From Bacteroidota bacterium (GTDB taxonomy: Bacteria; Bacteroidota; Ignavibacteria; Ignavibacteriales; Ignavibacteriaceae): a DNA stretch of 64,000 nucleotides. Positions 1 to 64,000 of this stretch are shown one piece after another. The notes beneath the pieces are model-generated. The model had not been told where the DNA came from and searched no databases. It worked only from the letters and a program-made list of their open reading frames with translations. The position numbers were made by a program, and so were the translations under genes. The stretch's first letter is position 1. Each line of letters begins with the position of its first letter. The stretch lies in NCBI GenBank assembly GCA_020161395.1, contig JAIUOE010000014.1, forward strand, positions 18,746 to 82,745, read 5' to 3'.

Positions 1-231
1 AACCGTATCGACCTGATGTTGTTGGATTTGAACATGCCTGAAAAGGATGGCTACTTTGTGCTCGAAGAGATGGAAAAGAAAGGGATCGTTCTGAAAGTTA
101 TTGTACTTACTGCTTATGCAGATCTTACTTCTGCGATCAGGTCAGCAAAACTCGGTGCAAGCGATTTCATCACAAAACCTTATGATCTCGATGAATTGCT
201 CGTCTCAATTAGAAAAGTGCTGTATATGTAA
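1..231 (+). CDS. response regulator receiver domain protein, C-terminal part (5' end outside window)
   Basis: Frame 1 is open from nt 1 (NRIDLMLLDLNMPEKDG...VIVLTAY...ITKPYDLDEL). The DxNMP..DG, LTA and K-P blocks are CheY-like receiver signatures. Stop codon at 229-231. Confidence 0.8.
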   Translation, partial: NRIDLMLLDLNMPEKDGYFVLEEMEKKGIVLKVIVLTAYADLTSAIRSAKLGASDFITKPYDLDELLVSIRKVLYM

Positions 232-236
232 TCCTG

Positions 237-1361
237 TCAGGCAAGAGTCTCTATCAGCGCAATGAGTGTTTCCAGCTCATATGGTTTCTGAAGTGTAGCG
301 TCAACCCTTATCTCCTCATTCAATATTATCGACTTAACACCTACCGATCCGGTCGAAAGAATAATTTTTATCTCTTCATTAAAGTTTCTGATAATCTTTA
401 TTGCGTCAAGCCCTGTCATCTTCTCCATCCTGAAATCGATTATTAAAATATCAAATGTATTATCCAGATGCAATATGTCTATGGCAGCTTCAGCAGAGTT
501 TACAGTCGTCACTGAATACCCCGAGCCGGTGAGCAAATCTTCGAGAATTGAAACAAGGAGTGATTCGTCATCCGCTATCAGGACATTTACCTTGTCGCCT
601 GTTCTTTTCCTTCGTTTCTCAAACCATGCAGGAAGTAAAATTTCAAATCTGGTTCCCTCACCCCTAAGACTCTCGAATTCAAGTTTCCCGCCGTGAGCCT
701 GGACTATGCTTTTTACAGTGTAAAGTCCGATACCGCTCATTCTGTTTTTGTTCTTTGTCGAGAAGTATGGCTCAAATATCCTTTCGAAATTTTCCGGATC
801 AATCCCCTCTCCGTCATCCTGTACCACAATTGAAACTGCCGGAATGGAATTACCATCTGTATCGTTTAACCGTTCCGAATCGAAATGGTTTTCCGCTTTT
901 ATCCGCACTTCACCCTGCCCCTGTATCGATTCAATGGCGTTAATAAGAATGTTGGAAATTACCTGATACAATTCTGTGGAATTGCCTCTTAAATCAGCAA
1001 GAGCAACCGGCAGTTCTGTTTTTAACTTTATCTCGGGCGATACGGTGTGTATTACAGATGACACTACTTCATTTATTAAGAGTCTGGTGTTTATTTTTCT
1101 GTCGCGTGATTTTAACGACGGATCTGTTGAAAGTACATCCGCAGTTATATCTGTGGCTCTACGGGAACAATGTTCGATATTTTCGATATAACCCATCGCC
1201 TCTTTATTGGAGGAAATACACCTTTTAAGGAGTTCCAAATTTGAGAATATACTGCTGAACAGATTATTTATATCATGAGCTGCCATTCTGTTCGGCTGAA
1301 TTTCTTCAGGCGCCGGGTTTCGATCTTTTTCCGGATTGTTGTTCATTTTATCAGGATTCAC
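237..1361 (-). CDS. hybrid sensor histidine kinase / response regulator with no recognisable input domain
   Basis: H-box MAAHDINNLFSSI lies almost at the N-terminus. N-box NILINAIES, G1 DDGEGI and G2 GIGLYTV follow, then a C-terminal receiver (VLIADDE...ILIIDFRMEKMTG...QKP). Confidence 0.85.
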   Translation of the reverse strand: MNPDKMNNNPEKDRNPAPEEIQPNRMAAHDINNLFSSIFSNLELLKRCISSNKEAMGYIENIEHCSRRATDITADVLSTDPSLKSRDRKINTRLLINEVVSSVIHTVSPEIKLKTELPVALADLRGNSTELYQVISNILINAIESIQGQGEVRIKAENHFDSERLNDTDGNSIPAVSIVVQDDGEGIDPENFERIFEPYFSTKNKNRMSGIGLYTVKSIVQAHGGKLEFESLRGEGTRFEILLPAWFEKRRKRTGDKVNVLIADDESLLVSILEDLLTGSGYSVTTVNSAEAAIDILHLDNTFDILIIDFRMEKMTGLDAIKIIRNFNEEIKIILSTGSVGVKSIILNEEIRVDATLQKPYELETLIALIETLA

Positions 1362-1397
1362 CGTTTTTTCTTATCAATATTCGAGAATTGAGTAATT

Positions 1398-2006
1398 TTG
1401 GGTATCACATTTTTGAAATTTATGGACCCTATAAATATACTTGTTCTTGTTGCCCTGATTTTTTTCACTACCGCCAACTGGTCCGGTTCTCAGAAGAGCT
1501 TTAAAGGAAAGGTCTCCGCAGTCTCAAGGAGAGCCTCCGGCTGGGTTCAAACTGTTCCCCCTAATGTTCTCGGAATTTCTGCCCTGTTACAATATCTTGG
1601 GGTCTTCCCCATTTTGAATATTGGTTTCTTTGGCTTGGAGCCAGACTCTTCTGTTCGAATAGTATGTCTTGCTCTGTTCATCCTCTTTTCGGTCACTCAT
1701 TTACTCAGCTTTAAATCGCTGGGAAATAATTACTCGATCGAAATTCTACTCTACAAGGAGCATAAACTCGTGACGACCGGACTTTATGGAATAGTCAGAC
1801 ATCCTCAGTATCTAAGTCAGTTGCTTGCTGATCTTTCTGTTGGAGTGGCTCTGCTGTCAATGCCGGTAGTACTTGTCACACTGCTGCTGTCAATACCCAT
1901 GCTGATAATAAGAGCAAAGAAAGAAGATGAAATGTTACTTTCCCATTTCAAGGATCAGTTCGTAACATATCAAAAGAAGACCGGCTTTTTTATACCGTTT
2001 TTATGA
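1398..2006 (+). CDS. isoprenylcysteine carboxyl methyltransferase (ICMT) / phospholipid methyltransferase family membrane protein
   Basis: Multi-TM protein with the family motif LVTTGLYGIVRHPQYLSQLL. The track start at 1398 is TTG. The first ATG is at 1422 (MDPINILV), so the start is uncertain. Confidence 0.7.
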   Translation: MGITFLKFMDPINILVLVALIFFTTANWSGSQKSFKGKVSAVSRRASGWVQTVPPNVLGISALLQYLGVFPILNIGFFGLEPDSSVRIVCLALFILFSVTHLLSFKSLGNNYSIEILLYKEHKLVTTGLYGIVRHPQYLSQLLADLSVGVALLSMPVVLVTLLLSIPMLIIRAKKEDEMLLSHFKDQFVTYQKKTGFFIPFL

Positions 2007-2009
2007 TAC

Positions 2010-3413
2010 CTACCGGACAACGCCCGAAAAAACCAGTGATGACTTCCCGTTCAATCCGTTTGATTTAATTGTAACTGTCAAAGGATTAACCGCAGCAGTA
2101 TCCACAAGATCACGAATGGTAAATGAGAATGAAGTCCATGACCTGCTTTGGGTATCAGGTAGAGTGATATCTTTATCTCCTGAGAGCTCATAGTCTTTCC
2201 CCTCTACTGTAACCGAGATCGCTGTCCCCTCCACAAGCGGATTACTGTTTTGATCCATAACAGTATAAATAAACTGTTGAGAACCTCTGTTGGGTATGTC
2301 AAAACTGGTTGGAGAACATGAAATGAATGCAATTCCTGAGAATAAAACTATCGTGGATCTGTTTATTACAGAAAATGTTTCGTCTGTCGTGGATGCTGTG
2401 ATTTGCGCGAAACCGGGTCCAAGTGTGGGATGGTTGGGAAGCGGATTGGCTGAATAAAGCCGGACTGAGGCTACTCCCAGAGCATTTGTCAGAGCCGAAC
2501 CTTCAATTATGCCGCCATCGGTCTTAAAATAGACAGAAGTTCCGGGTCTGACAGGATTCGAGTATTTGTCACCTACATAAGCAGTAATAACATCCTCGAC
2601 TCCATAGATATTGAATCCGGGGATATTTAACTTTGCGGGTACACAACTGAAATGATTCAGGTCAGGCAAGCCTCCATGAATGGATACGGCGACCGGATTT
2701 GAATTAATAACCTTTCCGTCCGAATTGATGGTCGCAGAAATCTGAACCACACCGGCTTTTGTTCCGGAGGTCAGAACAACCTTTACACTTCCGCCGGCAT
2801 CTGTCCTTGCTGTCGGGGGATTCAGAACCGCACCCGAACCGGGTGATGCTGCAAGAACAAATCCTACATTCACAGCATTATCGAGATCAAGGGGAATACC
2901 GAGTGAATCAACAACTTGAAATACCAGTTGCACAGATTCAACCCCGCCGGCACCTTTGATACCAATGCTGGGCACCGATGTACCAAGAAGATAGATTGAG
3001 GATGGCTTTCTCACACCCGTTCCCCCGCCGGTTGCAGTCGATTTAAGAAGAAGTTTGCTCGCTGTCAGCGTTCTTCCGGCTACTGCGTAAACATTTGTAG
3101 TGTCGGGTGTATAACCCTCTTTTTGGGCGATGACCTTAAGATCGATTCCCCCCTTCACAGTAAATTCAAAAGTGTACTTTCCATTATCATCAGTTACTGC
3201 ACTCTTCGATATGGTTGAGTCGGAGATTTTTCCGTACAGTTTTATTGCTGCATTTGTGATAGCCGCTCCGGTGGAAAAATCTATCACTTCTCCGTTTATG
3301 ATAACCGTACCTGATTCATCTCCTGTTACAGGATTGGAAGCGGTATCGGTCTTTTTACAACCGTTATATATCAATAAAGTGATCACAAAAAGAATAAGAA
3401 CTGACTTTTTCAT
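2010..3413 (-). CDS. secreted lipoprotein with carboxypeptidase-regulatory-like and bacterial Ig-like domains
   Basis: Lipoprotein signal MKKSVLILFVITLLIYNGC. CarboxypepD_reg-like segment VIINGEVID..TDDNGKYTFEF. Ig-like/Big_1-like segment VQLVFQVVDSLGIPL...GGSVKVVLTSGTKAGVVQISATI. Confidence 0.55.
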   Translation of the reverse strand: MKKSVLILFVITLLIYNGCKKTDTASNPVTGDESGTVIINGEVIDFSTGAAITNAAIKLYGKISDSTISKSAVTDDNGKYTFEFTVKGGIDLKVIAQKEGYTPDTTNVYAVAGRTLTASKLLLKSTATGGGTGVRKPSSIYLLGTSVPSIGIKGAGGVESVQLVFQVVDSLGIPLDLDNAVNVGFVLAASPGSGAVLNPPTARTDAGGSVKVVLTSGTKAGVVQISATINSDGKVINSNPVAVSIHGGLPDLNHFSCVPAKLNIPGFNIYGVEDVITAYVGDKYSNPVRPGTSVYFKTDGGIIEGSALTNALGVASVRLYSANPLPNHPTLGPGFAQITASTTDETFSVINRSTIVLFSGIAFISCSPTSFDIPNRGSQQFIYTVMDQNSNPLVEGTAISVTVEGKDYELSGDKDITLPDTQSRSWTSFSFTIRDLVDTAAVNPLTVTIKSNGLNGKSSLVFSGVVR

Positions 3414-3491
3414 GGCAACAGATGGAATTATTAATTAAACACTTCTTAATTACTAATTTACAACGAATTTATAAATCTTTGGTAACCAATA

Positions 3492-5849
3492 TCACAATTT
3501 TTTGATTAATCTTAGAACTTTATCATTATTGCCATACATCGTGGCTCCGTCGATAAATTTCCCCTCCAAAAAATTCAGGTAAGTCACTACACTCATCTTG
3601 TCGGCAAAATTACCTGAATTACCAAGATAAGGCACGAAAATCAATCTACCCTCCGAAGGTCTCGCAAAAAATCTGTAGAGAGTCCCCGACTCCCTGACAT
3701 TACGACCTGATTTCAGCTCCGTAAAGGGATTATAATTCACCCGGAATCTCGTATCGGTATAACCGCTGATCCCAGCCGGCTCTATTGCAATCGCATTGTT
3801 TATCCCTCCCAGAAAGTTCGTCACGATGTGTGAGGGCCGGATTGTATTGTACCTTCCCCATAACCACATCACAAGATTTTCATCATATTTTCTGCGTATC
3901 TCTTCCAGGGCACTTCTAAAACTTCGTCTTATAATTTCATCCCTTGACTCAAGTTCCCGGGTGTTTATGTTATCAAAAACAGGAGAATAATTTTCCTCCA
4001 GAAGCTTGTTCAGTCTGGCAAAAGGAAGACCTCCCCAGCCAAAGAGAAATTCAAAATCAGTCTTGTCAAGATCATCACCAAATGTATTGACAGTGAAAAA
4101 CTTCATAAATGTTGCGATGATCAAAGGAGCCTGCAGTGAAGACTGATATTCACCACTCCATCTCGAAAGCACTTTCAATGATTGATTCAGGATGGTATCC
4201 TTCTTCTCTTCATTGTTGAAGGCATTTAGAATAAACGGTACCAGTTTTAGCGAAAAATCAGATGTAACATCATTCAGAAAATAGGAATTGAGTTCCTTCC
4301 CGTCCGGTTTCGCAAGGTAGAATCTGTTCCTGCTGTCGGAAGGAAGATCAAAAAACTCACTTTCTGCCGGCTTTACAAAGTCTGTTATTGTCAGGCTTTC
4401 ACTGTCGGATGATTCAGGCTGATCATCGGTTTCCACAGGTTTTGGCTTCTGAGTTTCCTTTTTTCTGGGAGTTCTCTTTCCTTTCGGCGCGGGAGAGTCC
4501 TGATTCTCTTTTACAACTGCCCTTGCCGCAATTCTGACTGCCGGTTTGTCACCTGTTTTCACAAAAATGTCTGTATTCGCCTGGAGAGAAAAATACTTTG
4601 AAGAAACCGGCTCACTCCACAACTTCAATCCTGTTGTAAGGAAATCTGCAGCATCAAATCCGGAATGATTAATCGCGATGGCTGAAAAAAGATTTAACAC
4701 TTCGGTGGAGTCATTGTTGTAGAATTCCTTTTTTTCCGGAAGTGAGATAATCGCACCAGCGCCTGGAGCAGTTTTCGTCTCCAAAATCAAGGGCTCCCGG
4801 TTCTTTATCAGAATCGTATCTTTTTTAATCTTTATTTCCCCTCTTTTTTTATTTTCAACATACATCCCGCCTTTATCATCGAGGAAGATGAGGTTTTTCA
4901 CCGGATTATATTTCGAAACGGAGTTCAGCACCCAAAATTCATTTTTTTTCATCCCCAGGTAGAGAACAGGGACACCGGGGATTGTTACTCCGCTGCCTGA
5001 AATACCCTCACTTTCGTAAAATACCTGATAGTACTTTCCGGGGAAAGTATATCTGCCGTTAAGAGTCGCAAAGACTCCATCATATCCCTGAATTTCGCTA
5101 ACCGTCAGGCTGTTATCCGCTCTCAAACCGGTAAGTTCACGAATATCTATTTCCCGTTTTAAAAGCTCTTCTTCATCTTTTGACCACGCTTCTTTTGATA
5201 TTGAATCTGTATCAGTTCCAAAAACCGCCGCAGCTTTTGCGAATTCTATCTTTCCCCTGACCATTCCTACAATTCTCTTTGAAAAATATTTACTCTCATC
5301 AGAGAAATTGTTGAGGAGAGTAAGAAGAACAATATCTTCAGGCGACCATCTGTGCGGAGCTATACCCAAAGCAGAGAACTCACTTTGTATTACAGGATTT
5401 TCGGAGTTGAGATACCCGTTAATTCCATCCGAATAAGCCTTAACCAAAACCTTCGCTTCACTGTCAAGTTCTTCGAAAAATGTTCTTGCCTTTGACGACA
5501 AATCAAGTTGTCTGAAAAACTTATCCGTTTCAACCGTTTTCTCACCGAGATATTCAGAAAGTCCCCCGCTGGCGATAAGTCTGTGATATTCCATTTCCAG
5601 CAACCTGTCTCGTGCATGGAGGTATCCGAGAGCAAACAAAAGGTCCTTTCGACTCTTGCTCTTAACAAGGGGAATGCCGTAATCATTTGTTCGTATCTCC
5701 ACATTATCAGCGAGTCCTTTAATTTCAATCTCACCTTCATATTTTGGAACGGATGTTCCGATGATAGACTTAAAAAAGAAGTATATAACTACAGAGAGTA
5801 TCAGGAGTGTAAGTGCCGGAGCAACAAAATATTTAAGGAGTTTTTCCAT
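3492..5849 (-). CDS. penicillin acylase (Ntn-hydrolase) family protein with internal low-complexity insertion
   Basis: N-terminal TM/signal, then the family block LFALGYLHARDRLLEMEYHR and alignable downstream blocks (LNGRYTFPG, TIPGVPVLYLG). A K/E/P/S-rich stretch spans about aa 447-486. Confidence 0.7.
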   Translation of the reverse strand: MEKLLKYFVAPALTLLILSVVIYFFFKSIIGTSVPKYEGEIEIKGLADNVEIRTNDYGIPLVKSKSRKDLLFALGYLHARDRLLEMEYHRLIASGGLSEYLGEKTVETDKFFRQLDLSSKARTFFEELDSEAKVLVKAYSDGINGYLNSENPVIQSEFSALGIAPHRWSPEDIVLLTLLNNFSDESKYFSKRIVGMVRGKIEFAKAAAVFGTDTDSISKEAWSKDEEELLKREIDIRELTGLRADNSLTVSEIQGYDGVFATLNGRYTFPGKYYQVFYESEGISGSGVTIPGVPVLYLGMKKNEFWVLNSVSKYNPVKNLIFLDDKGGMYVENKKRGEIKIKKDTILIKNREPLILETKTAPGAGAIISLPEKKEFYNNDSTEVLNLFSAIAINHSGFDAADFLTTGLKLWSEPVSSKYFSLQANTDIFVKTGDKPAVRIAARAVVKENQDSPAPKGKRTPRKKETQKPKPVETDDQPESSDSESLTITDFVKPAESEFFDLPSDSRNRFYLAKPDGKELNSYFLNDVTSDFSLKLVPFILNAFNNEEKKDTILNQSLKVLSRWSGEYQSSLQAPLIIATFMKFFTVNTFGDDLDKTDFEFLFGWGGLPFARLNKLLEENYSPVFDNINTRELESRDEIIRRSFRSALEEIRRKYDENLVMWLWGRYNTIRPSHIVTNFLGGINNAIAIEPAGISGYTDTRFRVNYNPFTELKSGRNVRESGTLYRFFARPSEGRLIFVPYLGNSGNFADKMSVVTYLNFLEGKFIDGATMYGNNDKVLRLIKKL

Positions 5850-5853
5850 TATC

Positions 5854-7602
5854 TCAAAATTGATTAATTATACCGAAATGAAGTTTACCGTCACTAAAAC
5901 CTTCACCAGCAGCCAAAGCATAACTGACGCTTAGCAATCCAATGCCGGTTTCAAAACTCAAACCAAATCCATAGCCTGTCTTAAATGAACTTGATTCTTC
6001 TATTTTCTTCTCCGCATCACCTTTCAGCAGATAATATCCCGCATCAAAAAAAACAAAAAGATATGATCTGCTCGAGGTGAGGAATCTGTATTCAAGATTT
6101 GACCAGGCAATTCTGTTTCCCCGAAACTGCTCTTCACGGTAACCTCTGAGTGACGAATTCCCGCCAAGCCGGAAAAGATCGCTCTCCTCAATCAGATCAC
6201 CCTGAACTTCTCTCACGCTTACACCAATCGCGGCAATATTTCGATTGAACAATTCAAAATATGCGTCAAAATCAAACACTATCTTTCTCAAATTCACCTG
6301 CAGTACCTGCCCGGGAGTAATGAATTCCTTTGGTCCCTGAATCTTTTTGTTTGAAAGTGAAAACCAGGAAAAGAAGTTTATACCGTTCACCGGAGAAATC
6401 GGATCATCCCGTGTATCATATTTTATACCCGCACCACCGGTCAGTATAGACGAATTATAAACCGTGAAAACAGGGGTTGCGAAGAGTGTGGGGATTATCG
6501 ACTGGGTTGCAAAAGAAAATGATATCGAGAAGTTACTGCCGGTATAATAGTCCGCCGTCAACTCCAGTATTCTGTCCACATAAAGAGTATCCTGCTGCCT
6601 CTGATAAAGTCTCGGTGAGATATTCAGGGGTAAGCCAAGAAACCACGGTTCCAGATAGCGGAGATCGAGCTCCTGGGAATTCCTGTTCAACTGTTGCCAT
6701 TTGAAACTGAAGTTTCTCCCTGTACCGAAAAGATTTCTCATATTGATGTTTACAAGACCTGTCAGATACCCCGATTCCTCGTTTTGTCCCGGGGGCAGAT
6801 AACCGATAACACCGTCAAAGTTGTTGGTGTTTGCTTCCTTTATGGTAATCCGAAGTACCCCTTCCTGTCGCTCGTTGAAATAAAATTCAGGTTGAGTCAC
6901 AGGTTCGAAAAATCTTAAACGGTTAAGCTTTGCCGCAATAATTTTATTGTTTTCAGGCAGGTATATGTCCCCTGCCCTGATGTTCAACTCGCGTAGGATT
7001 ACGGCAGGAGAAGTCGAACTGTTACCCGAAATCTCAATCTTGTCGATAATCGCTTTTTTATTCGTTGAAATCGTCAAATTGACATCTGAATAAAGGGAAG
7101 TGGAGTCCTCTGATTTATAAATTGTTACAGAGTTCACTTTGATTTGAGCAAAAGGATACCCTTTTTTCTCGAGGTTTTGTAGAATTTCCGCAAAAACCAG
7201 CTCGAGTTCCTGCTCGTCGTAGAAATTTCCCTCAATAAATTCGAGACTCCTCACACCCTCCACCAAAGAGTCAGTGCCGGAATTTAAAAAATTTATCTTT
7301 TTTATTGTGGCTCGTTGTCCGGCGTCGATCATAACTACAAGCCGTGATGAGAGTGAGTCAACAGGTTCAATCCTGGCGTCAATGGTGTGCGAAAGATATC
7401 CGATGGCATTCAGTTTACGGGAAATTCTCGCCAGAACTGTGTCAGATTCAAAAACGAGAGCTTTTACAGGAAATGAAATTCCAACGGCGGCGGTAATTTC
7501 TTTTTCACTGATTGGGGGGGCAGGCCGGTATTCAATGGAGGTAATATTCTGTCCGAAAAGAGGTATATGAACAACAATCAGAACAAGCTTAAACCATCTC
7601 AT
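5854..7602 (-). CDS. Omp85/BamA-family outer membrane protein (POTRA repeats plus surface-antigen beta-barrel)
   Basis: Signal peptide, POTRA-like repeats (IKKINFLNSG.., IDKIEISGN..), the barrel motif NLFGTGRNFSFKWQ, and an aromatic C-terminus ending in F (GIINQF). Confidence 0.75.
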   Translation of the reverse strand: MRWFKLVLIVVHIPLFGQNITSIEYRPAPPISEKEITAAVGISFPVKALVFESDTVLARISRKLNAIGYLSHTIDARIEPVDSLSSRLVVMIDAGQRATIKKINFLNSGTDSLVEGVRSLEFIEGNFYDEQELELVFAEILQNLEKKGYPFAQIKVNSVTIYKSEDSTSLYSDVNLTISTNKKAIIDKIEISGNSSTSPAVILRELNIRAGDIYLPENNKIIAAKLNRLRFFEPVTQPEFYFNERQEGVLRITIKEANTNNFDGVIGYLPPGQNEESGYLTGLVNINMRNLFGTGRNFSFKWQQLNRNSQELDLRYLEPWFLGLPLNISPRLYQRQQDTLYVDRILELTADYYTGSNFSISFSFATQSIIPTLFATPVFTVYNSSILTGGAGIKYDTRDDPISPVNGINFFSWFSLSNKKIQGPKEFITPGQVLQVNLRKIVFDFDAYFELFNRNIAAIGVSVREVQGDLIEESDLFRLGGNSSLRGYREEQFRGNRIAWSNLEYRFLTSSRSYLFVFFDAGYYLLKGDAEKKIEESSSFKTGYGFGLSFETGIGLLSVSYALAAGEGFSDGKLHFGIINQF

Positions 7603-8551
7603 TCATCAGATTCATTTTTTTGCCAACAGGTTCAACAATGATTTCATTAAATTTGGATTTGATGATGTCCGGCTCCACTTCGCATACACTTATCATTGAG
7701 GCATTCGCTGCACCCGAAGCAGTGGCGTATTTAATGATGTCAGTCAAAATTTCATCATGCGACAGTCCGTAAACGAATCCCGCAACAAAGGCATCTCCCG
7801 ACCCGGTCTCGTCAAGTTTGTCTACTGCCGGAGGTGTAACTTTATAGTTGAAACCGAACGAATTAACATAGAGAGGATTTGATCCGTCAGTGATAATGGA
7901 TATTTTCACTCCCTTAGCTGCAAATATCTTCAAGGCATCAAGAATTTCCTGTTCTGTCTCGAGTGTCTCACCTGTATATTCCGACGCCTCTTTCCTGTTA
8001 AGGTGTAAAACAGTTGGATTTTTCTCAATTGCAAGGTGAAGTGATTTTCCGTAGGTGTCAAGGATGGAAGTCTTGTCATATTTACCGGCGATTTCCAGTC
8101 CATATGCAAAAATGTCATCGCAATGTGGAGAAGGACTGCTGCCGGAGAAAACAACATATTCACAATTTTGAATCATTTTCTCAAGTCTGGACTTAAAACC
8201 TTCAACTTCAGAATCGGAGACAATGGAGTTTTCACCAAAAAAGTGGGTAACCGATCTCTTTCCTTCGTCAATAATTACACTTCCGTATCTGGTCTCTGAC
8301 GCGGTATTCACAGCCGTAAATGCTATCTCCTCAGCCGTAAGCGCGGAGCGAAGACGCCTGCCGTGATCGCCTCCAAGAAAGGTTAATGCAAGGTTTTTTA
8401 TCCCGAGTTTATTTAATTGTCGACTGACATTAATCCCTTTGCCGCCGGCATAATAACCAAGGCGACCATTTCGGTTTGTGCCGCTTTCAACTGTCTCGCC
8501 ATAGTATAACCTGTGTTCAATAATTGGATTAAGTGTTACGGTCAGAACCAA
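7589..8551 (-). CDS. 1-phosphofructokinase / tagatose-6-phosphate kinase family (PfkB) sugar kinase
   Basis: N-terminus MVLTVTLNPIIEH is typical of FruK/LacC. GGKGINVS motif and C-terminal PfkB signature DETGSGDAFVAGFVYGL. Confidence 0.8.
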   Translation of the reverse strand: MVLTVTLNPIIEHRLYYGETVESGTNRNGRLGYYAGGKGINVSRQLNKLGIKNLALTFLGGDHGRRLRSALTAEEIAFTAVNTASETRYGSVIIDEGKRSVTHFFGENSIVSDSEVEGFKSRLEKMIQNCEYVVFSGSSPSPHCDDIFAYGLEIAGKYDKTSILDTYGKSLHLAIEKNPTVLHLNRKEASEYTGETLETEQEILDALKIFAAKGVKISIITDGSNPLYVNSFGFNYKVTPPAVDKLDETGSGDAFVAGFVYGLSHDEILTDIIKYATASGAANASMISVCEVEPDIIKSKFNEIIVEPVGKKMNLMNEMV

Positions 8552-8560
8552 TTTATTCTC

Positions 8561-9835
8561 CTAATATCTGTATCTGTACTCGCCAAAAAACGGAGTCACA
8601 AGTCTGTAATCTCCAAAACCGGTTTGATCCACAAAAATAAACCGTCTGTTGATATCGTAGTAATCCCAAATTTCGTACGGCTTACTGTCGTATTCAAACG
8701 GATGCCTTTCGATGTTGTTAGGAGTACCGAGGGTTATGTAAACCATCCCCATATCGCTTCTCCATCCTTCAAGCATCTGTTTAAAGTTTTTGTTTGCAAA
8801 TTCAATTCTTCTGTAATATTCGTTGAAAACTTCGTTCTCGGGTGTGCCCTGTGTAGGGTCCTTCTTCTCCCAGAATTCCATGAACCTTGCAAGTTTTTCT
8901 GTAAAATCCTTCCCGTCCTGGATATAATTGATCTCGGAGGGCCCTGCAATATATATCATCTGATCAGCAGCCTTTTCCAGGTCTTTCAGAGTGGATGGCA
9001 TACCCGACCACTTCGAAAAGAATGTTTTTGTACTGCCAATGATAGTTTTATCATCAACAAATGGCGCACTGATCACCATTTTATATTCACCCATGCCGGC
9101 ATCTTTAAAATTGAAAGTATAAAAAAGTTGATTGTTTCCTGCCTTAAAGGATTCAACTTTTTTCTCGTTATAAATCGGATTTCCTTTCAAATCGAGGATG
9201 GCGTAGGTTACTTCAACCTGTCTTTCAGTAGCTGAATATACTTCATAAAATACGGGAATCCCGTCTTTTTGAGTGGCAACATTTCTTGATAGATTGGGAA
9301 TAATCTTCGTTGTCCCCGATGCACTGGTGGTTTTGCCTGAGATGAGCATTATGTCGCTTATCGCAAGTTCCTGCGTAAATGTTCTGACGGGAAACTCAAC
9401 TTCAGCCCTGTATTCTTTTCTCGAATCAAGGTCTTCCACCAGAATGGTGAAATAGTATTTCCCAGGAGGCAGTTTGAATGATCTGGCAGAAAGATTGTAG
9501 TCCGTTTTTGAATTGGTCTTCTGGAAATCGATTAACTCAATTTTTTCCGTCCACGATTTCTCCGTGATTAATGTCAACTTGTTTTCGTCATTAATTGTAA
9601 TGGAAATTGAGTATTCAGCTCTGAATTTTTCTCCCGATTTGATAAAACTTAGCCGGTCGAAAGGCACCTGCAAAAAGAAATCGACCCTTGTCTGCGTGGT
9701 GTCACCCGAATAGAAATTGTAAATATCAAAAAAGAATACAGGTTCTCTGCTGTAATCGTTCGGTTTTCCTGTTTCGGGTTGAGCCATGAGTGCCGCCTGA
9801 AACAGAAGCATGGTCAACAAGGCAACTTTTTTCAT
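8561..9835 (-). CDS. GWxTD domain-containing secreted protein
   Basis: Signal peptide MKKVALLTMLLFQAALMAQ. C-terminal block GWRSDMGMVYITLGTPNNIERHP...YEIWDY matches the GWxTD domain pattern. I chose the start at M9, adjacent to the rimO stop; the track ORF extends to 9859. Confidence 0.7.
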   Translation of the reverse strand: MKKVALLTMLLFQAALMAQPETGKPNDYSREPVFFFDIYNFYSGDTTQTRVDFFLQVPFDRLSFIKSGEKFRAEYSISITINDENKLTLITEKSWTEKIELIDFQKTNSKTDYNLSARSFKLPPGKYYFTILVEDLDSRKEYRAEVEFPVRTFTQELAISDIMLISGKTTSASGTTKIIPNLSRNVATQKDGIPVFYEVYSATERQVEVTYAILDLKGNPIYNEKKVESFKAGNNQLFYTFNFKDAGMGEYKMVISAPFVDDKTIIGSTKTFFSKWSGMPSTLKDLEKAADQMIYIAGPSEINYIQDGKDFTEKLARFMEFWEKKDPTQGTPENEVFNEYYRRIEFANKNFKQMLEGWRSDMGMVYITLGTPNNIERHPFEYDSKPYEIWDYYDINRRFIFVDQTGFGDYRLVTPFFGEYRYRY

Positions 9836-9836
9836 A

Positions 9837-11129
9837 TCAGTTTCTTTCAATTTTTCCAAATAAATCGTATTCGGCAGAATCGTAAATTCTCACCTCGACC
9901 ATATCACCGGGTGCGAGAAGATGCTCCTCTTTATCGATGATCACTTCACCATCAACTTCAGGGGCATCCATTGTGCTCCTGCCGATATAGAAATCACCTT
10001 CAGTCGAGTCGATTATTACCCTCTGAAGAGTTCCGGTCAACGCCTCATTCTTTTTTCGTGAAATCCTTTTCTGGATTTCCATAATTCTTTTCTTTCGTCT
10101 CTTTTTTTCTTTTTCAGGAACAGGATCCCCTAAAATAAAACTTGTTGTGTTATCCTCCACGGAAAAAGTAAATACCCCAAGTCTGTCAAACTTAAATTCT
10201 TTTATAAATTTCAAAAGTTCTTCGAAATGCTCTTCTGTCTCTGCAGGATATCCCGCGATCATAGTCGTTCGAATGGTAATACCGGGCACTCTGGCTCTAA
10301 GTTTGTCAAGAAGTTCAACTGTAGCCCTGCGGGTTATCCCCCTCCTCATTGATTTTAGAACGGGATCGCTGATGTGCTGAAGCGGGATGTCGAGATATTT
10401 TACCAGTTTTGGGTTGTTCGCCAGTTCATCAATCAGCTCATCAGGAAAATGTGAAGGATAGGCATACATCAGCCTTATCCACTCTATTCCCTCCACTTCA
10501 CTGAGCTTTTGAAGGAGTTCGGCAATATTTCTCTTCCCATAAAGATCTTTACCATAATCGGTGGTATCCTGCCCGATTATTATCAATTCTTTTACCCCGT
10601 TCTTTGCAAGAAAGCGGGTTTCTGAAATCAAATCTTCCATCGGCTTTGATTTGTGCAAGCCCCTCATTAGAGGAATTGAGCAAAAGGAGCAGGGATGATC
10701 ACACCCCTCGGATATTTTCAAATAGGCGAAGTGGTGCTGCTCAGAGAGATGTCTTTCACCGAGAAGTTCATACTTGAGGTGTCCCCCCATGTCCTCGATA
10801 ATCTCTTCATATTTCTCGGTACCATAGAAATGGTCAACTTCGGGAATCTCGGTTTTAAGATCTTCCATGTAACGCTCGGAAAGACAGCCCGCAACTATTA
10901 CATTCTCTATTACACCTTCGTTTTTCAGTTTCACGGCTTTTAGAATCTCTTCTATCGATTCCTGCTTTGCTGCTTCAATAAATCCGCAGGTGTTTAAAAT
11001 CACGGTATCGGCTTCTTCTGCATTTTCGGTTAATTCATAACCGTTCAGGAGAAGCTGGTTCATCAATCTTTCTGAATCCACAGTGTTTTTTGAACAACCT
11101 AAGGTAATTACACCTACTTTTTTTGCCAT
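9837..11129 (-). CDS. rimO: ribosomal protein S12 methylthiotransferase RimO
   Basis: MAKKVGVITLGCSKNTVDSE N-terminal MTTase domain, radical-SAM CDHPCSFC, and a C-terminal TRAM domain. Confidence 0.9.
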   Translation of the reverse strand: MAKKVGVITLGCSKNTVDSERLMNQLLLNGYELTENAEEADTVILNTCGFIEAAKQESIEEILKAVKLKNEGVIENVIVAGCLSERYMEDLKTEIPEVDHFYGTEKYEEIIEDMGGHLKYELLGERHLSEQHHFAYLKISEGCDHPCSFCSIPLMRGLHKSKPMEDLISETRFLAKNGVKELIIIGQDTTDYGKDLYGKRNIAELLQKLSEVEGIEWIRLMYAYPSHFPDELIDELANNPKLVKYLDIPLQHISDPVLKSMRRGITRRATVELLDKLRARVPGITIRTTMIAGYPAETEEHFEELLKFIKEFKFDRLGVFTFSVEDNTTSFILGDPVPEKEKKRRKKRIMEIQKRISRKKNEALTGTLQRVIIDSTEGDFYIGRSTMDAPEVDGEVIIDKEEHLLAPGDMVEVRIYDSAEYDLFGKIERN

Positions 11130-11133
11130 ATTT

Positions 11134-11952
11134 TTAGAAACTGATAAATTGTTTTACATAAATATAAATTACGGGGGCTGATGCGATTACCGAATCGAAC
11201 CGGTCGAAGAAACCGCCATGTCCGGCAAGTATGTTCGAGGAGTCTTTTGTTCCCGCATCCCTCTTAATGAGTGATTCGACGAGATCGCCGAGAGGTCCAA
11301 CAATTCCCACAATCAGACCGAGTGCCAACGCGTCGTAGACTGACAGGAAGTCAAGGAACAGATATCTGAACAGAAAAAAACTTGCAATCGCCCCGGCGAG
11401 TCCAAAATAAAACCCTTCCCAGCTCTTCTTTGGACTGACTCTTTCCATCAATCTGTGCTTTCCGAATGTCAAGCCGCCAAAATATGCTGAAGTGTCGCTC
11501 AACCAGATCGATACAATATATGAGACTACGAATATCCCCGCCTTACCGGCAGGAAATGACGGAAATTCTCTTATCATGATCAAACTGCTGGCACATACAC
11601 CGATATAAAAGATACCGGTTACGCTTGCTCCAAGATTTACAATCGCCGATCCCTTGTTTTTAAACAATTCACGAAACATTATTACAAGAATTACTACATA
11701 TATCGATTCAATTTCCGAAAGCCAGTAATATTTGACATTGAGAATAAAGAAAAGAAGTGCAGCAATTCCCCAACCTTTGGAGGAAATCGCTTCCTTTTTT
11801 AGAGCCATCTCGCTAAATTCCCAGTATGAGACCACTGCTATAAGAGCAACCAGACCAACAAACCAAAGATCGCCGAAATATGCTGCGGCAAGCACCAAAG
11901 GACCAAGAGAAAAAGCTACTAATGAGCGGGATGCAAGATTCGAAAATTTCAT
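11134..11952 (-). CDS. cdsA: phosphatidate cytidylyltransferase
   Basis: Multi-TM protein with the CdsA signature SPKKSWEG....GHGGFFDRFDS. Confidence 0.85.
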   Translation of the reverse strand: MKFSNLASRSLVAFSLGPLVLAAAYFGDLWFVGLVALIAVVSYWEFSEMALKKEAISSKGWGIAALLFFILNVKYYWLSEIESIYVVILVIMFRELFKNKGSAIVNLGASVTGIFYIGVCASSLIMIREFPSFPAGKAGIFVVSYIVSIWLSDTSAYFGGLTFGKHRLMERVSPKKSWEGFYFGLAGAIASFFLFRYLFLDFLSVYDALALGLIVGIVGPLGDLVESLIKRDAGTKDSSNILAGHGGFFDRFDSVIASAPVIYIYVKQFISF

Positions 11953-11973
11953 CGTATGGAATTTTTCCCTGAT

Positions 11974-12345
11974 TTAATTAAACAAATTTTCATCTTCATT
12001 GTCAGCTTCCGGCGATTCCTTTTTCTGCTCATCGTAAGCCTTAAGAAATTCGAATGCAGATTCGCTGTCTTCCACTTTCACATAGAGCATGATTGAGGAC
12101 ATGTTGCCCAAACCGGGATAACTGCTGTCTTTTTTGTTCACTATCCAGGTTTCGATCCCGGCACTGTCAAGATTAGCCTTTATCATTTCAGCTTCGTAGA
12201 GGTCGTAACAACTGTAAATAAAGATGTATTCATCTGTATAGAAACTGATTGAGCCGTCAGATGGATTATCGACCGTAGCCCCGCACTCGGGACAAACAGG
12301 TACACCACTGTCAAAAATCGATCCGCACTCAGGACACTCGAACAT
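11974..12345 (-). CDS. zinc-ribbon plus DUF2007-like (putative signal-transducing) small protein
   Basis: N-terminal CPECG...CPECG zinc ribbon. DUF2007-like segment YSCYDLYEAEMIKANLDSAGIETWIV. Acidic tail. Confidence 0.55.
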   Translation of the reverse strand: MFECPECGSIFDSGVPVCPECGATVDNPSDGSISFYTDEYIFIYSCYDLYEAEMIKANLDSAGIETWIVNKKDSSYPGLGNMSSIMLYVKVEDSESAFEFLKAYDEQKKESPEADNEDENLFN

Positions 12346-12432
12346 ACTACATCCTTATTATTGAAAAAACAGTTAAATCAGAACTGATTATAACACTTTT
12401 CAGTGAAATTATTCACTCTGATGCTTATAAAC

Positions 12433-13239
12433 TTACCTCTTCGAGGTAAGCTTTCCGGCAAGACCCTCATACTTTGTCAGTTCTGCATCAATTGAACCGA
12501 TCACGACTTTTGTTTTCACCTTTACCGGCATCTTCACTTCATCATCTGTCAGCCAGACATAGATGCTGCCTTCATTTTTAAACAAACCGCCTTTTTTAAC
12601 GAGAGGTTCGAGTATGATGCAATCAAATGTACCGGCAGCAACTTTCACTCTTTCCTTACCTCGGTAGACTACATCAAGCTGATTTACTTTGCCTTCATAA
12701 AAGTTTTTTAGCTTCACAATGTCACCTTTTTTCGATTTTGAGAAATCGATGGTACGGCAATAATAAAAAGCTGAAATTATGTCGTGTGTGTACTTCGGGA
12801 AAGAGTAATCTCCATCAGAAGTTTTTGCCTTTCCGGCTCTGTGATCGAAGAAAGCTGAATAGTCTTTTGTAAAGCTCCCCTCTTTTATGTGCTGTTCAAA
12901 TCTCCAGGGGAAAAGCCCTTCCACATCAAGATACGATTCGTATCTGTCGCGAACTTTGAACACCGCATCAAAAGATGGCACGGAGTTAACTTCAAACAAT
13001 ACATTGTAGGTGTCTCTTCCGGCAACTTTCTTAATTTTTGGTATTTGCATTGTGGCAATACCGGCAGTTACGAAACCGTAGTTTACATTAAAAGTGAGTT
13101 TTTCGCCGGCTTTAAAAGCCTTGTTTGTTACTTTGGGAAAATTGTCATAAACATCATTTCCGGAATAAAAGCCACCGAGCATTAGGATCGCACCCGCAAG
13201 CACGATACCGGTAAGAAATCTTTTCATCTTGAGTTCCAT
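12433..13239 (-). CDS. DUF3108-like secreted protein
   Basis: Signal/TM N-terminus. GEKLTFNVNYGFVTAGIATMQI and later beta-rich blocks resemble DUF3108. This comes from pattern recall only. Confidence 0.5.
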   Translation of the reverse strand: MELKMKRFLTGIVLAGAILMLGGFYSGNDVYDNFPKVTNKAFKAGEKLTFNVNYGFVTAGIATMQIPKIKKVAGRDTYNVLFEVNSVPSFDAVFKVRDRYESYLDVEGLFPWRFEQHIKEGSFTKDYSAFFDHRAGKAKTSDGDYSFPKYTHDIISAFYYCRTIDFSKSKKGDIVKLKNFYEGKVNQLDVVYRGKERVKVAAGTFDCIILEPLVKKGGLFKNEGSIYVWLTDDEVKMPVKVKTKVVIGSIDAELTKYEGLAGKLTSKR

Positions 13240-14258
13240 TATTTAATTTCTTGAATGTTATTCATTATGTCAGCTGTTATTTTTTCGCTGTTTATACTCT
13301 TCATACACTCCAAACGGGCACATTGTTTCAAATCACACCCGCTACACCCCATTTCAGGCTCATATATCAGTTTTCTATCGGTGTAAGGTCCCCATCTTTT
13401 TGCCGAACATTGAATCACTTTTGGATAAAATCCGACAATAAAACAACCGGATGCGGCTGCAATATGTAAAGGTCCTGTGGAATTTGAAATGAATAAATCA
13501 CCCTCTTTAATGAAAGCAGTCAGCTCTGAAAGTGACAATTCCCCTGCCAGAAGTGTTGCATCGCTTTCCCCCTTCACTTTCATACATTTTTCAATTTCAT
13601 CCTTTGAGCCGGTTAAAAAGACCTGAAATCTGCCGTCTTCACACAGTTTTTCCGTAATATATTGAAAATGTGACTCCGGGAGATCAGCGGCACTTCCACC
13701 ACTCCCGGGATGAATAATGGTTATTATTTTCGAGTTGTCGGTACGGCTGTTTTTGTTCCCCTTTATTCCGGCAAAAAAATCTGCTGGAAAGCTGTATCTG
13801 CCCTGCCAGCCAATCATAGAAAGATTGTATTCCAGTTCGTGTTTTTCGGCAGTTTTTCTGTGCTCAAATATCTTTTGCGAAAAAAGAAAGGAATACCAGC
13901 GATAACCTGTACCAATCCGCTTTTTTATACCGGAGAGGAAACAGATCAGTGAGACCCTGAAATTCGGTGAGATTACATATACTTCGCTAAAACTGTGTTT
14001 ACGGAGCTCCTCTGCACATTGAATGATTCCTTTGTTTTTGCAATCATCCCAACTTAGGAATCCGTCCACAAATGGCGAAGCATCCACAAGAACCTGTGTA
14101 TAATCTCTCCCCATGAACCATACCTCCGCCCCTCTTTCCTTTTTCAGCACTTCAGCGACCGGGAGTGTAAGAACCACATCACCAATCCTGTCAGTCCTGA
14201 TTATGAGGATTTTATCCTTCACCGTCATTCCGGGAAATCTTGTTCCTGAGGAGTGCAA
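13239..14258 (-). CDS. glycosyltransferase family 9 (heptosyltransferase-like)
   Basis: ILIIRTDRIGDVVLTLP N-terminal GT9 motif and C-terminal SNSTGPLHIAAA. An alternative start is M11 at 14228. The gene overlaps the upstream TPR gene. Confidence 0.75.
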   Translation of the reverse strand: MHSSGTRFPGMTVKDKILIIRTDRIGDVVLTLPVAEVLKKERGAEVWFMGRDYTQVLVDASPFVDGFLSWDDCKNKGIIQCAEELRKHSFSEVYVISPNFRVSLICFLSGIKKRIGTGYRWYSFLFSQKIFEHRKTAEKHELEYNLSMIGWQGRYSFPADFFAGIKGNKNSRTDNSKIITIIHPGSGGSAADLPESHFQYITEKLCEDGRFQVFLTGSKDEIEKCMKVKGESDATLLAGELSLSELTAFIKEGDLFISNSTGPLHIAAASGCFIVGFYPKVIQCSAKRWGPYTDRKLIYEPEMGCSGCDLKQCARLECMKSINSEKITADIMNNIQEIK

Positions 14259-15006
14259 TTATTTTTTCATAACTCTCTCTTTTATCAGGTTCTTTATCGA
14301 TTAAGCGTGTAAAAATCTCAATCGCTTTCTCACTGTTCCCCTGTCTGGCATAAATAATAGCCATACCTGCCGTGATTATCTCTTCGGGGGTATTGTCGTA
14401 TGTATATTCAATTTTTTGAAGGGGTGCTTCAACTTCATCGGAAAGTGTTTCTTCAACGAAATTTTCCGGTTGATGGTAATCTATAGCGATGGTATCTTCA
14501 TCATCAGGAAAAAGGTCTTCCGATGCAGGTTTTTCCACCGGTTCATCGTCTGACAACCCGAGAGATTCCTCATCATCTCCTTCTTCAAATGTCTCATCAT
14601 CGACAGACCGGATTTCTTCCTCGGGTTCTTCAGAGATTGAATAATGAGAAAGTTTCGCTTCTTCGTCCTTCTGAGATTTTTCCAGCTCCCTCTCCGTTTC
14701 ACCGATCAGTTCCCGGTAGTATGCAGTGAGCTCACTGCTCGAGAAAAATTTCACTGCGGAATTAAGCGTTATTTCCGCCTGTTTAGGCTTTTTGATCTCC
14801 AAAAAGAGCTTTATCAGGAAATAGTATGCGGCAGGATTCCCGGGGAAATTAGCCAGTCCTTCCTTCACCTCAAGTATCGCTTCTTCCGGTTTTCCATCTG
14901 CCAGTAATACGGATGCGCGGCGAAGAAAGAGTTCGTGCAATCCCGATTCAATGGCGAGATTTTCAATCTCTCTTGTGTACAACTCACCAGTCGATTCTTT
15001 TCTCAT
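14212..15006 (-). CDS. TPR-like protein with long acidic central region
   Basis: TPR-like helices at both ends (ADGKPEEAILEVKEGLANFPGNPAAYYFL; ARQGNSEKAIEIFTRLIDKEPD). The central part is D/E-rich and low-complexity. Confidence 0.45.
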   Translation of the reverse strand: MRKESTGELYTREIENLAIESGLHELFLRRASVLLADGKPEEAILEVKEGLANFPGNPAAYYFLIKLFLEIKKPKQAEITLNSAVKFFSSSELTAYYRELIGETERELEKSQKDEEAKLSHYSISEEPEEEIRSVDDETFEEGDDEESLGLSDDEPVEKPASEDLFPDDEDTIAIDYHQPENFVEETLSDEVEAPLQKIEYTYDNTPEEIITAGMAIIYARQGNSEKAIEIFTRLIDKEPDKRESYEKIIALLRNKISRNDGEG

Positions 15007-15013
15007 GCCAGGT

Positions 15014-15535
15014 TTACCACCCCGAAACCGTTTCGAGCAAAATATCCTCGGTTAGTTTCTCGATAGCTGCATCGATTGCCTGGTTTCTGCCCGATTGTCC
15101 CGTAGCTGCTGCATAATCAGCATAGTTCGAGAATTGTCTCTCGTAAATCGTTTTTTTAAGCTTCAGGTCCTTGTAAGCGACCTGAATAGTCAGATTTAAT
15201 CTTCGTGATTGTACCTGCTCACCGGTTGTGATGGCAGCAGGCGTATCTGAAATTCCCAGAACTGCACACTCAAGCACAGCATCCGCTTTGGTTTTGTCTG
15301 TAATTACAAAACTGTTGTCGTCAATAAATTTTTGCGTAAGTCTGGTTGTGAAGCTCTGTACAAGTTGAGGCTCTCCCGACCCGCTTTGATCCTGTGCATA
15401 CGGAATGGCGAGCGACTTTAGATGAGGCGGAATTGAGGCACCTGTAAATGAGTAGGGGCAACTGCAACCTGCGATGCTCATTGCAATTAACGATGCCATG
15501 ATGAATATGAGCCTGAACAGTTTCAGCTTAGTCAT
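15014..15535 (-). CDS. LptE-like lipoprotein
   Basis: Lipoprotein signal ...SIAGCSCPYSFTG followed by IPPHLKSLAIP, as in FCB-group LptE-family proteins. It lies immediately downstream of a sigma-54 activator, a synteny I recall from Bacteroidota. I chose the start at M7. Confidence 0.5.
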   Translation of the reverse strand: MTKLKLFRLIFIMASLIAMSIAGCSCPYSFTGASIPPHLKSLAIPYAQDQSGSGEPQLVQSFTTRLTQKFIDDNSFVITDKTKADAVLECAVLGISDTPAAITTGEQVQSRRLNLTIQVAYKDLKLKKTIYERQFSNYADYAAATGQSGRNQAIDAAIEKLTEDILLETVSGW

Positions 15536-16661
15536 TGTCACCCTCCAGTCCAAATCGTTCCAGTTTCCGATACAGAGTCCTTTCAGAGATATTCAGATAC
15601 ATCGCAGCCATCCTTTTGTTTCCCCCGGCTTTGTGGAGAGCCTTAATGATCAATTCTTTCTCCATTTTATCGACATTCAGGTCATCAGTTTCATCAGTAG
15701 TGTTTCCTGCAAGTTGAACTTCTGAACCAAATTTACTTCTTACAGCCAGGTTTGAAACCATGTCTTTCAATTCCAGAATATCTTTTTTCAATTCAAAGAG
15801 TGCCCTGTAAATAAAATCTCTTTCAACCTCATCAGTCGATTTATTCAATCTGACCGGAAGGTTTTTGGCAGGCTCCCTTCCCTCTACCCTGAGGAGGTTC
15901 CTGAAAGAATCAGCAGTCAGAATATCCTTTTTTGTAAGAGCAATCGCGGTCTCAACACCGTTCTTTAATTCTCTCACATTACCGGGCCAGGGATATTCAT
16001 AGAGCATATCAAGGGCATCGGAAGAAAATTCGATCTGTGGCCGGTTGTTGCTCTCACAATAGAGACGGGCAAAATTATGAGCAAGCTCATCAATATCCTG
16101 TTTCCTTTTCCTGAGTGGCGGTATTTCAAGCGTAACCGCTTTCAGGCGGAAGAAGAGATCCTCCCTGAACCGTTTCTCATCCACAAGCTCCTGAAGATTT
16201 CTGTTGGTGGCAGCAATTATCCTCACATCCACTTTTGTCGTCTTTTCGGCACCGATTCTCATAAATTCCTTGGTTTCGAGCACCCGTAAAAATTTTACCT
16301 GAGTCGGAAATGGCATTTCACCAATTTCGTCGAGAAAAAGAGTTCCATTGTCAGCAAGCTCAAAATATCCTTTTCTGCTCTCCACGGCTCCTGTAAATGA
16401 ACCTCTGTTATGACCAAACATTTCACTCTCGAGGAGGCTTTCGGGTATTGCTCCGCAGTTGAGCGACAGCATCTCCCTGGCTGATCTCCTGCTCAACTGG
16501 TGGATCGCCCTGGCAAAGACTTCTTTACCAACACCACTTTCACCATAAATCAATACGGTGATATCACTGGGTGCCACTTGTAAAATAATGTCAACCAGAT
16601 CCCTGATCTCTTTAGATCTGCCAATTATACCAAGTTTTTTCTGAATTTCATCCATCATCAA
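15528..16661 (-). CDS. sigma-54-dependent transcriptional activator with AAA+ and Fis-type HTH only (no receiver or sensor domain)
   Basis: Walker A GESGVGKE, GAFTGA-type loop RGSFTGA, Walker B LFLDEIGE, ESEMFGH, C-terminal HTH AAMYLNISERTLYRKL. The AAA+ domain starts about 10 aa from the N-terminus. Confidence 0.9.
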   Translation of the reverse strand: MMMDEIQKKLGIIGRSKEIRDLVDIILQVAPSDITVLIYGESGVGKEVFARAIHQLSRRSAREMLSLNCGAIPESLLESEMFGHNRGSFTGAVESRKGYFELADNGTLFLDEIGEMPFPTQVKFLRVLETKEFMRIGAEKTTKVDVRIIAATNRNLQELVDEKRFREDLFFRLKAVTLEIPPLRKRKQDIDELAHNFARLYCESNNRPQIEFSSDALDMLYEYPWPGNVRELKNGVETAIALTKKDILTADSFRNLLRVEGREPAKNLPVRLNKSTDEVERDFIYRALFELKKDILELKDMVSNLAVRSKFGSEVQLAGNTTDETDDLNVDKMEKELIIKALHKAGGNKRMAAMYLNISERTLYRKLERFGLEGDND

Positions 16662-17437
16662 ACCGAAATTATCAATCCGTCATGAGCAATTGTAATTTTA
16701 TTTAAACCATCCGGATGGATCGCTGTTATTTTTGAAATCAAAGGCGATGGATCGTCTGTATCAATGTGTGTCAAAATCACTTTTTTTAGTTCGTTATTCT
16801 TTATTAATTCGATTACTGTCTCCATATCGACATGAGTGGTTTCTGTAATCAGAATGGAATTGATGTCCGGCTCAAACAACTCGAGATCCGTGGATGAACC
16901 TACATCCCCTGTGTAAAAAATCTCACCATTTGCGGCAGAGATTAAGAGACTGTAACTTTTAAGTTCCGAATCTTTTAGCCCGTGTTCCCTGTATTTCTCA
17001 AGATGCGAATTCTCAAGTGCCGTAACAGTAAACTTTCCTCTGAAATCAACTTTTTTACCCGTCTCAATTTTCTGGAAATTAAGAGCGAACGAGAGTCTGT
17101 CTTCAAATAAAAAACTTTTTGCCAGCATCTCTTTTAAAAAGTTAATATTGCTCTTCGATACAAAAATGTCTACAGGAAGCTGCTTCTTACCGAGTTTCAT
17201 CTGCTGAAGCAACGATAGTATCCCCGAGAAATGGTCGGGATGGAAATGAGTGATTAGTATCCCGTCTATCTCATTAAACCCGATACCAAGCCGTAACAAT
17301 GCCCTGCTGATGCCATCCCCGGCATCCACGAGGAGATTGTAGGAATCTGACCGGATAAGAAATGAAGAGTGGAAGCGATTTAGTGATGATTTGCCTGACC
17401 CCGATCCTGTGAAAACTAATTTTATGGTATCAGACAT
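16658..17437 (-). CDS. MBL-fold metallo-hydrolase
   Basis: The ITHFHPDHFSG (HxHxDH) motif and downstream H/D ligand positions. It overlaps the activator gene start by 4 nt. Confidence 0.8.
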   Translation of the reverse strand: MSDTIKLVFTGSGSGKSSLNRFHSSFLIRSDSYNLLVDAGDGISRALLRLGIGFNEIDGILITHFHPDHFSGILSLLQQMKLGKKQLPVDIFVSKSNINFLKEMLAKSFLFEDRLSFALNFQKIETGKKVDFRGKFTVTALENSHLEKYREHGLKDSELKSYSLLISAANGEIFYTGDVGSSTDLELFEPDINSILITETTHVDMETVIELIKNNELKKVILTHIDTDDPSPLISKITAIHPDGLNKITIAHDGLIISV

Positions 17438-17474
17438 ATTGTTTCTGTCAGGTTTGTGAACAAAACTGGTTTAT

Positions 17475-17894
17475 CTATTCCCCGGTCTCATCGGGGCTGC
17501 TGTCATCCAAAAAGTAATCAAAATCGGAACCCGGAAACTCATTTTCGACGGCAAAGACACAATTATTTGCTTTTCGGAAATTTTCTGTGGCTATGTAATA
17601 AAGGTATAACCCCGCATAGGCAGCAACTGCAAATTCCGATCTTGGATATCTTGCTAAAAGTGTTTCGAGAAGTGTGATCGATTTTTCTCCGTCACCAGCA
17701 AGAAGAGCCTTTATGTAAAGATCCACAGGGGTTTCGGGCTTTCCTGCCAAAGCGGTGGAAATCTTCTTCAACTCTTCAAAATTCTCCTTTTTGTAGAGGT
17801 CGAACACTTCCTTCGGGGTTACATTCTGACCAAAAAGGTTTGAAGCAACTGTCATAACAAAAAAGAGAAAAAGAATCTTTTTTTTCATACTCAC
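17475..17894 (-). CDS. small secreted TPR-like protein
   Basis: Signal peptide MKKKILFLFFVMTVASNLFGQ followed by helical repeat-like sequence. It abuts the miaB stop. Confidence 0.4.
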   Translation of the reverse strand: MSMKKKILFLFFVMTVASNLFGQNVTPKEVFDLYKKENFEELKKISTALAGKPETPVDLYIKALLAGDGEKSITLLETLLARYPRSEFAVAAYAGLYLYYIATENFRKANNCVFAVENEFPGSDFDYFLDDSSPDETGE

Positions 17895-19237
17895 TAAACT
17901 GCCGATGCCTGATATTTTTCAAATACCGTTACCACTTCTCCAAAAAGGGTGGCAGATGTGACTCTGTCGATTTTTATATCAACATAATCACCAGTCGAGA
18001 TATTTTCATCAACAGGGAAAATCGCAACTTTATTGGTGTCGGTTCTTCCCGCAAAAAACTTGTCGCTCTTTTTTGAGAAACCTTCCACCAGCACTCTTTC
18101 AGACTTCCCAATCATCAGATTGTTGAGTTCAAGAGAGTGTCTCTGCTGCAGTTCTATTATCTGTTGCAATCTTCTTGTTTTCACTTCCTCAGGCACATCA
18201 TCACCCATCCTGTATGCCTTGGTACCCTCTCTTGGAGAATACTTGAACATGTAGGCTCCGTCATACTTTACTTTGTCCATCAGCTCAAGTGTCATCAGGT
18301 GATCCTCGAGTGTTTCAGTCGGAAAACCGGTAATTATATCGGTCGAAAAACTTACCCCGGGAATGATTTTTCGGGCTTTTTCTATCAAATTTAAGTAGTG
18401 CTCCACAGTGTATGTCCGGTTCATTAATTCAAGTATTCTGTTCGAACCGGACTGAACAGGAAGATGAATATAGTTGCACAGATTGTCATACCCGGCAATG
18501 GTCTCAAGCAGTTTATCGGAAAGATCCTGCGGATGCGATGTCGTAAACCTTACCCTCATCCCCGAATCAACGCCGGCAACAGCCGCCAGAAGATCGGCAA
18601 AATCGCTGCCGTTATCATCATATGAATTTACATTCTGCCCGAGAAGCGACACTTCCCTGAATCCCTTCATCGAAAGTTGTTCCACTTCCTTCACAATCGA
18701 CTCAAGACTCCTGCTTCTTTCCCTTCCGCGGGTGTAAGGAACTACACAGAAGGTACAAAATTTGTCGCATCCCCGCATTACTGATATCCAAGCCTGCAAA
18801 CCCTCTTCCCTGTAGGGCATAATGTCGTCATAAGTTTCGGTGCGCGAAAGTTTTACTCCAATTCCTTTTCCGCCACTGTAAACAACATCGAGAAATTCGG
18901 GCAGTCTTCTGTATTCATCGGGACCAACCACCATATCGACAAGTTTTTTCTCCTCGATAAGATTCTTCCTGAGTCTCTCTGCCATGCATCCGAGAATTCC
19001 GACAACCATGTCGGGTTTTTTATCTTTCAATGTCTTCAGGTTGCCCAGACGCCCGTAAATTCTTTGTTCCGCATTTTCGCGAATGCTGCATGTGTTCAAA
19101 AAAACCACATCTGCTGATAGTACATCATCTGCAAGGTCGTAGCCATTGTTGTTCAGAATGCCCATCACCAGTTCTGTGTCGGCGGTGTTCATCTGACATC
19201 CGTATGTCTCAATATATACTTGTTTTTTCTTCATCAA
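17894..19237 (-). CDS. miaB: tRNA-2-methylthio-N6-dimethylallyladenosine synthase MiaB
   Basis: VYIETYGCQMNTADTE MTTase N-domain, radical-SAM CDKFCTFC, C-terminal TRAM domain. Confidence 0.9.
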   Translation of the reverse strand: MMKKKQVYIETYGCQMNTADTELVMGILNNNGYDLADDVLSADVVFLNTCSIRENAEQRIYGRLGNLKTLKDKKPDMVVGILGCMAERLRKNLIEEKKLVDMVVGPDEYRRLPEFLDVVYSGGKGIGVKLSRTETYDDIMPYREEGLQAWISVMRGCDKFCTFCVVPYTRGRERSRSLESIVKEVEQLSMKGFREVSLLGQNVNSYDDNGSDFADLLAAVAGVDSGMRVRFTTSHPQDLSDKLLETIAGYDNLCNYIHLPVQSGSNRILELMNRTYTVEHYLNLIEKARKIIPGVSFSTDIITGFPTETLEDHLMTLELMDKVKYDGAYMFKYSPREGTKAYRMGDDVPEEVKTRRLQQIIELQQRHSLELNNLMIGKSERVLVEGFSKKSDKFFAGRTDTNKVAIFPVDENISTGDYVDIKIDRVTSATLFGEVVTVFEKYQASAV

Positions 19238-19429
19238 ATCTTTTTATGGTCTAACTTATGATTCCGGCATGACTCCGGAAAATGAATTATTTAAACAATA
19301 AATATAATCAAAATTTATCTTACCATTTACCGGTTATAAGTGCCCCCTGTACTCATTGTTTCTAAGGAACATTTAATAAATTGCACGGTTAAATACACAG
19401 TTTTATCCAACAATTATATGGATTCTGCC

Positions 19430-19879
19430 ATGAAAACCAATGTATTTATTGCTTTCTTTTTTATTCTCTTTTCCGTAGCCCTGTTCTCACAGGATGTGGC
19501 TAAAAATAGTGTAAAACTTGACGGAGTGTCGGTGGGAATGACCATGGACGAGGTCTATAAGGCAATTAAAGCACCATTTACACCGGGTGCAAACGACAAA
19601 ATCTGGATATTCTTTGACAACAACCTGACAGTCGAGTTTGATGACAAAGACCTTGTCTCGGATGTTACTACCGAAAATCCGGGTTCCGTTCTGGAATTTA
19701 ACGGGAAAACGATTGAAAATGGATCGGATGTCAAAAAAGCACTTGAAATTCTGGGGAAGCCCGATCACATAAATAAAACAGAAATGGTTACTGAATACAC
19801 TTACCAGAACCTCGGAATTCTCCTTCTCACTTATGCCGATGACGATACATTAGTGCTTATCAGCATATTCAAACTTTAA
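19430..19879 (+). CDS. hypothetical secreted protein
   Basis: ORF with signal peptide MKTNVFIAFFFILFSVALFSQ. The track ORF begins upstream at a GTG (19340). No family recognised. Confidence 0.45.
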   Translation: MKTNVFIAFFFILFSVALFSQDVAKNSVKLDGVSVGMTMDEVYKAIKAPFTPGANDKIWIFFDNNLTVEFDDKDLVSDVTTENPGSVLEFNGKTIENGSDVKKALEILGKPDHINKTEMVTEYTYQNLGILLLTYADDDTLVLISIFKL

Positions 19880-19925
19880 TAATGCCGCAGCAGTTTTTCA
19901 GGCTAAAAAGAGATTAAAATAAAAA

Positions 19926-19950
19926 GAGGTTGCCCCCAACCGGCAACCTC
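19926..19950. terminator. bidirectional rho-independent terminator between convergent genes
   Basis: Perfect 9-bp stem GAGGTTGCC / GGCAACCTC with a 7-nt loop. It is flanked by an A-run on the 5' side (a T-run for the minus-strand permease gene) and by AAATATTTT on the 3' side. Confidence 0.7.
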
Positions 19951-19959
19951 AAATATTTT

Positions 19960-21909
19960 CTATTTCTCCCACACCCTGATCGGAAGTACCGTCATAGGTA
20001 TTCCTTGGAGAGTGAGTCGTTTTTGAATCGAAGCACCAGTTTCGTTGTGGAGCAGTCTTTGATAGAATTTCTCTTTCTCGAATACAAGTTTGCCGCTGAA
20101 GAATGAGGCAAGAGGGAAATCTTCGGCAACCTTTAGACAAAGCTTTGAACCTTCATCCGCGACATCGGTACCGACAGAAATTCGTGATTCGGCTACCAGT
20201 CCAAGCTCATTCGCAAATTTGATGTATTTGTCAACATTAGCCTGTGTGTATTTCCTGATGTTCTCCATTTCGTCACTCCCCTTAAAAACACCCGAATCGA
20301 TAACACCGACTGATACAAATAGAATCTGTTTGTAAAATTTCGGGAATTTTTTTAACAATTGCAGTATCGAGTGTATTCCCAATCCGCCATAACCTGAAAC
20401 CAGGAGCACCGCAACAGGTTCATTTTTATCGATGGTTTTTGAAGCGGTTTCTTTCGATTTATCGTCTGCAACTGGAATATCCAACAGTATCTCCGAGAGA
20501 CCCCTTACCTTTTTCATGACTTTGAAGTAATGTCGCTTTATTAATGCACAGAACAGTACGAGTCCCATGGTAATGATCACAGTTAACCACGCGCCATCGA
20601 GGAATTTCTCCACAACAACAATTGTAAGAATCGAGAAACAGAGTATGAATGCAACGATGTGAATTGTGAGATTTTTCTTCCAGTGAGGAAGCGAACCCTT
20701 CTTCTTGATCCAAAACAGGGTCATTCCAAGTTGCGTCAAAGAAAAAGTTACAAATACATTTATAGAGTACATTGTAACCAATGCATCAACACTTCCGTCA
20801 GTGTACCAGAGAATAAGCAGAGCTGCAGTCCCGATCAGAATGATGCCATCCTGCATGGTCAGACGGTCGGAAAGTGAGCTGAATCTGTGAGGCAACCACG
20901 AATCTATCGCCATGTTAGCCATTACTCTCGGACCATCAATAAATCCCGTCTGTGCAGCCACAAAAAGAAGAAGTGCCTCCGCAACGAGGGTGAGTATCAC
21001 AAACCAAGTGCCAATTCCCATCGATTCGATCATTACGGCATTGAGTGTTTTCCCCTCAACCGTTTTAACGCCTGCGAGAAGATAAATAATAAGTATGGCT
21101 GACGCAGTAAATGCGAGCGAACCTGCCATATAAAACATCGTTCTTTTGGCTGTTTTTACTTTGGGCTCACGCATAATCTGGATACCGTTCGAAACAGCTT
21201 CAATTCCGGTATATGTACCTGCACCCCTGGAATATGCATTTGCGAACAACAGAAACATTCCTCCGATACCGAGGGTGGTTGAACTTTCATTGAAGTCTTT
21301 CACCACATCACCGGCTGTGGAAGCGATGTTGTCAATGTGAATAAAGAAAGATCCGAAGATTACCACAATGTGGGTGACAACAAATAGGAGAAAGATGGGG
21401 ACGAGTATGGAAATTGATTCTTTTACTCCTCTTAAATTCATCAATATCAGAATTACAATTACCACTGAGTTTACATAAACGATATTGTAATGCCATTCTA
21501 ACGGAAGGAAACTGAAAACCTGGGATGTCCCTGAGGCTATTGAAACCGTAATGGTGAGAATATAATCCACTATCAGGGCACTTCCCGATATTACACCGAA
21601 CGAACTTCCTAACAGTTTGGTGGCGACTACATAACCACCTCCACCGTGAGGGAAATGTTCAATAATTTTGGTATAGGAATACGATATTATTATTACTGTA
21701 ACTGCTGTTGCAACAGCTAGAAATATCGCAATGCTTGTATGGCCCCCCAAAGCTCTGAAAGCTTCATCGGGTCCATAGGCAGATGAACTTAATCCGTCCG
21801 CTCCCAACCCTACCCATGCAAGAAATGCTGCCAACGATATTTTATGGAAAATATCAGGATTGTTGAGATCCTGAGGCTTTCCCAACAGGAGATTTTTTAT
21901 TTGTTTCAT
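19960..21909 (-). CDS. APC-superfamily amino acid/polyamine permease with ~200-aa cytoplasmic C-terminal domain
   Basis: About 12 TM segments with an APC-type N-terminal region (GADGLSSSAYGPDEA). The soluble C-terminal extension is of unrecognised family. Confidence 0.75.
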   Translation of the reverse strand: MKQIKNLLLGKPQDLNNPDIFHKISLAAFLAWVGLGADGLSSSAYGPDEAFRALGGHTSIAIFLAVATAVTVIIISYSYTKIIEHFPHGGGGYVVATKLLGSSFGVISGSALIVDYILTITVSIASGTSQVFSFLPLEWHYNIVYVNSVVIVILILMNLRGVKESISILVPIFLLFVVTHIVVIFGSFFIHIDNIASTAGDVVKDFNESSTTLGIGGMFLLFANAYSRGAGTYTGIEAVSNGIQIMREPKVKTAKRTMFYMAGSLAFTASAILIIYLLAGVKTVEGKTLNAVMIESMGIGTWFVILTLVAEALLLFVAAQTGFIDGPRVMANMAIDSWLPHRFSSLSDRLTMQDGIILIGTAALLILWYTDGSVDALVTMYSINVFVTFSLTQLGMTLFWIKKKGSLPHWKKNLTIHIVAFILCFSILTIVVVEKFLDGAWLTVIITMGLVLFCALIKRHYFKVMKKVRGLSEILLDIPVADDKSKETASKTIDKNEPVAVLLVSGYGGLGIHSILQLLKKFPKFYKQILFVSVGVIDSGVFKGSDEMENIRKYTQANVDKYIKFANELGLVAESRISVGTDVADEGSKLCLKVAEDFPLASFFSGKLVFEKEKFYQRLLHNETGASIQKRLTLQGIPMTVLPIRVWEK

Positions 21910-22025
21910 ATCTCAAATGACTATATTTACGAATATAACAGGCTGCAAATTGAAACTCTCCCGAAGTATCACTGATTTGCACAATTTATCGTAAAAACGG
22001 GTCTCGATTAAAAAGCCGTCTCACA

Positions 22026-23387
22026 TCAGTTTGTCAAACTTCTAACAGGAGCGGGTATCCTTCCACCTCTCCCGAAGAAAACATCGGCGCTTAAAACCTT
22101 CACGGGCATTATCGGGGCTTTACCCAGCAATCCACCGTAATCAACCGACTCACCGACACTTTTGCCATAAGCCGGTATAAGCCGGCAGGCAGTCGTTTTT
22201 TCATTTATCAAACCGATGGCTGCCTCATCTGCTATGATTCCTGCAATGGTGTTCACAGGTGTATCACCGGGAATAGCGACCATGTCGAGTCCAACTGAAC
22301 AAACTGCTGTCATCGCTTCAAGTTTTTCGATAGTCAGATGTCCCTTTTCGGCAGCAGAAATCATCCCCTGGTCTTCACTCACAGGAATAAAAGCTCCGCT
22401 CAATCCGCCAACGGAAGAACTTGCCATAAGTCCCCCCTTTTTCACACTGTCATTCAGCATGGCGAGTGCTGCGGTGGTTCCGGGGGCACCGACATCTTCC
22501 AAACCGATCTCTTTCAGAATATCTGCAATACTGTCACCTTCTGCAGGAGTTGGTGCAAGGGAAATATCGACAATACCAAATTCCACACCATCTTTTTCAG
22601 CAACTTTTCTCCCGACCAGTTCACCGGCACGCGTAATTTTGAAGGCTGTTTTCTTGATAACTTCTGCGATATCCTGAATTGAAGCCCCTTTGTGTCCCTT
22701 TAGTGCCTCAAGAACCACTCCGGGACCACTTACTCCGACATTTAGTGTTGCATCTCCTTCGGTTATTCCATGGAATGCACCCGCAATGAAAGGATTGTCT
22801 TCAACCGCATTGCAGAAAACCACAAGCTTTGCACAGCCAATCGAGAATTTTTCTCTCGTTATGTAAGCCGTCTCTTTAATCACCTGTGCCATCAGTTTTA
22901 CGGCGTCGATATTGATTCCGGCTTTTGTTGACCCGATATTAACGCTCGAGCATACTTTTTTTGTGGTCGCAAGTGCCTGTGGAATGGATAGAATGAAATT
23001 TTTCTCACCCGGAGTCATCCCTTTCTGAACCAAAGCAGAATATCCGCCGATGTAATCGATCCCTATCTCCATAGCAGCCCTGTCCATAGCTTCTGCTATC
23101 TTCACATACTCTTCAGATGAAAAACTGTCACCAATAAAAGAAACGGGAGTAACCGCCACCCTCTTGTTTGCAATCCTCAACCCATAGGCAGCTTCGACCG
23201 ATTCGGCATTCCTCACATGATTCCCTGCCAGACGGGTAATCTTTTCATAAATCTTTTGTGTAACCACATTGATGTTCCTGTCGCTGCAGTCCCTCAAATT
23301 GATACCCATAGTGACAGTCCTGATGTCGAAATGTTCGACCTCACTCATCATGATGGTTTCTAATATCTCAGAAAATTCAAAATTCAT
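22026..23387 (-). CDS. UPF0210 / PFL-family (DUF711) protein
   Basis: The N-terminus [27 protein letters not shown] and the ~450-aa length are characteristic of UPF0210. It is paired with an upstream ACT gene, as in many genomes. Confidence 0.8.
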
Positions 23388-23468
23388 TCTAATTCCATTC
23401 GTTTATAACTCTTCAAAATTTTTTCCTGCATCCCCTCAGCCTTCAAATTTCAGCCCTCAACTAATAGT

Positions 23469-23492
23469 TCATACCTAATACCTAATACCTAA
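23469..23492 (-). repeat. (TAGGTAT)x3-GA element, copy 1
   Basis: The minus strand reads TAGGTATTAGGTATTAGGTATGA. The first TAG is the stop codon of the ACT-domain gene. It is identical to the copy at 25970-25992. Confidence 0.9.
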
Positions 23493-23908
23493 ATCCTGAA
23501 CATATACTGAAAAATATCCTCGTGCTGGGCATAGATTTTCACATTAAGTTCGGCTGCAACTTTGGCAAGCTCCTCCTGAATTTCCTTCAGGTTTTTCGGC
23601 GAACTGGTGATGTCAATGATCATGATAAGAGTATAGAAATTTTGCATGATCTTCTGTGAAATATCCTGGAGATCTATTTCCATGGATGCGAGAGAGCCGG
23701 TAATTTTGGCAACAATTCCGGGTTTGTTCACTCCAAAAGAAGTAACTATTACCCTTCCCTCAAATTTTTCCTGAGAGCCGGGCGCTACATTCATAGAAGC
23801 AATTTCTTTTTCAACATAATCTCTTACCATATCGGGACTCGCATTTGCGCCCAATACATCTATTGCCTTGTTGGTTATTTCCCAAATCAACTGTTCTGAA
23901 ATCTTCAA
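23489..23908 (-). CDS. ACT domain-containing protein (UPF0237-like) with N-terminal extension
   Basis: ACT fold signature RVIVTSFGVNKPGIVAKITGSLASMEIDLQDISQ. It lies upstream of the UPF0210 gene. Confidence 0.7.
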   Translation of the reverse strand: MKISEQLIWEITNKAIDVLGANASPDMVRDYVEKEIASMNVAPGSQEKFEGRVIVTSFGVNKPGIVAKITGSLASMEIDLQDISQKIMQNFYTLIMIIDITSSPKNLKEIQEELAKVAAELNVKIYAQHEDIFQYMFRI

Positions 23909-24744
23909 GGTTTTAGTCCTCTGTAATTAAATTGTAAAAATCGTAAATTCTCATTTTTTATTTCAAGGTTTCGGCGGTTTATATAATCAATTGTGTTCGA
24001 AATGTTGCCTCTGTAAAAACGAAACAGCACAAAATTGGCTTCAATAAGTGCATCGAAAAATCGCTCTGCCTTAAGGGCATCAACCACAAGATATACCCCA
24101 AATGCCACCCACCCCAATGAAAGGGCAGCATTTATATATTCACCGGCATACGCCTGACCTGCTCCCGGAATCAGAACCGAGAGAAGCAATCCCTTCGTTA
24201 GAGAAAGACTCCTCTCCTCCGCTGAATCACACAAAGCTGTCAAAAAACCTGATGAATCCGACAGTTCGAAGTGGTGCTTCGCCTCCTGCCAGTTACCCTC
24301 AAAAGCAAACCGCCACCCTTTCCAGTGCAGGAACGCGCTTTTTTTATCCGGGAAAACCTTTTCAAGAACGGCTATTCTGTCATCAAATTTTTTGAATTTT
24401 CTTTCCAGAATCAGCAACCTGAGTATTTCCTGCTCCGCTGAAATTGACTCATCCCTGTTCTTCCCGGCAACAGCCGCCATCTCAAAGGCGACTTTAGCTT
24501 CGGAGTATCTGCCCGTTGCTCTCAAAGCATACCCGGATATCATGTTTGATTCGAATCCAAACCGTCCGGAAGTGTCAAACAATTTTAATCTCTCGGCTTC
24601 GATGTATGCTTCAAGATATTTTTCAACCTTTAGCAGCGAATCGGCATAACCAAGTTGGCTTGCAAAATCGTTTGCCTGCCCATTTGTTACTTTTGACAAT
24701 GTCAAAAATAACAAGAATTGAAGAAACAATGACCTTAAAATCAC
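23905..24744 (-). CDS. secreted TPR-like protein with C-terminal membrane hairpin (paralogue A)
   Basis: Signal peptide, TPR-like helices, then LLLSVLIPGAGQAYAGEYINAALSLGWVAFGVYLVV. It overlaps both neighbouring genes by 4 nt. Confidence 0.5.
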   Translation of the reverse strand: MILRSLFLQFLLFLTLSKVTNGQANDFASQLGYADSLLKVEKYLEAYIEAERLKLFDTSGRFGFESNMISGYALRATGRYSEAKVAFEMAAVAGKNRDESISAEQEILRLLILERKFKKFDDRIAVLEKVFPDKKSAFLHWKGWRFAFEGNWQEAKHHFELSDSSGFLTALCDSAEERSLSLTKGLLLSVLIPGAGQAYAGEYINAALSLGWVAFGVYLVVDALKAERFFDALIEANFVLFRFYRGNISNTIDYINRRNLEIKNENLRFLQFNYRGLKP

Positions 24745-25565
24745 TCTCTCTCCAGAATCTTTTCCGCCGGTTTCAACGGTTTTTTACCGTAGTAGAAGTC
24801 AAAAAACTCCTTTTCCCTCATTTCCTTCTCATTCTGATTATATAAAGAAGCCGACACTATTGACCCGTAGATATTGCCGCCCTGGAAAAAGGCGGTAATC
24901 AAACCGAAAATAAATCCCCGCTGCATATATCCGTCTTTGAAATTTGAGTATGTCAGATATCCAAAAATACCGGTCAGAAGAAGACTCGCGGCGGCATCTC
25001 CGTATTCTCCGGTATAAACCCGACCCAAACCCGGGACAATTGCTGACAAAATTCCGGTAAACAAGGGTGATTTCGTTTTTGGGTCAATCCTTCGTTCAAG
25101 GTTGCTCAAGAGGAAATTTGACCCGTCCTCCCCAAACAGGTAAATGTTGTTCCTGTCCTCCTCATCAAAAATCCCCCGCTGAATATCAGTGAGAATCTTC
25201 AACTTCAAATAGTTTATCGAAAGGGAGCTGTCATTTACGATCTCAGGCAGTTTTACAGTTGTCCCGGCTCTGCCAGCCTCAAATTTCTCTTTATCGATGG
25301 CGTATGTTAAATGCGCCCTGAACGGCGACAAAAAATGTGAATCGTATTCACCCCGCTTAATCCGGGATAAATCGATGTAAAATTTTGAGGTGTCATTAAA
25401 AGAAGGAGTGGTTGAAAGCCGGTTAAATTCAATCTCCGCCTTGTCATAAAAGCCAAGGTCAAAAAGATGTTTGCTGAATTTATAAATGTTTTCAGGAGTG
25501 TGAAGCGAATTTTGTGCACAAACGGGAAATATCAGCAAAAAGAGCAGAATCGCTAATTTATTCAA
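24741..25565 (-). CDS. secreted TPR-like protein with C-terminal membrane hairpin (paralogue B)
   Basis: Signal peptide MNKLAILLFLLIFPVCAQ. C-terminal ILSAIVPGLGRVYTGEYGDAAASLLLTGIFGYLTY is clearly homologous to the block in paralogue A. Confidence 0.5.
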   Translation of the reverse strand: MNKLAILLFLLIFPVCAQNSLHTPENIYKFSKHLFDLGFYDKAEIEFNRLSTTPSFNDTSKFYIDLSRIKRGEYDSHFLSPFRAHLTYAIDKEKFEAGRAGTTVKLPEIVNDSSLSINYLKLKILTDIQRGIFDEEDRNNIYLFGEDGSNFLLSNLERRIDPKTKSPLFTGILSAIVPGLGRVYTGEYGDAAASLLLTGIFGYLTYSNFKDGYMQRGFIFGLITAFFQGGNIYGSIVSASLYNQNEKEMREKEFFDFYYGKKPLKPAEKILERE

Positions 25566-25566
25566 T

Positions 25567-25959
25567 TTATTTCCGTTTTATGTAACGGGATGGGGGGTCA
25601 ATCAGGTAACCATATTTGTCAATGTGGTAATGCTTGTATTTATTGTCGAAACTTGTGTCCCTGATCAACCTGTCGGATGTCAACAACACAGCCTCAACTA
25701 TATTTGTTTCTCCGAGTGCCTCGACAAAAAACCTTGAACAACTCGGGGAAAAGGGACAATTCTCGCCATCAGGTTCCGAAATAAAAAGGCGATATCCATT
25801 TACCAAAACTCTAAACACAACTTCAGGAACATCGCCTTTTATTTCATAATATTTCTTCTTTACAGGTATCTCTTCGGCATAATCAACCCTGACCGCCTCC
25901 CATGACTGCCCGTAAATAACTCCACAAAACAGCCAAACAAAAACTATCAGCCGGTTCAT
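25567..25959 (-). CDS. YidD-like (DUF37, membrane protein insertion efficiency factor family) protein with signal peptide and extensions
   Basis: GYRLFISEPDGENCPFSPSCSRFFVEALGE matches the YidD core Y..iSP....C.f.PtCS.y. At 130 aa it is longer than canonical YidD, and it is not next to rnpA/yidC here. Confidence 0.6.
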   Translation of the reverse strand: MNRLIVFVWLFCGVIYGQSWEAVRVDYAEEIPVKKKYYEIKGDVPEVVFRVLVNGYRLFISEPDGENCPFSPSCSRFFVEALGETNIVEAVLLTSDRLIRDTSFDNKYKHYHIDKYGYLIDPPSRYIKRK

Positions 25960-25969
25960 AAATCATAAC

Positions 25970-25992
25970 TCATACCTAATACCTAATACCTA
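25970..25992 (-). repeat. (TAGGTAT)x3-GA element, copy 2
   Basis: The minus strand reads TAGGTATTAGGTATTAGGTATGA. The first TAG is the stop codon of the acyl-CoA dehydrogenase gene. The element ends 10 nt before the YidD-like start codon. Confidence 0.9.
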
Positions 25993-27129
25993 TTTAAGCA
26001 GTTCTCTCGCAATAACCACCCGCTGAATTTCGGAAGTGCCTTCATAGATTTCGGTGATCTTGGCATCTCTGAGGTATCTTTCAACGAGGTATTCGCGAAC
26101 ATAGCCGTAACCGCCGTGAATCTGAATGGCTTCGAGAGAGCAGTCAACAGCGGCTTTAGAGGCGTAAAGTTTCGCCATTGCAGCCTGTTTTGTGTAGTCT
26201 TTTCCGGCATCCTTCAGGGCTGCAGCTTCAAGAATGAGAAGTTTTGCTGCTTCAACCTGTACCGCCATGTCAGCAATTTTGAATTGAATTGCCTGATGAT
26301 TTTTAATTTCGGTACCGAAGGCTTTTCTCTGTTTCGAATATTTGATTGATGCTTCGAGCGATGCCTCGGCTATACCGAGAGCCTGAGCTGCGATACCAAT
26401 TCTTCCGCCATTGAGGGTTTTCATTGCAAAATTGAAACCTTTCCCCTCTTCCCAGACGATGTTTTCGTGAGGGACACGGCAGTTGGTAAATGTTAGGGAA
26501 CAGGTATCTGAAGAGCGAATTCCAAGTTTGTCCTCTTTTTTCGCCTGTTCAAATCCGGGAGTTCCTTTTTCGACGAGGAAAGTCGTGATTCCTTTATGCC
26601 GCAATTCCCTGTTGGTTTGAGCCATCACGAGGTAGTAATCGGCAGTTTTTCCGTTGGTGATCCAGTTTTTAATACCGTTAATCACCCAGTGATCGCCGTC
26701 TCTCACCGCCTCGGTATGCTGATTAGTTGCGTCACTTCCCGCTTCGGGTTCAGAGAGTGCGAAGGCTCCGAGCTTTTCTCCCGTTGCGAGCGGTTTCAGG
26801 TATTTCTCCTTTATAAAATCGGAACCGTATTGCTCCAATCCCCAGCATACCAGAGAATTGTTCACTGACATAACTACACCGACACTCGCATCCACCTTCG
26901 ACACTTCAGCCATTGCAAGAACATAGCTCACGGTATCAAGTCCGGCACCACCGTATTCAGGTGACACCATCATCCCCATGAAACCAAGTTCACCAAGCTC
27001 CTTAATAATGTCATGAGGGAATTCTGCGTTAATATCCCTTTCAACAGCACTCGGAGCAATTTTTTCCTGTGCAAACTCTCTTGCAGTCTGCTGAATCATT
27101 AACTGTTCTTCAGTCAATTCAAAATTCAT
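25990..27129 (-). CDS. acyl-CoA dehydrogenase (short/butyryl-chain type)
   Basis: MNFELTEEQLMIQQTAREFA N-terminus, ALSEPEAGSD, and C-terminal QIHGGYGYVREYLVERYLRDAKITEIYEGTSEIQ. I chose the start at M10; the track ORF starts at 27156. Confidence 0.9.
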   Translation of the reverse strand: MNFELTEEQLMIQQTAREFAQEKIAPSAVERDINAEFPHDIIKELGELGFMGMMVSPEYGGAGLDTVSYVLAMAEVSKVDASVGVVMSVNNSLVCWGLEQYGSDFIKEKYLKPLATGEKLGAFALSEPEAGSDATNQHTEAVRDGDHWVINGIKNWITNGKTADYYLVMAQTNRELRHKGITTFLVEKGTPGFEQAKKEDKLGIRSSDTCSLTFTNCRVPHENIVWEEGKGFNFAMKTLNGGRIGIAAQALGIAEASLEASIKYSKQRKAFGTEIKNHQAIQFKIADMAVQVEAAKLLILEAAALKDAGKDYTKQAAMAKLYASKAAVDCSLEAIQIHGGYGYVREYLVERYLRDAKITEIYEGTSEIQRVVIARELLK

Positions 27130-27247
27130 GTAAAATCCTTTTTGTTTGATCTCCAAAAAATATCCGTCTGCAAAAATAGTAAAAAAAGGTTAGATATGGT
27201 GAGTTGCTTCCATTCTACTTCTTCCAAGAAGACAAATAGAATCGACC

Positions 27248-27922
27248 TCATCTCTCTCTGTATTTTAACAATTCCTCCACCAGCAAAAAAACAGTCGTTG
27301 ATGATTCTTTTTGAGCAGGGTTGTTATGATCGAATTTATCAATTATCTTTTTTGCTCTTTCAATAGCTTGACTTACTCTGATCTCTCCTGTGCCCGGATC
27401 AATTGAATCCAAGATTTCAAAGAAGCTTTCAGAAATCAATTTAGTTCCTTTATAATCGTATTCAACTCCCATCCGGGAAAGAAACTTAGTAATCTTCGGT
27501 CCATAATCAGTCCGGTCAAGTTTTGAGCCATTGTGGTCAAGAAAATGTAATAGCAACCAGTATTCAAATGCCTGATTTGAATACGCAACATTTATTTTGT
27601 TTCTCAGGGCAAGTTGAAAAGCCAAATTAAAATCATTATCACTGAATTCATCCTTATCAAAAACTATCCAATATTCATCAAAGTCAAAATCTTTCTTAAG
27701 TTTTATTAATTGTCTTGTTAGAGTCAACGGATCCTTACCATCGTACGAAATGGTAACATTTGCAAGCCTGAACTTTCTGAAGTAACTTGGTTCAGTGTTT
27801 TTCCCGCCACAATAAATATAGATTGTTTTCTTTTCCTGAATTGAGAAAGTTTTTCTATTATAGATTAGTTTTCTTCCGGATTTTTCAGTTTTTCCCGTAT
27901 TTTTATTCATATTAATGAACAC
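27248..27922 (-). CDS. RloB-family (Toprim-like) protein, partner of the upstream ATPase
   Basis: Three RloB hallmark blocks: IYCGGKNTEPSYF, WIVFDKDEF (acidic Toprim-like) and VAYSNQAFEYWLLLHF. Its start overlaps the ATPase gene end by 11 nt. Confidence 0.75.
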   Translation of the reverse strand: MFINMNKNTGKTEKSGRKLIYNRKTFSIQEKKTIYIYCGGKNTEPSYFRKFRLANVTISYDGKDPLTLTRQLIKLKKDFDFDEYWIVFDKDEFSDNDFNLAFQLALRNKINVAYSNQAFEYWLLLHFLDHNGSKLDRTDYGPKITKFLSRMGVEYDYKGTKLISESFFEILDSIDPGTGEIRVSQAIERAKKIIDKFDHNNPAQKESSTTVFLLVEELLKYRER

Positions 27923-29213
27923 TTCCTGAAAGATCAGACAATCTCAAATCATCAAACTCATCCAAAAACGGCATGCCACCATATCTTCCTTCCAGGTAAT
28001 CAATTTCAAATTTATCAGTTCGCCTTACTTTTATTTCGACAAGCGAATATAGTTTGGAGACTTCAAATCTGTTTTTTTCAACAAACCAGATCTGATCCCG
28101 TCGAAACATATCAGAGCTAAGCAAATGAGTACTCTGTGTATTAAATATCAATTGCGCATTTCCCGGATTTGTCGAAGCAGAATTGAAAAGTTGTGCTATT
28201 TTCAAGACAAGTTTTGGATGCAATTTAGAATCCAGTTCGTCAACAAAAAGAATTGATCCTGTTTCGAGTGCCTCTATTATCGGTCCGGCGAGAGCAAAAA
28301 ATTTCTTTGTACCCGAAGATTCATCTGAATCCATCGAAAAAGTTACTCTTTCGCTCTGTTTTTTACCATTTTTATATTTTTTATGAACGGTTTTTACTTC
28401 GTAAAAAAGATCAAGATCATTCTTTAATTTACTTTTGTACTCTTCACTATTAAATGAATCACTCTGTCCCAAGGAAGATGATGGTGTAAGATAGATGTCT
28501 GTAATACCCATATCGGCTGCATAAAGAAAATTCAAAACTTTCATTTTCCTTTCCTCATCAGTAATCATCGATAAAGTGTAATTGATAAAGGAATCTTCGG
28601 TCAATCCGGAAAATATTTTCAGTCTCTTAAACCATCCCAGAATTTCGAGAGCAAGTTCTTCATTAAAGGTGGCTGCCACAGTGATACATAATGCACTTTC
28701 CCTGACAAAGCCCCCTCTTATAATACTTTTACCTCGCTTAAAAAGTGAGCGGTGCAGTTTAAAATTATCACCCTTTCGGAAATATATTTCCATCTCTTTT
28801 TTGTGAGATCTCATATACAACCATTCAGTGATGACTTTGCCCGGGAGCAGAGTAAAACCATAGCGATAGATTTTATTGTTCGAAAGGAAGACAACCTCAA
28901 ACTCGGATGGCAATTGCTCTGTCTCTGTATCCAATTTGAAAGAGATTTCACTATTAAGACTTGACATCAAAGAAAGCTCCATAGATCTCAGCAAATATTC
29001 CTGCATAAAACCCAGTGCTTCAAATAATTTGCTTTTTCCGGAGGCATTCGCACCATATACTACTGAAGATTTCAACACTCTCAGATCAAAACCGGGTATG
29101 TGAACAACATTTTCAGATTCACGGGTCTCTTTATCATAATTTGCCGCGACCTGACTAAAAACAGTTTTATCTCTGAATGTCTTAAAATTCTTTATTGTGA
29201 ATTCTATTAACAT
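27912..29213 (-). CDS. AAA_21/ABC-type ATPase (AbiLi / OLD N-terminal-like)
   Basis: FTIKNFKTF...YGANASGKSKLFEA (Walker A), ILFVDELDSKLHPKL (Walker B/D-loop), IFNTQSTHLL (H-loop). Confidence 0.8.
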   Translation of the reverse strand: MLIEFTIKNFKTFRDKTVFSQVAANYDKETRESENVVHIPGFDLRVLKSSVVYGANASGKSKLFEALGFMQEYLLRSMELSLMSSLNSEISFKLDTETEQLPSEFEVVFLSNNKIYRYGFTLLPGKVITEWLYMRSHKKEMEIYFRKGDNFKLHRSLFKRGKSIIRGGFVRESALCITVAATFNEELALEILGWFKRLKIFSGLTEDSFINYTLSMITDEERKMKVLNFLYAADMGITDIYLTPSSSLGQSDSFNSEEYKSKLKNDLDLFYEVKTVHKKYKNGKKQSERVTFSMDSDESSGTKKFFALAGPIIEALETGSILFVDELDSKLHPKLVLKIAQLFNSASTNPGNAQLIFNTQSTHLLSSDMFRRDQIWFVEKNRFEVSKLYSLVEIKVRRTDKFEIDYLEGRYGGMPFLDEFDDLRLSDLSGSVH

Positions 29214-29227
29214 AATTATCTATCTTT

Positions 29228-29272
29228 TTGTAAATTTATTGCAAATATTGCAATAATTTTGCAAACATGCAA
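29228..29272 (-). promoter_or_regulatory. array of TTGCAA-type hexamers in the promoter region of the ATPase/RloB operon (candidate operator)
   Basis: TTGTAA 29228-33, TTGCAA 29239-44, TTGCAA 29248-53, TTGCAA 29259-64, ATGCAA 29267-72. Spacing is 8-11 bp, and the array lies 15-60 nt upstream of the ATG at 29213. Confidence 0.4.
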
Positions 29273-29430
29273 CATTTTTTTTAATTATCCTAAATTCCGA
29301 TCTTGACAACTACCGCTTTTTTGTCTTTTGTCGGATTTCATCAGAAGCCCCCATAAAAATTATTCCTCTTCATTTCCCCTCCATTTTGGTTAAATTCACG
29401 GGTTAAATATTCTCTTTTTTCAGGAAAATT

Positions 29431-30084
29431 ATGGACATTATTCTTTATTTGTTCGACTTTATTTTGCATGTGGATGTACATCTGGGTGAGTTGATCAGAG
29501 ATTATGGTGCTTTGACTTACGGCATTTTGTTTTTAATTATTTTTTGTGAGACGGGCCTGGTGGTCACTCCGTTTTTACCGGGTGACTCGTTGCTTTTTGC
29601 TGCAGGAGCTTTTGGAGCGAAAGGTGATCTCGACCCCCATCTGGTGTTTTTGATTCTGGCAGTTGCAGCTTTTCTCGGTGACTCGGTAAATTATTATATC
29701 GGGAAAAAGATTGGTCACCGGGCATATACGATGAACAGCCGGTTTATCAAAAAGGAACATCTGCAGAAAACACATCAGTTTTTCGAAAAACATGGCGGAA
29801 AAACGATCATTTTTGCTCGGTTTTTCCCCATCATCAGAACTTTCGCTCCGTTTGTTGCTGGAATTGGTGAGATGGAATATAAAAAGTTTATTTCATACAA
29901 TGCTGTGGGTGGTGTGCTTTGGGTTGCCATTTTTGTGTATCTCGGATATTTTTTCGGTAACCTTCCCTTCGTAAAACAAAATTTTACGATCGTTTTAGTC
30001 GCTATTGTTGTGATTTCACTGGCACCGGCAATCATCGGAGTTATTAAGAAATACACAAAACCGAAAGCTGAGCCCGAAGCTTAA
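29431..30084 (+). CDS. DedA-family membrane protein
   Basis: FLPGDSLLFAAGAF and FARFFPIIRTFAPFVAG motifs. About 5 TM segments. Confidence 0.85.
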   Translation: MDIILYLFDFILHVDVHLGELIRDYGALTYGILFLIIFCETGLVVTPFLPGDSLLFAAGAFGAKGDLDPHLVFLILAVAAFLGDSVNYYIGKKIGHRAYTMNSRFIKKEHLQKTHQFFEKHGGKTIIFARFFPIIRTFAPFVAGIGEMEYKKFISYNAVGGVLWVAIFVYLGYFFGNLPFVKQNFTIVLVAIVVISLAPAIIGVIKKYTKPKAEPEA

Positions 30085-30109
30085 TTCGGAATATATTAGT
30101 TTGATGTCT

Positions 30110-30142
30110 GGGATTTAACTAACCTGGTTAAATCCCTTTTTT
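30110..30142 (+). terminator. rho-independent terminator of dedA-family gene
   Basis: Perfect 9-bp stem GGGATTTAA / TTAAATCCC with a 9-nt loop, followed by TTTTTT. Confidence 0.75.
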
Positions 30143-30146
30143 ATAT

Positions 30147-30176
30147 AAAAAAAAGGCTGCCCTTTCGGAACAGCCT
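30147..30176 (-). terminator. rho-independent terminator of the Trp-rich repeat protein gene
   Basis: The minus strand reads GGCTG-TT-CC-GAAA-GG-G-CAGCC (GNRA-looped hairpin) followed by TTTTTTTT. Confidence 0.7.
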
Positions 30177-30200
30177 CGGATTCACCAACATCTTATTAAT

Positions 30201-31436
30201 TTATCTTGTTTTTCTTTCCCTTGAGCCACCTGTCGAGCCGGAGCTGCCACGATCGGTGTTTCTGGGGGTTGTATCTTTCTTTGGAGTATCCCTGACGGTA
30301 TTGTCCCGTTTTGTATCTCTTGAAGAGCTTCCGCCGGTGTCACGGGTTACAGGTCTGTTGTCGTCCCTTTTCACTTCTCTCGTTGTGTTGTCACGGGTTA
30401 CAGGCTTGTTGTCATCTCTTTTTACTTCTCTGGAAGTGTTGCCACTATTGTCACGGGTTACAGGTCTGTTATCGTCTTTCTTTACATCTCTTGAAGTGCG
30501 GCTGCCATTATCACGGGTTACAGGTCTGTTGTCATTTCTTGTCACTTCTCTTGAGTCATCTTTTCTGTCGATATTCCTTGTACCGGTATTGTTCTTCACT
30601 TCCCTTGTGATTTCTCTTGCCGATTCATCAACTTTGTCAGATCTCAGGTCGCCATTGTTTCTGGTTCTTGTGATTTCCACTTTTTCATCGTTTCTGTCGG
30701 CACCTCTGTTAAGGTCAATATTCCTTACTTTTACATTTCCATCCGATCTGTTGTTGCCGCGGTCTTTAGCGTTTGTGAAATCAAGATCTCTCGTTTTTAC
30801 ATTGCCACCACCTCTTTTTTCAACGATTCTTGGATCGATTCCTTCATTTACCACGCGGTCGCGATATTTGTAGTTTGAGAATGATTTTGTTCTCTCGTAG
30901 CACCTGTCAGCACCATATCCGGTGAAGTAGTAATCGTATATATTATGTCTGTGGAAGTCTCTGATCCTTACGAATCTCCAGTGGTGAACAGGAATCACGA
31001 TGTTGATCGAGAAAGAGATTCCGTAGTTTGGACTGAAGATTGCGTATGGTGACAATGGAGCCCATCCAATGTAGTCATCATCATATCTCCATTCTACCCA
31101 TGCAGGAGCCCACTCATATCCGGGAACCCATACCCAGCCTTCCCAGTTGTCGTAGTACCATCTTCCATAGTGAAAAACTATGTCGCCAAACGCTTCGTCT
31201 GAATCCCAGAACCAACCATAGCTGGTGTAGACCCATCTGCCGTAAGTGTAAGGCTGCCAGTTTGAATTTACTCTTGAGGGTTTCCAGACGACGACATTAT
31301 CTATCTCCATCCAGTAACCGTAAGATCTAAGTTCTTTATGGAAGGCGTTGAACCTTCCACGGTTGAAGCTGTTATCAGCATTTGCGTTAAATGCCAAAGC
31401 TGCAAAAACCAAAACTGCAAATAATATCCGTTTCAT
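30201..31436 (-). CDS. secreted protein with N-terminal Trp/Tyr/Gly-rich domain and C-terminal R/D/N/T-rich tandem-repeat tail
   Basis: Signal peptide MKRILFAVLVFAALAFNANA. YGRWVYTSYGWFWDSD...GWVWVPGYEWAPAWVEWRY (WxxGxW-like repeats). The C-terminal third is low-complexity with ~20-aa repeats REVKRDDNRPVTRDN.... Confidence 0.6.
   Translation of the reverse strand: MKRILFAVLVFAALAFNANADNSFNRGRFNAFHKELRSYGYWMEIDNVVVWKPSRVNSNWQPYTYGRWVYTSYGWFWDSDEAFGDIVFHYGRWYYDNWEGWVWVPGYEWAPAWVEWRYDDDYIGWAPLSPYAIFSPNYGISFSINIVIPVHHWRFVRIRDFHRHNIYDYYFTGYGADRCYERTKSFSNYKYRDRVVNEGIDPRIVEKRGGGNVKTRDLDFTNAKDRGNNRSDGNVKVRNIDLNRGADRNDEKVEITRTRNNGDLRSDKVDESAREITREVKNNTGTRNIDRKDDSREVTRNDNRPVTRDNGSRTSRDVKKDDNRPVTRDNSGNTSREVKRDDNKPVTRDNTTREVKRDDNRPVTRDTGGSSSRDTKRDNTVRDTPKKDTTPRNTDRGSSGSTGGSRERKTR
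30321..30551 (-). repeat. in-frame ~60-bp tandem repeat (about 4 copies; one copy is 51 bp)
   Basis: TCACGGGTTACAGG(T/C)(C/T)TGTT recurs at roughly 30340, 30390, 30450 and 30510. It encodes the repeated peptide DDN(R/K)PVTRD(N/T). Confidence 0.85.
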
Positions 31437-31466
31437 TGTAAACCTCTCTTTGTTTGTATCTTATCG

Positions 31467-31482
31467 TACAACAACCGTGCCA
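31467..31482 (-). promoter_or_regulatory. candidate sigma-54 (-24/-12) promoter for the Trp-rich repeat protein gene
   Basis: The minus strand reads TTGGCACGGTTGTTGTA versus the consensus YTGGCACG-N4-TTGCW. Spacing is exact. The only mismatch is the -12 C (GT instead of GC). The -12 element lies about 30 nt upstream of the ATG, and AGAGAGG lies just before the start codon. Confidence 0.35.
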
Positions 31483-31530
31483 ATTATTTTCCTTCGTTTT
31501 TGGGCTGTTTTAAGCACTTTTTAAAATATG

Positions 31531-31555
31531 GAACTGTTCATTTTTTTGAACAGTT
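31531..31555. promoter_or_regulatory. inverted repeat in divergent intergenic region (candidate operator)
   Basis: GAACTGTTCA-TTTTTT-TGAACAGTT, with 9-bp perfect arms. Each arm is itself GAAC-N-GTTC. It lies 48 nt upstream of the thioredoxin-like gene ATG. Confidence 0.35.
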
Positions 31556-31602
31556 GTTTCATTATACAGTTTACCAAATGTTATTCATAAAAAGAGAGCA
31601 AA

Positions 31603-32196
31603 ATGTCAAAAAATATTTTATCCAAAAGCTTCGATGCTGGAATCAAATTTGAAGACTTTCTTAAAAAAACTGAAGATTATGTAGAAACAACTGTCGTTGA
31701 TTCCCTTTCTGAGGATGACAAATATCTGTTTAATTATACAAAGCTAAACCTTCAAAGAATGAACCGGGTGCTCAAGACCCATCCTGTGGAAGAGACACTC
31801 GCTACAAAAATAAAAGCCATAAAAGAGAAACAGTACTGGATGTTGATAACAGAAAACTGGTGTGGTGACTCCGCCCAAAGTTCACCTGAATTTTATAAAA
31901 TGAGCCAGTTGAACCCGAATATCGACTTGCGGGTAGTTGAAAGGGATACATTTCCGGAAGTGATGGATATGTACCTGACAAACGGCAAAAGGAGCATTCC
32001 GATAGTTGTAGCTTTTGATGAGAACTGGAACCAGCTCTGGAAGTGGGGCGCCAGACCAAAAGTATTACAGGATCAGATTGACGAGTGGACAGCCCAAAAC
32101 ATGCCCAAGGATGAATGGATTGAGAAAATCCACCTCTGGTATGGCAGAAACAAAGGAAAAGAAGTCTTTGCGGAAATGAACCTTTTGCTATTATAA
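31603..32196 (+). CDS. thioredoxin-fold family protein (CxxS active-site variant)
   Basis: ITENWCGDSAQSSP lies at the position of a thioredoxin-like WCxxC motif, but the second Cys is Ser. The length and secondary-structure pattern are consistent with a Trx-fold. Confidence 0.6.
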   Translation: MSKNILSKSFDAGIKFEDFLKKTEDYVETTVVDSLSEDDKYLFNYTKLNLQRMNRVLKTHPVEETLATKIKAIKEKQYWMLITENWCGDSAQSSPEFYKMSQLNPNIDLRVVERDTFPEVMDMYLTNGKRSIPIVVAFDENWNQLWKWGARPKVLQDQIDEWTAQNMPKDEWIEKIHLWYGRNKGKEVFAEMNLLLL

Positions 32197-32252
32197 TTCT
32201 GTTTCATTATTATTATATTTCAGTATTGTAATTTTGAAAAAACAAGGTAATC

Positions 32253-33323
32253 ATGTCTATTCTCACACAATCAGGTTTGTTAAAGCTTAGAGTTGAAAAA
32301 ATAGTCCACGAAACAGACGATGCAATATCGATCTTGTTGAAAGAAGTTGACGGTAAAGAGTTCTCTTTTAAATCGGGACAGTTCCTGACATTTGTATTTG
32401 ACCAGGACGGGAAGGAAATCCGGAGGTGTTATTCAATTTTTACGCATCCTTCCCGGCTTCCCGAGACGGGAATTGCGATTAAAAAGGTACCCGGCGGATA
32501 TGTATCCGATAATAAAATGGACAACCTTAAGGAAGGCGATATACTTCCGGCACTGGTACCGATGGGTAACTTTATTCGGCGTACTACGGATAAAAAGAAT
32601 ATCATCGCCTTTGGAGCCGGAAGTGGAATAACTCCCCTCCTCTCAATCATTGAGGATGCCATACAAGATGATAAAATTGAGAACATAATCCTCCACTTTG
32701 TGAACAGAAATGAAAAAAGCATAATATTCCGGGATCGTCTCAATAAACTGGCGGCTGGCAACAGAAAATTCAAACTTGTCAATCATATTACTCAACCACT
32801 CAACGGGTGGAACGGCAGCAAAGGAAGAATCAACAGGGAAAAAGCCCTCGAGATTCTGGCTTCGCTTCCGGAGGTGTTAAGATCCGATTCTCAGATTTTT
32901 ATGTGCGGTCCGTGGTCGATGATGGAGGATATTACTTCAGCTGCTCTCGAGGCAGGTTATGACAGAAAGGACATCAATCGTGAGATTTTCAATTTTGCCA
33001 TAAAAAATGAATCTTCCCTGAATCTCGATCCAGTTGCAAGAGAAGTTTCAATTATCGCGGGCGGAAGGTCTTTCGATGTGCTGGTGCAGCCGGGTGATTC
33101 GATACTCGAGACTGCCTTAAACGCGGGAATTGATCTCCCATTTTCCTGTCAGTATGGTTCATGCACATCATGCAAGACGAGACTCGTTTCGGGAAAAGTG
33201 GTGATGCTTGAACAAACAGGATTGTCTGATGAAGAGATTGAAAAAGGAATATGTCTTACTTGTGTCGGCTATCCGGCAAGCGACAATGTAATATTAAACT
33301 ATGATGATCCTCTAATCAGGTAG
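32253..33323 (+). CDS. ferredoxin-NAD(P) reductase-type flavoprotein fused to plant-type 2Fe-2S ferredoxin (PaaE/FNR-like)
   Basis: FAD motif RCYSI, NAD-binding GAGSGITP, C-terminal cluster motif CQYGSCTSCKTRL...CLTC. Confidence 0.8.
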   Translation: MSILTQSGLLKLRVEKIVHETDDAISILLKEVDGKEFSFKSGQFLTFVFDQDGKEIRRCYSIFTHPSRLPETGIAIKKVPGGYVSDNKMDNLKEGDILPALVPMGNFIRRTTDKKNIIAFGAGSGITPLLSIIEDAIQDDKIENIILHFVNRNEKSIIFRDRLNKLAAGNRKFKLVNHITQPLNGWNGSKGRINREKALEILASLPEVLRSDSQIFMCGPWSMMEDITSAALEAGYDRKDINREIFNFAIKNESSLNLDPVAREVSIIAGGRSFDVLVQPGDSILETALNAGIDLPFSCQYGSCTSCKTRLVSGKVVMLEQTGLSDEEIEKGICLTCVGYPASDNVILNYDDPLIR

Positions 33324-34533
33324 CTGCTGCATTTTCTTCTTTTACAAACGCAAGAACAACAATACCTGCCACAAAGAAGAAAAGAAGTGAAAGAATTGCG
33401 TACCTCTGGCTGCCGGTTGCGGAACTTATAAGTCCAAAAACCAGCGGTCCGAGGACTGCAGAACTCTTCCCAAAAAAGGAATAAAAACCAAAGAACTCAG
33501 TCTTTTTATCAGGAGGTGTCAGTTGCGACATCAGTGCCCGGGAAATAGACTGACTCGACCCCATGGCTCCACCCGCCAGAAAACCAACAACATAAAAATA
33601 TGACTTTTCTGTAATCCAAAATGCCATCGCCACTGTAAATATCCAGATAAACAGTGTAATCATGAGGCTCTTCTTGTGTCCGATGGTATCGGAGATTATA
33701 CCAAATACCACAGAACCAAGTATGGCGGTACCCTGTACAGACATGAAGAAAATTATCAATTCCCCTTTTGTGAACCCAAGAGTTGTGGTTGCATATATTC
33801 CAGCGAAATAGATTATGGTATTCACCCCTTCGATAAAAAAGAAGAAGGAGAGGAGAAAAATTGCCAGATTCCTGTATTGTTTCAAGTGTTTTATGGTGAA
33901 AATTACTCTTGTCACCCCTATCGTGAAGTACGATTCCCCTGCCGGTTTTTCCTTTTTATGTTCCTTTAAAAGAATCAGGGTCGGAAGTGCAAAAATGAGG
34001 AAGAAAAGAGCAGCAACCGGAAAAGACTCGCTTATCATCTCCATTTGTATCAATGGCATAAGAATCAGGAGTGAACTTAAGGATCCCAGATAGCCCATCG
34101 CATATCCGTAGCCACTGACTCTGCCAAAATTTTTCGGTTTTGTAATCTCAGGCAGGAATGAATCATAAAAAATCAGGCCCGCCTCAAAGCCAATGTTTGC
34201 AACGATAAGAAGTGCCAGTCCAAGCACCACATCACCCGGTCCCACAAAATACAACAGTGAAGTAGCAAGAATGCAAACAAGTGAAAAGAAGGTGAGAAAT
34301 CGTTTTTTGGTGGAGGTGTAGTCGGCGACAGCTCCGAGAACAGGTGAGATAAGTGCTGTAACCAGCATCGAAACCGAAGTGCCGAGCCCCCAGTAGAAAT
34401 CACCTTCGGATTTGTTGAGGTTTACAGTTTCTTTGAAATAAACTGCATAAAGGAATGTTACAACAATGATTGAATAAGAAGTATTTGCAAAATCATAAAG
34501 AGTCCAGACAAATATCTTCTTTTTTTCATTCAT
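33316..34533 (-). CDS. MFS transporter, UMF1 (Atg22-like) family
   Basis: N-terminus WTLYDFANTSYSIIV is typical of UMF1-family MFS. About 12 TM segments. The 3' end overlaps the convergent reductase gene by 8 nt. Confidence 0.7.
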   Translation of the reverse strand: MNEKKKIFVWTLYDFANTSYSIIVVTFLYAVYFKETVNLNKSEGDFYWGLGTSVSMLVTALISPVLGAVADYTSTKKRFLTFFSLVCILATSLLYFVGPGDVVLGLALLIVANIGFEAGLIFYDSFLPEITKPKNFGRVSGYGYAMGYLGSLSSLLILMPLIQMEMISESFPVAALFFLIFALPTLILLKEHKKEKPAGESYFTIGVTRVIFTIKHLKQYRNLAIFLLSFFFFIEGVNTIIYFAGIYATTTLGFTKGELIIFFMSVQGTAILGSVVFGIISDTIGHKKSLMITLFIWIFTVAMAFWITEKSYFYVVGFLAGGAMGSSQSISRALMSQLTPPDKKTEFFGFYSFFGKSSAVLGPLVFGLISSATGSQRYAILSLLFFFVAGIVVLAFVKEENAAAT

Positions 34534-35014
34534 TTGGTTTTGTGATCCTGGTAAATGTTTCTTCTATCAGCCCTCTGCCGGTCTTGGATATTTTACCCTC
34601 TTTTTCAAGGTCTTCATACATTTTATCGAGCAAGCCGTTAATAAACTTTCCGCTCGCTGCCGTACTGTAATCCTTTGCAATTTCAATAATCTCATTCATT
34701 GTCACTTTACGGGGGATGTCGGGGAAATATCTGAATTCGCAGAGTCCCATTCTAAGGAGTATTCTGTCGATTCGAGCCATTCTTTCAATTTCCCAGTTTT
34801 TTGCGTGAGCCTCTATCTCATCATCAAACCCGGGAGTGTACATTATGGTTTTGCGCACCAGATTTTCAAAAAATTCCCTGTCTGTAGCATCGGTTATTTC
34901 CTCTGAAAGTTCTCCCGCAGTTACTTCTATACCGTCCCGGTTGTAGGAGTGTGCGTATAAAACCTGTAGTACTTTTTCGCGTATAATTCTTCTGTTGGAT
35001 TTTTTCTTTAGCAT
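34526..35014 (-). CDS. nusB: transcription antitermination factor NusB
   Basis: RRIIREKVLQVLYA N-terminus and the ...NEIIEIAKDYS....KFINGLLDK motif. Confidence 0.85.
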   Translation of the reverse strand: MLKKKSNRRIIREKVLQVLYAHSYNRDGIEVTAGELSEEITDATDREFFENLVRKTIMYTPGFDDEIEAHAKNWEIERMARIDRILLRMGLCEFRYFPDIPRKVTMNEIIEIAKDYSTAASGKFINGLLDKMYEDLEKEGKISKTGRGLIEETFTRITKPNE

Positions 35015-35098
35015 ATTCGGTCATAAGGTGTGAAATGAATGCTGAATCAGAGTAAAAACTGAAAAATTCAGATTTTAAATATACAAAAATCAGAGGGG

Positions 35099-36160
35099 TT
35101 ATTTGACTCCGAACATCCAGAAATTGATCAAACCTACTACTTCCCGGAACTTGTAATACCTCACCGATTCATCAGACATCACCAGATCAGACTTTACAAG
35201 GTCAACTGTCAGATTGTAAAACTCTGCCATTTCCTTCACTCTCGTAAGGTGAAATGCATCCGAAACAATGATAATCTTCTGAAATCCGTTTCGTTGGATT
35301 AATGTATTCTTGATGTAGCTTATCTGGTCGAGGGTGGATCTGCTCTCAGATTCGATCCTTATATCGGCAGGATTGATCCTTTTTTGAAGCAAATAGTAAA
35401 ATGCAACATCCGCCTCTGGCAGTTCGCCCGGTGCGTTGCTCCCCGTCAGTTGCAGTTTTTGTACGATTCCTCTCGAATAGAGTTGCAACCCTTTGTCAAT
35501 CCTCATTTTCAGAATGGTGCTTGGCTTGTTATATTTCCAGACCGCAGCACCAAGAACCACCGCCACTTCAGCAGGATTTTTCTCGTTATATGTCGATGCC
35601 GTCTTTACACCCTCGCTCACATAAATATAAGTGTATAAAAAGACAGAGAGATAGCAGAAAAGGAGCAGCAATCCCGTATAGATGACAGCCCAACGCTTCG
35701 GGGAAAATATTTTTATCACAACAAACGCTGAAAGAGTTGCCTTAAAAGCAAATCCGATATTAAAAAGTACACCTGTGTAAAGTTTATAGAAAGGTGTGTC
35801 GAGAAGGTTGATATCGATGCCGGAATTACTTTGGTTCATATAGCCACCCGCAATTGTGAAGGCAAATCCAAGAAACCAAAGTATGAGAAGCAGCATTCTT
35901 TTTCTGGTGAATTCCTGCCTGTCCTTTACCCAAAAAATTATCAGGAACAGGATGAAGGAACTGCTGAAGAGAAGTGTAAGGAAATTTCCCATATACCAAA
36001 GGTTGAAATCATCGAAATCAAGCCGGTGATTTATATATTTCCCGAGTATCAGAGTAAGAAAATCGATGGCACCCAGCAGAACAAAAACCAGAAGGTCAAA
36101 AATACCCGTCAGCAGATTGTTCGCTTTTTCAGAAATTTTTTTAATTATGCCGGGAGCCAT
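35099..36160 (-). CDS. DUF218 (YdcF/SanA/ElyC-like) domain membrane protein
   Basis: N-terminal multi-TM region, then DUF218 blocks VAVVLGAAVW...LQLTGS...IIIVSDAFHLTR. Confidence 0.65.
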   Translation of the reverse strand: MAPGIIKKISEKANNLLTGIFDLLVFVLLGAIDFLTLILGKYINHRLDFDDFNLWYMGNFLTLLFSSSFILFLIIFWVKDRQEFTRKRMLLLILWFLGFAFTIAGGYMNQSNSGIDINLLDTPFYKLYTGVLFNIGFAFKATLSAFVVIKIFSPKRWAVIYTGLLLLFCYLSVFLYTYIYVSEGVKTASTYNEKNPAEVAVVLGAAVWKYNKPSTILKMRIDKGLQLYSRGIVQKLQLTGSNAPGELPEADVAFYYLLQKRINPADIRIESESRSTLDQISYIKNTLIQRNGFQKIIIVSDAFHLTRVKEMAEFYNLTVDLVKSDLVMSDESVRYYKFREVVGLINFWMFGVK

Positions 36161-36215
36161 CTAAATTTGTTTTTCTTGTCTCCTGAAATATAAGGAAAAA
36201 CCCGCTGCGAAAAAA

Positions 36216-39200
36216 TTAATCCTCGAAAATGTGAGATTCCGTATTTTCATTTGCTTCCGGCTTTTTCTGAGCCGGTTCATTCCTGCTCTGTGAGAATGTC
36301 GATTTGAAAGCGTCACCCAATTCTTCCCAAAGCATAAAGAATACCGGAACGAGGATAAGGGTGAGAAATGTAGCAAATCCAAGCCCGAATATAACGGCAA
36401 TTCCCATCGATTTCCAGAATTCAGCACTTTCTCCGCCAAATACAAATTTACCAGTGTAGATATCGAAGCCGAATCCAAACGAAAGAGGAATCAACCCGAG
36501 AATTGTGGTTACCGCAGTCAGTGTCACCGGTCTGAATCTTCGGAGCCCGGCATATTTTGCAATTTCCTTCAGGGCAAAATCTCTCTTCTTAAGGAGATTC
36601 ATATAATCGATAAGCACGATATTGTTATTCACTACCACACCAGCAAGACTGATCACACCGATACCTGTCATCACTATTCCAAAAGGCATTTTGAATGCGA
36701 GAAGTCCTATAAAGACGCCCACCAGCGATATGAGCACTGCCGTCATAATAATAAACGGCTGAGAAATCGAGTTGAACTGGATGACGAGTATCAGGAAGAT
36801 AAGCAAAATAGCTATACCAAACGCTTTACCGAGGAATGCAGAAGCCTCTTCCTGCTCCTGACTCTGTCCCGTAAAAGAGACGGAGTATCCCTGAGGCAAC
36901 TGGTATTCTCCCATTTTTGCCTTAACCTGATCCAGAACAGCATTTGCATTAAACCCTTCCGCAGCATCACCCGTAATGGTGATAACCCGCTTAAGGTCTT
37001 TGCGCTTTATCGCACCGGGACCCCGGTCCAGGAACACATTTGCCACACTGCTAAGGGGAACTGAAAGCGTCTTGCCGTTCTGATTATTGAAAATTATCAG
37101 GAGGTTTTTCAGCGCATCAACAGAACTTCGCTGATCCTTCCGCAGCCTGACAGTGATGTCATATTCATCCTCATTCACACGATATTTGGAAGCTTCCGTA
37201 CCGTTTATTGCCGTTCTGACAGTATTGGCGATCAGTGAAGTATTCATACCATAGACGGCTGCTCTTTTCCGGTCAATCACTACCCTGAGTTCTGGTTTTC
37301 CGGCGTCATAATCGTCATCAATATCCACCAAACCGGGGACATCCTTCAAGTATTCACGAATTTTCGCTGTGAGTTTGCCAATCTCGTTATAATCCTCACC
37401 GGAGACCTCGATATTCACCGGAAGCCCGACAGGGGGACCCATTTCCTCCTTGGCTATAGTTATGGCAGCCCCGGGGGTACCTTCAACTAATTTGCGGATT
37501 TCTTCAGTGGTCTCTTTTGAGCTCTTGTTCCGGTTTTCGTAATCGATATATTCAACCGTGATAGTGCCCTTGTTTGGAGTGGCTGCACCGGCATCAAATG
37601 GATTGGTCGATGCGCCAGCCACAGCAAGAAGCTTCTCGATATCTTTGAAGTTTGCTGTGAGGATTTTCTTTTCGATCCTGTTTATTATCTCATTTGTTTC
37701 CTTTATTCCCGTTCCGGTCGGAGCCTCAAACTTGATATATACCCTTCGGGGCTCAACATCAGGAAAGAACTCCACACCAAAACCAAAAGCTCCATAAAGC
37801 TGGGTTATAAAGAAAAGCGAAATAAATGCTCCGAAGATAAACCGCAAGCGAACATTTTTAAATACCAAAACCACCAGTATTCCAATAATCGCAGTAAGGA
37901 TAATTTCTACTGTCAGCGGAAAAAATTGAGCCAGCATCCCTTCAACAACGAACATACCGAAGAATGCCAGAATACCCAGCCAGGTTCTCAGGCTTATTTT
38001 CTTCCCCTTTTCCCGCTGTTCACCGAGCGAAAAATCGAGAAGTTTTTCATAGTATTTCAAAACTACCGGGAGCATCTTATCTACAAAAATGTATGTACCC
38101 CAGTCAAAAGGATAGGATATTATTCCAAGTAGAGTCCTTTTGAGAACCGGTCTTCCGTGATGTTCATGCTTCACAAAAACCTCTGCAAACACGGGATTTA
38201 TCACGAGAGCCACAAAAAGCGACGATGAAAGAGTAACAATTACTGTCATCGGTATGTAGTACATAAAATCGCCTGTAACACCGGGCCAGAAAAGCAAAGG
38301 AAAGAATGCGGCTACGGTTGTCAAGGTAGATGATGCCACGGGCCAGGCAACCTCTGCAGTCGCTTTCTTTGCAGCGTCTATTTTGTTGTATCCCTCCTCA
38401 AGAAACTTTTGAATATTCTCGAGGATAACTATCGCATTGTCCACGAGCATACCGAGCGCAAGGATCAAAGCAAACAGAACAACAAAATTGAGGGTGATGT
38501 CCATCATCTGAAGAATGAAGAATGAAATCAGCATGCTAAGAGGAATGGATATCCCCACCAGGATTGCATTTCTAATCCCAAGGGCAAAGAACAGGATACC
38601 GACCACGAGCACAAGCCCCGAAAAAATATTATTTTCGAGTTCTTTCACCTGCTTGTCAATCTCTTCGGATTGATCTGTCACAATCGTCAGATTTATGTCA
38701 TCAGGAAGTTGAGCATCCTTCTCGTTGATAATCTGTTTAACTTCTTCTGCAATTCTGATGATATTCTCCCCGGATCTTTTTGAGATCTGGATTGAGATAG
38801 CCTCAACATTATTTGTCCTGGCGAAGGAAGTTCTCTCTTTGAAGCCGTATGTGAGCGTTGCAACATCCTTTAGGGCAATCCCCTCACCTTCCTTTGTTTT
38901 CACAATGATGTTTTCAAGAGGATAAGGGGTTTTGAACTCACCCGGTACTCGAACCAGAAAACTTGACTGGTTTACATCGATCGTTCCTCCAGGAATTGTT
39001 TTATTTTCATCCCTGACGGCAGCAATAATATCATCAAACCTGATATTATAATGTTGAAGTTTCCTGTAATCGACATCAACCTGTACTTCTCTCTCGAGTC
39101 CGCCATTCACCTTTACTTCGAGTACACCTTTGATGGTTTCTATTTTGTCCTTAAGGTCCTCTGCGATATCCTTCAGTTTCGAAAGACCGGTTGGTCCCGA

Positions 39201-39629
39201 AAGTTCGAAAGTAAGAATCGGGAACTCTGAAAAATTGATTTCCACAATTTCCGGTTTGGTTGCATCGGCTGGAATCTCTGTTTCAGCTTTGTTGACTTTT
39301 TCTCTTACTTTTTGAAGTGCGTCCTCAATATTATAGCCGCTTTGGAACTCAACCTGAATCAGGGAGTAACCTTCAAACGAAGAGGACTGAATTTTCTTCA
39401 CTTCCGCAATTTTCTTCACTTCCTTTTCAATCGGAGTAGTAACTAAAGATTCGATATCTTCGGGTGAAACTCCGGGATAGGGGGTGGAAATGATCACAAG
39501 AGGAATGGCAATGTCAGGCGACGCCTCCCTCGGCAGCGATACATAAGAAATGAACCCCATAATCGCTATTATGAAAACGAGAACAAAAACGCTCGTTTTA
39601 TTATCAATCGAAATATCTGTAATTTTCAT
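36216..39629 (-). CDS. RND efflux transporter permease (AcrB/HAE1-like)
   Basis: 1137 aa with 12-TM AcrB architecture: MKITDISIDNKTSVFVLVF..., VFALILALGMLVDNAIVILENI, and a duplicated half. Confidence 0.9.
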   Translation of the reverse strand: MKITDISIDNKTSVFVLVFIIAIMGFISYVSLPREASPDIAIPLVIISTPYPGVSPEDIESLVTTPIEKEVKKIAEVKKIQSSSFEGYSLIQVEFQSGYNIEDALQKVREKVNKAETEIPADATKPEIVEINFSEFPILTFELSGPTGLSKLKDIAEDLKDKIETIKGVLEVKVNGGLEREVQVDVDYRKLQHYNIRFDDIIAAVRDENKTIPGGTIDVNQSSFLVRVPGEFKTPYPLENIIVKTKEGEGIALKDVATLTYGFKERTSFARTNNVEAISIQISKRSGENIIRIAEEVKQIINEKDAQLPDDINLTIVTDQSEEIDKQVKELENNIFSGLVLVVGILFFALGIRNAILVGISIPLSMLISFFILQMMDITLNFVVLFALILALGMLVDNAIVILENIQKFLEEGYNKIDAAKKATAEVAWPVASSTLTTVAAFFPLLFWPGVTGDFMYYIPMTVIVTLSSSLFVALVINPVFAEVFVKHEHHGRPVLKRTLLGIISYPFDWGTYIFVDKMLPVVLKYYEKLLDFSLGEQREKGKKISLRTWLGILAFFGMFVVEGMLAQFFPLTVEIILTAIIGILVVLVFKNVRLRFIFGAFISLFFITQLYGAFGFGVEFFPDVEPRRVYIKFEAPTGTGIKETNEIINRIEKKILTANFKDIEKLLAVAGASTNPFDAGAATPNKGTITVEYIDYENRNKSSKETTEEIRKLVEGTPGAAITIAKEEMGPPVGLPVNIEVSGEDYNEIGKLTAKIREYLKDVPGLVDIDDDYDAGKPELRVVIDRKRAAVYGMNTSLIANTVRTAINGTEASKYRVNEDEYDITVRLRKDQRSSVDALKNLLIIFNNQNGKTLSVPLSSVANVFLDRGPGAIKRKDLKRVITITGDAAEGFNANAVLDQVKAKMGEYQLPQGYSVSFTGQSQEQEEASAFLGKAFGIAILLIFLILVIQFNSISQPFIIMTAVLISLVGVFIGLLAFKMPFGIVMTGIGVISLAGVVVNNNIVLIDYMNLLKKRDFALKEIAKYAGLRRFRPVTLTAVTTILGLIPLSFGFGFDIYTGKFVFGGESAEFWKSMGIAVIFGLGFATFLTLILVPVFFMLWEELGDAFKSTFSQSRNEPAQKKPEANENTESHIFED

Positions 39630-39644
39630 GTTTTGCTGTTCCCG

Positions 39645-40712
39645 CTATCGTACATCAACTTTTTCACCATTCACAAGCGTCTGGTAACCAACAATAACCA
39701 GTGAGTCACCTTCATTCAGATTCCCTGAAAGTGCGACCCGGTTATTGCTCCGTGCCAGTATTTCCACTTGTCTCATCTCCGCTACGGTAACACCATTCTT
39801 CTTCACAACAACAAACACAACAAATCCGAGGTCAGTTTTTACAACAACTTCTTCGGGCACCACCGGAACCGAGGTGTAAACTTTATCATCAATTTTTACT
39901 TCCGCATTCATTTCGGGTTTGAATTTTCCATTATTCGGCAGCCGCATTTCCACTTTAACAGTCCGGCTTGTTGCATCCACCGATTTTGCCACATAACTTA
40001 CGGATGAATTTACCACAAGGCTGTCGAGCTCGAGGAAGATCAGACTTCCCTTTTTCCCCGGTTTAATCGAACTGACATATGATTCAGGAATTCCTGCCTC
40101 AACCTTCAGGTTATCCGATATAATTGTTACAATAGGGGCACCCGGGGCTGCCACTTCACCAATTTCGTAATGTTTTGTATCCACCACACCGGCAAAAGGA
40201 GCCTTCACAAATGTGTTTTCATACTGTTCCCTCACAGCCTCATACATTGCCTTTTTGGCGTCCCTGGTATACTTTGCCTGAAGGTACTGAAATTCCGTTC
40301 CGGCATTCTGATTATATATCTGTTCCTGCTTTTGGAGATTGATTTCTGCAAGGTCGAGGTCTGCCTTTGCTGCATCCAGATTTGCTTTCAATACTGTGTT
40401 ATCGAGTACACAAATGAGCGTGCCGGAAGCCACTCTGGCTCCCTTTTCAACATTAAATCTGACAATTTTCCCGCCTGTTGCAGAACCAACTTTTGAGATC
40501 TTGTCAGCTTTCACCTGCCCGATTACATCAATGAATCCGGTGAAATTTTCGAGTTTCACGGGTGCCACCTGAACGATGGCTTTCTTTTCAACTTTTTTTG
40601 TTTTTTCTTTTTCTTTTGAATCGTCACCTTTGCAACCTGCGATCAAAAGGGTGGTTAAAAGAAATAAAGCAGGTAAAATCAAATAGTTTTTAAAATTTTT
40701 CATCCTCGACAT
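39645..40712 (-). CDS. RND efflux periplasmic adaptor (membrane fusion protein)
   Basis: Lipoprotein-like signal ...LLIAGCKG, a coiled-coil hairpin (LDAAKADLDLAEINLQKQEQ), and a beta-barrel domain. The start is at M23 or M26, just after the TolC stop at 40717. The track ORF start at 40778 would overlap it. Confidence 0.85.
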   Translation of the reverse strand: MSRMKNFKNYLILPALFLLTTLLIAGCKGDDSKEKEKTKKVEKKAIVQVAPVKLENFTGFIDVIGQVKADKISKVGSATGGKIVRFNVEKGARVASGTLICVLDNTVLKANLDAAKADLDLAEINLQKQEQIYNQNAGTEFQYLQAKYTRDAKKAMYEAVREQYENTFVKAPFAGVVDTKHYEIGEVAAPGAPIVTIISDNLKVEAGIPESYVSSIKPGKKGSLIFLELDSLVVNSSVSYVAKSVDATSRTVKVEMRLPNNGKFKPEMNAEVKIDDKVYTSVPVVPEEVVVKTDLGFVVFVVVKKNGVTVAEMRQVEILARSNNRVALSGNLNEGDSLVIVGYQTLVNGEKVDVR

Positions 40713-40716
40713 TCTG

Positions 40717-42045
40717 TTATTCACCACTTTCCTTTCCGGATAAATTTTCAAGTTTCGACAAAAGGAGGTAGTATTCATACACTCCGTTCAAATAGTTATA
40801 TTTGGCTCTCGCTACACCCGTTTGTGAATCGATAATTTCAAGCTGGGTGCCGACACCCGATTTGTAACGGGTTTCAGACAAAGAATAAGCCAGTTCAGCC
40901 TGTTTTACAGCTTCTGTGTAAGCTTTTAATTTTTCCTTCTGATTTTCTATCTTGAGAATTGTCTCTTTAATCTGAGTCGCATAACCTTCTTTGGCTTTTT
41001 TAAGATTTTCCTGAGCAATTTTCACTTCAAGTTCCGCCTGTCTTACCCTTGAATCGGTACTCCAACCGTTGAATATTGGAACAGAAAGCTCAAGCCCGAG
41101 ATTAATCGAGTTATTAAATCTCCAGCTTCCGATTCCTCTGGAGTCATTTTCCTGAGATTCGATATTCCAGGCACCATATGCTTTCAGAGAAGGAAGATAT
41201 TCCGATTTGTAAACACCTACAGCTTTTTTACGAAGTTCTATCCCCTGCTCGAGCTGTTTAATGTTCGGATTGTATTTAAACATTCTCTCGACCACCAGGT
41301 CAAAACCTGAGAGAGGCATATCGTTGTAAACGAGTGTGTCGGTTACATCTATTTCCATCGTGTAACTGAGTCCCATTATGTTCTTCAGCGCATCCTTTGT
41401 AAGTTTCAATGCATTGTTTGCCTGATCAAGTTCCGGTTTCGCTGTTTCAACCGCTACTTTCGCTCTTACCAGATCATATTCGGGAACGAGTCCTGCATCA
41501 TATTTTATTTTTGTGTTTTTCAGGTTGTCTTCTGCCTGTGCGAGATTCGCCTGAGCCACTTTCAACACTTCCTTTGTGACAAGAATACCGAACCAGGCTG
41601 ACTTAACCTGGTACTTTATCTCTTCCTCTGTTGCAGTCACCTGATGGTCTGCAATCCGGGCATATATTTCAGCCGCCTGAGCGCCAATGAACACGGCGCC
41701 GGCAAATATGTTTTGTGTAAAACTGAGTGAAGTGGTGAGAGTGTTATCTGTACCTATGGGGAAAGTACCGCTGAATCCGGGTGCATCAATTGTAAAGACA
41801 CCTTTTTTAAGAGCCCTGCGGTAATTCACTGAACCCCTGACATCAGGGTATACTGCCGTACCCCAGGTTTCATCCACTTTTTCGTAGGCAATTCTTTTGT
41901 TTAGATTGCTGGTTTTCAGATCATAGTTATTCTCGAGTGCAATGGTAATAGCCTTTTCGAGATTAACAACTATCTTCTCTCCCTGCTGTGCAAAGAGAAT
42001 CGGGGTGAGGATTAAAATAATTGATACTACAACTTTTATTTTCAT
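40717..42045 (-). CDS. TolC-family outer membrane efflux protein
   Basis: Signal peptide followed by the duplicated OEP repeat pattern (LEKAITIALENNYDLK...; YLPSLKAYGAWN...). Confidence 0.85.
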   Translation of the reverse strand: MKIKVVVSIILILTPILFAQQGEKIVVNLEKAITIALENNYDLKTSNLNKRIAYEKVDETWGTAVYPDVRGSVNYRRALKKGVFTIDAPGFSGTFPIGTDNTLTTSLSFTQNIFAGAVFIGAQAAEIYARIADHQVTATEEEIKYQVKSAWFGILVTKEVLKVAQANLAQAEDNLKNTKIKYDAGLVPEYDLVRAKVAVETAKPELDQANNALKLTKDALKNIMGLSYTMEIDVTDTLVYNDMPLSGFDLVVERMFKYNPNIKQLEQGIELRKKAVGVYKSEYLPSLKAYGAWNIESQENDSRGIGSWRFNNSINLGLELSVPIFNGWSTDSRVRQAELEVKIAQENLKKAKEGYATQIKETILKIENQKEKLKAYTEAVKQAELAYSLSETRYKSGVGTQLEIIDSQTGVARAKYNYLNGVYEYYLLLSKLENLSGKESGE

Positions 42046-42247
42046 TTATTCTCCGGATCCATTGTTGGAACCAAAATCAATTTTATAATTTATATAATTT
42101 ATGCGAAGGGATTACTATAGAACTAACAATTTTTGAAAGGAAAAATTCCATTTTCAATTATTAAAAATAACAGATAATTAGCTACAGATAAGATTTTTCA
42201 TCAACAATTAAGTCCGCTAATCAAAATTCAGGTATAAAACGATGACC

Positions 42248-42988
42248 TTATTTAAAATTGACCGGAATGAGCATCTGAACTTTTACCGGTTTACCATCTT
42301 TTTTCCCCGGAGAAAATTTGGTTCTCCGAATGGCAGAAAGCGCTGAGTTATCGCAGGCAGGATGTATTCCCTTTGTCAGCACGACAGAGGCTACATTTCC
42401 CAATTCGTCAATGAATGCAGTAACATAAACTGTTCCACTCACTCCCGCGTCTTTTGCTGCCTGAGGAAAGACCGCCTTGCTTTGTATTGCTTCATATCCG
42501 CCGATCGGGACGGGCATGTACGGGACGGCAGTATAATAGACATTATCCTTGGGAGCGTTGGTTTTCCCGTCCTTTTCCGTCGATTTTGTATTTGTTTCTT
42601 TGTTTTTGAATTTTCCCTGTTTATCCAGAGTCAGGAGATCACCTTTGTCTATATCCTGACTTTCAAGTTTTATTTTTTCTTTTGGAGGGGTTAGAGTAAC
42701 CTCAATTTCCTTGTTTATTGCAACTTCAGTTTCGGTTTTCGCTATTTTTGGTTTGAGAACTGTCGGTTCACTCTTCTTTTGTGGAAGCTCTTCCTCTTTC
42801 CTGTTGTCCGGAAGCTCAATTGCATCGTCAAGTTCAATTAAATCTTCCCCTTTTGCAAGAGGATTTGTTACATTTTTTGAGAAGGGGTATAACCGGAACA
42901 GTATGATCATCAAAAAAAGCACAAAAATCGCGCTTATTTCCAACGATTGTCGATATGTCCGTTTTAGATTATAGTATGAACCGGTCAT
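42248..42988 (-). CDS. TonB-family energy transducer
   Basis: N-terminal TM anchor, K/E/P-rich linker, and a C-terminal TonB domain PQAAKDAGVSGTVYVTAFIDELGNV...KFSPGKKDGKPVKV. Confidence 0.75.
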   Translation of the reverse strand: MTGSYYNLKRTYRQSLEISAIFVLFLMIILFRLYPFSKNVTNPLAKGEDLIELDDAIELPDNRKEEELPQKKSEPTVLKPKIAKTETEVAINKEIEVTLTPPKEKIKLESQDIDKGDLLTLDKQGKFKNKETNTKSTEKDGKTNAPKDNVYYTAVPYMPVPIGGYEAIQSKAVFPQAAKDAGVSGTVYVTAFIDELGNVASVVLTKGIHPACDNSALSAIRRTKFSPGKKDGKPVKVQMLIPVNFK

Positions 42989-43018
42989 CTCTAAAAGTTT
43001 TTATGAATCATACAGTTT

Positions 43019-43414
43019 TTACCTGTAAAACCTGGGAAAAGTTCTAAAAACAACGAATGCAACAGCCAAACCCAATGCGGCACCGTTAATATCAGCAAGA
43101 ATGTCGTACCACTCGAAAAACCTTCCGGGAATCAGTAATTGATGGACTTCATCCAAAACCCCATAAACCGAAGCAATAATGAACGATTTTTGCAACAATT
43201 TGATGTCCGCAGTTCCCGCCTCATCTTTAAGCCTGAACCAGTTAAAAAGTAAAAAACTAAGTACAGCATACCCGGCGAAATGATTTAATTTGTCACCCGA
43301 TGGAGTATCAGGCAGGCTGCTCGACGGAAGGGTGGTTCCAAGAAACAGAATCAGCCAATATACGACCAGAACGACTAAAGCGACGGTTTTTTTCTTCTGC
43401 CTGTCAAGAGTCAT
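43019..43414 (-). CDS. VanZ-family membrane protein
   Basis: DKLNHFAGYAVLSFLL...DEVHQLLIPGR...DILADINGAALG. It overlaps the nnr end by 4 nt. Confidence 0.75.
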   Translation of the reverse strand: MTLDRQKKKTVALVVLVVYWLILFLGTTLPSSSLPDTPSGDKLNHFAGYAVLSFLLFNWFRLKDEAGTADIKLLQKSFIIASVYGVLDEVHQLLIPGRFFEWYDILADINGAALGLAVAFVVFRTFPRFYR

Positions 43415-45009
43415 GCAAACTCGTCAATTTTTTTTATTGCGGCTGGTAAATTTTTGATCATTGATGATGCAGAAATAAAAACACCCGGTGATTCTTTTGC
43501 CAAAATAATTGCAGACAGATTGTAGGTGTGTATTGCATCAGCAATCCGACTTGCAAAAAATTCCATTGTGTCGAAATGTTGTTCTATAAGCAATCCAGTG
43601 ATTTCCTCAATCTCGAGTGCAGGTAATGCAAGCAACTGCGCAAAAGTCGATGCAATCACACCGGCGAGTCCGTCACCCGTCCCAAATTTGGCAAGTGCAT
43701 CAAATCCGGAGTCGATTATATAATTGACACCCACAGGAGTGGAGATAAAGACCGCTGCATGTTTAAGTACCAGAATGCAACCTGTTTCTTTAGTGAAGTC
43801 TTCGACTGCCTTGAAGATGTTTTTCTCGATCAGTTCCAAAGGTTTTCCGATGATCATTGCAAACTCTCCGGTATGAGGCAGCAATATCTTCCCTTTAAGA
43901 TCATAATTTTTATAGTTACCTCCATGAAGCGGTGCCAGGGCATCTGCATCGAGAATGACCAGACGATTATTCATGGCAAGAATCTTCTCAAGTGCGACTG
44001 TTGTTTCGGGGGATCTGCCGATACCTGGACCGGCAAGCAACACTTCCTTTTTCTCCAAAGCATCATAAACAGTTTTTATCGAATCGGAATTAAAATTCAC
44101 GGAAAATTCATTGATAACCGCCTCGGGAACATTCGCCATCAACACAGCGGATGCTTTTTCGGAAGTGAAAATTACCGGTGACCCCGAACCTGAGTAAAAA
44201 GCTGCCTGGTAAACGAGAGATGCCGAACCAGGATATCTGTTTGATCCTGCAATTATTACCGGACCTCCTGATGTATATTTGTTGATAGTGCGTTTTTTTG
44301 CAGGTACAACACTCCTGACATCACTCATCTCATAGAGAGACCAGTCACTCTCAAGCTCAAGCTGCTCCTCTTTAATTCCGATATACCCGTTGTCGATCAC
44401 ACCCCGGCTATCCATTCCCTTGCCGTAAAAATATCCCTTTTTTAATGTACAAAGTGCAACGGTGTAATGGGCTTCGAAAACAATCCCTCCATTACCTGTG
44501 TCAGGATCAAGTCCTGAAGGTATATCGATGGCAACTTTTACAGCTCTTAGTTCATTCAGTGCAACAATTATCTCATCATAGGGATACCTTGGCTCGCCCT
44601 TGGAACCGGTTCCGAGAAGTGCATCAACAATCACATAGCATGAGGCAATAAGTTCTTTTAACTGTGTGACACTTTGATATTGGAAAATTGATATGTCGCC
44701 TGCAACTTCTGTCAAAAGTTCGAAAGCATTTCCTGCATCTTCAGAGAACTCGTCAGGGTCATCCACAAAAACCACCGTCACTCTCCAGTCCATGTCACGA
44801 AGATGACGCGCCGCCACAAAACCATCGCCGGCATTGTTTCCCTTACCGCAAATAATGGCAACTGTCTTCGTTTCAGCCTGAACAGTTTCGAGAAAAGAAG
44901 CCACACTTCTTCCGGCATTCTCCATCAGAATCATGCTTTCAAAACCGAAATCCTCGATTGCTATTCTGTCAGCTTCACGGGCTTCTGCGGCATTTAGTAC
45001 AAGTCTCAT
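43411..45009 (-). CDS. nnr: bifunctional NAD(P)H-hydrate repair enzyme (epimerase/ADP-dependent dehydratase)
   Basis: YjeF_N domain (AAEAREADRIAIEDFGF..LMENAG..CGKGNNAGDG) plus a C-terminal carbohydrate-kinase domain (GTGDGLAGVIAS). Confidence 0.85.
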   Translation of the reverse strand: MRLVLNAAEAREADRIAIEDFGFESMILMENAGRSVASFLETVQAETKTVAIICGKGNNAGDGFVAARHLRDMDWRVTVVFVDDPDEFSEDAGNAFELLTEVAGDISIFQYQSVTQLKELIASCYVIVDALLGTGSKGEPRYPYDEIIVALNELRAVKVAIDIPSGLDPDTGNGGIVFEAHYTVALCTLKKGYFYGKGMDSRGVIDNGYIGIKEEQLELESDWSLYEMSDVRSVVPAKKRTINKYTSGGPVIIAGSNRYPGSASLVYQAAFYSGSGSPVIFTSEKASAVLMANVPEAVINEFSVNFNSDSIKTVYDALEKKEVLLAGPGIGRSPETTVALEKILAMNNRLVILDADALAPLHGGNYKNYDLKGKILLPHTGEFAMIIGKPLELIEKNIFKAVEDFTKETGCILVLKHAAVFISTPVGVNYIIDSGFDALAKFGTGDGLAGVIASTFAQLLALPALEIEEITGLLIEQHFDTMEFFASRIADAIHTYNLSAIILAKESPGVFISASSMIKNLPAAIKKIDEFA

Positions 45010-45024
45010 CCAACTCTCACATTC

Positions 45025-45082
45025 AAAAAAAAAGCTGTATCGCGAGGCTCCGGATCAACCGGCAGCACACTCTCGATACAGC
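45025..45082 (-). terminator. rho-independent terminator after nuoN
   Basis: The minus strand has a long imperfect hairpin GCTGTATCGAG...CTCGCGATACAGC, which encloses an inner CCGG-TTGAT-CCGG stem. It is followed by TTTTTTTTT. Confidence 0.7.
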
Positions 45083-45101
45083 CTGAAAAATAAAAAATTA
45101 A

Positions 45102-46529
45102 TTAAAATTTCGAGATCAGGTTTATTACCGAACCCGGCAAAATTCCCATCAATGCAATCAGGATTGCTGACACTATTATACCGGTCATTGCGGGATTCGA
45201 GTTAACAATCTCAAGTTTTGATTCATCTTTACTGAAGTACATCACGACTACGAGTCTCAAATAAAAATATACACTTATTACCGAAGAGATAATACCAACA
45301 ATCGCGAGCCATACAAGATTTGATTCGATAGCCGAGATAAACACATAGTATTTCCCGAAGAAACCCGCAAATGGAGGGATTCCTGAAAGAGCAAACATGA
45401 AGAGTGCAAGGAGACCGGCAAGAAGCGGGTATTTGGTACCCAAACCGGCATAGTCACTAATCTGAAGATTCTTCTCCTCTTTATCCTCGATCATAGAGAT
45501 GATTCCGAATGCACCAAGATTCATAAAGGAGTAGGCTGCCAGATAGTAGATCAGTCCGTCAATCCCTCTGTCGTTACCGGCTGCAAGACCTATCAGCATA
45601 TAACCCGCATGTGCAATTGAGGAATAAGCCAGCATTCTCTTGATATCGGTCTGCAGAATGGCTGTTATACTTCCGTAAAGCATCGAAAGGGTAGCAAAAA
45701 ACGCAATCATCGGTGTGAGTACTTCACTCGCTCTCTCTTTGGCAAATGCGGGTGAAACGACGAGAATAAGTGCTGCAAAAGCTGCAGTTTTACCACCTGT
45801 CGACATGATTGCCGTGGTTGCTGTCGGTGCTCCCTGATACACATCGGGAACCCACATGTGAAAAGGAACCGCCGCGATTTTGAAAGCAAAACCAATAAAG
45901 AAAAGGGTGAGTCCGATGATTCCAATTATATTAGTTTTGTCAAATGTAAATGACTGGAACAAAAGCGCAATGTTCAGTGTATGCGACGAGCCGTAAAGGA
46001 GTCCCAGACCGTAAACAATAAACCCTGTTGCGAAGGAGCCGAGAAGAAAATACTTCAAAGCAGCTTCGTTCGAAAAAGGTCTTTTACGCGCAAATCCGGC
46101 AAGAATGTAGAAACAAAGAGACATTTGCTCGAGACCAATGAAAATCATCACCAGATCACGGGCACTGGCTATCATCATCATTCCCAATACCGCCGATTGC
46201 AGAAGTATGTAAAACTCTCCATGATAAATTCCGGTTTTACGGAGATAGTCCACAGAAAGGAGAGTGACTATTGCTGCACCAAAATTGAAAATGAAGTAGA
46301 AAATGTTGACCTGTCCACCTGTTGCCAGCATTCCGTTAAAGAATATTCCCTGATCACCGACAGACAAGAGCGATTGGTAAGACACCACAAGAAAACTGAC
46401 CACAGTCAGCCATGGGATTATCTTTTCCGCACTCTTGACATACATCTCGATCACGAGGGAAATTAAAATAATCGATGCCAGAATTACCAGCGGGAGATAG
46501 CTATATATGTCTGTTATGTTAAAATCCAT
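45102..46529 (-). CDS. nuoN: NADH-quinone oxidoreductase subunit N
   Basis: 14-TM antiporter-like subunit with FHMWVPDVYQGAPT and MLAYSSIAHAGYML motifs. Confidence 0.9.
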   Translation of the reverse strand: MDFNITDIYSYLPLVILASIILISLVIEMYVKSAEKIIPWLTVVSFLVVSYQSLLSVGDQGIFFNGMLATGGQVNIFYFIFNFGAAIVTLLSVDYLRKTGIYHGEFYILLQSAVLGMMMIASARDLVMIFIGLEQMSLCFYILAGFARKRPFSNEAALKYFLLGSFATGFIVYGLGLLYGSSHTLNIALLFQSFTFDKTNIIGIIGLTLFFIGFAFKIAAVPFHMWVPDVYQGAPTATTAIMSTGGKTAAFAALILVVSPAFAKERASEVLTPMIAFFATLSMLYGSITAILQTDIKRMLAYSSIAHAGYMLIGLAAGNDRGIDGLIYYLAAYSFMNLGAFGIISMIEDKEEKNLQISDYAGLGTKYPLLAGLLALFMFALSGIPPFAGFFGKYYVFISAIESNLVWLAIVGIISSVISVYFYLRLVVVMYFSKDESKLEIVNSNPAMTGIIVSAILIALMGILPGSVINLISKF

Positions 46530-46531
46530 AC

Positions 46532-46894
46532 CTACTCAATAAATAAAATGTCATGTTCAGTTTCTTCAATTGTTGCCACATGCGAGTCAGTTCTGTAGAC
46601 TGCCAGTTTCATGTGTTTAGTAATATCAAATATGTCGTCCTCTTTTTCAACGACGACGATTTTTATATTATCATACTTCGATAAAGTGTCACGAAGAGAG
46701 TTGTATTCCAGAAAGTAAAGGCTGGTATATAGATCTTCCTCTACAATGTTAATCCCTCTTGAACTGGGTGAAAAATCAGTAATTATATCTTTTTCGACCA
46801 CGACCTTAAGAAATCTTCCCTTGAAAGGGAGAATCAGTCTGTTACCGTAGAGATAACCGGTCTTCTTTTCAGCAAGGCAACTCTTTATTGTCAT
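46532..46894 (-). CDS. hypothetical soluble 120-aa protein encoded inside the nuo operon
   Basis: Uninterrupted ORF with 2-3 nt gaps to both neighbours. No TM segment and no recognised motif. Confidence 0.5.
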   Translation of the reverse strand: MTIKSCLAEKKTGYLYGNRLILPFKGRFLKVVVEKDIITDFSPSSRGINIVEEDLYTSLYFLEYNSLRDTLSKYDNIKIVVVEKEDDIFDITKHMKLAVYRTDSHVATIEETEHDILFIE

Positions 46895-46897
46895 TGA

Positions 46898-48361
46898 CTA
46901 ACCTCTGAAAAATATGAACCATATTATTGCATAAACGGGCAATAAAACGGGCAGTGAATACTTAATTATATACTCAATAAAACTTGGAACCCTGACACCG
47001 GCTCTTTCTGAAATCGACTTAACCATAAAATTGGGTCCATTTCCAATATATGTCATGGCACCGAAGAAAACTGCACCAACCGAAATTGCGGTCAGGTATT
47101 GTACCGCATCGGGATTCTGCAGGAAAAGCTGAGTTTGTGCAGCTCCGCCGTTCAAATCATAACCAAATTTCCCCATGGCAGCACTCATAAAGTTCAGATA
47201 GGTCGGGGCATTATCCAAAAAGGATGAAAGAGCACCGGATGCCCAATAAAAGAGTGAACTTGTGAATACATCGCTGTTTTCACGGGCCATGTCAGCTATC
47301 AGTCTCAGTGCCGGAACCATCGTAAAGAAGATTCCCACGAACAAATACGCCACTTCTTTAATAGGCGCAAAATCAAATTCATTTGCCTTTAGTATCTTTT
47401 CATCAGCAGTTTTGTAAGCGGCAAACACCACACTGAACATTATGATTTCCCTGATTCCAACGGGTAACGGATCAAGTGAAGGTACCCATGACAAGACAGC
47501 CGGATCAAGGAAAACCGATAAAATGATTATCGCCAGATAGCCAAGGTTTTTCAGCCCCTTCAATTCGATCTTCCCACTGTAAGTTGTTTCATCATTTGCT
47601 CCGGCTTTATTAGCCCTGTCGAGCAAAAAGAAGATGGAAAGAATCATGAAAATCGCCAAAATCCAAATCAGCCAAACCTGCTCTATCACCCAGAAAAAAG
47701 GAACTCCTTTAAGGAATCCGAGAAACAGTGGCGGATCTCCGATCGGAGTAAGAGCACCACCCGCATTGCTTATCACAAAAATAAAAAATATGATGTGGTA
47801 CGGCTTTATTCTTCCTTTGTTCATTCTCATAAATGGACGAATCAGAAGCATGGACGCACCGGTTGTTCCAATCACATTAGCGATTACTGCTCCAAAAAGC
47901 AGAAAAAGCGTATTTGCAAGAGGTGTGGCTTTTTTGTCCACTTTTATCAGAATGCCACCACTCGCAACGAACAAAGAACTCAGCAGGGCGATGAATGACA
48001 GGTATTCAACAAGTGTATGCTTAAGACTCGTAAAATCATTCAGTATCGCTGCGTAATAAACAGCAACTATCAGACCCAAAAAGATGGCTACCTTGTGATA
48101 GTTGTGCTCCCAAAAATGTTGAAAAAACAAAGGGGCAATGGCTATCAGCAACAAAAGCAGAATGAAAGGGATTACCAGATACGGACTTGGTGAAGAACCG
48201 TGATGCGCACCGGTCTCTGTTGTCTTTGCTTTATCAGTATGAGAAAGAACAGTTTCCTGTTTTGTTTTATCTGTTGAATCTTTCGATTCACTTCTTATTT
48301 CGCTGTTAAATAATATGAACAGTGTAAAAAAGGCTGCGAAAAAAAGTGCTGCGTGCCTCAT
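46898..48361 (-). CDS. NhaD/ArsB-superfamily ion transporter (putative Na+/H+ antiporter) encoded inside the nuo operon
   Basis: Polytopic membrane protein. The GASMLLIRPFMRMN...ISNAGGALTPIGDPPLFLGFLKGVPFFW block is typical of NhaD-like 'sodium:proton antiporter' proteins. It starts 3 nt after the nuoM stop. Confidence 0.7.
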   Translation of the reverse strand: MRHAALFFAAFFTLFILFNSEIRSESKDSTDKTKQETVLSHTDKAKTTETGAHHGSSPSPYLVIPFILLLLLIAIAPLFFQHFWEHNYHKVAIFLGLIVAVYYAAILNDFTSLKHTLVEYLSFIALLSSLFVASGGILIKVDKKATPLANTLFLLFGAVIANVIGTTGASMLLIRPFMRMNKGRIKPYHIIFFIFVISNAGGALTPIGDPPLFLGFLKGVPFFWVIEQVWLIWILAIFMILSIFFLLDRANKAGANDETTYSGKIELKGLKNLGYLAIIILSVFLDPAVLSWVPSLDPLPVGIREIIMFSVVFAAYKTADEKILKANEFDFAPIKEVAYLFVGIFFTMVPALRLIADMARENSDVFTSSLFYWASGALSSFLDNAPTYLNFMSAAMGKFGYDLNGGAAQTQLFLQNPDAVQYLTAISVGAVFFGAMTYIGNGPNFMVKSISERAGVRVPSFIEYIIKYSLPVLLPVYAIIWFIFFRG

Positions 48362-48364
48362 ATT

Positions 48365-49867
48365 TTATTTTGCCAGGGCGTTCATCACCGTATTTACAAT
48401 ATTTGATGAAAACGCTTCGGATAACCTCAAGAAAGTTGAAGGATAAATTCCTATCCAAACAATGAATAGCAGTAATGGCGCGAGAGTAATTAACTCCCGG
48501 GTATTCAGATCAGTAAGTGAATTCATTTTTTCATTCTTTACTGTCTCCAAACAAACTCTCTGATACATCCAGAGGAGATAAACAGCAGCAAAGATAACAC
48601 CCGATGCCGCTATTATTGAAAAATAAGGACTGACAAGGAGTGGTGACTTGAATGAACCCACCAATATCAGGAATTCACCAACAAATCCGTTTAATCCCGG
48701 AACACCTATTGATGAAAGAGACACAATCAAAAGAATTGTGGCATAAACGGGCACTATTTTCGCAATTCCGCCGTAATCAGCTATCTCACGGGTGTGAGTT
48801 CTTTCGTAGATATAACCCACTAAAAGGAAGAGTGCCCCTGTTGAAAGACCGTGATTGACCATCTGTATTATCGCTCCCTGCATCGACTCAATGGTCAATC
48901 CAAAAATACCCAGAACTACAAATCCAAGGTGGGATACTGATGAATAGGCAACAAGCTTTTTCATATCCTTTTGCACCATCGCCACAAGTGCACCATAAAT
49001 TATGCCGATAACAGCCAGTGTGGTAATGTAAGGGGCAAAAACTTTTACCGCATCAGGAAACAACGGTAAATTAAATCTTATTAGACCATATGTACCCATC
49101 TTCAGCAGTACACCGGCAAGTATTACCGAGCCTGCGGTCGGAGCCTCGACATGCGCATCCGGCAGCCAGGTGTGAAGTGGAAACAACGGGACTTTTATGG
49201 CGAAACTAAGAGCAAAAGCGGCAAACAACAGATTTTGCTTAGAAGGATCGATTGCAGGTCCTTGTTTGTAGAGTTCGATAAGGTCAGTAGTAAACGCGGT
49301 TCCCGAATTTGCAAGCCAGATTATGGCAACGAGCATCACAAGAGAACCTGCCATAGTGTAGATAAAAAATTTCACAGAAGCGTAGATTCTGTTTTTGCCG
49401 CCCCATATACCGATTATGAAGTACATCGGAATGAGCATCGCTTCCCAGAAAATGTAGAAAAGGAAAAGATCGAGCGACATGAAAACGCCAAGCATTCCCG
49501 CTTCGAGCATCAGCATGAAGAAAGTAAATTCCTTTACTTTTACATCAATACTCGACCATGTGGAGAGAAGTGCCAGAGGTGTCATAAATGTTGTAAGGAG
49601 AACGAGCAGGAGAGACATTCCGTCCAGACCTACATGGTAATAAATTCCGAGTCCCTTTACCCACTCATATTTTTCTGCAAACTGGAAATTTACACTTTCG
49701 GCATTGAAATTAAAATATGTGAATAATGAGACAACAAAAATCACGAGCGAAATCACAAGCCCTGTTATCCTGGTCAACCTCAAATTTTCTTTGGGTAACA
49801 TCAGGACCAGCATCGAGCCGGCAATGGGAAGAAGTAAAAGAAGACTCAATATATAACTTTTATCCAT
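48365..49867 (-). CDS. nuoM: NADH-quinone oxidoreductase subunit M
   Basis: LFPLHTWLPDAHVEAPTAGSVILAGVLLKMGTYG motif. Confidence 0.9.
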   Translation of the reverse strand: MDKSYILSLLLLLPIAGSMLVLMLPKENLRLTRITGLVISLVIFVVSLFTYFNFNAESVNFQFAEKYEWVKGLGIYYHVGLDGMSLLLVLLTTFMTPLALLSTWSSIDVKVKEFTFFMLMLEAGMLGVFMSLDLFLFYIFWEAMLIPMYFIIGIWGGKNRIYASVKFFIYTMAGSLVMLVAIIWLANSGTAFTTDLIELYKQGPAIDPSKQNLLFAAFALSFAIKVPLFPLHTWLPDAHVEAPTAGSVILAGVLLKMGTYGLIRFNLPLFPDAVKVFAPYITTLAVIGIIYGALVAMVQKDMKKLVAYSSVSHLGFVVLGIFGLTIESMQGAIIQMVNHGLSTGALFLLVGYIYERTHTREIADYGGIAKIVPVYATILLIVSLSSIGVPGLNGFVGEFLILVGSFKSPLLVSPYFSIIAASGVIFAAVYLLWMYQRVCLETVKNEKMNSLTDLNTRELITLAPLLLFIVWIGIYPSTFLRLSEAFSSNIVNTVMNALAK

Positions 49868-51807
49868 CAGAAACTCAATATTATCCAGAATAATGTACCT
49901 GTTATTGCTATCATCATTATGACAGCATAAAACTGTGTCACGCCGGTTTGAAACTTTCGTGCATAACCTGATGCAAAATCAATAACTTTCGCTGTGCCGT
50001 TTACGGCTCCATCAATTATTTTGGCATCAGTAAACTTAAACAAAACGGAATCAGAGAGCTTCACTAACGGTGTGATGATAACTTTCTGATAAAACTCATC
50101 TACGAAATATTTGTTTAGCAGAGTTTTATAAACTCCTTTGAAAGATTCGGATATACTTGTGGCAATTTCCGGTTTTCTCAAATAGATATGTCTTGCGAGC
50201 ATTATTGAGGCAACTGCTCCAACTACAGAAGTTGCCATCAGAAGATATTCCTCAAGATGAGAATGAATGTTACCGGTCGAGAGTTTGCGTGTTGCATCCT
50301 TGAAAATTGGTGCCAACCACACTTCAAACAGATTGCCATGTTCCCCAACAAATACTTTCGGAAGTCCGATAAATCCGCCAATTACTGACAAAACAGCCAA
50401 AACAATCAGAGGAATCACCATAATATTCGGGGATTCGTGGGGATGTACACGATGGTGGTCGAATCTCTCTTTCCCCTCAAAAGTAAGAGAAAGAAGTCTG
50501 AACATGTAAAATGCAGTCATTAAGGCAGTAATTGCTCCAATTATCCAGAAAAACAATCCACCATTCGCATAAGCCATCCAGAGTATTTCATCTTTCGAGA
50601 AAAAGCCGGAAAGAGGGGGAATTCCTGAAATTGCCACAGCCGCAATCGCAAAAGTGAGATATGTTTTTGGCATATACTTTTTTAAGCCGCCGTAGTTTCT
50701 GATATCCTGTTCCTCGTGCATGCCATGTATTACTGAACCCGCACCAAGGAATAAAAGTGCTTTGAAGAAAGCGTGTGTCATTACATGAAAGATACCTGCG
50801 GAGAAGGCTCCCATTCCGAGAGCAAGAAACATGTAACCCAACTGACTCACAGTGGAATACGCCAGAACTTTCTTTATGTCATTCTGAACCAGTCCGATTG
50901 TGGCTGCAAAAAGAGCTGTGAACAATCCGATTATTGCTACCACCATCATTGCAGTCGGTGCCATCGCAAAAATTACTGATGTTCGGGCAACGAGATAAAC
51001 ACCCGCAGTAACCATCGTTGCAGCATGGATAAGGGCAGATACAGGGGTCGGACCTGCCATCGCATCAGGCAACCATACAAAAAGAGGAATCTGTGCCGAT
51101 TTTCCGGTGGCTCCGATGAAGAGGAATATTGCAATTGCCTCAAATATCCAGGGTTCTATCCCCGATCCGGCAACAAGTGGCAATACTTCGCTAAAATTTA
51201 AACTTTTGAAGTAGTAGAAAACAAAAAACATTGCAACGAGAAAACCGAAATCACCGATTCTGTTAACTACAAATGCCTTTTTGGAGGCATCAGCTACAGT
51301 TCCTTTTTCAAATTTTCTGTCGTAATAAAAACCGATGAGCAGGTATGAACATAATCCCACCCCTTCCCAACCGAGGAACAGAAGAACAAAATTGTCGGCG
51401 AGCACCAGATTCATCATAGCAACGATGAAGAGGTTCATGTAGGCAAAAAACCGCCAAAAACCTTTATCTCCATGCATGTACCCGATTGAGTAAACATGGA
51501 TAATAAATCCAACACCTGTGACAATTAGCGACATGGTGAGAGATAACTGGTCGACCTGATAGCTGAATGCAGCATCAATACCGCCTGCTTTTATCCAGGT
51601 AAACCATTTTATTATCCGGCTCCGCTGATCAGCAGGTAATCCGAGGGTTTCGAAAAAAGAGAAAACTACGACCAGGAATGCGAGACCAACCATGCCGGCA
51701 CCAATTCCGCCGACAATCTTCTCGTTTTTGATCAGTCTCCCAAACAGCCCGTTGATCAGAAATCCGATCAATGGGAAAAGCACTGCCAAGTAAATGTATT
51801 CTGTCAT
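49867..51807 (-). CDS. nuoL: NADH-quinone oxidoreductase subunit L
   Basis: WLPDAMAGPTPVSALIHAATMVTAGVYL motif. Length 646 aa with a C-terminal lateral-helix region. Confidence 0.9.
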   Translation of the reverse strand: MTEYIYLAVLFPLIGFLINGLFGRLIKNEKIVGGIGAGMVGLAFLVVVFSFFETLGLPADQRSRIIKWFTWIKAGGIDAAFSYQVDQLSLTMSLIVTGVGFIIHVYSIGYMHGDKGFWRFFAYMNLFIVAMMNLVLADNFVLLFLGWEGVGLCSYLLIGFYYDRKFEKGTVADASKKAFVVNRIGDFGFLVAMFFVFYYFKSLNFSEVLPLVAGSGIEPWIFEAIAIFLFIGATGKSAQIPLFVWLPDAMAGPTPVSALIHAATMVTAGVYLVARTSVIFAMAPTAMMVVAIIGLFTALFAATIGLVQNDIKKVLAYSTVSQLGYMFLALGMGAFSAGIFHVMTHAFFKALLFLGAGSVIHGMHEEQDIRNYGGLKKYMPKTYLTFAIAAVAISGIPPLSGFFSKDEILWMAYANGGLFFWIIGAITALMTAFYMFRLLSLTFEGKERFDHHRVHPHESPNIMVIPLIVLAVLSVIGGFIGLPKVFVGEHGNLFEVWLAPIFKDATRKLSTGNIHSHLEEYLLMATSVVGAVASIMLARHIYLRKPEIATSISESFKGVYKTLLNKYFVDEFYQKVIITPLVKLSDSVLFKFTDAKIIDGAVNGTAKVIDFASGYARKFQTGVTQFYAVIMMIAITGTLFWIILSF

Positions 51808-51829
51808 ATTTCGTGGGGTGTTTAGTAGA

Positions 51830-52132
51830 TTACCACTTTAAAATGTTAATTTCATCTATGTTAATTGTAACTTTATTCCTGAAAATGGCTATGATGATTG
51901 CCAGACCGATAGCTACTTCGGCTGCTGCGACTGCCATTACAAAAAAAACAAAAAGCTGCCCTATCACATCTCCAAAGAAAGATGAATATGCAACAAAGGT
52001 CAGGTTCGCTGAATTTAACATCAGCTCTATCGACATAAATACCACAATGGCATTCCGTCTGGTAAGTACACCGGCAACCCCGGTAACAAACATAAAAGCA
52101 CTTAAAATAAGGTAATATTCGAGTGGGATCAT
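51830..52132 (-). CDS. nuoK: NADH-quinone oxidoreductase subunit K
   Basis: 100 aa, 3 TM segments, [24 protein letters not shown]. Confidence 0.9.
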
Positions 52133-52140
52133 AACTGAAA

Positions 52141-52650
52141 CTAATCCAATTTCTTTTTAGATAATATCAATGCACCAATTGTAGCCGTAAGCAGTACAAA
52201 CGCAATCGCTTCGAACGGAAGAAGATAAGTTGTATACAATTCCTTTCCGATGTGTTCAATTGTACCAATTTCCACTCTGGTATTCTCGTCAACAACCTTA
52301 CCGGGTAATGTGAAAAAGATGGAATAAACCATCTGGGCGAACATCAAAAAAGCAATTACAATGGCGAGAAATTTCTGCTGGGGTCTCTCTTTGAAGTAAG
52401 ATTTCTCCTGTTCCGGTCTCAGGAGCATCAAAACGAACAGGAATAAAACCATGATCGCTCCGGCATATACTATTACCTGAACAACAGCTAAAAACTGGGC
52501 TCTGAGCAATAAATAGATTCCGGAGAGGGCTCCAAAATTAAGTACAAGAAATAGTGCGGAAATAACAGGATTTTTACGGGTTACCATCAAAACAGATGAT
52601 GCTACCGCTATTAGTGCAAAAAATCCAAACAATCCCTGTTCCAAGGTCAT
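52141..52650 (-). CDS. nuoJ: NADH-quinone oxidoreductase subunit J
   Basis: 169 aa, [26 protein letters not shown]. It is the first gene of the cluster. Upstream is a 188-bp intergenic region shared with divergent hrcA. Confidence 0.85.
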
Positions 52651-52838
52651 CGAAAACTTCCTGATTTGGTAGTTTAAAACTCAAAATTAATCAAATTCAA
52701 ATATAAGTTTTTAAGAGTACTTAATCAAAAAATTTAACGACCGGTGGGGAAAATTCAAAACATTTTTCGCCCCGTTTGAATTGCTTATATTTGCAGGTTA
52801 AATACTTTTAAATTTTTAAAACCGGAGTAACCTGAAAA

Positions 52839-53912
52839 ATGCAAGGATTTGAGCTTTCCGCAAGAGAGAAAAGCATCCTTCGGCATATTGTGAATCAGTT
52901 CATTCTTACAGCTTCACCTGTTGGCAGCCGTAACATATCCAAAAGGTATGATATCGGATTGTCACCTGCCACTGTACGGAACATCATGGCTGATCTTGAA
53001 GATTCAGGCTATATAAATCATCCGCACACATCCGCAGGAAGAGTCCCCACAGACAAGGGCTACAGGCTTTATGTCGATTCGCTGATGGATGTACCCAGTC
53101 TCGATGATACAACCCGTAATTCAATCACTTCAGAGATTAGAAAAAATCTTGTAAACAGTGAAGATATTTATAACATCGCATCAAAGATTCTCGGCAGAAT
53201 TACAGACCAGCTTGCATGTGTTATCTATCCGAAAATAGAAACCGGTGTCCTGAGTCGAATTCAGCTTGTCTATCTTGCTTCGAACAAAATTCTCGTAGTT
53301 ATCAGCATCGTTTCCGGGCTCGTGAAAACAATTACCCTGGAACTGACCACAAACATCGAAGAGAAACAAATTGAGGATGTGCAGCGTCTTTTAAACGAAA
53401 AACTCGCCGGATTAAGGCTAAAAGACATTAAGACATCGCTGGCAGAAAGGTTGAAAGACTCTGAGATACTCGGTAATCCGATAATTTCACTTCTGTATGA
53501 TTCTGCTGACAAAATATTTAATGATTTCAAGACGGATGATAAAGTGATGATTTCCGGTGCCAGAAATCTGTTGAAACATCCCGAGTTTGAGGATCCGATC
53601 AAGTTTGAGAATATCGTCGAATTGATGGAAGAGAAGGATATAATTATCCATATTTTCGAAAACAGCTCAGGTATTTTCCTCGAAAGAGCCAGTTCGATTA
53701 GTGGCGTAAATATCATGATCGGAAGGGAACTTCCATATAATCAGACTGAAGACTACAGTATTGTGATGAAGGAATATAAAGTCGGCGAAAATACAGGCGC
53801 TATGGGCATTATTGGCCCAAAAAGAATGGATTATGCCAGAATCATCGCAATAGTCGATTTTACCGCCGGTCTCCTGACTGAACTTCTTTCAGGGAACCAA
53901 AACAATATATAA
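52839..53912 (+). CDS. hrcA: heat-inducible transcription repressor HrcA
   Basis: LSAREKSILRHIVNQFILTASPVGSRNISKRY...ATVRNIMADLEDSGYINHPHTSAGRVPTDKGYRLYVD. Confidence 0.9.
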   Translation: MQGFELSAREKSILRHIVNQFILTASPVGSRNISKRYDIGLSPATVRNIMADLEDSGYINHPHTSAGRVPTDKGYRLYVDSLMDVPSLDDTTRNSITSEIRKNLVNSEDIYNIASKILGRITDQLACVIYPKIETGVLSRIQLVYLASNKILVVISIVSGLVKTITLELTTNIEEKQIEDVQRLLNEKLAGLRLKDIKTSLAERLKDSEILGNPIISLLYDSADKIFNDFKTDDKVMISGARNLLKHPEFEDPIKFENIVELMEEKDIIIHIFENSSGIFLERASSISGVNIMIGRELPYNQTEDYSIVMKEYKVGENTGAMGIIGPKRMDYARIIAIVDFTAGLLTELLSGNQNNI

Positions 53913-53978
53913 AATATTTATAAATGTTATTAAGTTTTATAAATCTCAAATTTTTAAGCTTTACAAGGAGAAATTATC

Positions 53979-54653
53979 ATGGCATTTGGAAAGAAAAAAG
54001 AAAATAAAGAAAAAATGAACCAGACAGAAAACCAGGAAAATGAAAATTTAGAGCTACAGAATGAATCCAGCTCAACAAACGATAACGATTCAGCGGGTTC
54101 CTTGACAGAGGCAGGTATTATCAATGAACTCGTGGAGCAAATAAACAATCTCAATGCAGAAATCGAAAAGCAAAAATCCGAAATCGACAATTTGAGAGAT
54201 ATTCTTCAAAGAAGAGTTGCCGAAATTGACAACATTAAACGCCGTCACCGTGAAGAATCAGCCAAAACCTGGACTGATGCAGAGGGAAATCTTATTTCAG
54301 CGCTACTTCCTGTCATTGATAACTTCGACCGTGCAGCAGAGTTCGCACCAAAAACCGAAGACAAAGAGAAGGTAATACAAGGTTTCATTCTTATTCATGA
54401 TTCCCTTGCAAAAATGCTTGAACAAAAAGGTTTGAAACAGATCCCTGCGAAAGGTCAGCCTTTCGACTATAACCTTCACAATGCCATCGGCAGATATGCC
54501 AACAGCGAAGTTGAACCCGATACTGTTCTCGAAGTTGTTACCCCGGGTTACATGTATAAAGATACTATTCTGCGTCACAGCGATGTAATTATCAGTGAAA
54601 TGCCGGAGGCTCCGACAGATGACTCAACTAAATCAGAGGAAGAAGAAAAGTAA
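53979..54653 (+). CDS. grpE: nucleotide exchange factor GrpE
   Basis: Coiled-coil N-terminal part, LQRRVAEIDNIKRR, LLPVIDNFDRA, and a C-terminal beta domain. Confidence 0.9.
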   Translation: MAFGKKKENKEKMNQTENQENENLELQNESSSTNDNDSAGSLTEAGIINELVEQINNLNAEIEKQKSEIDNLRDILQRRVAEIDNIKRRHREESAKTWTDAEGNLISALLPVIDNFDRAAEFAPKTEDKEKVIQGFILIHDSLAKMLEQKGLKQIPAKGQPFDYNLHNAIGRYANSEVEPDTVLEVVTPGYMYKDTILRHSDVIISEMPEAPTDDSTKSEEEEK

Positions 54654-54656
54654 GAT

Positions 54657-55811
54657 ATGAGCAAGAGAGATTATTATGAAGTGCTTGGTGTGGCTAAAAC
54701 TGCTTCAAAGGATGAAATAAAGTCTTCCTACAGAAAAATTGCTATGCAATTTCATCCTGACAGGAATCCCGACAATAAGGAAGCAGAAGAAAAATTTAAA
54801 GAAGCCGCCGAAGCATATGAAGTATTAAGTGACGATGAGAAAAGAGCGAAATACGACAGATTCGGTCACCAGGCTTTCGGAGCCGGCGGAGGTCAGCAGG
54901 GATTTACGGATATCAACGACATATTCTCCCATTTTTCGGATGTTTTCGGAGGTGGCGGGTCGATTTTTGATGACTTCTTCGGCGGAGGCAGAAGAGGTTC
55001 CGGAGGCGGCAAAAGAAGAAGTACCGGTACTCCCGGCAGCGATCTGCGGGTAACCCTCAAATTAAAACTTGAAGAAATTGCCACCGGCACTACAAAGACT
55101 ATCAAAATCAATAAATTTGTAAAATGCGATTCCTGTACTGGAAGCGGTTCAGAAGGTGGTGCCAGCAAAAAGACATGCCCTGCATGTAACGGTTCAGGTG
55201 AGATCAGAAATGTTTCCCGCTCTGTCTTCGGACAGTTCGTAAATATCCAGCCGTGTGCCAACTGTAACGGCGAGGGAAGTGTAATCGACAAACCCTGCAA
55301 GAAATGTCACGGTGACGGAAGAACCAAAAGCGAAGTCACTGAAACTATCGAAGTGCCAGCCGGTGTAAGCGATGAGATGCAGTTGAGTCTAAGAGGTAGA
55401 GGAAATGCCGGTTTAAGAGGTGGGCCAAACGGTGATCTCCTCGTCGGATTTCAGGAGATAGAACACGAGCACTTCAAAAGAGACGGTTCCGATGTCCTAT
55501 ATCAACTTCATATAAGTTTCCCGCAGGCTGTGTTTGGAGATGAAGTTGAAATACCGACCCTTACCGGAAAAGTAAAACTTTCAGTTGAGGCAGGTACAAG
55601 CGCCGGCAAGATACTCAGACTTGCAGGGAAAGGCCTGCCAAATGTGAATGACAGAAGCCATCGAAAAGGTGACCAGCTTGTCCAGGTAAATATTATTGTG
55701 CCAAAGAAAACAAACGCAAGAGAAAAAGAACTTTTGAAAGAGTTGCAGTCACAACCCAATATTTCGGGTTCAGAAGATAAAAGCGGTTTCTTTAAGAAAT
55801 TCGGATTGTAG
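54657..55811 (+). CDS. dnaJ: molecular chaperone DnaJ
   Basis: J-domain with HPDRNP, a G/F-rich linker, and four CxxCxGxG zinc-finger repeats. Confidence 0.95.
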
Positions 55812-55818
55812 ATTTCAC

Positions 55819-56280
55819 TTGAAAAATTTGATCGAGCGCCTTTCAATAAAGTCAGGATTAACTAAACTGGAGGTCTCCGCACTTCTTTTTGTCCTGGCGG
55901 CAATTGTAACCGGCGCTCTGATTCAAATCTTTAGACCTGATGCAAAAGCTGAAATTCCACCGGCAAAGGAGAAATCCTCCGCTCAACTCCTGAAAGAGCA
56001 AACTGAAAAGGTAGAGAAGGATAAAGAAAAGAAAAAAGGATTAAAGGGTTCGGCGAATAAATCAACGGAAAGCGGTATCCCAAAAGACTCGTCGATAAAT
56101 ATAAACACGGCTACCATTGACGATTTTGCAAGAATTCCCGGGATTGGTGAGGAAATTGCTGCTCGTATCATTGAATCTAGAGTAAAATATGATGGGTTCG
56201 ACTCGATTGACCAGTTACTTAAGGTCAAAGGTATAGGAAAAAAAACTTTTGATAAGATTAAACGCTACCTGACCCTTTGA
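55819..56280 (+). CDS. ComEA-like helix-hairpin-helix DNA-binding protein
   Basis: N-terminal TM, K/E-rich linker, and tandem HhH motifs (ININTATIDDFARIPGIGEEIAARI; LLKVKGIGKKTFDKI). TTG start. Confidence 0.7.
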   Translation: MKNLIERLSIKSGLTKLEVSALLFVLAAIVTGALIQIFRPDAKAEIPPAKEKSSAQLLKEQTEKVEKDKEKKKGLKGSANKSTESGIPKDSSININTATIDDFARIPGIGEEIAARIIESRVKYDGFDSIDQLLKVKGIGKKTFDKIKRYLTL

Positions 56281-56281
56281 C

Positions 56282-56839
56282 ATGGAACAAGTAAAGAAAT
56301 TTTACAGAGACTATCAGTCGTTCATAAATCCGGGATTAATAATCATCCTTGGATTGTTTCTATTGAAGGTAGCATATTTTGATCCACTTCAGTTGACTCA
56401 ACTTGAAGAAAGCAACAAAAAAGAAGCCCGAAACCGCCTTCACAATCTCAGAACCGCACAAAGAGCGTATGTAGAAAAATATGGACATTTTGCCGGTAAC
56501 ATTGACGAGCTTATTAACTTTGTGAAGACTGCCGAGGCAGGGATAATTCTGGGCGGAATAAAAGGTCTCGACTCTTCACTCTTCAGTTTCAGAACCGACA
56601 ATGAGGGGGTATTGAGAGCAGACAGCTTAAAATACTCAACAAAGATTCATCAGCCATTTGCAATATTACTCGATTCTGTCAGAGTAATCGATTCAGTTTT
56701 TTCAGAAAAAGGGAAATTCATCAGAGTGGATACTTCAATTACCCGGGGAACAAGATTCAAAATAGTTGATCCGTCAGGATACGGAAGTATCGGAAATCTC
56801 TATTTTGATGCACTTAAATATTCAGCATCGTGGGAATAA
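56282..56839 (+). CDS. hypothetical membrane-anchored protein (weakly pilin-like helix)
   Basis: One TM segment (GLIIILGLFLLKVAYF), then ARNRLHNLRTAQRAYVEKYGHFAGNIDEL, which resembles the alpha1-C region of type IV pilin-like proteins. There is no prepilin cleavage motif. Confidence 0.4.
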   Translation: MEQVKKFYRDYQSFINPGLIIILGLFLLKVAYFDPLQLTQLEESNKKEARNRLHNLRTAQRAYVEKYGHFAGNIDELINFVKTAEAGIILGGIKGLDSSLFSFRTDNEGVLRADSLKYSTKIHQPFAILLDSVRVIDSVFSEKGKFIRVDTSITRGTRFKIVDPSGYGSIGNLYFDALKYSASWE

Positions 56840-56840
56840 T

Positions 56841-57707
56841 ATGAACCGGATTCTGCTCGAGATAAAATTTGACTCAATCTCCATCAAAAATGTGAACCCG
56901 AAGGAGGAGTCAGTTGATAAAATACCTTTGAATTACTCAATTCTTGAAGGTTCATCCATCAAGAGTATCAACCCTGAAAATGCAGCGAGGCTGAAAGACG
57001 ATCTCCTTTACTCGATTGGTAAAGCGAATCTGATGGATTCCACTGTTTATCTTATTTTTCCACAGGCAATGTTTCACACTTTCTCACTGCCGGCAAAACA
57101 GGGACTTTCGCGTCTTCAGCAGTACAACGAGTATAAGTTTGAAACAAAACTGATATTCCCCTATCTCACAGATGATTCCTTCTCGCTCGATGTTCAAAGG
57201 CTCGACTCCCCCGGATTCAGTTCACCTGATTATGAGTTGATTACCCTGATCGACAATTCCATTCTCACTTTTGCTGCCGAGATCAAAAACCATCTTAAGG
57301 CTCCAAAGACAAAAGTCACCATTCCATTTCTATCTCTAAGGAATTTTATAAAGAGATACTTTCCCGAAGAACAGTCATCGGTTCTGCTTCATCTCTCGGG
57401 AAGCAGCATCATCCTCTCAGCGATAAAAGGAAGGGCGATTACTTCCGTTTACTCCACAAATTTCATTGATGTCCCATCGGTACCTGATATCATCGATTCC
57501 TTTTTGCTGAATAATTCTGCCGGAAGGATCGATAAAGACACCCTTCATGCAGTCTATTTCAGCCTGGAGGATTATATGATAGGCTTGACTTCCCTCGTGG
57601 AAAAGTGGATGAATGTAAAAACGAAGGACAGCTTCTCCGGTTTTCCGCTTGGCAAAGTAAGCAAGATTCCTCCCGACCTCATGCAAGAGATCAGAAATGA
57701 GGCTTAG
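56841..57707 (+). CDS. hypothetical protein
   Basis: ORF taken from the ATG at 56841 (MNRILLEIKF), 1 nt after the upstream stop. The track ORF starts at 56766, inside the previous gene. No family recognised. Confidence 0.4.
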   Translation: MNRILLEIKFDSISIKNVNPKEESVDKIPLNYSILEGSSIKSINPENAARLKDDLLYSIGKANLMDSTVYLIFPQAMFHTFSLPAKQGLSRLQQYNEYKFETKLIFPYLTDDSFSLDVQRLDSPGFSSPDYELITLIDNSILTFAAEIKNHLKAPKTKVTIPFLSLRNFIKRYFPEEQSSVLLHLSGSSIILSAIKGRAITSVYSTNFIDVPSVPDIIDSFLLNNSAGRIDKDTLHAVYFSLEDYMIGLTSLVEKWMNVKTKDSFSGFPLGKVSKIPPDLMQEIRNEA

Positions 57708-58242
57708 AATCATCTCGGGTGAATTTGGAGGAAGATTCATAAAAACCCCCGACTCCAAATACACAAGACCCACAACAGACAAAGTAAAACAGTCGGTTTT
57801 TAACTATTTAGCCAATTTTTACGATTTTGACGGAGCAATTGTCGCCGATATTTACTCAGGCTCGGGATCACTTGGATTTGAAATGCTAAGCCGTGGAGCC
57901 AAAGAGGTTCATTTTGTAGAAAAAAATTACCCGGTCGTAAAGGTTCTTTCCGAAAATATCGCTTCTCTCGGGGTGGAAAAATCGACCAGCATCCATAAGA
58001 TGAGTGCCGTTTCTTTCACTGCATCCACAGCGTTAAAGTTTGATGTTATCATTGCTGACCCGCCGTTCTATGAATTTGACATCCATCAGGTGGTAAAGAA
58101 TATTATGAAACGGGGACTGGTAAATGAAGGAGGGCTGTTTCTTCTTGAAAGATCGATTCAGACTCTCGAAAAAGATACTGCAGAATTCGGCATTGAGCCG
58201 TTTAGACGAATTGGAGATACCTGTCTCTTCAGTTTTGAATAG
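57697..58242 (+). CDS. rsmD: 16S rRNA (guanine966-N2)-methyltransferase RsmD
   Basis: MRLRIISGEFGGRFIKTP..TRPTTDKVKQSVFN, SAM motif DIYSGSGSLGFE, catalytic IIADPPF. Confidence 0.85.
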   Translation: MRLRIISGEFGGRFIKTPDSKYTRPTTDKVKQSVFNYLANFYDFDGAIVADIYSGSGSLGFEMLSRGAKEVHFVEKNYPVVKVLSENIASLGVEKSTSIHKMSAVSFTASTALKFDVIIADPPFYEFDIHQVVKNIMKRGLVNEGGLFLLERSIQTLEKDTAEFGIEPFRRIGDTCLFSFE

Positions 58243-58269
58243 AAAAGACTGATAACCGGATTTAACTGA

Positions 58270-58854
58270 TTAAATTGAATTCAACCAGTTATTAATAATT
58301 TGTTGCCCCTCAACAGTTTCGATCGAATCAGGATGAAACTGCACACCCTCAACCGGTAATGTTTTATGCCTCAAACCCATAATTTCACCATCGGCTGTCC
58401 TGGAAGAAACAGCAAGCACTGATTTTTCTTCAGGTTCAGATACTGCAAGCGAATGGTAACGCATGCCTTTAAATTTTGCCGGAATTCCTTTGTATACTCC
58501 CTCACCATCGTGATTGATATAAAAAGCCTTTCCATGACATAATTCCCTCGCGGGTACCACTTTCAAACCGAACGACTCCCCTATCGCCTGATGCCCGAGA
58601 CATACCCCGAGAACCGGCAGCACACCTTTACATTTTGAAAGTATTTGCAAAAGAGAACCGGCATTACGGGGTGAACCGGGTCCCGGAGAAAGAACAACCC
58701 CTTTATAATCAGTAAGTTCAATCTTTTCCCAGTCCCGGTCATCGTTCTCTACCACGGTCACTTTTGCATTTCCCTGCCTTAGAAGTGCAATAAGATTCCA
58801 TGTAAATGAATCGTAATTGTCGACAACAAGTACTTTTTTACTTGAAAGGCTCAT
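58270..58854 (-). CDS. anthranilate / aminodeoxychorismate synthase glutamine amidotransferase component II
   Basis: VLVVDNYDSFTWNL, catalytic GVCLGHQ, and a C-terminal HP..S triad region (VQFHPDS). Confidence 0.85.
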   Translation of the reverse strand: MSLSSKKVLVVDNYDSFTWNLIALLRQGNAKVTVVENDDRDWEKIELTDYKGVVLSPGPGSPRNAGSLLQILSKCKGVLPVLGVCLGHQAIGESFGLKVVPARELCHGKAFYINHDGEGVYKGIPAKFKGMRYHSLAVSEPEEKSVLAVSSRTADGEIMGLRHKTLPVEGVQFHPDSIETVEGQQIINNWLNSI

Positions 58855-59971
58855 TCAGATACTGTTTGGCTTGTTTATGTGAGCCGTTATATTCGTTCAA
58901 TTTCAAAATTTCATTGTAGCATTTTATTGCTTCTTCCCGTTCTCCCATCTTGTCATGCATCATACCTTCATACAGGAGAGCATTGACGAAGTAACCGGAA
59001 GCCTCTTTTTTCTCTATCTTTCGTGAAAGCTCGACAGACTCTTTGAAGTAAATCTTCGAAGAATCCCACTGGCTGATTGCTTTGTAGTAAAATCCCAGAT
59101 AGTAGGTGGTTTCGCGTCTTAACTTGGTGGTGTAACCAAACTTCCCTTCCTTGCAACCGGCATACAGTTTTGTGTAAATCTCCTGGATAAGAGGATAATC
59201 ACCACGCATCACCGCAGCTCTGCCTCTCCATTTCAAGAAGACAGGATTTTCAGGGAACTGGTCAGTAAGCATCTTTGCATATTTTTCTGAGGAAGGAGCA
59301 TCCCTTTCAAATTCCTGGTAAAGTGTCATCAGGAAGTATTGTGCCTCATATTTTGCATATCTTCCTCTTTCGGCAACCCTCTGCAGGTCTTTTATTCCCT
59401 GTTGCTTGTCACCCGACGGAAAGAAAATCAGAAGAGGCTTTACTGCAGGGTACTCATCAGGAATAACCGAAATGTAGTAGGAATAAATGCCTGTTCCGAG
59501 GAGCACATCCGCATTTTTTGGTTGCAGTTTCAAAACCTTATTAACTATCGGAAGTGCTTCCCTGCCGTCATCTGCGGCTTTCAGCCAGCTTTCACGCAGT
59601 GCTCTGAGTCTCCCTCTGTAGCCAATGGCACCGGCTTTGAAGAAGAGGGCTTCGATATTATCGGGGTCTTTGTCTAAAATTTCCTCGCAGACGAAGATGA
59701 TGTCGTCAAGTTTCTTGTAAAAAAGATCATCTTTCGATTCATCTTCGAGATCGACCAGAATCTTCCACCAGTCTATCATCGACAGGTAGAATAGTCCCGC
59801 CGGTGATTTTGGATTCTCACGCAGAAGAGACCTGAATTTGGTCTCTGCAGCGGTGAAATTGAAGGAATACACATCTTTTATCCCTTCATCTACAATACTG
59901 CTGTTGGTTTGCGGATGAATTTGTTGGGAGATCAGTATAAAAAACAGGGGTAGAATGAGATATTTTTTCAT
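58838..59971 (-). CDS. secreted TPR-repeat protein
   Basis: Signal peptide MKKYLILPLFFILISQQIHPQ and several TPR-like helix pairs. Confidence 0.45.
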   Translation of the reverse strand: MKKYLILPLFFILISQQIHPQTNSSIVDEGIKDVYSFNFTAAETKFRSLLRENPKSPAGLFYLSMIDWWKILVDLEDESKDDLFYKKLDDIIFVCEEILDKDPDNIEALFFKAGAIGYRGRLRALRESWLKAADDGREALPIVNKVLKLQPKNADVLLGTGIYSYYISVIPDEYPAVKPLLIFFPSGDKQQGIKDLQRVAERGRYAKYEAQYFLMTLYQEFERDAPSSEKYAKMLTDQFPENPVFLKWRGRAAVMRGDYPLIQEIYTKLYAGCKEGKFGYTTKLRRETTYYLGFYYKAISQWDSSKIYFKESVELSRKIEKKEASGYFVNALLYEGMMHDKMGEREEAIKCYNEILKLNEYNGSHKQAKQYLNEPFK

Positions 59972-60085
59972 TGGTCAACTTATTTTTAATTAGTTAACGA
60001 ATTATACTAACAGATTTCGAAAGAAGTTTCATAAATTTTTAGCCCTGTAAACATGCCATGCTTTAAAAGCGACAGAGCATACTTT

Positions 60086-60119
60086 AAAGAAAAAGGCTGC
60101 TCCAAAAGAAACAGCCTTT
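60086..60119 (-). terminator. rho-independent terminator after glyQS
   Basis: The minus strand reads AAGGCTG-(12-nt loop)-CAGCCTT followed by TTTTCTTT. Confidence 0.65.
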
Positions 60120-60142
60120 ATCTGCATTTTCAATCGGAATAT

Positions 60143-61630
60143 CTAAGCAAGTTTCTCGGCAAGATAACCGGAAAGTCTGGAGGCATCAACGCGAATTTGT
60201 TCCATGCTGTCTCTTTCACGAACCGTTACACTGTTATCTTCAAGAGTCTGGGTATCGACAGTGATCGCATAAGGAGTTCCAATTTCGTCCATCCTTCTGT
60301 ATCTTCTTCCGATAGCTGCTTTGTCGTCATAGAATATTTTGTACCGTGATCTGAGATCAGCCTCAATTTTTTTGGCAAATTCGGGCATTCCATCTTTGTT
60401 AACCAAAGGAAGTATTGCTGCCTTGACGGGAGCAAGTCTTGGATGCAGGTGCAATACCGTTCTGATGTCACCTCCAAGGTCCTGTTCTTCGTAGGCATCA
60501 ATCAAAAACGCCATGAACGACCTGCTTGCACCGGCTGAAGTCTCGATGATATACGGCAGGTATCTTTCCTTTGAATCCTCATCATAAAATCTGAGACCCT
60601 TTTTGGAATATTGTTCATGCCTGCCCAGATCAAAATCTGTACGGTTATGAATTCCTTCAATCTCTCCCCAGCCGAACGGAAACTGATACTCAATGTCGGT
60701 AGCTTCTTTTGCGTAGTGAGCAAGTTTGTTGGCAGGATGGTCATGATATCTCAAATTCTCAGGTTTCATTCCAAGACTCTTAAACCAGTTGAGTCTTAGT
60801 TCTTTCCAGTAATCGTAATATTTTTTGTCTTCGTCCGGCTTTACAAAATACTGCATTTCCATCTGCTCAAACTCACGGGTTCTGAAGAGGAAATATCTCG
60901 TATTGATCTCATTTCTGAAGGCTTTCCCGATTTGAGCAATACCGAAGGGCACTTTCTGACGGGAAGCATTCTGTACATTCAGAAAATTCACAAAGATTCC
61001 CTGTGCCGTTTCCGGTCGAAGATAGATTGCTGAGCCTGTCTCTTCCACGGACCCTAAAAAAGTCTTAAACATAAGGTTAAACTTACGGGCAGAAGTGAAC
61101 GAACCCTTGTTACCGCAATTCGGACAATTTAATTCCTCAATCAATTTCGGAGCAAGTTCAGTTTCGAAAAGATCTACTATAAAATCGTTTACTTCTTCTG
61201 ATTTTGTTTCAACTGACTTTAACGAATCTTCGATTTTTGACTTCAGGTCACCCTCTTTGGCGACTGCAAGTAAAGCTTCGAGAAGTTTCGACTTCTTTTT
61301 TGCTGCAATCTGATCAATAAGATAATCCACTCTGAAACGGGCTTTACATGATTTACAATCGATCATCGGGTCTGTGAAATTTTCAACATGTCCTGATGCA
61401 ACCCACACTTCGGGAGACATAAGAATGGAAGCATCAAGTCCTTCAACATCTTCTCTGTATGTCATGAACTTCCACCACTCGTCTTTCAGATTACGCAGCA
61501 TCTCACTTCCCAATGGGCCGTAATCATAACATCCGTTCAAACCGCCATATATTTCACTGGACTGGTAAACAAATCCTTTTCGCTTCGCCAAGGAAATTAT
61601 TTTTTCCAAAACATCGCTCTTGGTCTTCAT
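60143..61630 (-). CDS. glyQS: glycine--tRNA ligase (dimeric class II GlyQS type)
   Basis: LEKIISLAKRKGFVYQSSEIYGGLNGCYDYGPLG N-terminus, class II motifs, and a C-terminal anticodon-binding domain. I chose the start at M22; the track ORF starts at 61693. Confidence 0.9.
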   Translation of the reverse strand: MKTKSDVLEKIISLAKRKGFVYQSSEIYGGLNGCYDYGPLGSEMLRNLKDEWWKFMTYREDVEGLDASILMSPEVWVASGHVENFTDPMIDCKSCKARFRVDYLIDQIAAKKKSKLLEALLAVAKEGDLKSKIEDSLKSVETKSEEVNDFIVDLFETELAPKLIEELNCPNCGNKGSFTSARKFNLMFKTFLGSVEETGSAIYLRPETAQGIFVNFLNVQNASRQKVPFGIAQIGKAFRNEINTRYFLFRTREFEQMEMQYFVKPDEDKKYYDYWKELRLNWFKSLGMKPENLRYHDHPANKLAHYAKEATDIEYQFPFGWGEIEGIHNRTDFDLGRHEQYSKKGLRFYDEDSKERYLPYIIETSAGASRSFMAFLIDAYEEQDLGGDIRTVLHLHPRLAPVKAAILPLVNKDGMPEFAKKIEADLRSRYKIFYDDKAAIGRRYRRMDEIGTPYAITVDTQTLEDNSVTVRERDSMEQIRVDASRLSGYLAEKLA

Positions 61631-61791
61631 CAATTCTCGTTCTCCGGAATAATAATTTTTAAAAAATTCAATCTTTAAATATAACCATATCATTGCAGTT
61701 GATACCGATATTATTATTCGGTTTAGCCCCTTCTTTTTACTATTTTTGTAAGATTTCCTTTAATATTTTATAAAACAATGCGAAGAACCAT

Positions 61792-63201
61792 TTGGATCTG
61801 AAACTATTCGACCTGCTCGACGATTATTATTTTCTCCTTGACATGGAAGGAAAGATTATTTCCGCAAGCAGACAGATTTACGACAGGCTTGGATATTCCC
61901 GTGATTCACTGAAAGAAATTGACTCAATACTTAGTCCTGAATCAATTCTCAAATTTGAACACTCTCTTATCAAGTGCGTCACCTCAAAGTCAAGGATTAC
62001 TTTCGACTGCCGAATTAAGGATGTCGAAAGCAGGTCTTACTATGACTGCTCAGCATTGTTCAATTGTGTCGAGGGGAACAAGGTTTTTCTGCAAATAAAG
62101 GATACTACTCTTTTCAGGAAGAACAAAACTGATCTGATCAGGTTCAAATACATCGCAGATCATACCATGAATCCGCTTCAAATCACAGACCTGACCGGAA
62201 GAATGATCTATGTAAATCCGGCATTTTCCGCAGAAAGCGGCTTCGATCAGAGAGAACTTATCGGATTCAACCCCAGAATCTTTGGCAGTGGCAAGCATTC
62301 CCAGATGCACTGGGAGAATATGTGGAAAACCATTTCATCCGGTTCAACATGGATTGGTGAAGTGGAGAACAAAAGGAAAAATGGCGAAACATTTTATTCG
62401 CAGTTGCAAATCACCCCAATGCATGATGAAGAAGGAAACCTGATTGGCTATTTTGGGATTCATCGTGATCTGGCTGACAAACGGAACCTGGAGAAGCAGC
62501 TTATTCATACTCAGAAGATGGAAAGTATCGGAACTCTTGCAGCGGGAGTGGCACATGAAGTTGGAAATCCACTCGCATCCATCTCCGCTTTAGCGCAAAT
62601 AATACAACGATCCACCGAAGATGAATTTATAAAAGAAAAACTTGAGCTTATTAAAAAACAGATTAACAGGATCTCAAAAATTATCAGAGACCTTGTCGAT
62701 TTCTCGCGGCCAAGCAATTACGAACTCAGATCTACGGATATCGGGCAAAATTTAAAGGAAGCGATTGAAATTGTCATGGTTGGCAAAAAAGCCAAAGATA
62801 TTAACTTTAAGTTCAATCAGCAGGAGGGTCATATTATCCCGCTGGTGTCTGATCAGATTCAACAGGTTTTTGTTAATATTCTTATTAATTCCGTGGATGC
62901 AATCCTCGAGATGAAAGAAAAATTTCCTGATCACCGTGGTGAGATTTCAGCAGAGACTTATGTTGAAGGTAGCTACCTCATAGTCGAGCTTGCGGATAAC
63001 GGCGTCGGTATCCCTGCAGACAAGCATGCAAAAATTTTCGAACCCTTTTATACTACAAAAGCAGTCGGAAAAGGTACGGGTTTGGGATTGTGGGTGAGTT
63101 ACGGGATTGTCAAAAGTTTTCAAGGGGATATTAAAATTTCAAGTAAACCCGGGAGGGGGACATCTTTCAAGATATCGCTCCCCTTAAACCCGATTTATTA
63201 A
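61792..63201 (+). CDS. PAS-domain sensor histidine kinase
   Basis: Two PAS-like segments (..TDLTGRMIYVNPAFSAESGF...GETFYSQLQITPMHDEEGNLIGYFGIHRDL), H-box AGVAHEVGNPLASI, N-box NILINSVDA, G1 DNGVGI, G2 GTGLGLWVS. The start codon is uncertain (TTG at 61792). Confidence 0.85.
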   Translation: MDLKLFDLLDDYYFLLDMEGKIISASRQIYDRLGYSRDSLKEIDSILSPESILKFEHSLIKCVTSKSRITFDCRIKDVESRSYYDCSALFNCVEGNKVFLQIKDTTLFRKNKTDLIRFKYIADHTMNPLQITDLTGRMIYVNPAFSAESGFDQRELIGFNPRIFGSGKHSQMHWENMWKTISSGSTWIGEVENKRKNGETFYSQLQITPMHDEEGNLIGYFGIHRDLADKRNLEKQLIHTQKMESIGTLAAGVAHEVGNPLASISALAQIIQRSTEDEFIKEKLELIKKQINRISKIIRDLVDFSRPSNYELRSTDIGQNLKEAIEIVMVGKKAKDINFKFNQQEGHIIPLVSDQIQQVFVNILINSVDAILEMKEKFPDHRGEISAETYVEGSYLIVELADNGVGIPADKHAKIFEPFYTTKAVGKGTGLGLWVSYGIVKSFQGDIKISSKPGRGTSFKISLPLNPIY

Positions 63202-63216
63202 GCTTACGGAGTGTAA

Positions 63217-64000
63217 ATGTCAAAGAAGATACTTGTTGTCGATGATGAAGACATTATAAGGGAATCAATCTCTTTTATCCTTCAGAAAGAAGGTTATCAG
63301 GTAGATTCCGCTGAAAACGGAGCAATAGCTTACGATATGGTGCAGCAAACAGAATATGACCTTGTTATTTCGGATATCGAAATGCCGGAGATGAAAGGGA
63401 TTGAGCTGCTCGAAAAGATTGTTCGTCTGAATCTTCACACTTCAGTTATTATGATCACAGCTTACGGATCTCTCGAAACTGCCATCAGGGCACTTCGTGC
63501 AGGCGCCGGCGACTATCTCCTGAAGCCCCTCGATTTTGATGAATTAACCGTAAAGGTCGCACGGGTCTTTCAGCTTAAAGAACTGATTAGTGAAAATCAG
63601 ATCCTGAAACATGAACTGCACCGCCAGTATGATTTTTCAAATATAATCGGTAAAAGCAAGAGGATGCAAAGCATCTTCAAAATGATCAGAGCTGTTTCAG
63701 AGACCGATTCAACGGTTCTTATTACCGGAAACAGCGGTACAGGGAAGGAACTGGTAGCCAAAGCCATCCACTTCAACAGCAAAAGGAAAAACAAACCGTT
63801 TATTGCAGTTAATTGTGGTGCCATATCAGAGACGCTGATTGAAAGCGAGCTTTTTGGGCACAAAAAAGGTTCATTCACAGGTGCCACCTACGACAAGGAA
63901 GGTTTTATTAAAGCCGCCGACGAGGGCACTCTCTTCCTCGACGAAGTAAGTGAGATGCCGCTTAATCTACAGGTAAAACTTTTAAGAGTATTGCAGGAAA
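63217..64000 (+). CDS. NtrC-family sigma-54-dependent response regulator (3' end outside window)
   Basis: My own translation from the ATG at 63217: [16 protein letters not shown]...[14 protein letters not shown]...LKP (receiver), then GNSGTGKE (Walker A), [21 protein letters not shown] (Walker B). The frame is open to the window end. Confidence 0.85.

What the first reader, a model, noticed from the sequence alone, without database searches (positions are those of the whole stretch)
27248..29213. AT-rich two-gene islet: AAA_21-type ATPase translationally coupled to an RloB/Toprim-like protein (candidate defence module)
What the sequence shows:
- A 433-aa ORF carries an ABC/SMC-type Walker A (YGANASGKSKLFEA), Walker B/D-loop (ILFVDELDSKLHP) and H-loop (NTQSTHLL).
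- Its last 11 nt overlap the start of a 224-aa ORF with the three RloB hallmark blocks (YCGGKNTEPSYF, WIVFDKDEF, YSNQAFEYWLLLHF).
- Hand counts on single 60-nt lines give about 25-35% G+C inside the pair (lines at 28381 and 28141) against about 45% in the adjacent acyl-CoA dehydrogenase gene (line at 26401).
- The pair sits between two unrelated housekeeping genes (acd and dedA).

Established knowledge: an AAA_21 ATPase plus an RloB-like protein is the architecture of the lactococcal abortive-infection pair AbiLi/AbiLii. It amounts to an OLD-family nuclease (ATPase plus Toprim) split into two polypeptides. PARIS (AriA/AriB) and Gabija use the same ATPase-plus-Toprim logic.

Inference: this is a horizontally acquired anti-phage or anti-plasmid module. 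Its trigger and nucleic-acid target are unknown, and its divergence from characterised members cannot be judged without a search.
Basis: partly seen in the sequence, partly recalled or inferred. Interest (0 to 1): 0.75.

Follow-up and report, generated by a model that had tools for sequence, protein, structure and literature searches.

The report
AbiL-type anti-phage gene pair
This is a two-gene anti-phage defence cassette of the already known AbiL type (an ATPase plus a small nuclease-like RloB protein), present as an AT-rich variable insert in an Ignavibacteria chromosome; it is an ordinary member of a very large family, and the only unusual point is that its middle section has been swapped between strains by recombination.

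Summary
A 433-aa AAA_21 ABC-type ATPase (27912-29213, minus strand) is followed by an RloB protein (27248-27910). They are the two lowest-GC genes of 52 in the window. PADLOC models call them AbiLi (E 1e-89) and AbiLii (E 1e-29).

There are two corrections:
- The conserved RloB start is the ATG one base after the ATPase stop (220 aa), not the GTG that gives an 11-nt overlap.
- The canonical H-loop histidine position holds Gln (Q360), with a His at 363.

The host is an Ignavibacteriaceae bacterium. The nearest reference genome lacks the pair at this site and also lacks dedA. That genome carries a 54%-identical pair at another locus. None of 80 acd loci from reference genomes has the pair nearby.

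Three independent metagenome contigs carry the cassette at this same site. Their flanks are 98-100% identical to the window, but a 1.2-1.5 kb interior tract differs by about 14% (dN/dS about 0.1). That pattern indicates allele exchange by recombination.

Homologous pairs also occur on plasmids and prophages. AbiL's mechanism is unsolved. By analogy with PARIS and P2 OLD, the best guess is an ATPase sensor that gates a Toprim-like nuclease.

Verdict: a new member of a known kind, of modest interest.

The parts
27912..29213 (-). abiLi-like gene: 433-aa ABC/SMC-type ATPase (AAA_21). Walker A at residues 54-61, signature ESSGT at 298-302, Walker B/D-loop DELD at 325-328, atypical H-loop Q360/H363.
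   Evidence: ORF. Pfam AAA_21 2.8e-33. PADLOC AbiLi 1.2e-89. Invariant motif residues. AF2 model pLDDT 79.6, matching PtuA, Rad50 and SMC heads at E about 5e-8.
27248..27910 (-). abiLii-like gene: 220-aa RloB protein starting at the conserved ATG one base after the ATPase stop. It has a disordered, hypervariable N-terminal 25 residues, then a four-strand beta-alpha core carrying E40 and D85-x-D87, then a helical C-terminal half.
   Evidence: Pfam RloB 3.7e-39. PADLOC AbiLii 1.3e-29. Junction conservation. AF2 pLDDT 86.6 with secondary structure. Invariant residues. BFVD match to an RloB-like phage protein, TM 0.7.
27911..27922 (-). Gene junction. The ATPase stop TAA (27914-27912) is followed by one base and then the RloB ATG (27910). 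The alternative GTG start at 27922 would give the 11-nt overlap.
   Evidence: Sequence. Alignment of eight junctions. Gene calls in L089, L195, L196 and L081.
29214..29272 (-). Promoter/leader that travels with the cassette. It has a -33-like TTG (29270-29272), a Bacteroidota-type -7 box AATATTTG (29242-29249, starting at -36 from the ATG) and a TTTACAAAAA leader. It overlaps an 18-nt inverted repeat made of TTGCAA hexamers (29227-29244 / 29248-29265).
   Evidence: Inverted repeat. Conserved in homologues of 54-91% protein identity from unrelated contexts. In those contexts homology to the window starts at 29272. A TAnnTTTG box at a fixed -36/-37 occurs in Bacteroidota-type homologues. Promoter function is inferred.
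27385..28928 (-). Divergent recombination tract: ATPase codons ~96-433 plus RloB codons 1-~176. It is about 14% different from the allele shared by L089, L195 and L196. In L195 the tract ends earlier, near 27700.
   Evidence: Mismatch maps and four-way site patterns. Fisher p = 5e-97. dN/dS 0.09-0.19 and dS about 0.55.
27186..30148 (.). The 2.96-kb segment that is absent from the nearest reference genome (L001). It contains RloB, the ATPase and dedA. It lies between the DUF6600 gene's terminator and the acd promoter.
   Evidence: Synteny by tblastn. blastn breakpoints. Junction alignment.
29431..30084 (+). dedA (VTT domain, 217 aa). It lies inside the indel relative to L001 but has host-like composition (GC 0.408, z = -0.75), and it is not linked to the cassette at any other locus.
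   Evidence: Pfam VTT_dom 4.7e-28. GC. 99.7% identical in L195. No DedA found at any of the other cassette loci searched.
30149..30176 (-). Terminator-like stem-loop of the DUF6600 gene. It is conserved with L001 and marks one edge of the indel.
   Evidence: blastn 28/28 nt at 93%. Alignment.
27127..27185 (-). acd promoter/leader (CTATTTTTG ... GGAGATCAAACAAAAAGGA). It is conserved with L001 and marks the other edge of the indel.
   Evidence: blastn. Alignment.

Best explanation
The pair is a chromosomal AbiL-type, two-component anti-phage (abortive-infection or toxin-antitoxin-like) module.

What is shown:
- An AAA_21 ABC ATPase gene is followed, one base after its stop codon, by an RloB gene.
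- Both have intact, family-invariant catalytic-type residues.
- Both evolve under purifying selection.
- The two genes travel together with their own roughly 60-bp promoter as a compact cassette.
- The cassette occupies different sites in different genomes and is also carried by plasmids and prophages.
- At this locus the cassette interior has been exchanged between strains by homologous recombination.

What is inferred, by analogy with PARIS (AriA/AriB) and P2 OLD:
- The two proteins are made from one transcript in fixed proportion.
- An ATPase oligomer holds the RloB Toprim-like metal-dependent nuclease inactive.
- A phage-derived cue sensed by the ATPase, probably through the variable region between Walker A and the signature motif, releases or activates RloB.
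- RloB then cuts a host or phage nucleic acid and stops the infection at the cost of cell growth.

The target is unknown. I favour tRNA or another RNA over DNA. Both characterised relatives are tRNases, and lactococcal AbiL is reported to act after phage transcription.
For: - Family: Pfam AAA_21 and RloB; PADLOC AbiLi 1.2e-89 and AbiLii 1.3e-29, far above any other defence model.
- Architecture: RloB lies immediately downstream in 79 of 114 homologous loci, and a stop-N-ATG junction recurs in the close relatives.
- Integrity: invariant K60, D325/E326 and S299/G301 in the ATPase, and E40, D85/D87, E116 and H122 in RloB. dN/dS is 0.09-0.19.
- Fold: the ATPase model matches PtuA (Septu), the retron I-A ATPase, Rad50 and SMC heads. 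The RloB model has a four-strand beta-alpha core with E40 after strand 1 and DxD after strand 3.
- Mobility: lowest GC in the window. Absent at this site in L001 and in 80 acd loci. The L001 genome has a 54%-identical pair elsewhere. Related pairs occur on a conjugative Emticicia plasmid, among lambdoid prophage genes and between integrases.
- Literature: AbiL is a two-gene abortive-infection system grouped with ABC ATPase + TOPRIM systems (PMC13064643, PMC11464382). AAA antitoxin / TOPRIM_OLD toxin pairs were tested in toxicity-neutralisation assays, and RloB is linked to the same AAA node (PMC10440598). AriB and P2 OLD cleave tRNA (PMC11464382, PMC12409363, bioRxiv 10.64898/2026.07.10.737580).
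Against: - No phenotype can be tested here.
- My own tests did not confirm that RloB is a Toprim/OLD-type nuclease. Foldseek against the PDB gave no hit at E <= 1e-3. hhalign against P2 Old gave probability 0.08%. Only 1 of 62 family members weakly touched a Pfam Toprim model. No PDB relative is detectable by sequence for either protein.
- RloB does not match PADLOC's AriB or GajA models, so the PARIS and OLD mechanisms are transferred by analogy only.
- The canonical H-loop His is Gln in this clade, so the ATPase cycle may differ from that of characterised relatives.
- The cassette is solitary, not in a defence island. Its immediate neighbours are DedA, DUF6600, acd and YidD.
Confidence: 0.72

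Rival explanations
1. Same family, different target. RloB acts as a DNA nickase or exonuclease on phage or plasmid DNA, as reported in vitro for OLD-family and GajA nucleases, rather than as an RNA/tRNA nuclease. Protection would then come from degrading invading DNA and need not be abortive.
For: The ATPase head resembles DNA-binding Rad50/SMC/RecF heads. Reviews group AbiL with Gabija and OLD, whose published in vitro substrates are DNA (bioRxiv 10.1101/2024.10.26.620412). The Toprim E...DxD chemistry is classically DNA-directed (established knowledge: Aravind, Leipe and Koonin 1998).
Against: The two relatives whose in vivo targets are solved, AriB and P2 OLD, cleave tRNA and leave DNA intact. 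Lactococcal AbiL is tabulated as acting after transcription (PMC13064643). Nothing in the sequence decides the substrate.
Confidence: 0.25
2. A selfish toxin-antitoxin addiction module. It would persist because its loss kills the cell and would stabilise the DNA segment or plasmid it sits on, with no real role in phage defence.
For: NetFlax places AAA ATPase plus TOPRIM_OLD/RloB pairs inside the type II toxin-antitoxin network (PMC10440598). Homologous ATPases occupy a large share of 4.8-kb ColE1-type plasmids. The gene order with tight coupling is TA-like.
Against: The prototype AbiL gives phage resistance (Deng et al. 1999, as cited in PMC13064643). TA behaviour and defence are not exclusive, since PARIS is both. 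Clean absence of the cassette in a close relative and allele turnover show it can be lost and replaced. The small plasmids carry a different 122-aa partner, not RloB.
Confidence: 0.1
3. An accessory pair of a restriction-modification system. RloA/RloB 'restriction-linked ORFs' were first described inside Campylobacter type I hsd loci, and here the pair would modulate an R-M enzyme encoded elsewhere.
For: The RloB family was named from R-M operons (PMC10440598). One distant homologous ATPase (L121) is followed by a DUF1156/methyltransferase-like gene.
Against: No hsd, methyltransferase or restriction gene lies in the flanks. Every flanking gene that has a counterpart in L001 is syntenic there and is of a housekeeping type. 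The cassette moves as two genes only.
Confidence: 0.03
4. A housekeeping RecF/RecR-like repair pair: an SMC-type ABC ATPase plus a small Toprim protein acting in recombinational repair.
For: The ATPase model matches RecF (5zwu) and Rad50 heads. RecR is a small Toprim protein (established knowledge).
Against: Distribution among close relatives is patchy. GC is an outlier. The genomic position varies, and the pair is carried by plasmids and prophages. The best family matches are AbiLi/AbiLii, and NCBIfam gives no RecF or RecR match.
Confidence: 0.02

Closest known systems
AbiL (AbiLi/AbiLii) of Lactococcus lactis plasmid pND861 (Deng, Liu and Dunn 1999), as modelled in PADLOC and DefenseFinder
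   Same: Two co-oriented genes. The first is an AAA_21/Rad50-like ABC ATPase and the second an RloB-family protein. Both PADLOC models match strongly. The module is compact, mobile and AT-rich.
   Different: Here it is chromosomal, in Ignavibacteriaceae (FCB group), not on a Firmicutes plasmid. It uses a Bacteroidota-type promoter and has an H-loop Q360/H363 variant. Identity to the lactococcal prototypes was not measured, because their sequences were not at hand. Phage resistance is untested.
PARIS (AriA ABC ATPase + AriB Toprim tRNase; OLD class 4)
   Same: It is a split ATPase + Toprim-type effector with TA-like logic. The AAA_21-based AriA model matches the ATPase (3.5e-32), and published trees place AbiL beside PARIS (PMC11464382).
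   Different: RloB does not match the AriB model. AbiLii and AriB show no significant sequence similarity, and their predicted structures superimpose poorly (PMC13064643). The trigger, stoichiometry and target of AbiL are unknown.
P2 Old and class 1/2 OLD nucleases (including Gabija GajA)
   Same: An ABC ATPase sensor is coupled to a Toprim-type effector. The Walker B to H-loop segment aligns with P2 Old.
   Different: In OLD the domains are fused in one polypeptide. Here they are split. No profile or fold match was found between RloB and the Old Toprim region in my tests. GajA matches only weakly and partially (9.4e-6), and there is no GajB helicase.
Septu PtuA/PtuB and the retron I-A PtuA-like ATPase
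   Same: These are the closest solved structures to the ATPase model (8ee4, 8sux, 9n69; E about 5e-8). They are also two-gene ATPase + nuclease modules.
   Different: The effector in Septu is an HNH nuclease, not RloB. PADLOC PtuA scores are low (1e-8 to 1e-10).
RloA/RloB 'restriction-linked ORFs' of Campylobacter type I R-M loci
   Same: The same Pfam family (RloB, PF13707) paired with an ATPase.
   Different: There are no R-M genes nearby here, so the cassette is free-standing.

Membership tests
AbiL defence system (PADLOC/DefenseFinder sense) | First gene encodes an AbiLi-type AAA_21 ABC ATPase | tested here: met
   PADLOC AbiLi 1.2e-89 (298.6 bits, next best 110.6). Pfam AAA_21 116.7 bits against a cut-off of 27.
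AbiL defence system (PADLOC/DefenseFinder sense) | Second gene encodes an AbiLii/RloB-family protein | tested here: met
   PADLOC AbiLii 1.3e-29. Pfam RloB 135.4 bits against a cut-off of 31.5, covering the full-length profile 1-195.
AbiL defence system (PADLOC/DefenseFinder sense) | The two genes are adjacent, co-oriented and operonic | tested here: met
   1-nt spacer (or 11-nt overlap) on the same strand. The arrangement recurs in 79 of 114 homologous loci.
AbiL defence system (PADLOC/DefenseFinder sense) | Confers phage resistance by abortive infection, with both genes required | not testable with these tools
   This needs expression and plaque or growth assays. It is known only for the lactococcal prototype (PMC13064643).
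AbiL defence system (PADLOC/DefenseFinder sense) | Direct pairwise similarity to the L. lactis AbiLi and AbiLii prototype sequences | not tested
Membership rests on the PADLOC family models.
OLD-family (ABC ATPase + Toprim) nucleases | ABC ATPase with Walker A, signature, Walker B, D-loop and H-loop | tested here: met
   All motifs are present and invariant. The H-loop is atypical, with Q at the canonical His position and a His three residues later.
OLD-family (ABC ATPase + Toprim) nucleases | Toprim catalytic domain (conserved Glu plus DxD on a four-strand beta-alpha fold) related to OLD Toprim | tested here: inconclusive
OLD-family (ABC ATPase + Toprim) nucleases | ATPase and Toprim fused in one polypeptide (classes 1-3) | tested here: not met
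   There are two separate ORFs with a stop codon between them.
PARIS | AriB-type (DUF4435/Toprim-OLD) effector next to AriA | tested here: not met
   RloB matches only AbiLii in PADLOC, with no AriB hit at E <= 0.01. The AriA hit is the generic AAA_21 profile.
Gabija | GajA (fused ATPase-Toprim) plus GajB UvrD-like helicase | tested here: not met
   Only a weak partial GajA hit (9.4e-6 over residues 320-408). No helicase gene is adjacent.
Septu | PtuA ATPase plus PtuB HNH nuclease | tested here: not met
   There is structural similarity to PtuA, but the partner is RloB and carries no HNH domain.
Type I R-M-linked RloAB | Embedded in an hsd (type I restriction-modification) operon | tested here: not met
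   The neighbours are DedA, DUF6600, Thioredoxin_9, acd and YidD.

The most novel reading that the evidence does not exclude
The interior of the cassette, from ATPase residue ~96 to the first ~80-176 residues of RloB, may behave as an exchangeable specificity module. Old, functional alleles (dS about 0.55, dN/dS about 0.1) would be swapped by homologous recombination within a fixed chromosomal slot. The anchors would be the conserved promoter plus the first 95 ATPase codons on one side and the RloB 3' end on the other. One allele has already spread across Ignavibacteriaceae backgrounds whose flanks differ by 15-25%. If so, natural chimeras like the window versus L195 versus L089 mark which segments set trigger recognition and which set cognate ATPase-RloB pairing. 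The Q360/H363 H-loop shift would mark a clade with an altered ATP-hydrolysis switch.
Probability: 0.3. Interest if true: 0.45.

Novelty: new member of a known kind. Interest (0 to 1): 0.3.

Why it matters
AbiL is a recognised but mechanistically unsolved member of the ABC-ATPase + Toprim group of defence systems, which also includes OLD, Gabija, PARIS and MADS. This locus adds little as a discovery, because PADLOC or DefenseFinder would annotate it automatically and the family has many thousands of members.

It has two modest uses:
- It is a clean example of a minimal self-contained cassette (promoter plus two genes) in Ignavibacteria, a phylum with almost no studied phage defence.
- The four natural haplotypes at one site form a ready-made set of chimeras with sharp breakpoints. 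Together with the Q360/H363 H-loop variant, they could guide domain-swap experiments on how AbiL senses infection and keeps RloB silent.

Tried and rejected
- PDB sequence searches with single sequences and with 62-sequence profiles found nothing for either protein.
- Foldseek of the RloB model against the PDB gave only generic alpha/beta folds (best E 2.4e-3). Against BFVD it matched only another RloB-like protein.
- hhalign of the RloB profile against P2 Old gave no relationship. The ATPase profile against P2 Old aligned only over the Walker B to H-loop segment.
- A permissive Pfam scan of 62 RloB members showed no recurrent Toprim families.
- NCBIfam gave no meaningful hit.
- I searched for an insertion mechanism and found none. 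The window has no tRNA genes and no Rfam match. No convincing flanking direct repeats appear. All flanking genes that have counterparts in L001 are syntenic there and none is an integrase or transposase.
- I considered dedA as a third component and rejected it. Its GC is host-like and it is not linked to the cassette at any other locus.
- I considered rapid positive selection as the cause of the divergent tract and rejected it, because dN/dS is 0.09-0.19.
- I looked for a second copy or paralogue in the window and found none.
- The TTGCAA inverted repeat upstream is only weakly palindromic in the 77%-identical homologue (my reading of the alignment). Its conservation may reflect promoter elements, not an operator.
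Full report
**1. Observation**

The window has two co-oriented minus-strand ORFs at 27912-29213 (433 aa) and 27248-27922 (224 aa from a GTG). In alignments with 61 homologues each, the following residues are invariant:
- ATPase: Walker A (G54, K60, S61), signature (S299, G301), Walker B with the catalytic Glu (D325, E326) and the D-loop (D328).
- RloB: E40, D85, D87, Y110, Q113, E116, W118 and H122.

The AT-richness is real and strong. RloB has GC 0.335 (z = -5.05) and the ATPase 0.359 (z = -3.66). They are the two lowest of 52 genes, against a mean of 0.421 (sd 0.017). The GC3 values are 0.312 and 0.327 against a mean of 0.425. acd is 0.459.

Two details need correcting.

First, the junction reads ...GTG TTC ATT AAT ATG... 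on the coding strand. The ATPase stop TAA is followed by one base and then an ATG at 27910. This stop-N-ATG arrangement recurs in five of the seven relatives aligned; L083 has a 2-nt spacer and L090 a TTG start. Gene callers use it there, giving 220 aa. The upstream GTG is not conserved. The 11-nt overlap is therefore probably an artefact of taking the longest ORF. Tight coupling remains plausible.

Second, the canonical H-loop histidine (aligned to 'sTHs' of P2 Old) is Gln360 here. The window's clade has Q360/H363 ('NTQSTHLL'), whereas 45 of 62 family members have H360 and 52 of 62 have N363 ('NTHDTNLL').

**2. Family assignment**

- Pfam gives AAA_21 (2.8e-33) and RloB (3.7e-39, full-length).
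- PADLOC gives AbiLi (1.2e-89, 298.6 bits, next best 110.6) and AbiLii (1.3e-29, the only hit).
- NCBIfam has nothing meaningful.
- PHROGs holds both families, with unknown function.
- The ATPase family is very large: 7,961 of the 8,000 candidates scored were significant, mostly Bacteroidota at about 50% identity.

**3. Host and insertion test**

The flanking acyl-CoA dehydrogenase is 93% identical to that of an Ignavibacteriaceae MAG (L001) and 81% identical to an Ignavibacterium album MAG.

In L001 the flanking genes are syntenic on both sides, but the DUF6600 gene sits about 300 bp from acd. The ATPase, RloB and also dedA are absent. Homology to L001 breaks at about window 30149, just after a conserved terminator-like hairpin. 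It resumes at about 27185, at the acd promoter/leader. The indel is therefore 2.96 kb and holds three genes.

dedA has host-like composition (GC 0.408, z = -0.75). It is 99.7% identical in a conspecific contig and is not linked to any other cassette locus. The foreign unit is therefore the two-gene cassette. Whether dedA was lost in L001 or arrived separately is unresolved.

None of the 80 reference-genome acd loci has the pair within 10 kb. The window has no tRNA genes and no Rfam match, and the flanks show no integrase or convincing direct repeats.

The same MAG as L001 carries a 54%-identical ATPase+RloB pair at another locus, next to a YoeB/YefM module.

**4. The cassette as a unit**

Closer homologues (56-77% protein identity) lie in unrelated contexts. 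Their DNA homology to the window spans only 29272-27254, which is about 59 bp of upstream sequence plus the two genes.

That upstream stretch is conserved even at 54% protein identity. It contains:
- a TTG at -59 to -57;
- AATATTTG starting at -36;
- a TTTACAAAAA leader.

Bacteroidota-type homologues keep a TAnnTTTG -7 box at a fixed -36/-37. I read this as a Bacteroidota-type promoter that travels with the genes. That reading is an inference.

An 18-nt inverted repeat of TTGCAA hexamers overlaps it (29227-29265). Its palindromic character is weaker in the 77%-identical homologue, so an operator role is uncertain.

RloB lies directly downstream of the ATPase in 79 of 114 homologous loci.

**5. 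Mosaic alleles**

Three independent assemblies carry the cassette at this same site: L089, L195 and L196.

- Against L195 (7,972 bp), the flanks are 99.3-99.8% identical over about 5 kb. There are no substitutions from the promoter through ATPase codon 95. The region 28928-~27700 differs at 171 of 1,229 positions (Fisher p = 5e-97).
- Against L089, the divergent tract runs from 28928 to 27385.
- Four-way comparison shows 170 sites where the window differs from all three others, and 50 sites where the window and L195 together differ from L089 and L196.
- L196 has flanks only 74-85% identical to the others, yet its interior is about 99% identical to L089 and L195.

At least three breakpoints exist, and one allele has recently crossed between diverged backgrounds.

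In the tract dS is about 0.55 and dN/dS is 0.09-0.19. These are old, functional alleles moved by recombination, not the product of rapid change in place. The disordered RloB N-terminus (residues 1-25, pLDDT below 50) is hypervariable.

Caveat: all four sequences may come from short-read assemblies. Strain switching within identical stretches could misjoin flanks and interiors. Even so, the alleles themselves must border on sequence identical to these flanks.

**6. Structure and relatives**

The AF2 model of the ATPase (pLDDT 79.6) matches PtuA of Septu (8ee4, 8sux), the retron I-A ATPase (9n69), Rad50 and SMC heads at E about 5e-8.

The RloB model (pLDDT 86.6) has a four-strand beta-alpha core, with E40 after strand 1 and D85-x-D87 after strand 3, followed by a helical half. 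This is the classical Toprim motif arrangement (established knowledge: Aravind, Leipe and Koonin 1998).

My tests did not recover the Toprim link:
- Foldseek against the PDB gave no hit at E <= 1e-3.
- BFVD matched only an RloB-like phage protein, TM 0.7.
- hhalign against P2 Old gave probability 0.08%.
- Pfam Toprim models do not recur across the family.
- No PDB relatives are detectable by sequence.

**7. Mobile-element carriage**

- Homologous ATPases occur in 191 plasmid records. One is a conjugative Emticicia plasmid carrying ATPase+RloB at 48% identity.
- Twenty IMG/VR contigs carry homologues. One pair lies among lambdoid O/P-like replication, methyltransferase and Q-antiterminator genes, and another lies between two integrases.

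**8. Mechanism**

The literature groups AbiL with split ABC-ATPase + TOPRIM systems, but no mechanism has been established (PMC13064643, PMC11464382, PMC12409363).

- In PARIS, an AriA hexamer sequesters AriB until a phage protein triggers its release, and AriB then cleaves tRNA-Lys.
- P2 OLD is reported to be a tRNase in a 2026 preprint.
- AAA antitoxin / TOPRIM_OLD toxin pairs were tested in toxicity-neutralisation assays in the NetFlax study, and RloB is linked to the same AAA node.

I therefore propose an ATPase-gated RloB nuclease with abortive outcome. I favour an RNA target, and a DNA target is the main rival. All of this is inferred.

**9. Comparison and verdict**

The locus meets every testable criterion for AbiL. 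It fails the criteria for PARIS (no AriB), Gabija (no fused GajA, no GajB), Septu (no HNH) and R-M-linked RloAB (no hsd genes).

It is a new member of a known kind. Interest is modest. The recombination mosaic and the H-loop variant are the only features a specialist might follow up.

Noticed in passing
window 30201-31436 (minus strand): The DUF6600 gene is only 92.6% identical to the conspecific contig L195, while everything around it is above 99%. Its C-terminal half is a run of degenerate (K/R)DDNRPVTRDN-type repeats that also cross-align out of register, so it looks like a repeat-driven hypervariable protein.
   Followed up: partly
L083 8001-9907; L086 1-9299: The MAG that lacks the cassette next to acd (the same assembly as L001) carries a 54%-identical ATPase+RloB pair at another locus, beside a YoeB/YefM module. 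At the equivalent locus in another assembly (L086) a 56%-identical ATPase has no RloB. It sits after a four-gene cluster (AAA_23, DUF87, and proteins of 1309 and 528 aa) that looks like a defence hotspot.
   Followed up: partly
L134, L143, L152, L153, L157, L163, L166 (ORF overlapping the ATPase stop); L198 1636-2004: A subclade of these ATPases (about 36% identical) is paired not with RloB but with an overlapping protein of about 150 aa that has no Pfam match (motif LIVLSFRDFDRNQGQ). Small ColE1-type enterobacterial plasmids pair the ATPase with a 122-aa hypothetical protein. The ATPase appears to swap effectors.
   Followed up: partly
upstream 120 nt of the ATPase in L113, L117, L118, L119, L126, L127, L129, L141, L168 (and GAGA-N5-TCTC in L116, L123, L124): A GTGA-N5-TCAC palindrome lies between a sigma-70-type promoter and the start codon in 9 of 89 distinct upstream regions (0.47 expected, maximum 4 in 500 shuffles). 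It is confined to one ATPase subclade. It looks like an operator, and its binding protein is unknown.
   Followed up: partly
window 28126-28134 (ATPase residues 360-363): In the Ignavibacteria-type clade the H-loop histidine is shifted: Q360 plus H363, against H360 plus N363 in most of the family. A few members have Q360/N363 with no histidine at either position.
   Followed up: partly
L121 2860-3999: One distant ATPase homologue is followed by a DUF1156/N6-adenine-methyltransferase-like gene instead of RloB. This hints at a link to a methylation-based system in that lineage.
   Followed up: no
window 23905-25959 (minus strand): Downstream of acd lie a YidD-like gene and two adjacent paralogous genes of about 275 aa. 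These evolve much faster between the window and L001 (47-63% identity) than acd (93%) or the next gene at 22026-23387 (95%).
   Followed up: no

Follow-up and report, generated by a model that had tools for sequence, protein, structure and literature searches.

A putative NhaE-type antiporter gene and an orphan putative partner gene between nuoM and nuoN in a complex I membrane-arm operon of Ignavibacteria

The genes for the membrane arm of complex I, nuoJKLMN, form a seven-gene operon in an Ignavibacteriales bacterium together with a two-gene passenger module, which is located between nuoM and nuoN. The module encodes a putative NhaE-type Na+/H+ antiporter and a 120-aa protein, designated P120. 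The best explanation of this arrangement, held with somewhat more confidence than doubt, is an autonomous antiporter-P120 module that is co-expressed with complex I for Na+ cycling. With a single promoter ahead of nuoJ and a terminator behind nuoN, synthesis of the antiporter would keep pace with that of the respiratory proton pump. The antiporter would then draw on some of the proton-motive force that complex I generates to extrude Na+, and this extrusion may serve Na+ cycling as well as cytoplasmic pH and Na+ homeostasis. The coupling would be regulatory, by co-expression, and not structural, with a module that functions alone and persists after loss of the nuo genes.

The analyzed window was a stretch of 64,000 nucleotides. 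All genes of the operon were on the minus strand, in the order nuoJ (positions 52141 to 52650, 169 aa; PF00499, E = 1.4e-43, plus the NCBIfam NuoJ models), nuoK (51830 to 52132, 100 aa; PF00420, E = 3e-29, and NF004320 at 124 bits, above its cut-off), nuoL (49867 to 51807, 646 aa; TIGR01974, 755 bits), nuoM (48365 to 49867, 500 aa; TIGR01972, 624 bits), the permease gene (46898 to 48361, 487 aa; PF16980, 475 bits), the P120 gene (46532 to 46894; no family match), and nuoN (45102 to 46529, 475 aa; TIGR01770, 418 bits). The genes nuoL and nuoM overlapped by 1 nt, and the gaps were 3 nt from nuoM to the permease gene, 3 nt from there to the P120 gene, and 2 nt from the latter to nuoN. Gene order, gaps of 2 to 3 nt around the two inserted genes, and a single clear terminator after nuoN had all been proposed in the first-pass annotation and were borne out by the open reading frame coordinates, the Pfam and NCBIfam assignments, and the hairpin described below. 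The composition of both inserted genes was in line with that of the nuo genes, with GC and GC3 values of 0.417 and 0.414 for the permease gene. The closest PDB relative of NuoM was Paracoccus NuoM (E = 1.8e-134). The charged-residue motifs were canonical throughout in NuoL (WE in TM5, GKSAQIP in TM7, HxxxHxxxK in TM11, GFFSKD in TM12), NuoM (FWEAM in TM5, AIKVP in TM7, LLKMG in TM8, GFVGEF in TM12), and NuoN (GLEQM in TM5, AFKIA in TM7, GGKTA in TM8, GFFGKY in TM12). Since all these residues are kept, the antiporter is not a substitute for a broken pump module.

The nuoJ gene and the divergent hrcA-grpE-dnaJ genes share an intergenic region of 188 nt. It contained a candidate operon promoter of the Bacteroidetes type, TTTG-N20-TAnnTTTG, at positions 52698 to 52729 of the minus strand, which ends 48 nt before the start codon (ATG) of nuoJ and is overlapped by a sigma-70-like match, TTGATT-17-TATATT, at 52728 to 52700. 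The Bacteroidetes-type consensus was matched four times in the 64-kb window, and none of these matches was inside the operon. An intrinsic terminator, at 45025 to 45083 on the minus strand, begins 19 nt past the nuoN stop codon. Its long GC-containing hairpin, with nine consecutive U behind it, had a folding energy of −31.6 kcal/mol (z = −4.68), and none of 200 shuffled sequences folded equally well. On account of its long loop, this hairpin was overlooked by the automatic terminator scan, whose 12 in-gene matches were near the 7.6 ± 2.7 expected by chance. Judged from spacing and signals, the seven genes appear to be co-transcribed from the candidate promoter of nuoJ to the nuoN terminator, although promoters within coding sequences might escape an analysis of sequence alone. 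The next gene, nnr (43411 to 45009, minus strand; PF03853 and PF01256), encodes a bifunctional NAD(P)HX epimerase/dehydratase and, being downstream of the terminator, is probably on a separate transcript. The synteny nuoN-nnr-vanZ was kept across Ignavibacteria and Kryptonia-like loci.

The order nuoJKLM-antiporter-P120-nuoN was present in 16 independent Ignavibacteria genome loci and in four further metagenome places, and this recurrence of an identical order is not a chance arrangement, as had been argued before. The description of the arrangement as rare had to be given up, because it is the norm within the Ignavibacteria lineage. Kryptonium-like genomes (L062, L070, and L074) possessed the order nuoJKLM-antiporter-nuoN, devoid of P120, while Rubricoccus marinus and one Rhodothermaceae genome contained nuoJKLM-PF16980-Pterin_4a-nuoN. 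Conservation across Ignavibacteria, Kryptonia-like, and Rhodothermales genomes speaks against a recent insertion. The antiporter tree agreed with taxonomy, and the gaps were still tight at antiporter identities between lineages down to about 50%; the passenger module is old and vertically inherited. A Planctomycetia metagenome-assembled genome (L079) had the antiporter gene after nuoN instead, again with a 3-nt gap, and one locus (L005) possessed two tandem antiporter genes and no P120 gene.

Evaluation of a functional coupling to complex I, which the first-pass annotation had claimed, needs to consider the loci that are devoid of nuo genes. In three Ignavibacteria loci, nuoJKLM and nuoN were both missing but antiporter and P120 genes were still in place, P120-like genes occurred downstream of stand-alone antiporter genes in Chlorobiota-like genomes, and in most relatives from Cytophagales, Bacteroidia, and Verrucomicrobiota the antiporter gene was away from nuo genes. 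An obligate or physical coupling is therefore unsupported, and the claim stands only in its weak sense of co-expression, which is itself not needed for function because the antiporter is encoded elsewhere in most of these relatives. This indicates that the module is autonomous and not an obligate complex I subunit. Such an autonomy would also be expected if a single ancestral insertion had been held in position by operon inertia, with no adaptive link to complex I. The same antiporter is run from other locations in many lineages, and the slot for the small gene is filled variably, with P120, with pcd, with a second copy of the antiporter gene, or not at all, all of which would agree with a historical accident. 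Retention of the position with tight gaps over such a deep divergence, and an independent nuoN-antiporter junction in Planctomycetia, argue against an accident, as does the co-transcription of the Rhodothermus marinus genes reportedly observed by Melo in 2005. A mere hitch-hiking of the module is consequently unlikely.

A closer contact, with antiporter and P120 docked on the membrane arm as an accessory module peculiar to the lineage, would place Na+ exchange within, or beside, redox-driven proton pumping. The location of the genes exactly between two membrane-arm subunit genes at gaps of 2 to 3 nt, the preservation of this position in three deep lineages, and the second association after nuoN in Planctomycetia are consistent with docking. 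The R. marinus pterin-4a-carbinolamine dehydratase (PCD), encoded in the slot occupied here by P120, is also said to have been found in purified complex I. According to a proposal by Batista 2010, as cited in PMC3464577, R. marinus complex I exports H+ and takes up Na+, which agrees with Na+ exchange at the complex, but this inward direction is opposite to that of an Na+/H+ antiporter driven by the proton-motive force. Moreover, NuoL, NuoM, and NuoN are fully canonical, antiporter and P120 outlasted both nuo blocks in the three Ignavibacteria loci, the antiporter occurs alone in Chlorobiota-like, Cytophagales, and Verrucomicrobiota genomes, and the locus with tandem antiporters manages with no P120. 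Structural coupling is thus quite improbable, and co-expression of an autonomous module is the preferred reading.

The best family match of the permease was PF16980 (CitMHS_2), with PF03600 also above the cut-off (44 bits), while the NCBIfam models gave no match even at E ≤ 10. It was 52% identical to the Rubricoccus marinus protein encoded at the identical operon position and 37% identical to a single PF16980 protein from Neisseria gonorrhoeae, which scored 624 bits against this family. The motifs GTTGASMLLIRP, TPIGDPPLFLGF, FLDNAPTYL, and YIGNGPNFMVK were common to the permease and these relatives, and all of its long conserved motifs were also present in the N. gonorrhoeae protein. An N-terminal hydrophobic helix is followed by a disordered linker rich in Ser, Thr, Lys, and His (residues ~23 to 58) and the conserved core. 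The AF2 model (pLDDT 75) has a fold of the IT-superfamily elevator type. Due to the identities to the Rhodothermales and Neisseria proteins, and because the R. marinus "nhaD" was reclassified in 2006 as NhaE, the founding member of the family of that name (TC 2.A.111; PMC9408914), the permease would best be called NhaE-type. The earlier label "NhaD-type" is outdated in view of the grouping with NhaE/PF16980 proteins; "NhaD/arsenite permease-like" is the automatic JGI label of homologues. The Na+/H+ specificity is predicted from homology, at 37 to 52% identity to proxies for characterised proteins.

As in many members of the IT superfamily, the substrate might be another one, either K+ or an anion (citrate, arsenite, or phosphate, for example). 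Pfam names PF16980 "putative citrate transport," some submitters label members "citrate transporter," the PF03600 match and the missing NCBIfam assignment leave room for this, and the nearest solved folds of the model were ArsB, the phosphate transporter Pho90, and the dicarboxylate carriers VcINDY and NaDC3. The similarity to these anion carriers was at the superfamily level only (TM of ~0.5, 12 to 14% identity), but the Rhodothermales operon-position orthologue and the Neisseria protein are much closer. The only experimentally characterised family members traced, R. marinus NhaE (Melo 2006) and N. meningitidis NhaE (Sousa 2013), are Na+/H+ antiporters, as reviewed in PMC9408914. A different substrate is very unlikely.

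P120 is encoded by a real gene and is a conserved, acidic (pI 5.2), soluble (GRAVY −0.16), mostly-beta protein of an orphan family confined to the Ignavibacteria lineage. It had 127 homologues of about 121 aa, all unnamed and from Ignavibacteria. In a set of 1.84 billion representative proteins, the family accounted for no more than 48 clusters at 50% identity, and searches in Pfam, PDB, and BFVD gave no match. Purifying selection was clear, with Y16, R19, P23, F24, D40, Y60, and K78 invariant and a nearly invariant C-terminal tail, ILFIE; the AF2 model had a pLDDT of 89.4, with residues 117 to 120 of the tail below 50. A relationship to PCD, the Rhodothermales occupant of the slot, was rejected (hhalign probability of 1.4%). 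The P120 gene was directly 3′ of the antiporter gene in 22 of the 23 loci carrying it, three Ignavibacteria and four Chlorobiota-like loci with no nuo genes nearby included, and about 740 nt downstream of it in the remaining one (L020). This strict co-occurrence in the gene neighborhood suggests that P120 is a cytoplasmic accessory or regulatory partner of the antiporter, possibly docking via its ILFIE tail, although no convincing antiporter residues specific to the P120-associated clades were found. That P120 instead serves complex I as an assembly factor or accessory subunit, in the role of PCD in Rhodothermales, would fit its place in the pcd slot 2 nt 5′ of nuoN and its small, cytoplasmic nature, as in known bacterial accessory subunits, but is highly improbable because P120 stays with the antiporter in the seven loci lacking nuo genes nearby, the nuo operons of Kryptonia-like and Rhodothermales genomes do not contain it, and it has no relationship to PCD.

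The R. marinus nqoB operon, reportedly described by Melo et al. in 2005 (BBA 1709:95) as nqo10 to nqo13, nhaD (later NhaE), pcd, and nqo14, is the closest known system. The layout given for it in the first-pass annotation, a separate nuoJ-to-nuoN cluster with a permease gene between nuoM and nuoN, was matched in the two other Rhodothermales genomes. In both operons, such a separate cluster has the gene of an IT-superfamily antiporter, from one common Pfam family, inserted between nuoM and nuoN. A single small gene for a soluble protein separates the antiporter gene from nuoN, and the spacing is tight. The claim that the arrangement is shared with R. marinus holds for the permease but not for the second inserted gene, which is the orphan beta-protein P120 here and pcd there. 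In addition, the host is a member of the Ignavibacteriales with a mesophilic GC content (42%) and not of the Rhodothermota, and its antiporter is shorter, without the long internal loop and the N-terminal extension of the Rhodothermales antiporters. The layout known from R. marinus proves to be ancient and widespread, and the Ignavibacteria variant has a different small partner gene.

Within transporter families, the permease resembles the NhaE family by having PF16980 in common with the Rhodothermales and Neisseria proxies, but a dedicated small partner gene has been described for none of the characterised NhaE members. With the NhaD family (TC 2.A.62) of Vibrio, Alkalimonas, and Halomonas, it shares the IT superfamily and the same presumed reaction; it is set apart via the description of the founder of its own family, which was split from NhaD since it lacks the putative Li+-coordinating residues of NhaD and does not handle Li+ (PMC9408914). 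Like NuoL, NuoM, NuoN, and the Mrp antiporters, the permease would be a cation- or proton-moving membrane protein, and its gene adjoins those of NuoL, NuoM, and NuoN in the operon, but fold and family are unrelated, being of the elevator-type IT superfamily and not of Proton_antipo_M (PF00361).

ORF calling on the minus strand yielded seven back-to-back ORFs between positions 45102 and 52650, and Pfam and NCBIfam models assigned NuoJ, NuoK, NuoL (TIGR01974, 755 bits), NuoM (TIGR01972, 624 bits), and NuoN (TIGR01770, 418 bits) in this operon, the latter three above the cut-offs of the models. Located between nuoM and nuoN are the genes of a 487-aa permease or antiporter, designated ANT (46898-48361), and of a 120-aa protein, P120 (46532-46894). 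The gaps are 3 nt between nuoM and ANT, 3 nt between ANT and P120, and 2 nt between P120 and nuoN, nuoL and nuoM overlap by 1 nt, and the base composition of both inserted genes is like that of the nuo genes. This nuoJKLMN cluster stands alone, separate from nuoA-I and with no adjoining further nuo genes, and is bordered by the divergent hrcA-grpE-dnaJ genes upstream and by a terminator and nnr downstream. The terminator, a hairpin with a U-run after nuoN, is positioned at 45025-45083 (-31.6 kcal/mol, z = -4.7). In the 188-nt divergent region upstream of the operon, which is common to hrcA-grpE-dnaJ, a candidate promoter at 52698-52729 matched the Bacteroidetes-type consensus; this consensus had four matches in the window, none of them inside the operon. 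The gaps of 2 to 3 nt, one promoter-like site, and one terminator are consistent with co-transcription of ANT and P120 with the nuo genes. The gene order, tight spacing, and terminator were thus accurately described in the first-pass annotation.

Following nuoN on the minus strand are nnr (NAD(P)HX epimerase/dehydratase), vanZ, and tonB (42248-45009). The nnr-vanZ order was kept across the Ignavibacteria loci annotated for comparison (L001-L017 and L083-L085), nnr was also located after nuoN in Kryptonia-like loci, and both the window and L083-L085 have tonB behind vanZ. Retention of the NAD(P)H repair gene nnr beside genes for NADH dehydrogenase may be more than coincidence. Further downstream on the same strand, at 36216-42045, is an ordinary-looking RND efflux operon that encodes an outer-membrane factor and a membrane-fusion protein besides an AcrB-type pump of 1137 aa. 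Neither Rfam models nor a tRNA scan gave a match in the window.

The roles of the charged residues in the antiporter-like subunits of complex I are well established. According to the motifs read from the sequences, NuoL, NuoM, and NuoN possess the canonical glutamate in TM5, lysine in TM7, lysine or histidine in TM8, and lysine or glutamate in TM12, and the closest solved structure to NuoM of the window was that of Paracoccus NuoM. A compensation by ANT for degenerate pump residues in these subunits was dismissed, since no degenerate residues were found, and ANT is therefore an addition and not a substitute.

The best Pfam model for ANT was PF16980 (CitMHS_2) with 475 bits. Assignment as a CitMHS citrate:cation symporter was rejected, with PF03600 reaching only 44 bits over a part of the protein, overlaid by the PF16980 match, and no relative among the PDB sequences at E <= 1. 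An ArsB arsenite permease was likewise rejected, with no NCBIfam family match even at E <= 10 and a likeness to ArsB (PDB 10tp) that was at the fold level, with 14% identity. For the choice between NhaD and ArsB or CitMHS posed by the first-pass annotation, this means that the family models supported neither citrate nor ArsB membership. The AlphaFold (AF2) model of ANT (pLDDT 75) gave a Foldseek probability of 1.0 to ArsB, Pho90, VcINDY, and NaDC3, a likeness at the fold level only, and the predicted fold is that of the elevator-type IT superfamily. Residues 1-58 contain a hydrophobic helix resembling a signal peptide and then a disordered linker rich in Ser, Thr, Lys, and His (...TETGAHHGSSPSP); in the orthologue from Rubricoccus marinus, a similar stretch, rich in His and Glu (...HAEEGGHGDPPP), immediately precedes the first core helix.

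For ANT as well as P120, the closest homologues came from Ignavibacteriales or Ignavibacteriaceae genomes and metagenomes. The names given to ANT homologues by submitters, all automatic, are “sodium:proton antiporter”, “citrate transporter”, and “NhaD/arsenite permease-like”. A protein of Rhodothermus marinus was not among the matches listed, and Rhodothermales relatives were therefore used, together with a protein from Neisseria gonorrhoeae, as proxies for R. marinus and N. meningitidis NhaE in the comparison. ANT was 52% identical to the product of the Rubricoccus marinus gene at the same operon position and 37% identical to the N. gonorrhoeae PF16980 protein (624 bits; E = 1e-90), with which it has all long motifs in common. 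This was the single ANT homologue of N. gonorrhoeae, found by tblastn of the plasmid collection in two chromosomes; NZ_CP119140.1 (L086) and NZ_CP119142.1 are 2.17-Mb whole chromosomes filed as plasmids, with an almost empty gene table. According to a review (PMC9408914), the R. marinus antiporter was subsequently taken out of NhaD to found a family of its own, NhaE (TC 2.A.111); it provides resistance to Na+ but not to Li+ and is active at pH 6.5-7.5. The review also states that an N. meningitidis NhaE homologue was characterized and cites a reference whose title names residues critical for the function of Vc-NhaD, e.g., Asp344/Thr345. The PF16980 score, the lack of an NCBIfam match, and this placement of the R. 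marinus homologue may set ANT apart from NhaD (TC 2.A.62). Homology via the proxies is thus strongly suggestive of an NhaE-type protein, short of full proof of membership, with Na+/H+ antiport as the putative activity. The earlier label “NhaD-type” is the older name, the R. marinus founder now being NhaE.

P120 is a real gene. For its product, 127 homologues were found, about 121 aa long and with identities down to 43%; residues Y16, R19, P23, F24, D40, Y60, and K78 are invariant, and the C-terminal ILFIE motif is nearly so. When 1.84 billion representative proteins were searched with a profile, only 48 clusters matched, all of short proteins and never as a domain of a larger protein. P120 is acidic and soluble (pI 5.2), and the model (pLDDT 89) predicts an almost all-beta protein with an unstructured conserved tail. 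No match was obtained in a Pfam scan of 42 family members, for P120 of the window in NCBIfam, or in a fold search of PDB and BFVD (best E = 0.1, TM 0.46). A diverged pterin-4a-carbinolamine dehydratase (PCD) was rejected: none of the 42 members matched PF01329, hhalign against the Rhodothermales PCD gave a probability of 1.4%, and the secondary structure differs. The idea of a PilZ-like c-di-GMP receptor arose from a loose R...D-x-S spacing and was discarded: the motifs do not match, as there is a single Arg and no Gly at +5 in the alignment, and the PilZ structure match had a probability of 0.14 and a TM of about 0.3. Weak COX2 matches in 7 of the 42 members (best E = 0.006) were treated as noise and a cupredoxin was rejected; the fold matches contained no cupredoxin, and P120 has no Cys ligands. 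P120 can now be delimited as an orphan family of about 120 aa whose fold is predicted with confidence and whose genomic partner is clear.

Relatives of P120 were not found in the Rhodothermales loci. There, in L081 (10614-11159) and L082 (10376-10909), nuoN is directly followed by a gene for a conserved 177- to 181-aa protein, unrelated to P120 and with no match in Pfam or NCBIfam. A search for ANT residues specific to the clades with P120 gave only clade markers, P300 and G302, both also present in Rhodothermales; no docking site could be deduced.

The distribution was surveyed with an antiporter profile and one genome per species, using the best 80 of at least 589 matches, and the loci were annotated with called ORFs, BLAST searches against the proteins of the window, and the P120 HMM. 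Among these best 80, the order ANT-P120-nuoN occurred in sixteen loci of the Ignavibacteria clade, usually within the block class-II aaRS-nuoJKLM-ANT-P120-nuoN-nnr-vanZ; nuoM was directly upstream of ANT in 15 of the 16, and the contig of the sixteenth begins within ANT. An identical block was present in four further places, which were reached via divergent P120 proteins. Three Kryptonium-like loci from the same 80 matches had nuoJKLM-ANT-nuoN with no small gene, four Chlorobiota-like loci had ANT followed by a distant P120 homologue with no nuo genes, and ANT stood alone in Cytophagales, Bacteroidia, and Verrucomicrobiota. In Rubricoccus marinus and a Rhodothermaceae genome, a PF16980 gene followed nuoM, and the slot between it and nuoN was filled by pcd (Pterin_4a), with PCD confirmed by NCBIfam. 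The neighbor-joining tree of the antiporters follows taxonomy, so that the nuo-embedded state is old and vertically inherited rather than a recent insertion, in line with the claim of the first-pass annotation that this is not a chance insertion.

Several single loci deviated from these layouts. A Melioribacteraceae locus (L005, 5929-8748) contained two tandem ANT copies with 66% mutual identity between nuoM and nuoN and no P120. A Planctomycetia MAG (L079, 427-7395) had the order nuoJKLMN-ANT with a 3-nt gap after nuoN, which is a second, differently placed association with a membrane-arm operon, in another phylum. In a deep Ignavibacteriota MAG (L072, 4439-7239), a nuoM-like gene in two overlapping ORFs, by frameshift or as a pseudogene, was located directly upstream of ANT; since nuoJKL and nuoN were absent nearby, this locus may represent what is left of a decaying operon. 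A very hydrophobic 116-aa protein encoded 4 nt after a stand-alone ANT in a Bacteroidia MAG (L019, 7387-7737) resembled, by eye, a CrcB-type fluoride channel.

Three Ignavibacteria loci, L003 (5887-7701), L012 (585-2335), and L014 (1212-3011), had the order aaRS-ANT-P120-nnr, with nuoJKLM and nuoN cleanly missing and the ANT-P120 pair and outer neighbors retained. By identity of ANT and P120, the nearest relatives of these loci were nuo-containing loci and not one another, which suggests, within a limited resolution, more than one loss of the nuo blocks. In these loci, which lost nuo but retained the antiporter, nature has already performed the separation experiment. They show, along with the Chlorobiota-like pairs, that P120 travels with the antiporter and not with complex I, and that the module is independent of adjacent nuo genes. 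The best-supported interpretation is a co-expressed but autonomous Na+/H+ antiporter module. Supply of the antiporter would be tied to supply of the respiratory proton pump, and we propose that part of the proton-motive force would therefore be turned into Na+ extrusion, with P120 possibly acting as a cytoplasmic partner of the antiporter.

Alternatively, the NhaE-type antiporter and P120, the latter replaced by pcd in Rhodothermales, may attach physically to the membrane arm of the 14-subunit complex I of Ignavibacteria, forming a respiratory supercomplex that couples redox-driven H+ pumping directly to Na+ exchange, in which P120 would be a new kind of accessory subunit with a previously unseen fold that docks via its ILFIE tail. 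The R. marinus complex I was proposed to move Na+ as well as H+ (PMC3464577), which favors such a structural role, but it is weakened by the variants without nuo genes and by the many antiporters that stand alone, so that we consider it improbable. Neutral hitch-hiking of the module in the operon is a minor possibility, as is the transport of a different substrate by ANT.

Whether ANT co-migrates with complex I is most naturally asked in the cultured species Melioribacter roseus and Ignavibacterium album; if the coupling is only regulatory, the outcome is a tidy annotation and evolution result and not a new mechanism. The genome paper of M. roseus numbers ndhJKLM as Mros0138-0135 and ndhN as Mros0132, which implies two intervening genes, and mentions neither these nor any antiporter. 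No paper linking I. album with an antiporter and NADH dehydrogenase was found in the literature searched.

In at least three deep lineages, namely Ignavibacteria, Kryptonia-like genomes, and Rhodothermales, the split operon of the 14-subunit complex I regularly includes the embedded antiporter, and this feature is ancient; which small gene fills the slot depends on the lineage. From one species, the core arrangement was already known in 2005, and as a single-species curiosity, the nhaD-pcd operon of R. marinus fed a long argument over whether some complexes I handle Na+. Melo et al. reportedly described in 2005 this complex I operon with the antiporter gene (“nhaD”) and then pcd between the nuoM and nuoN homologues. 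New are the regular occurrence of the arrangement in Ignavibacteria and Kryptonia-like genomes, an orphan protein family tied to the antiporter that takes the place of pcd, and the natural deletion variants. The operon of the window resembles the R. marinus type in being a stand-alone nuoJKLMN cluster in which nuoM and nuoN flank the gene of an IT-superfamily antiporter, but differs in that pcd is absent from the slot, which is occupied by P120 instead.
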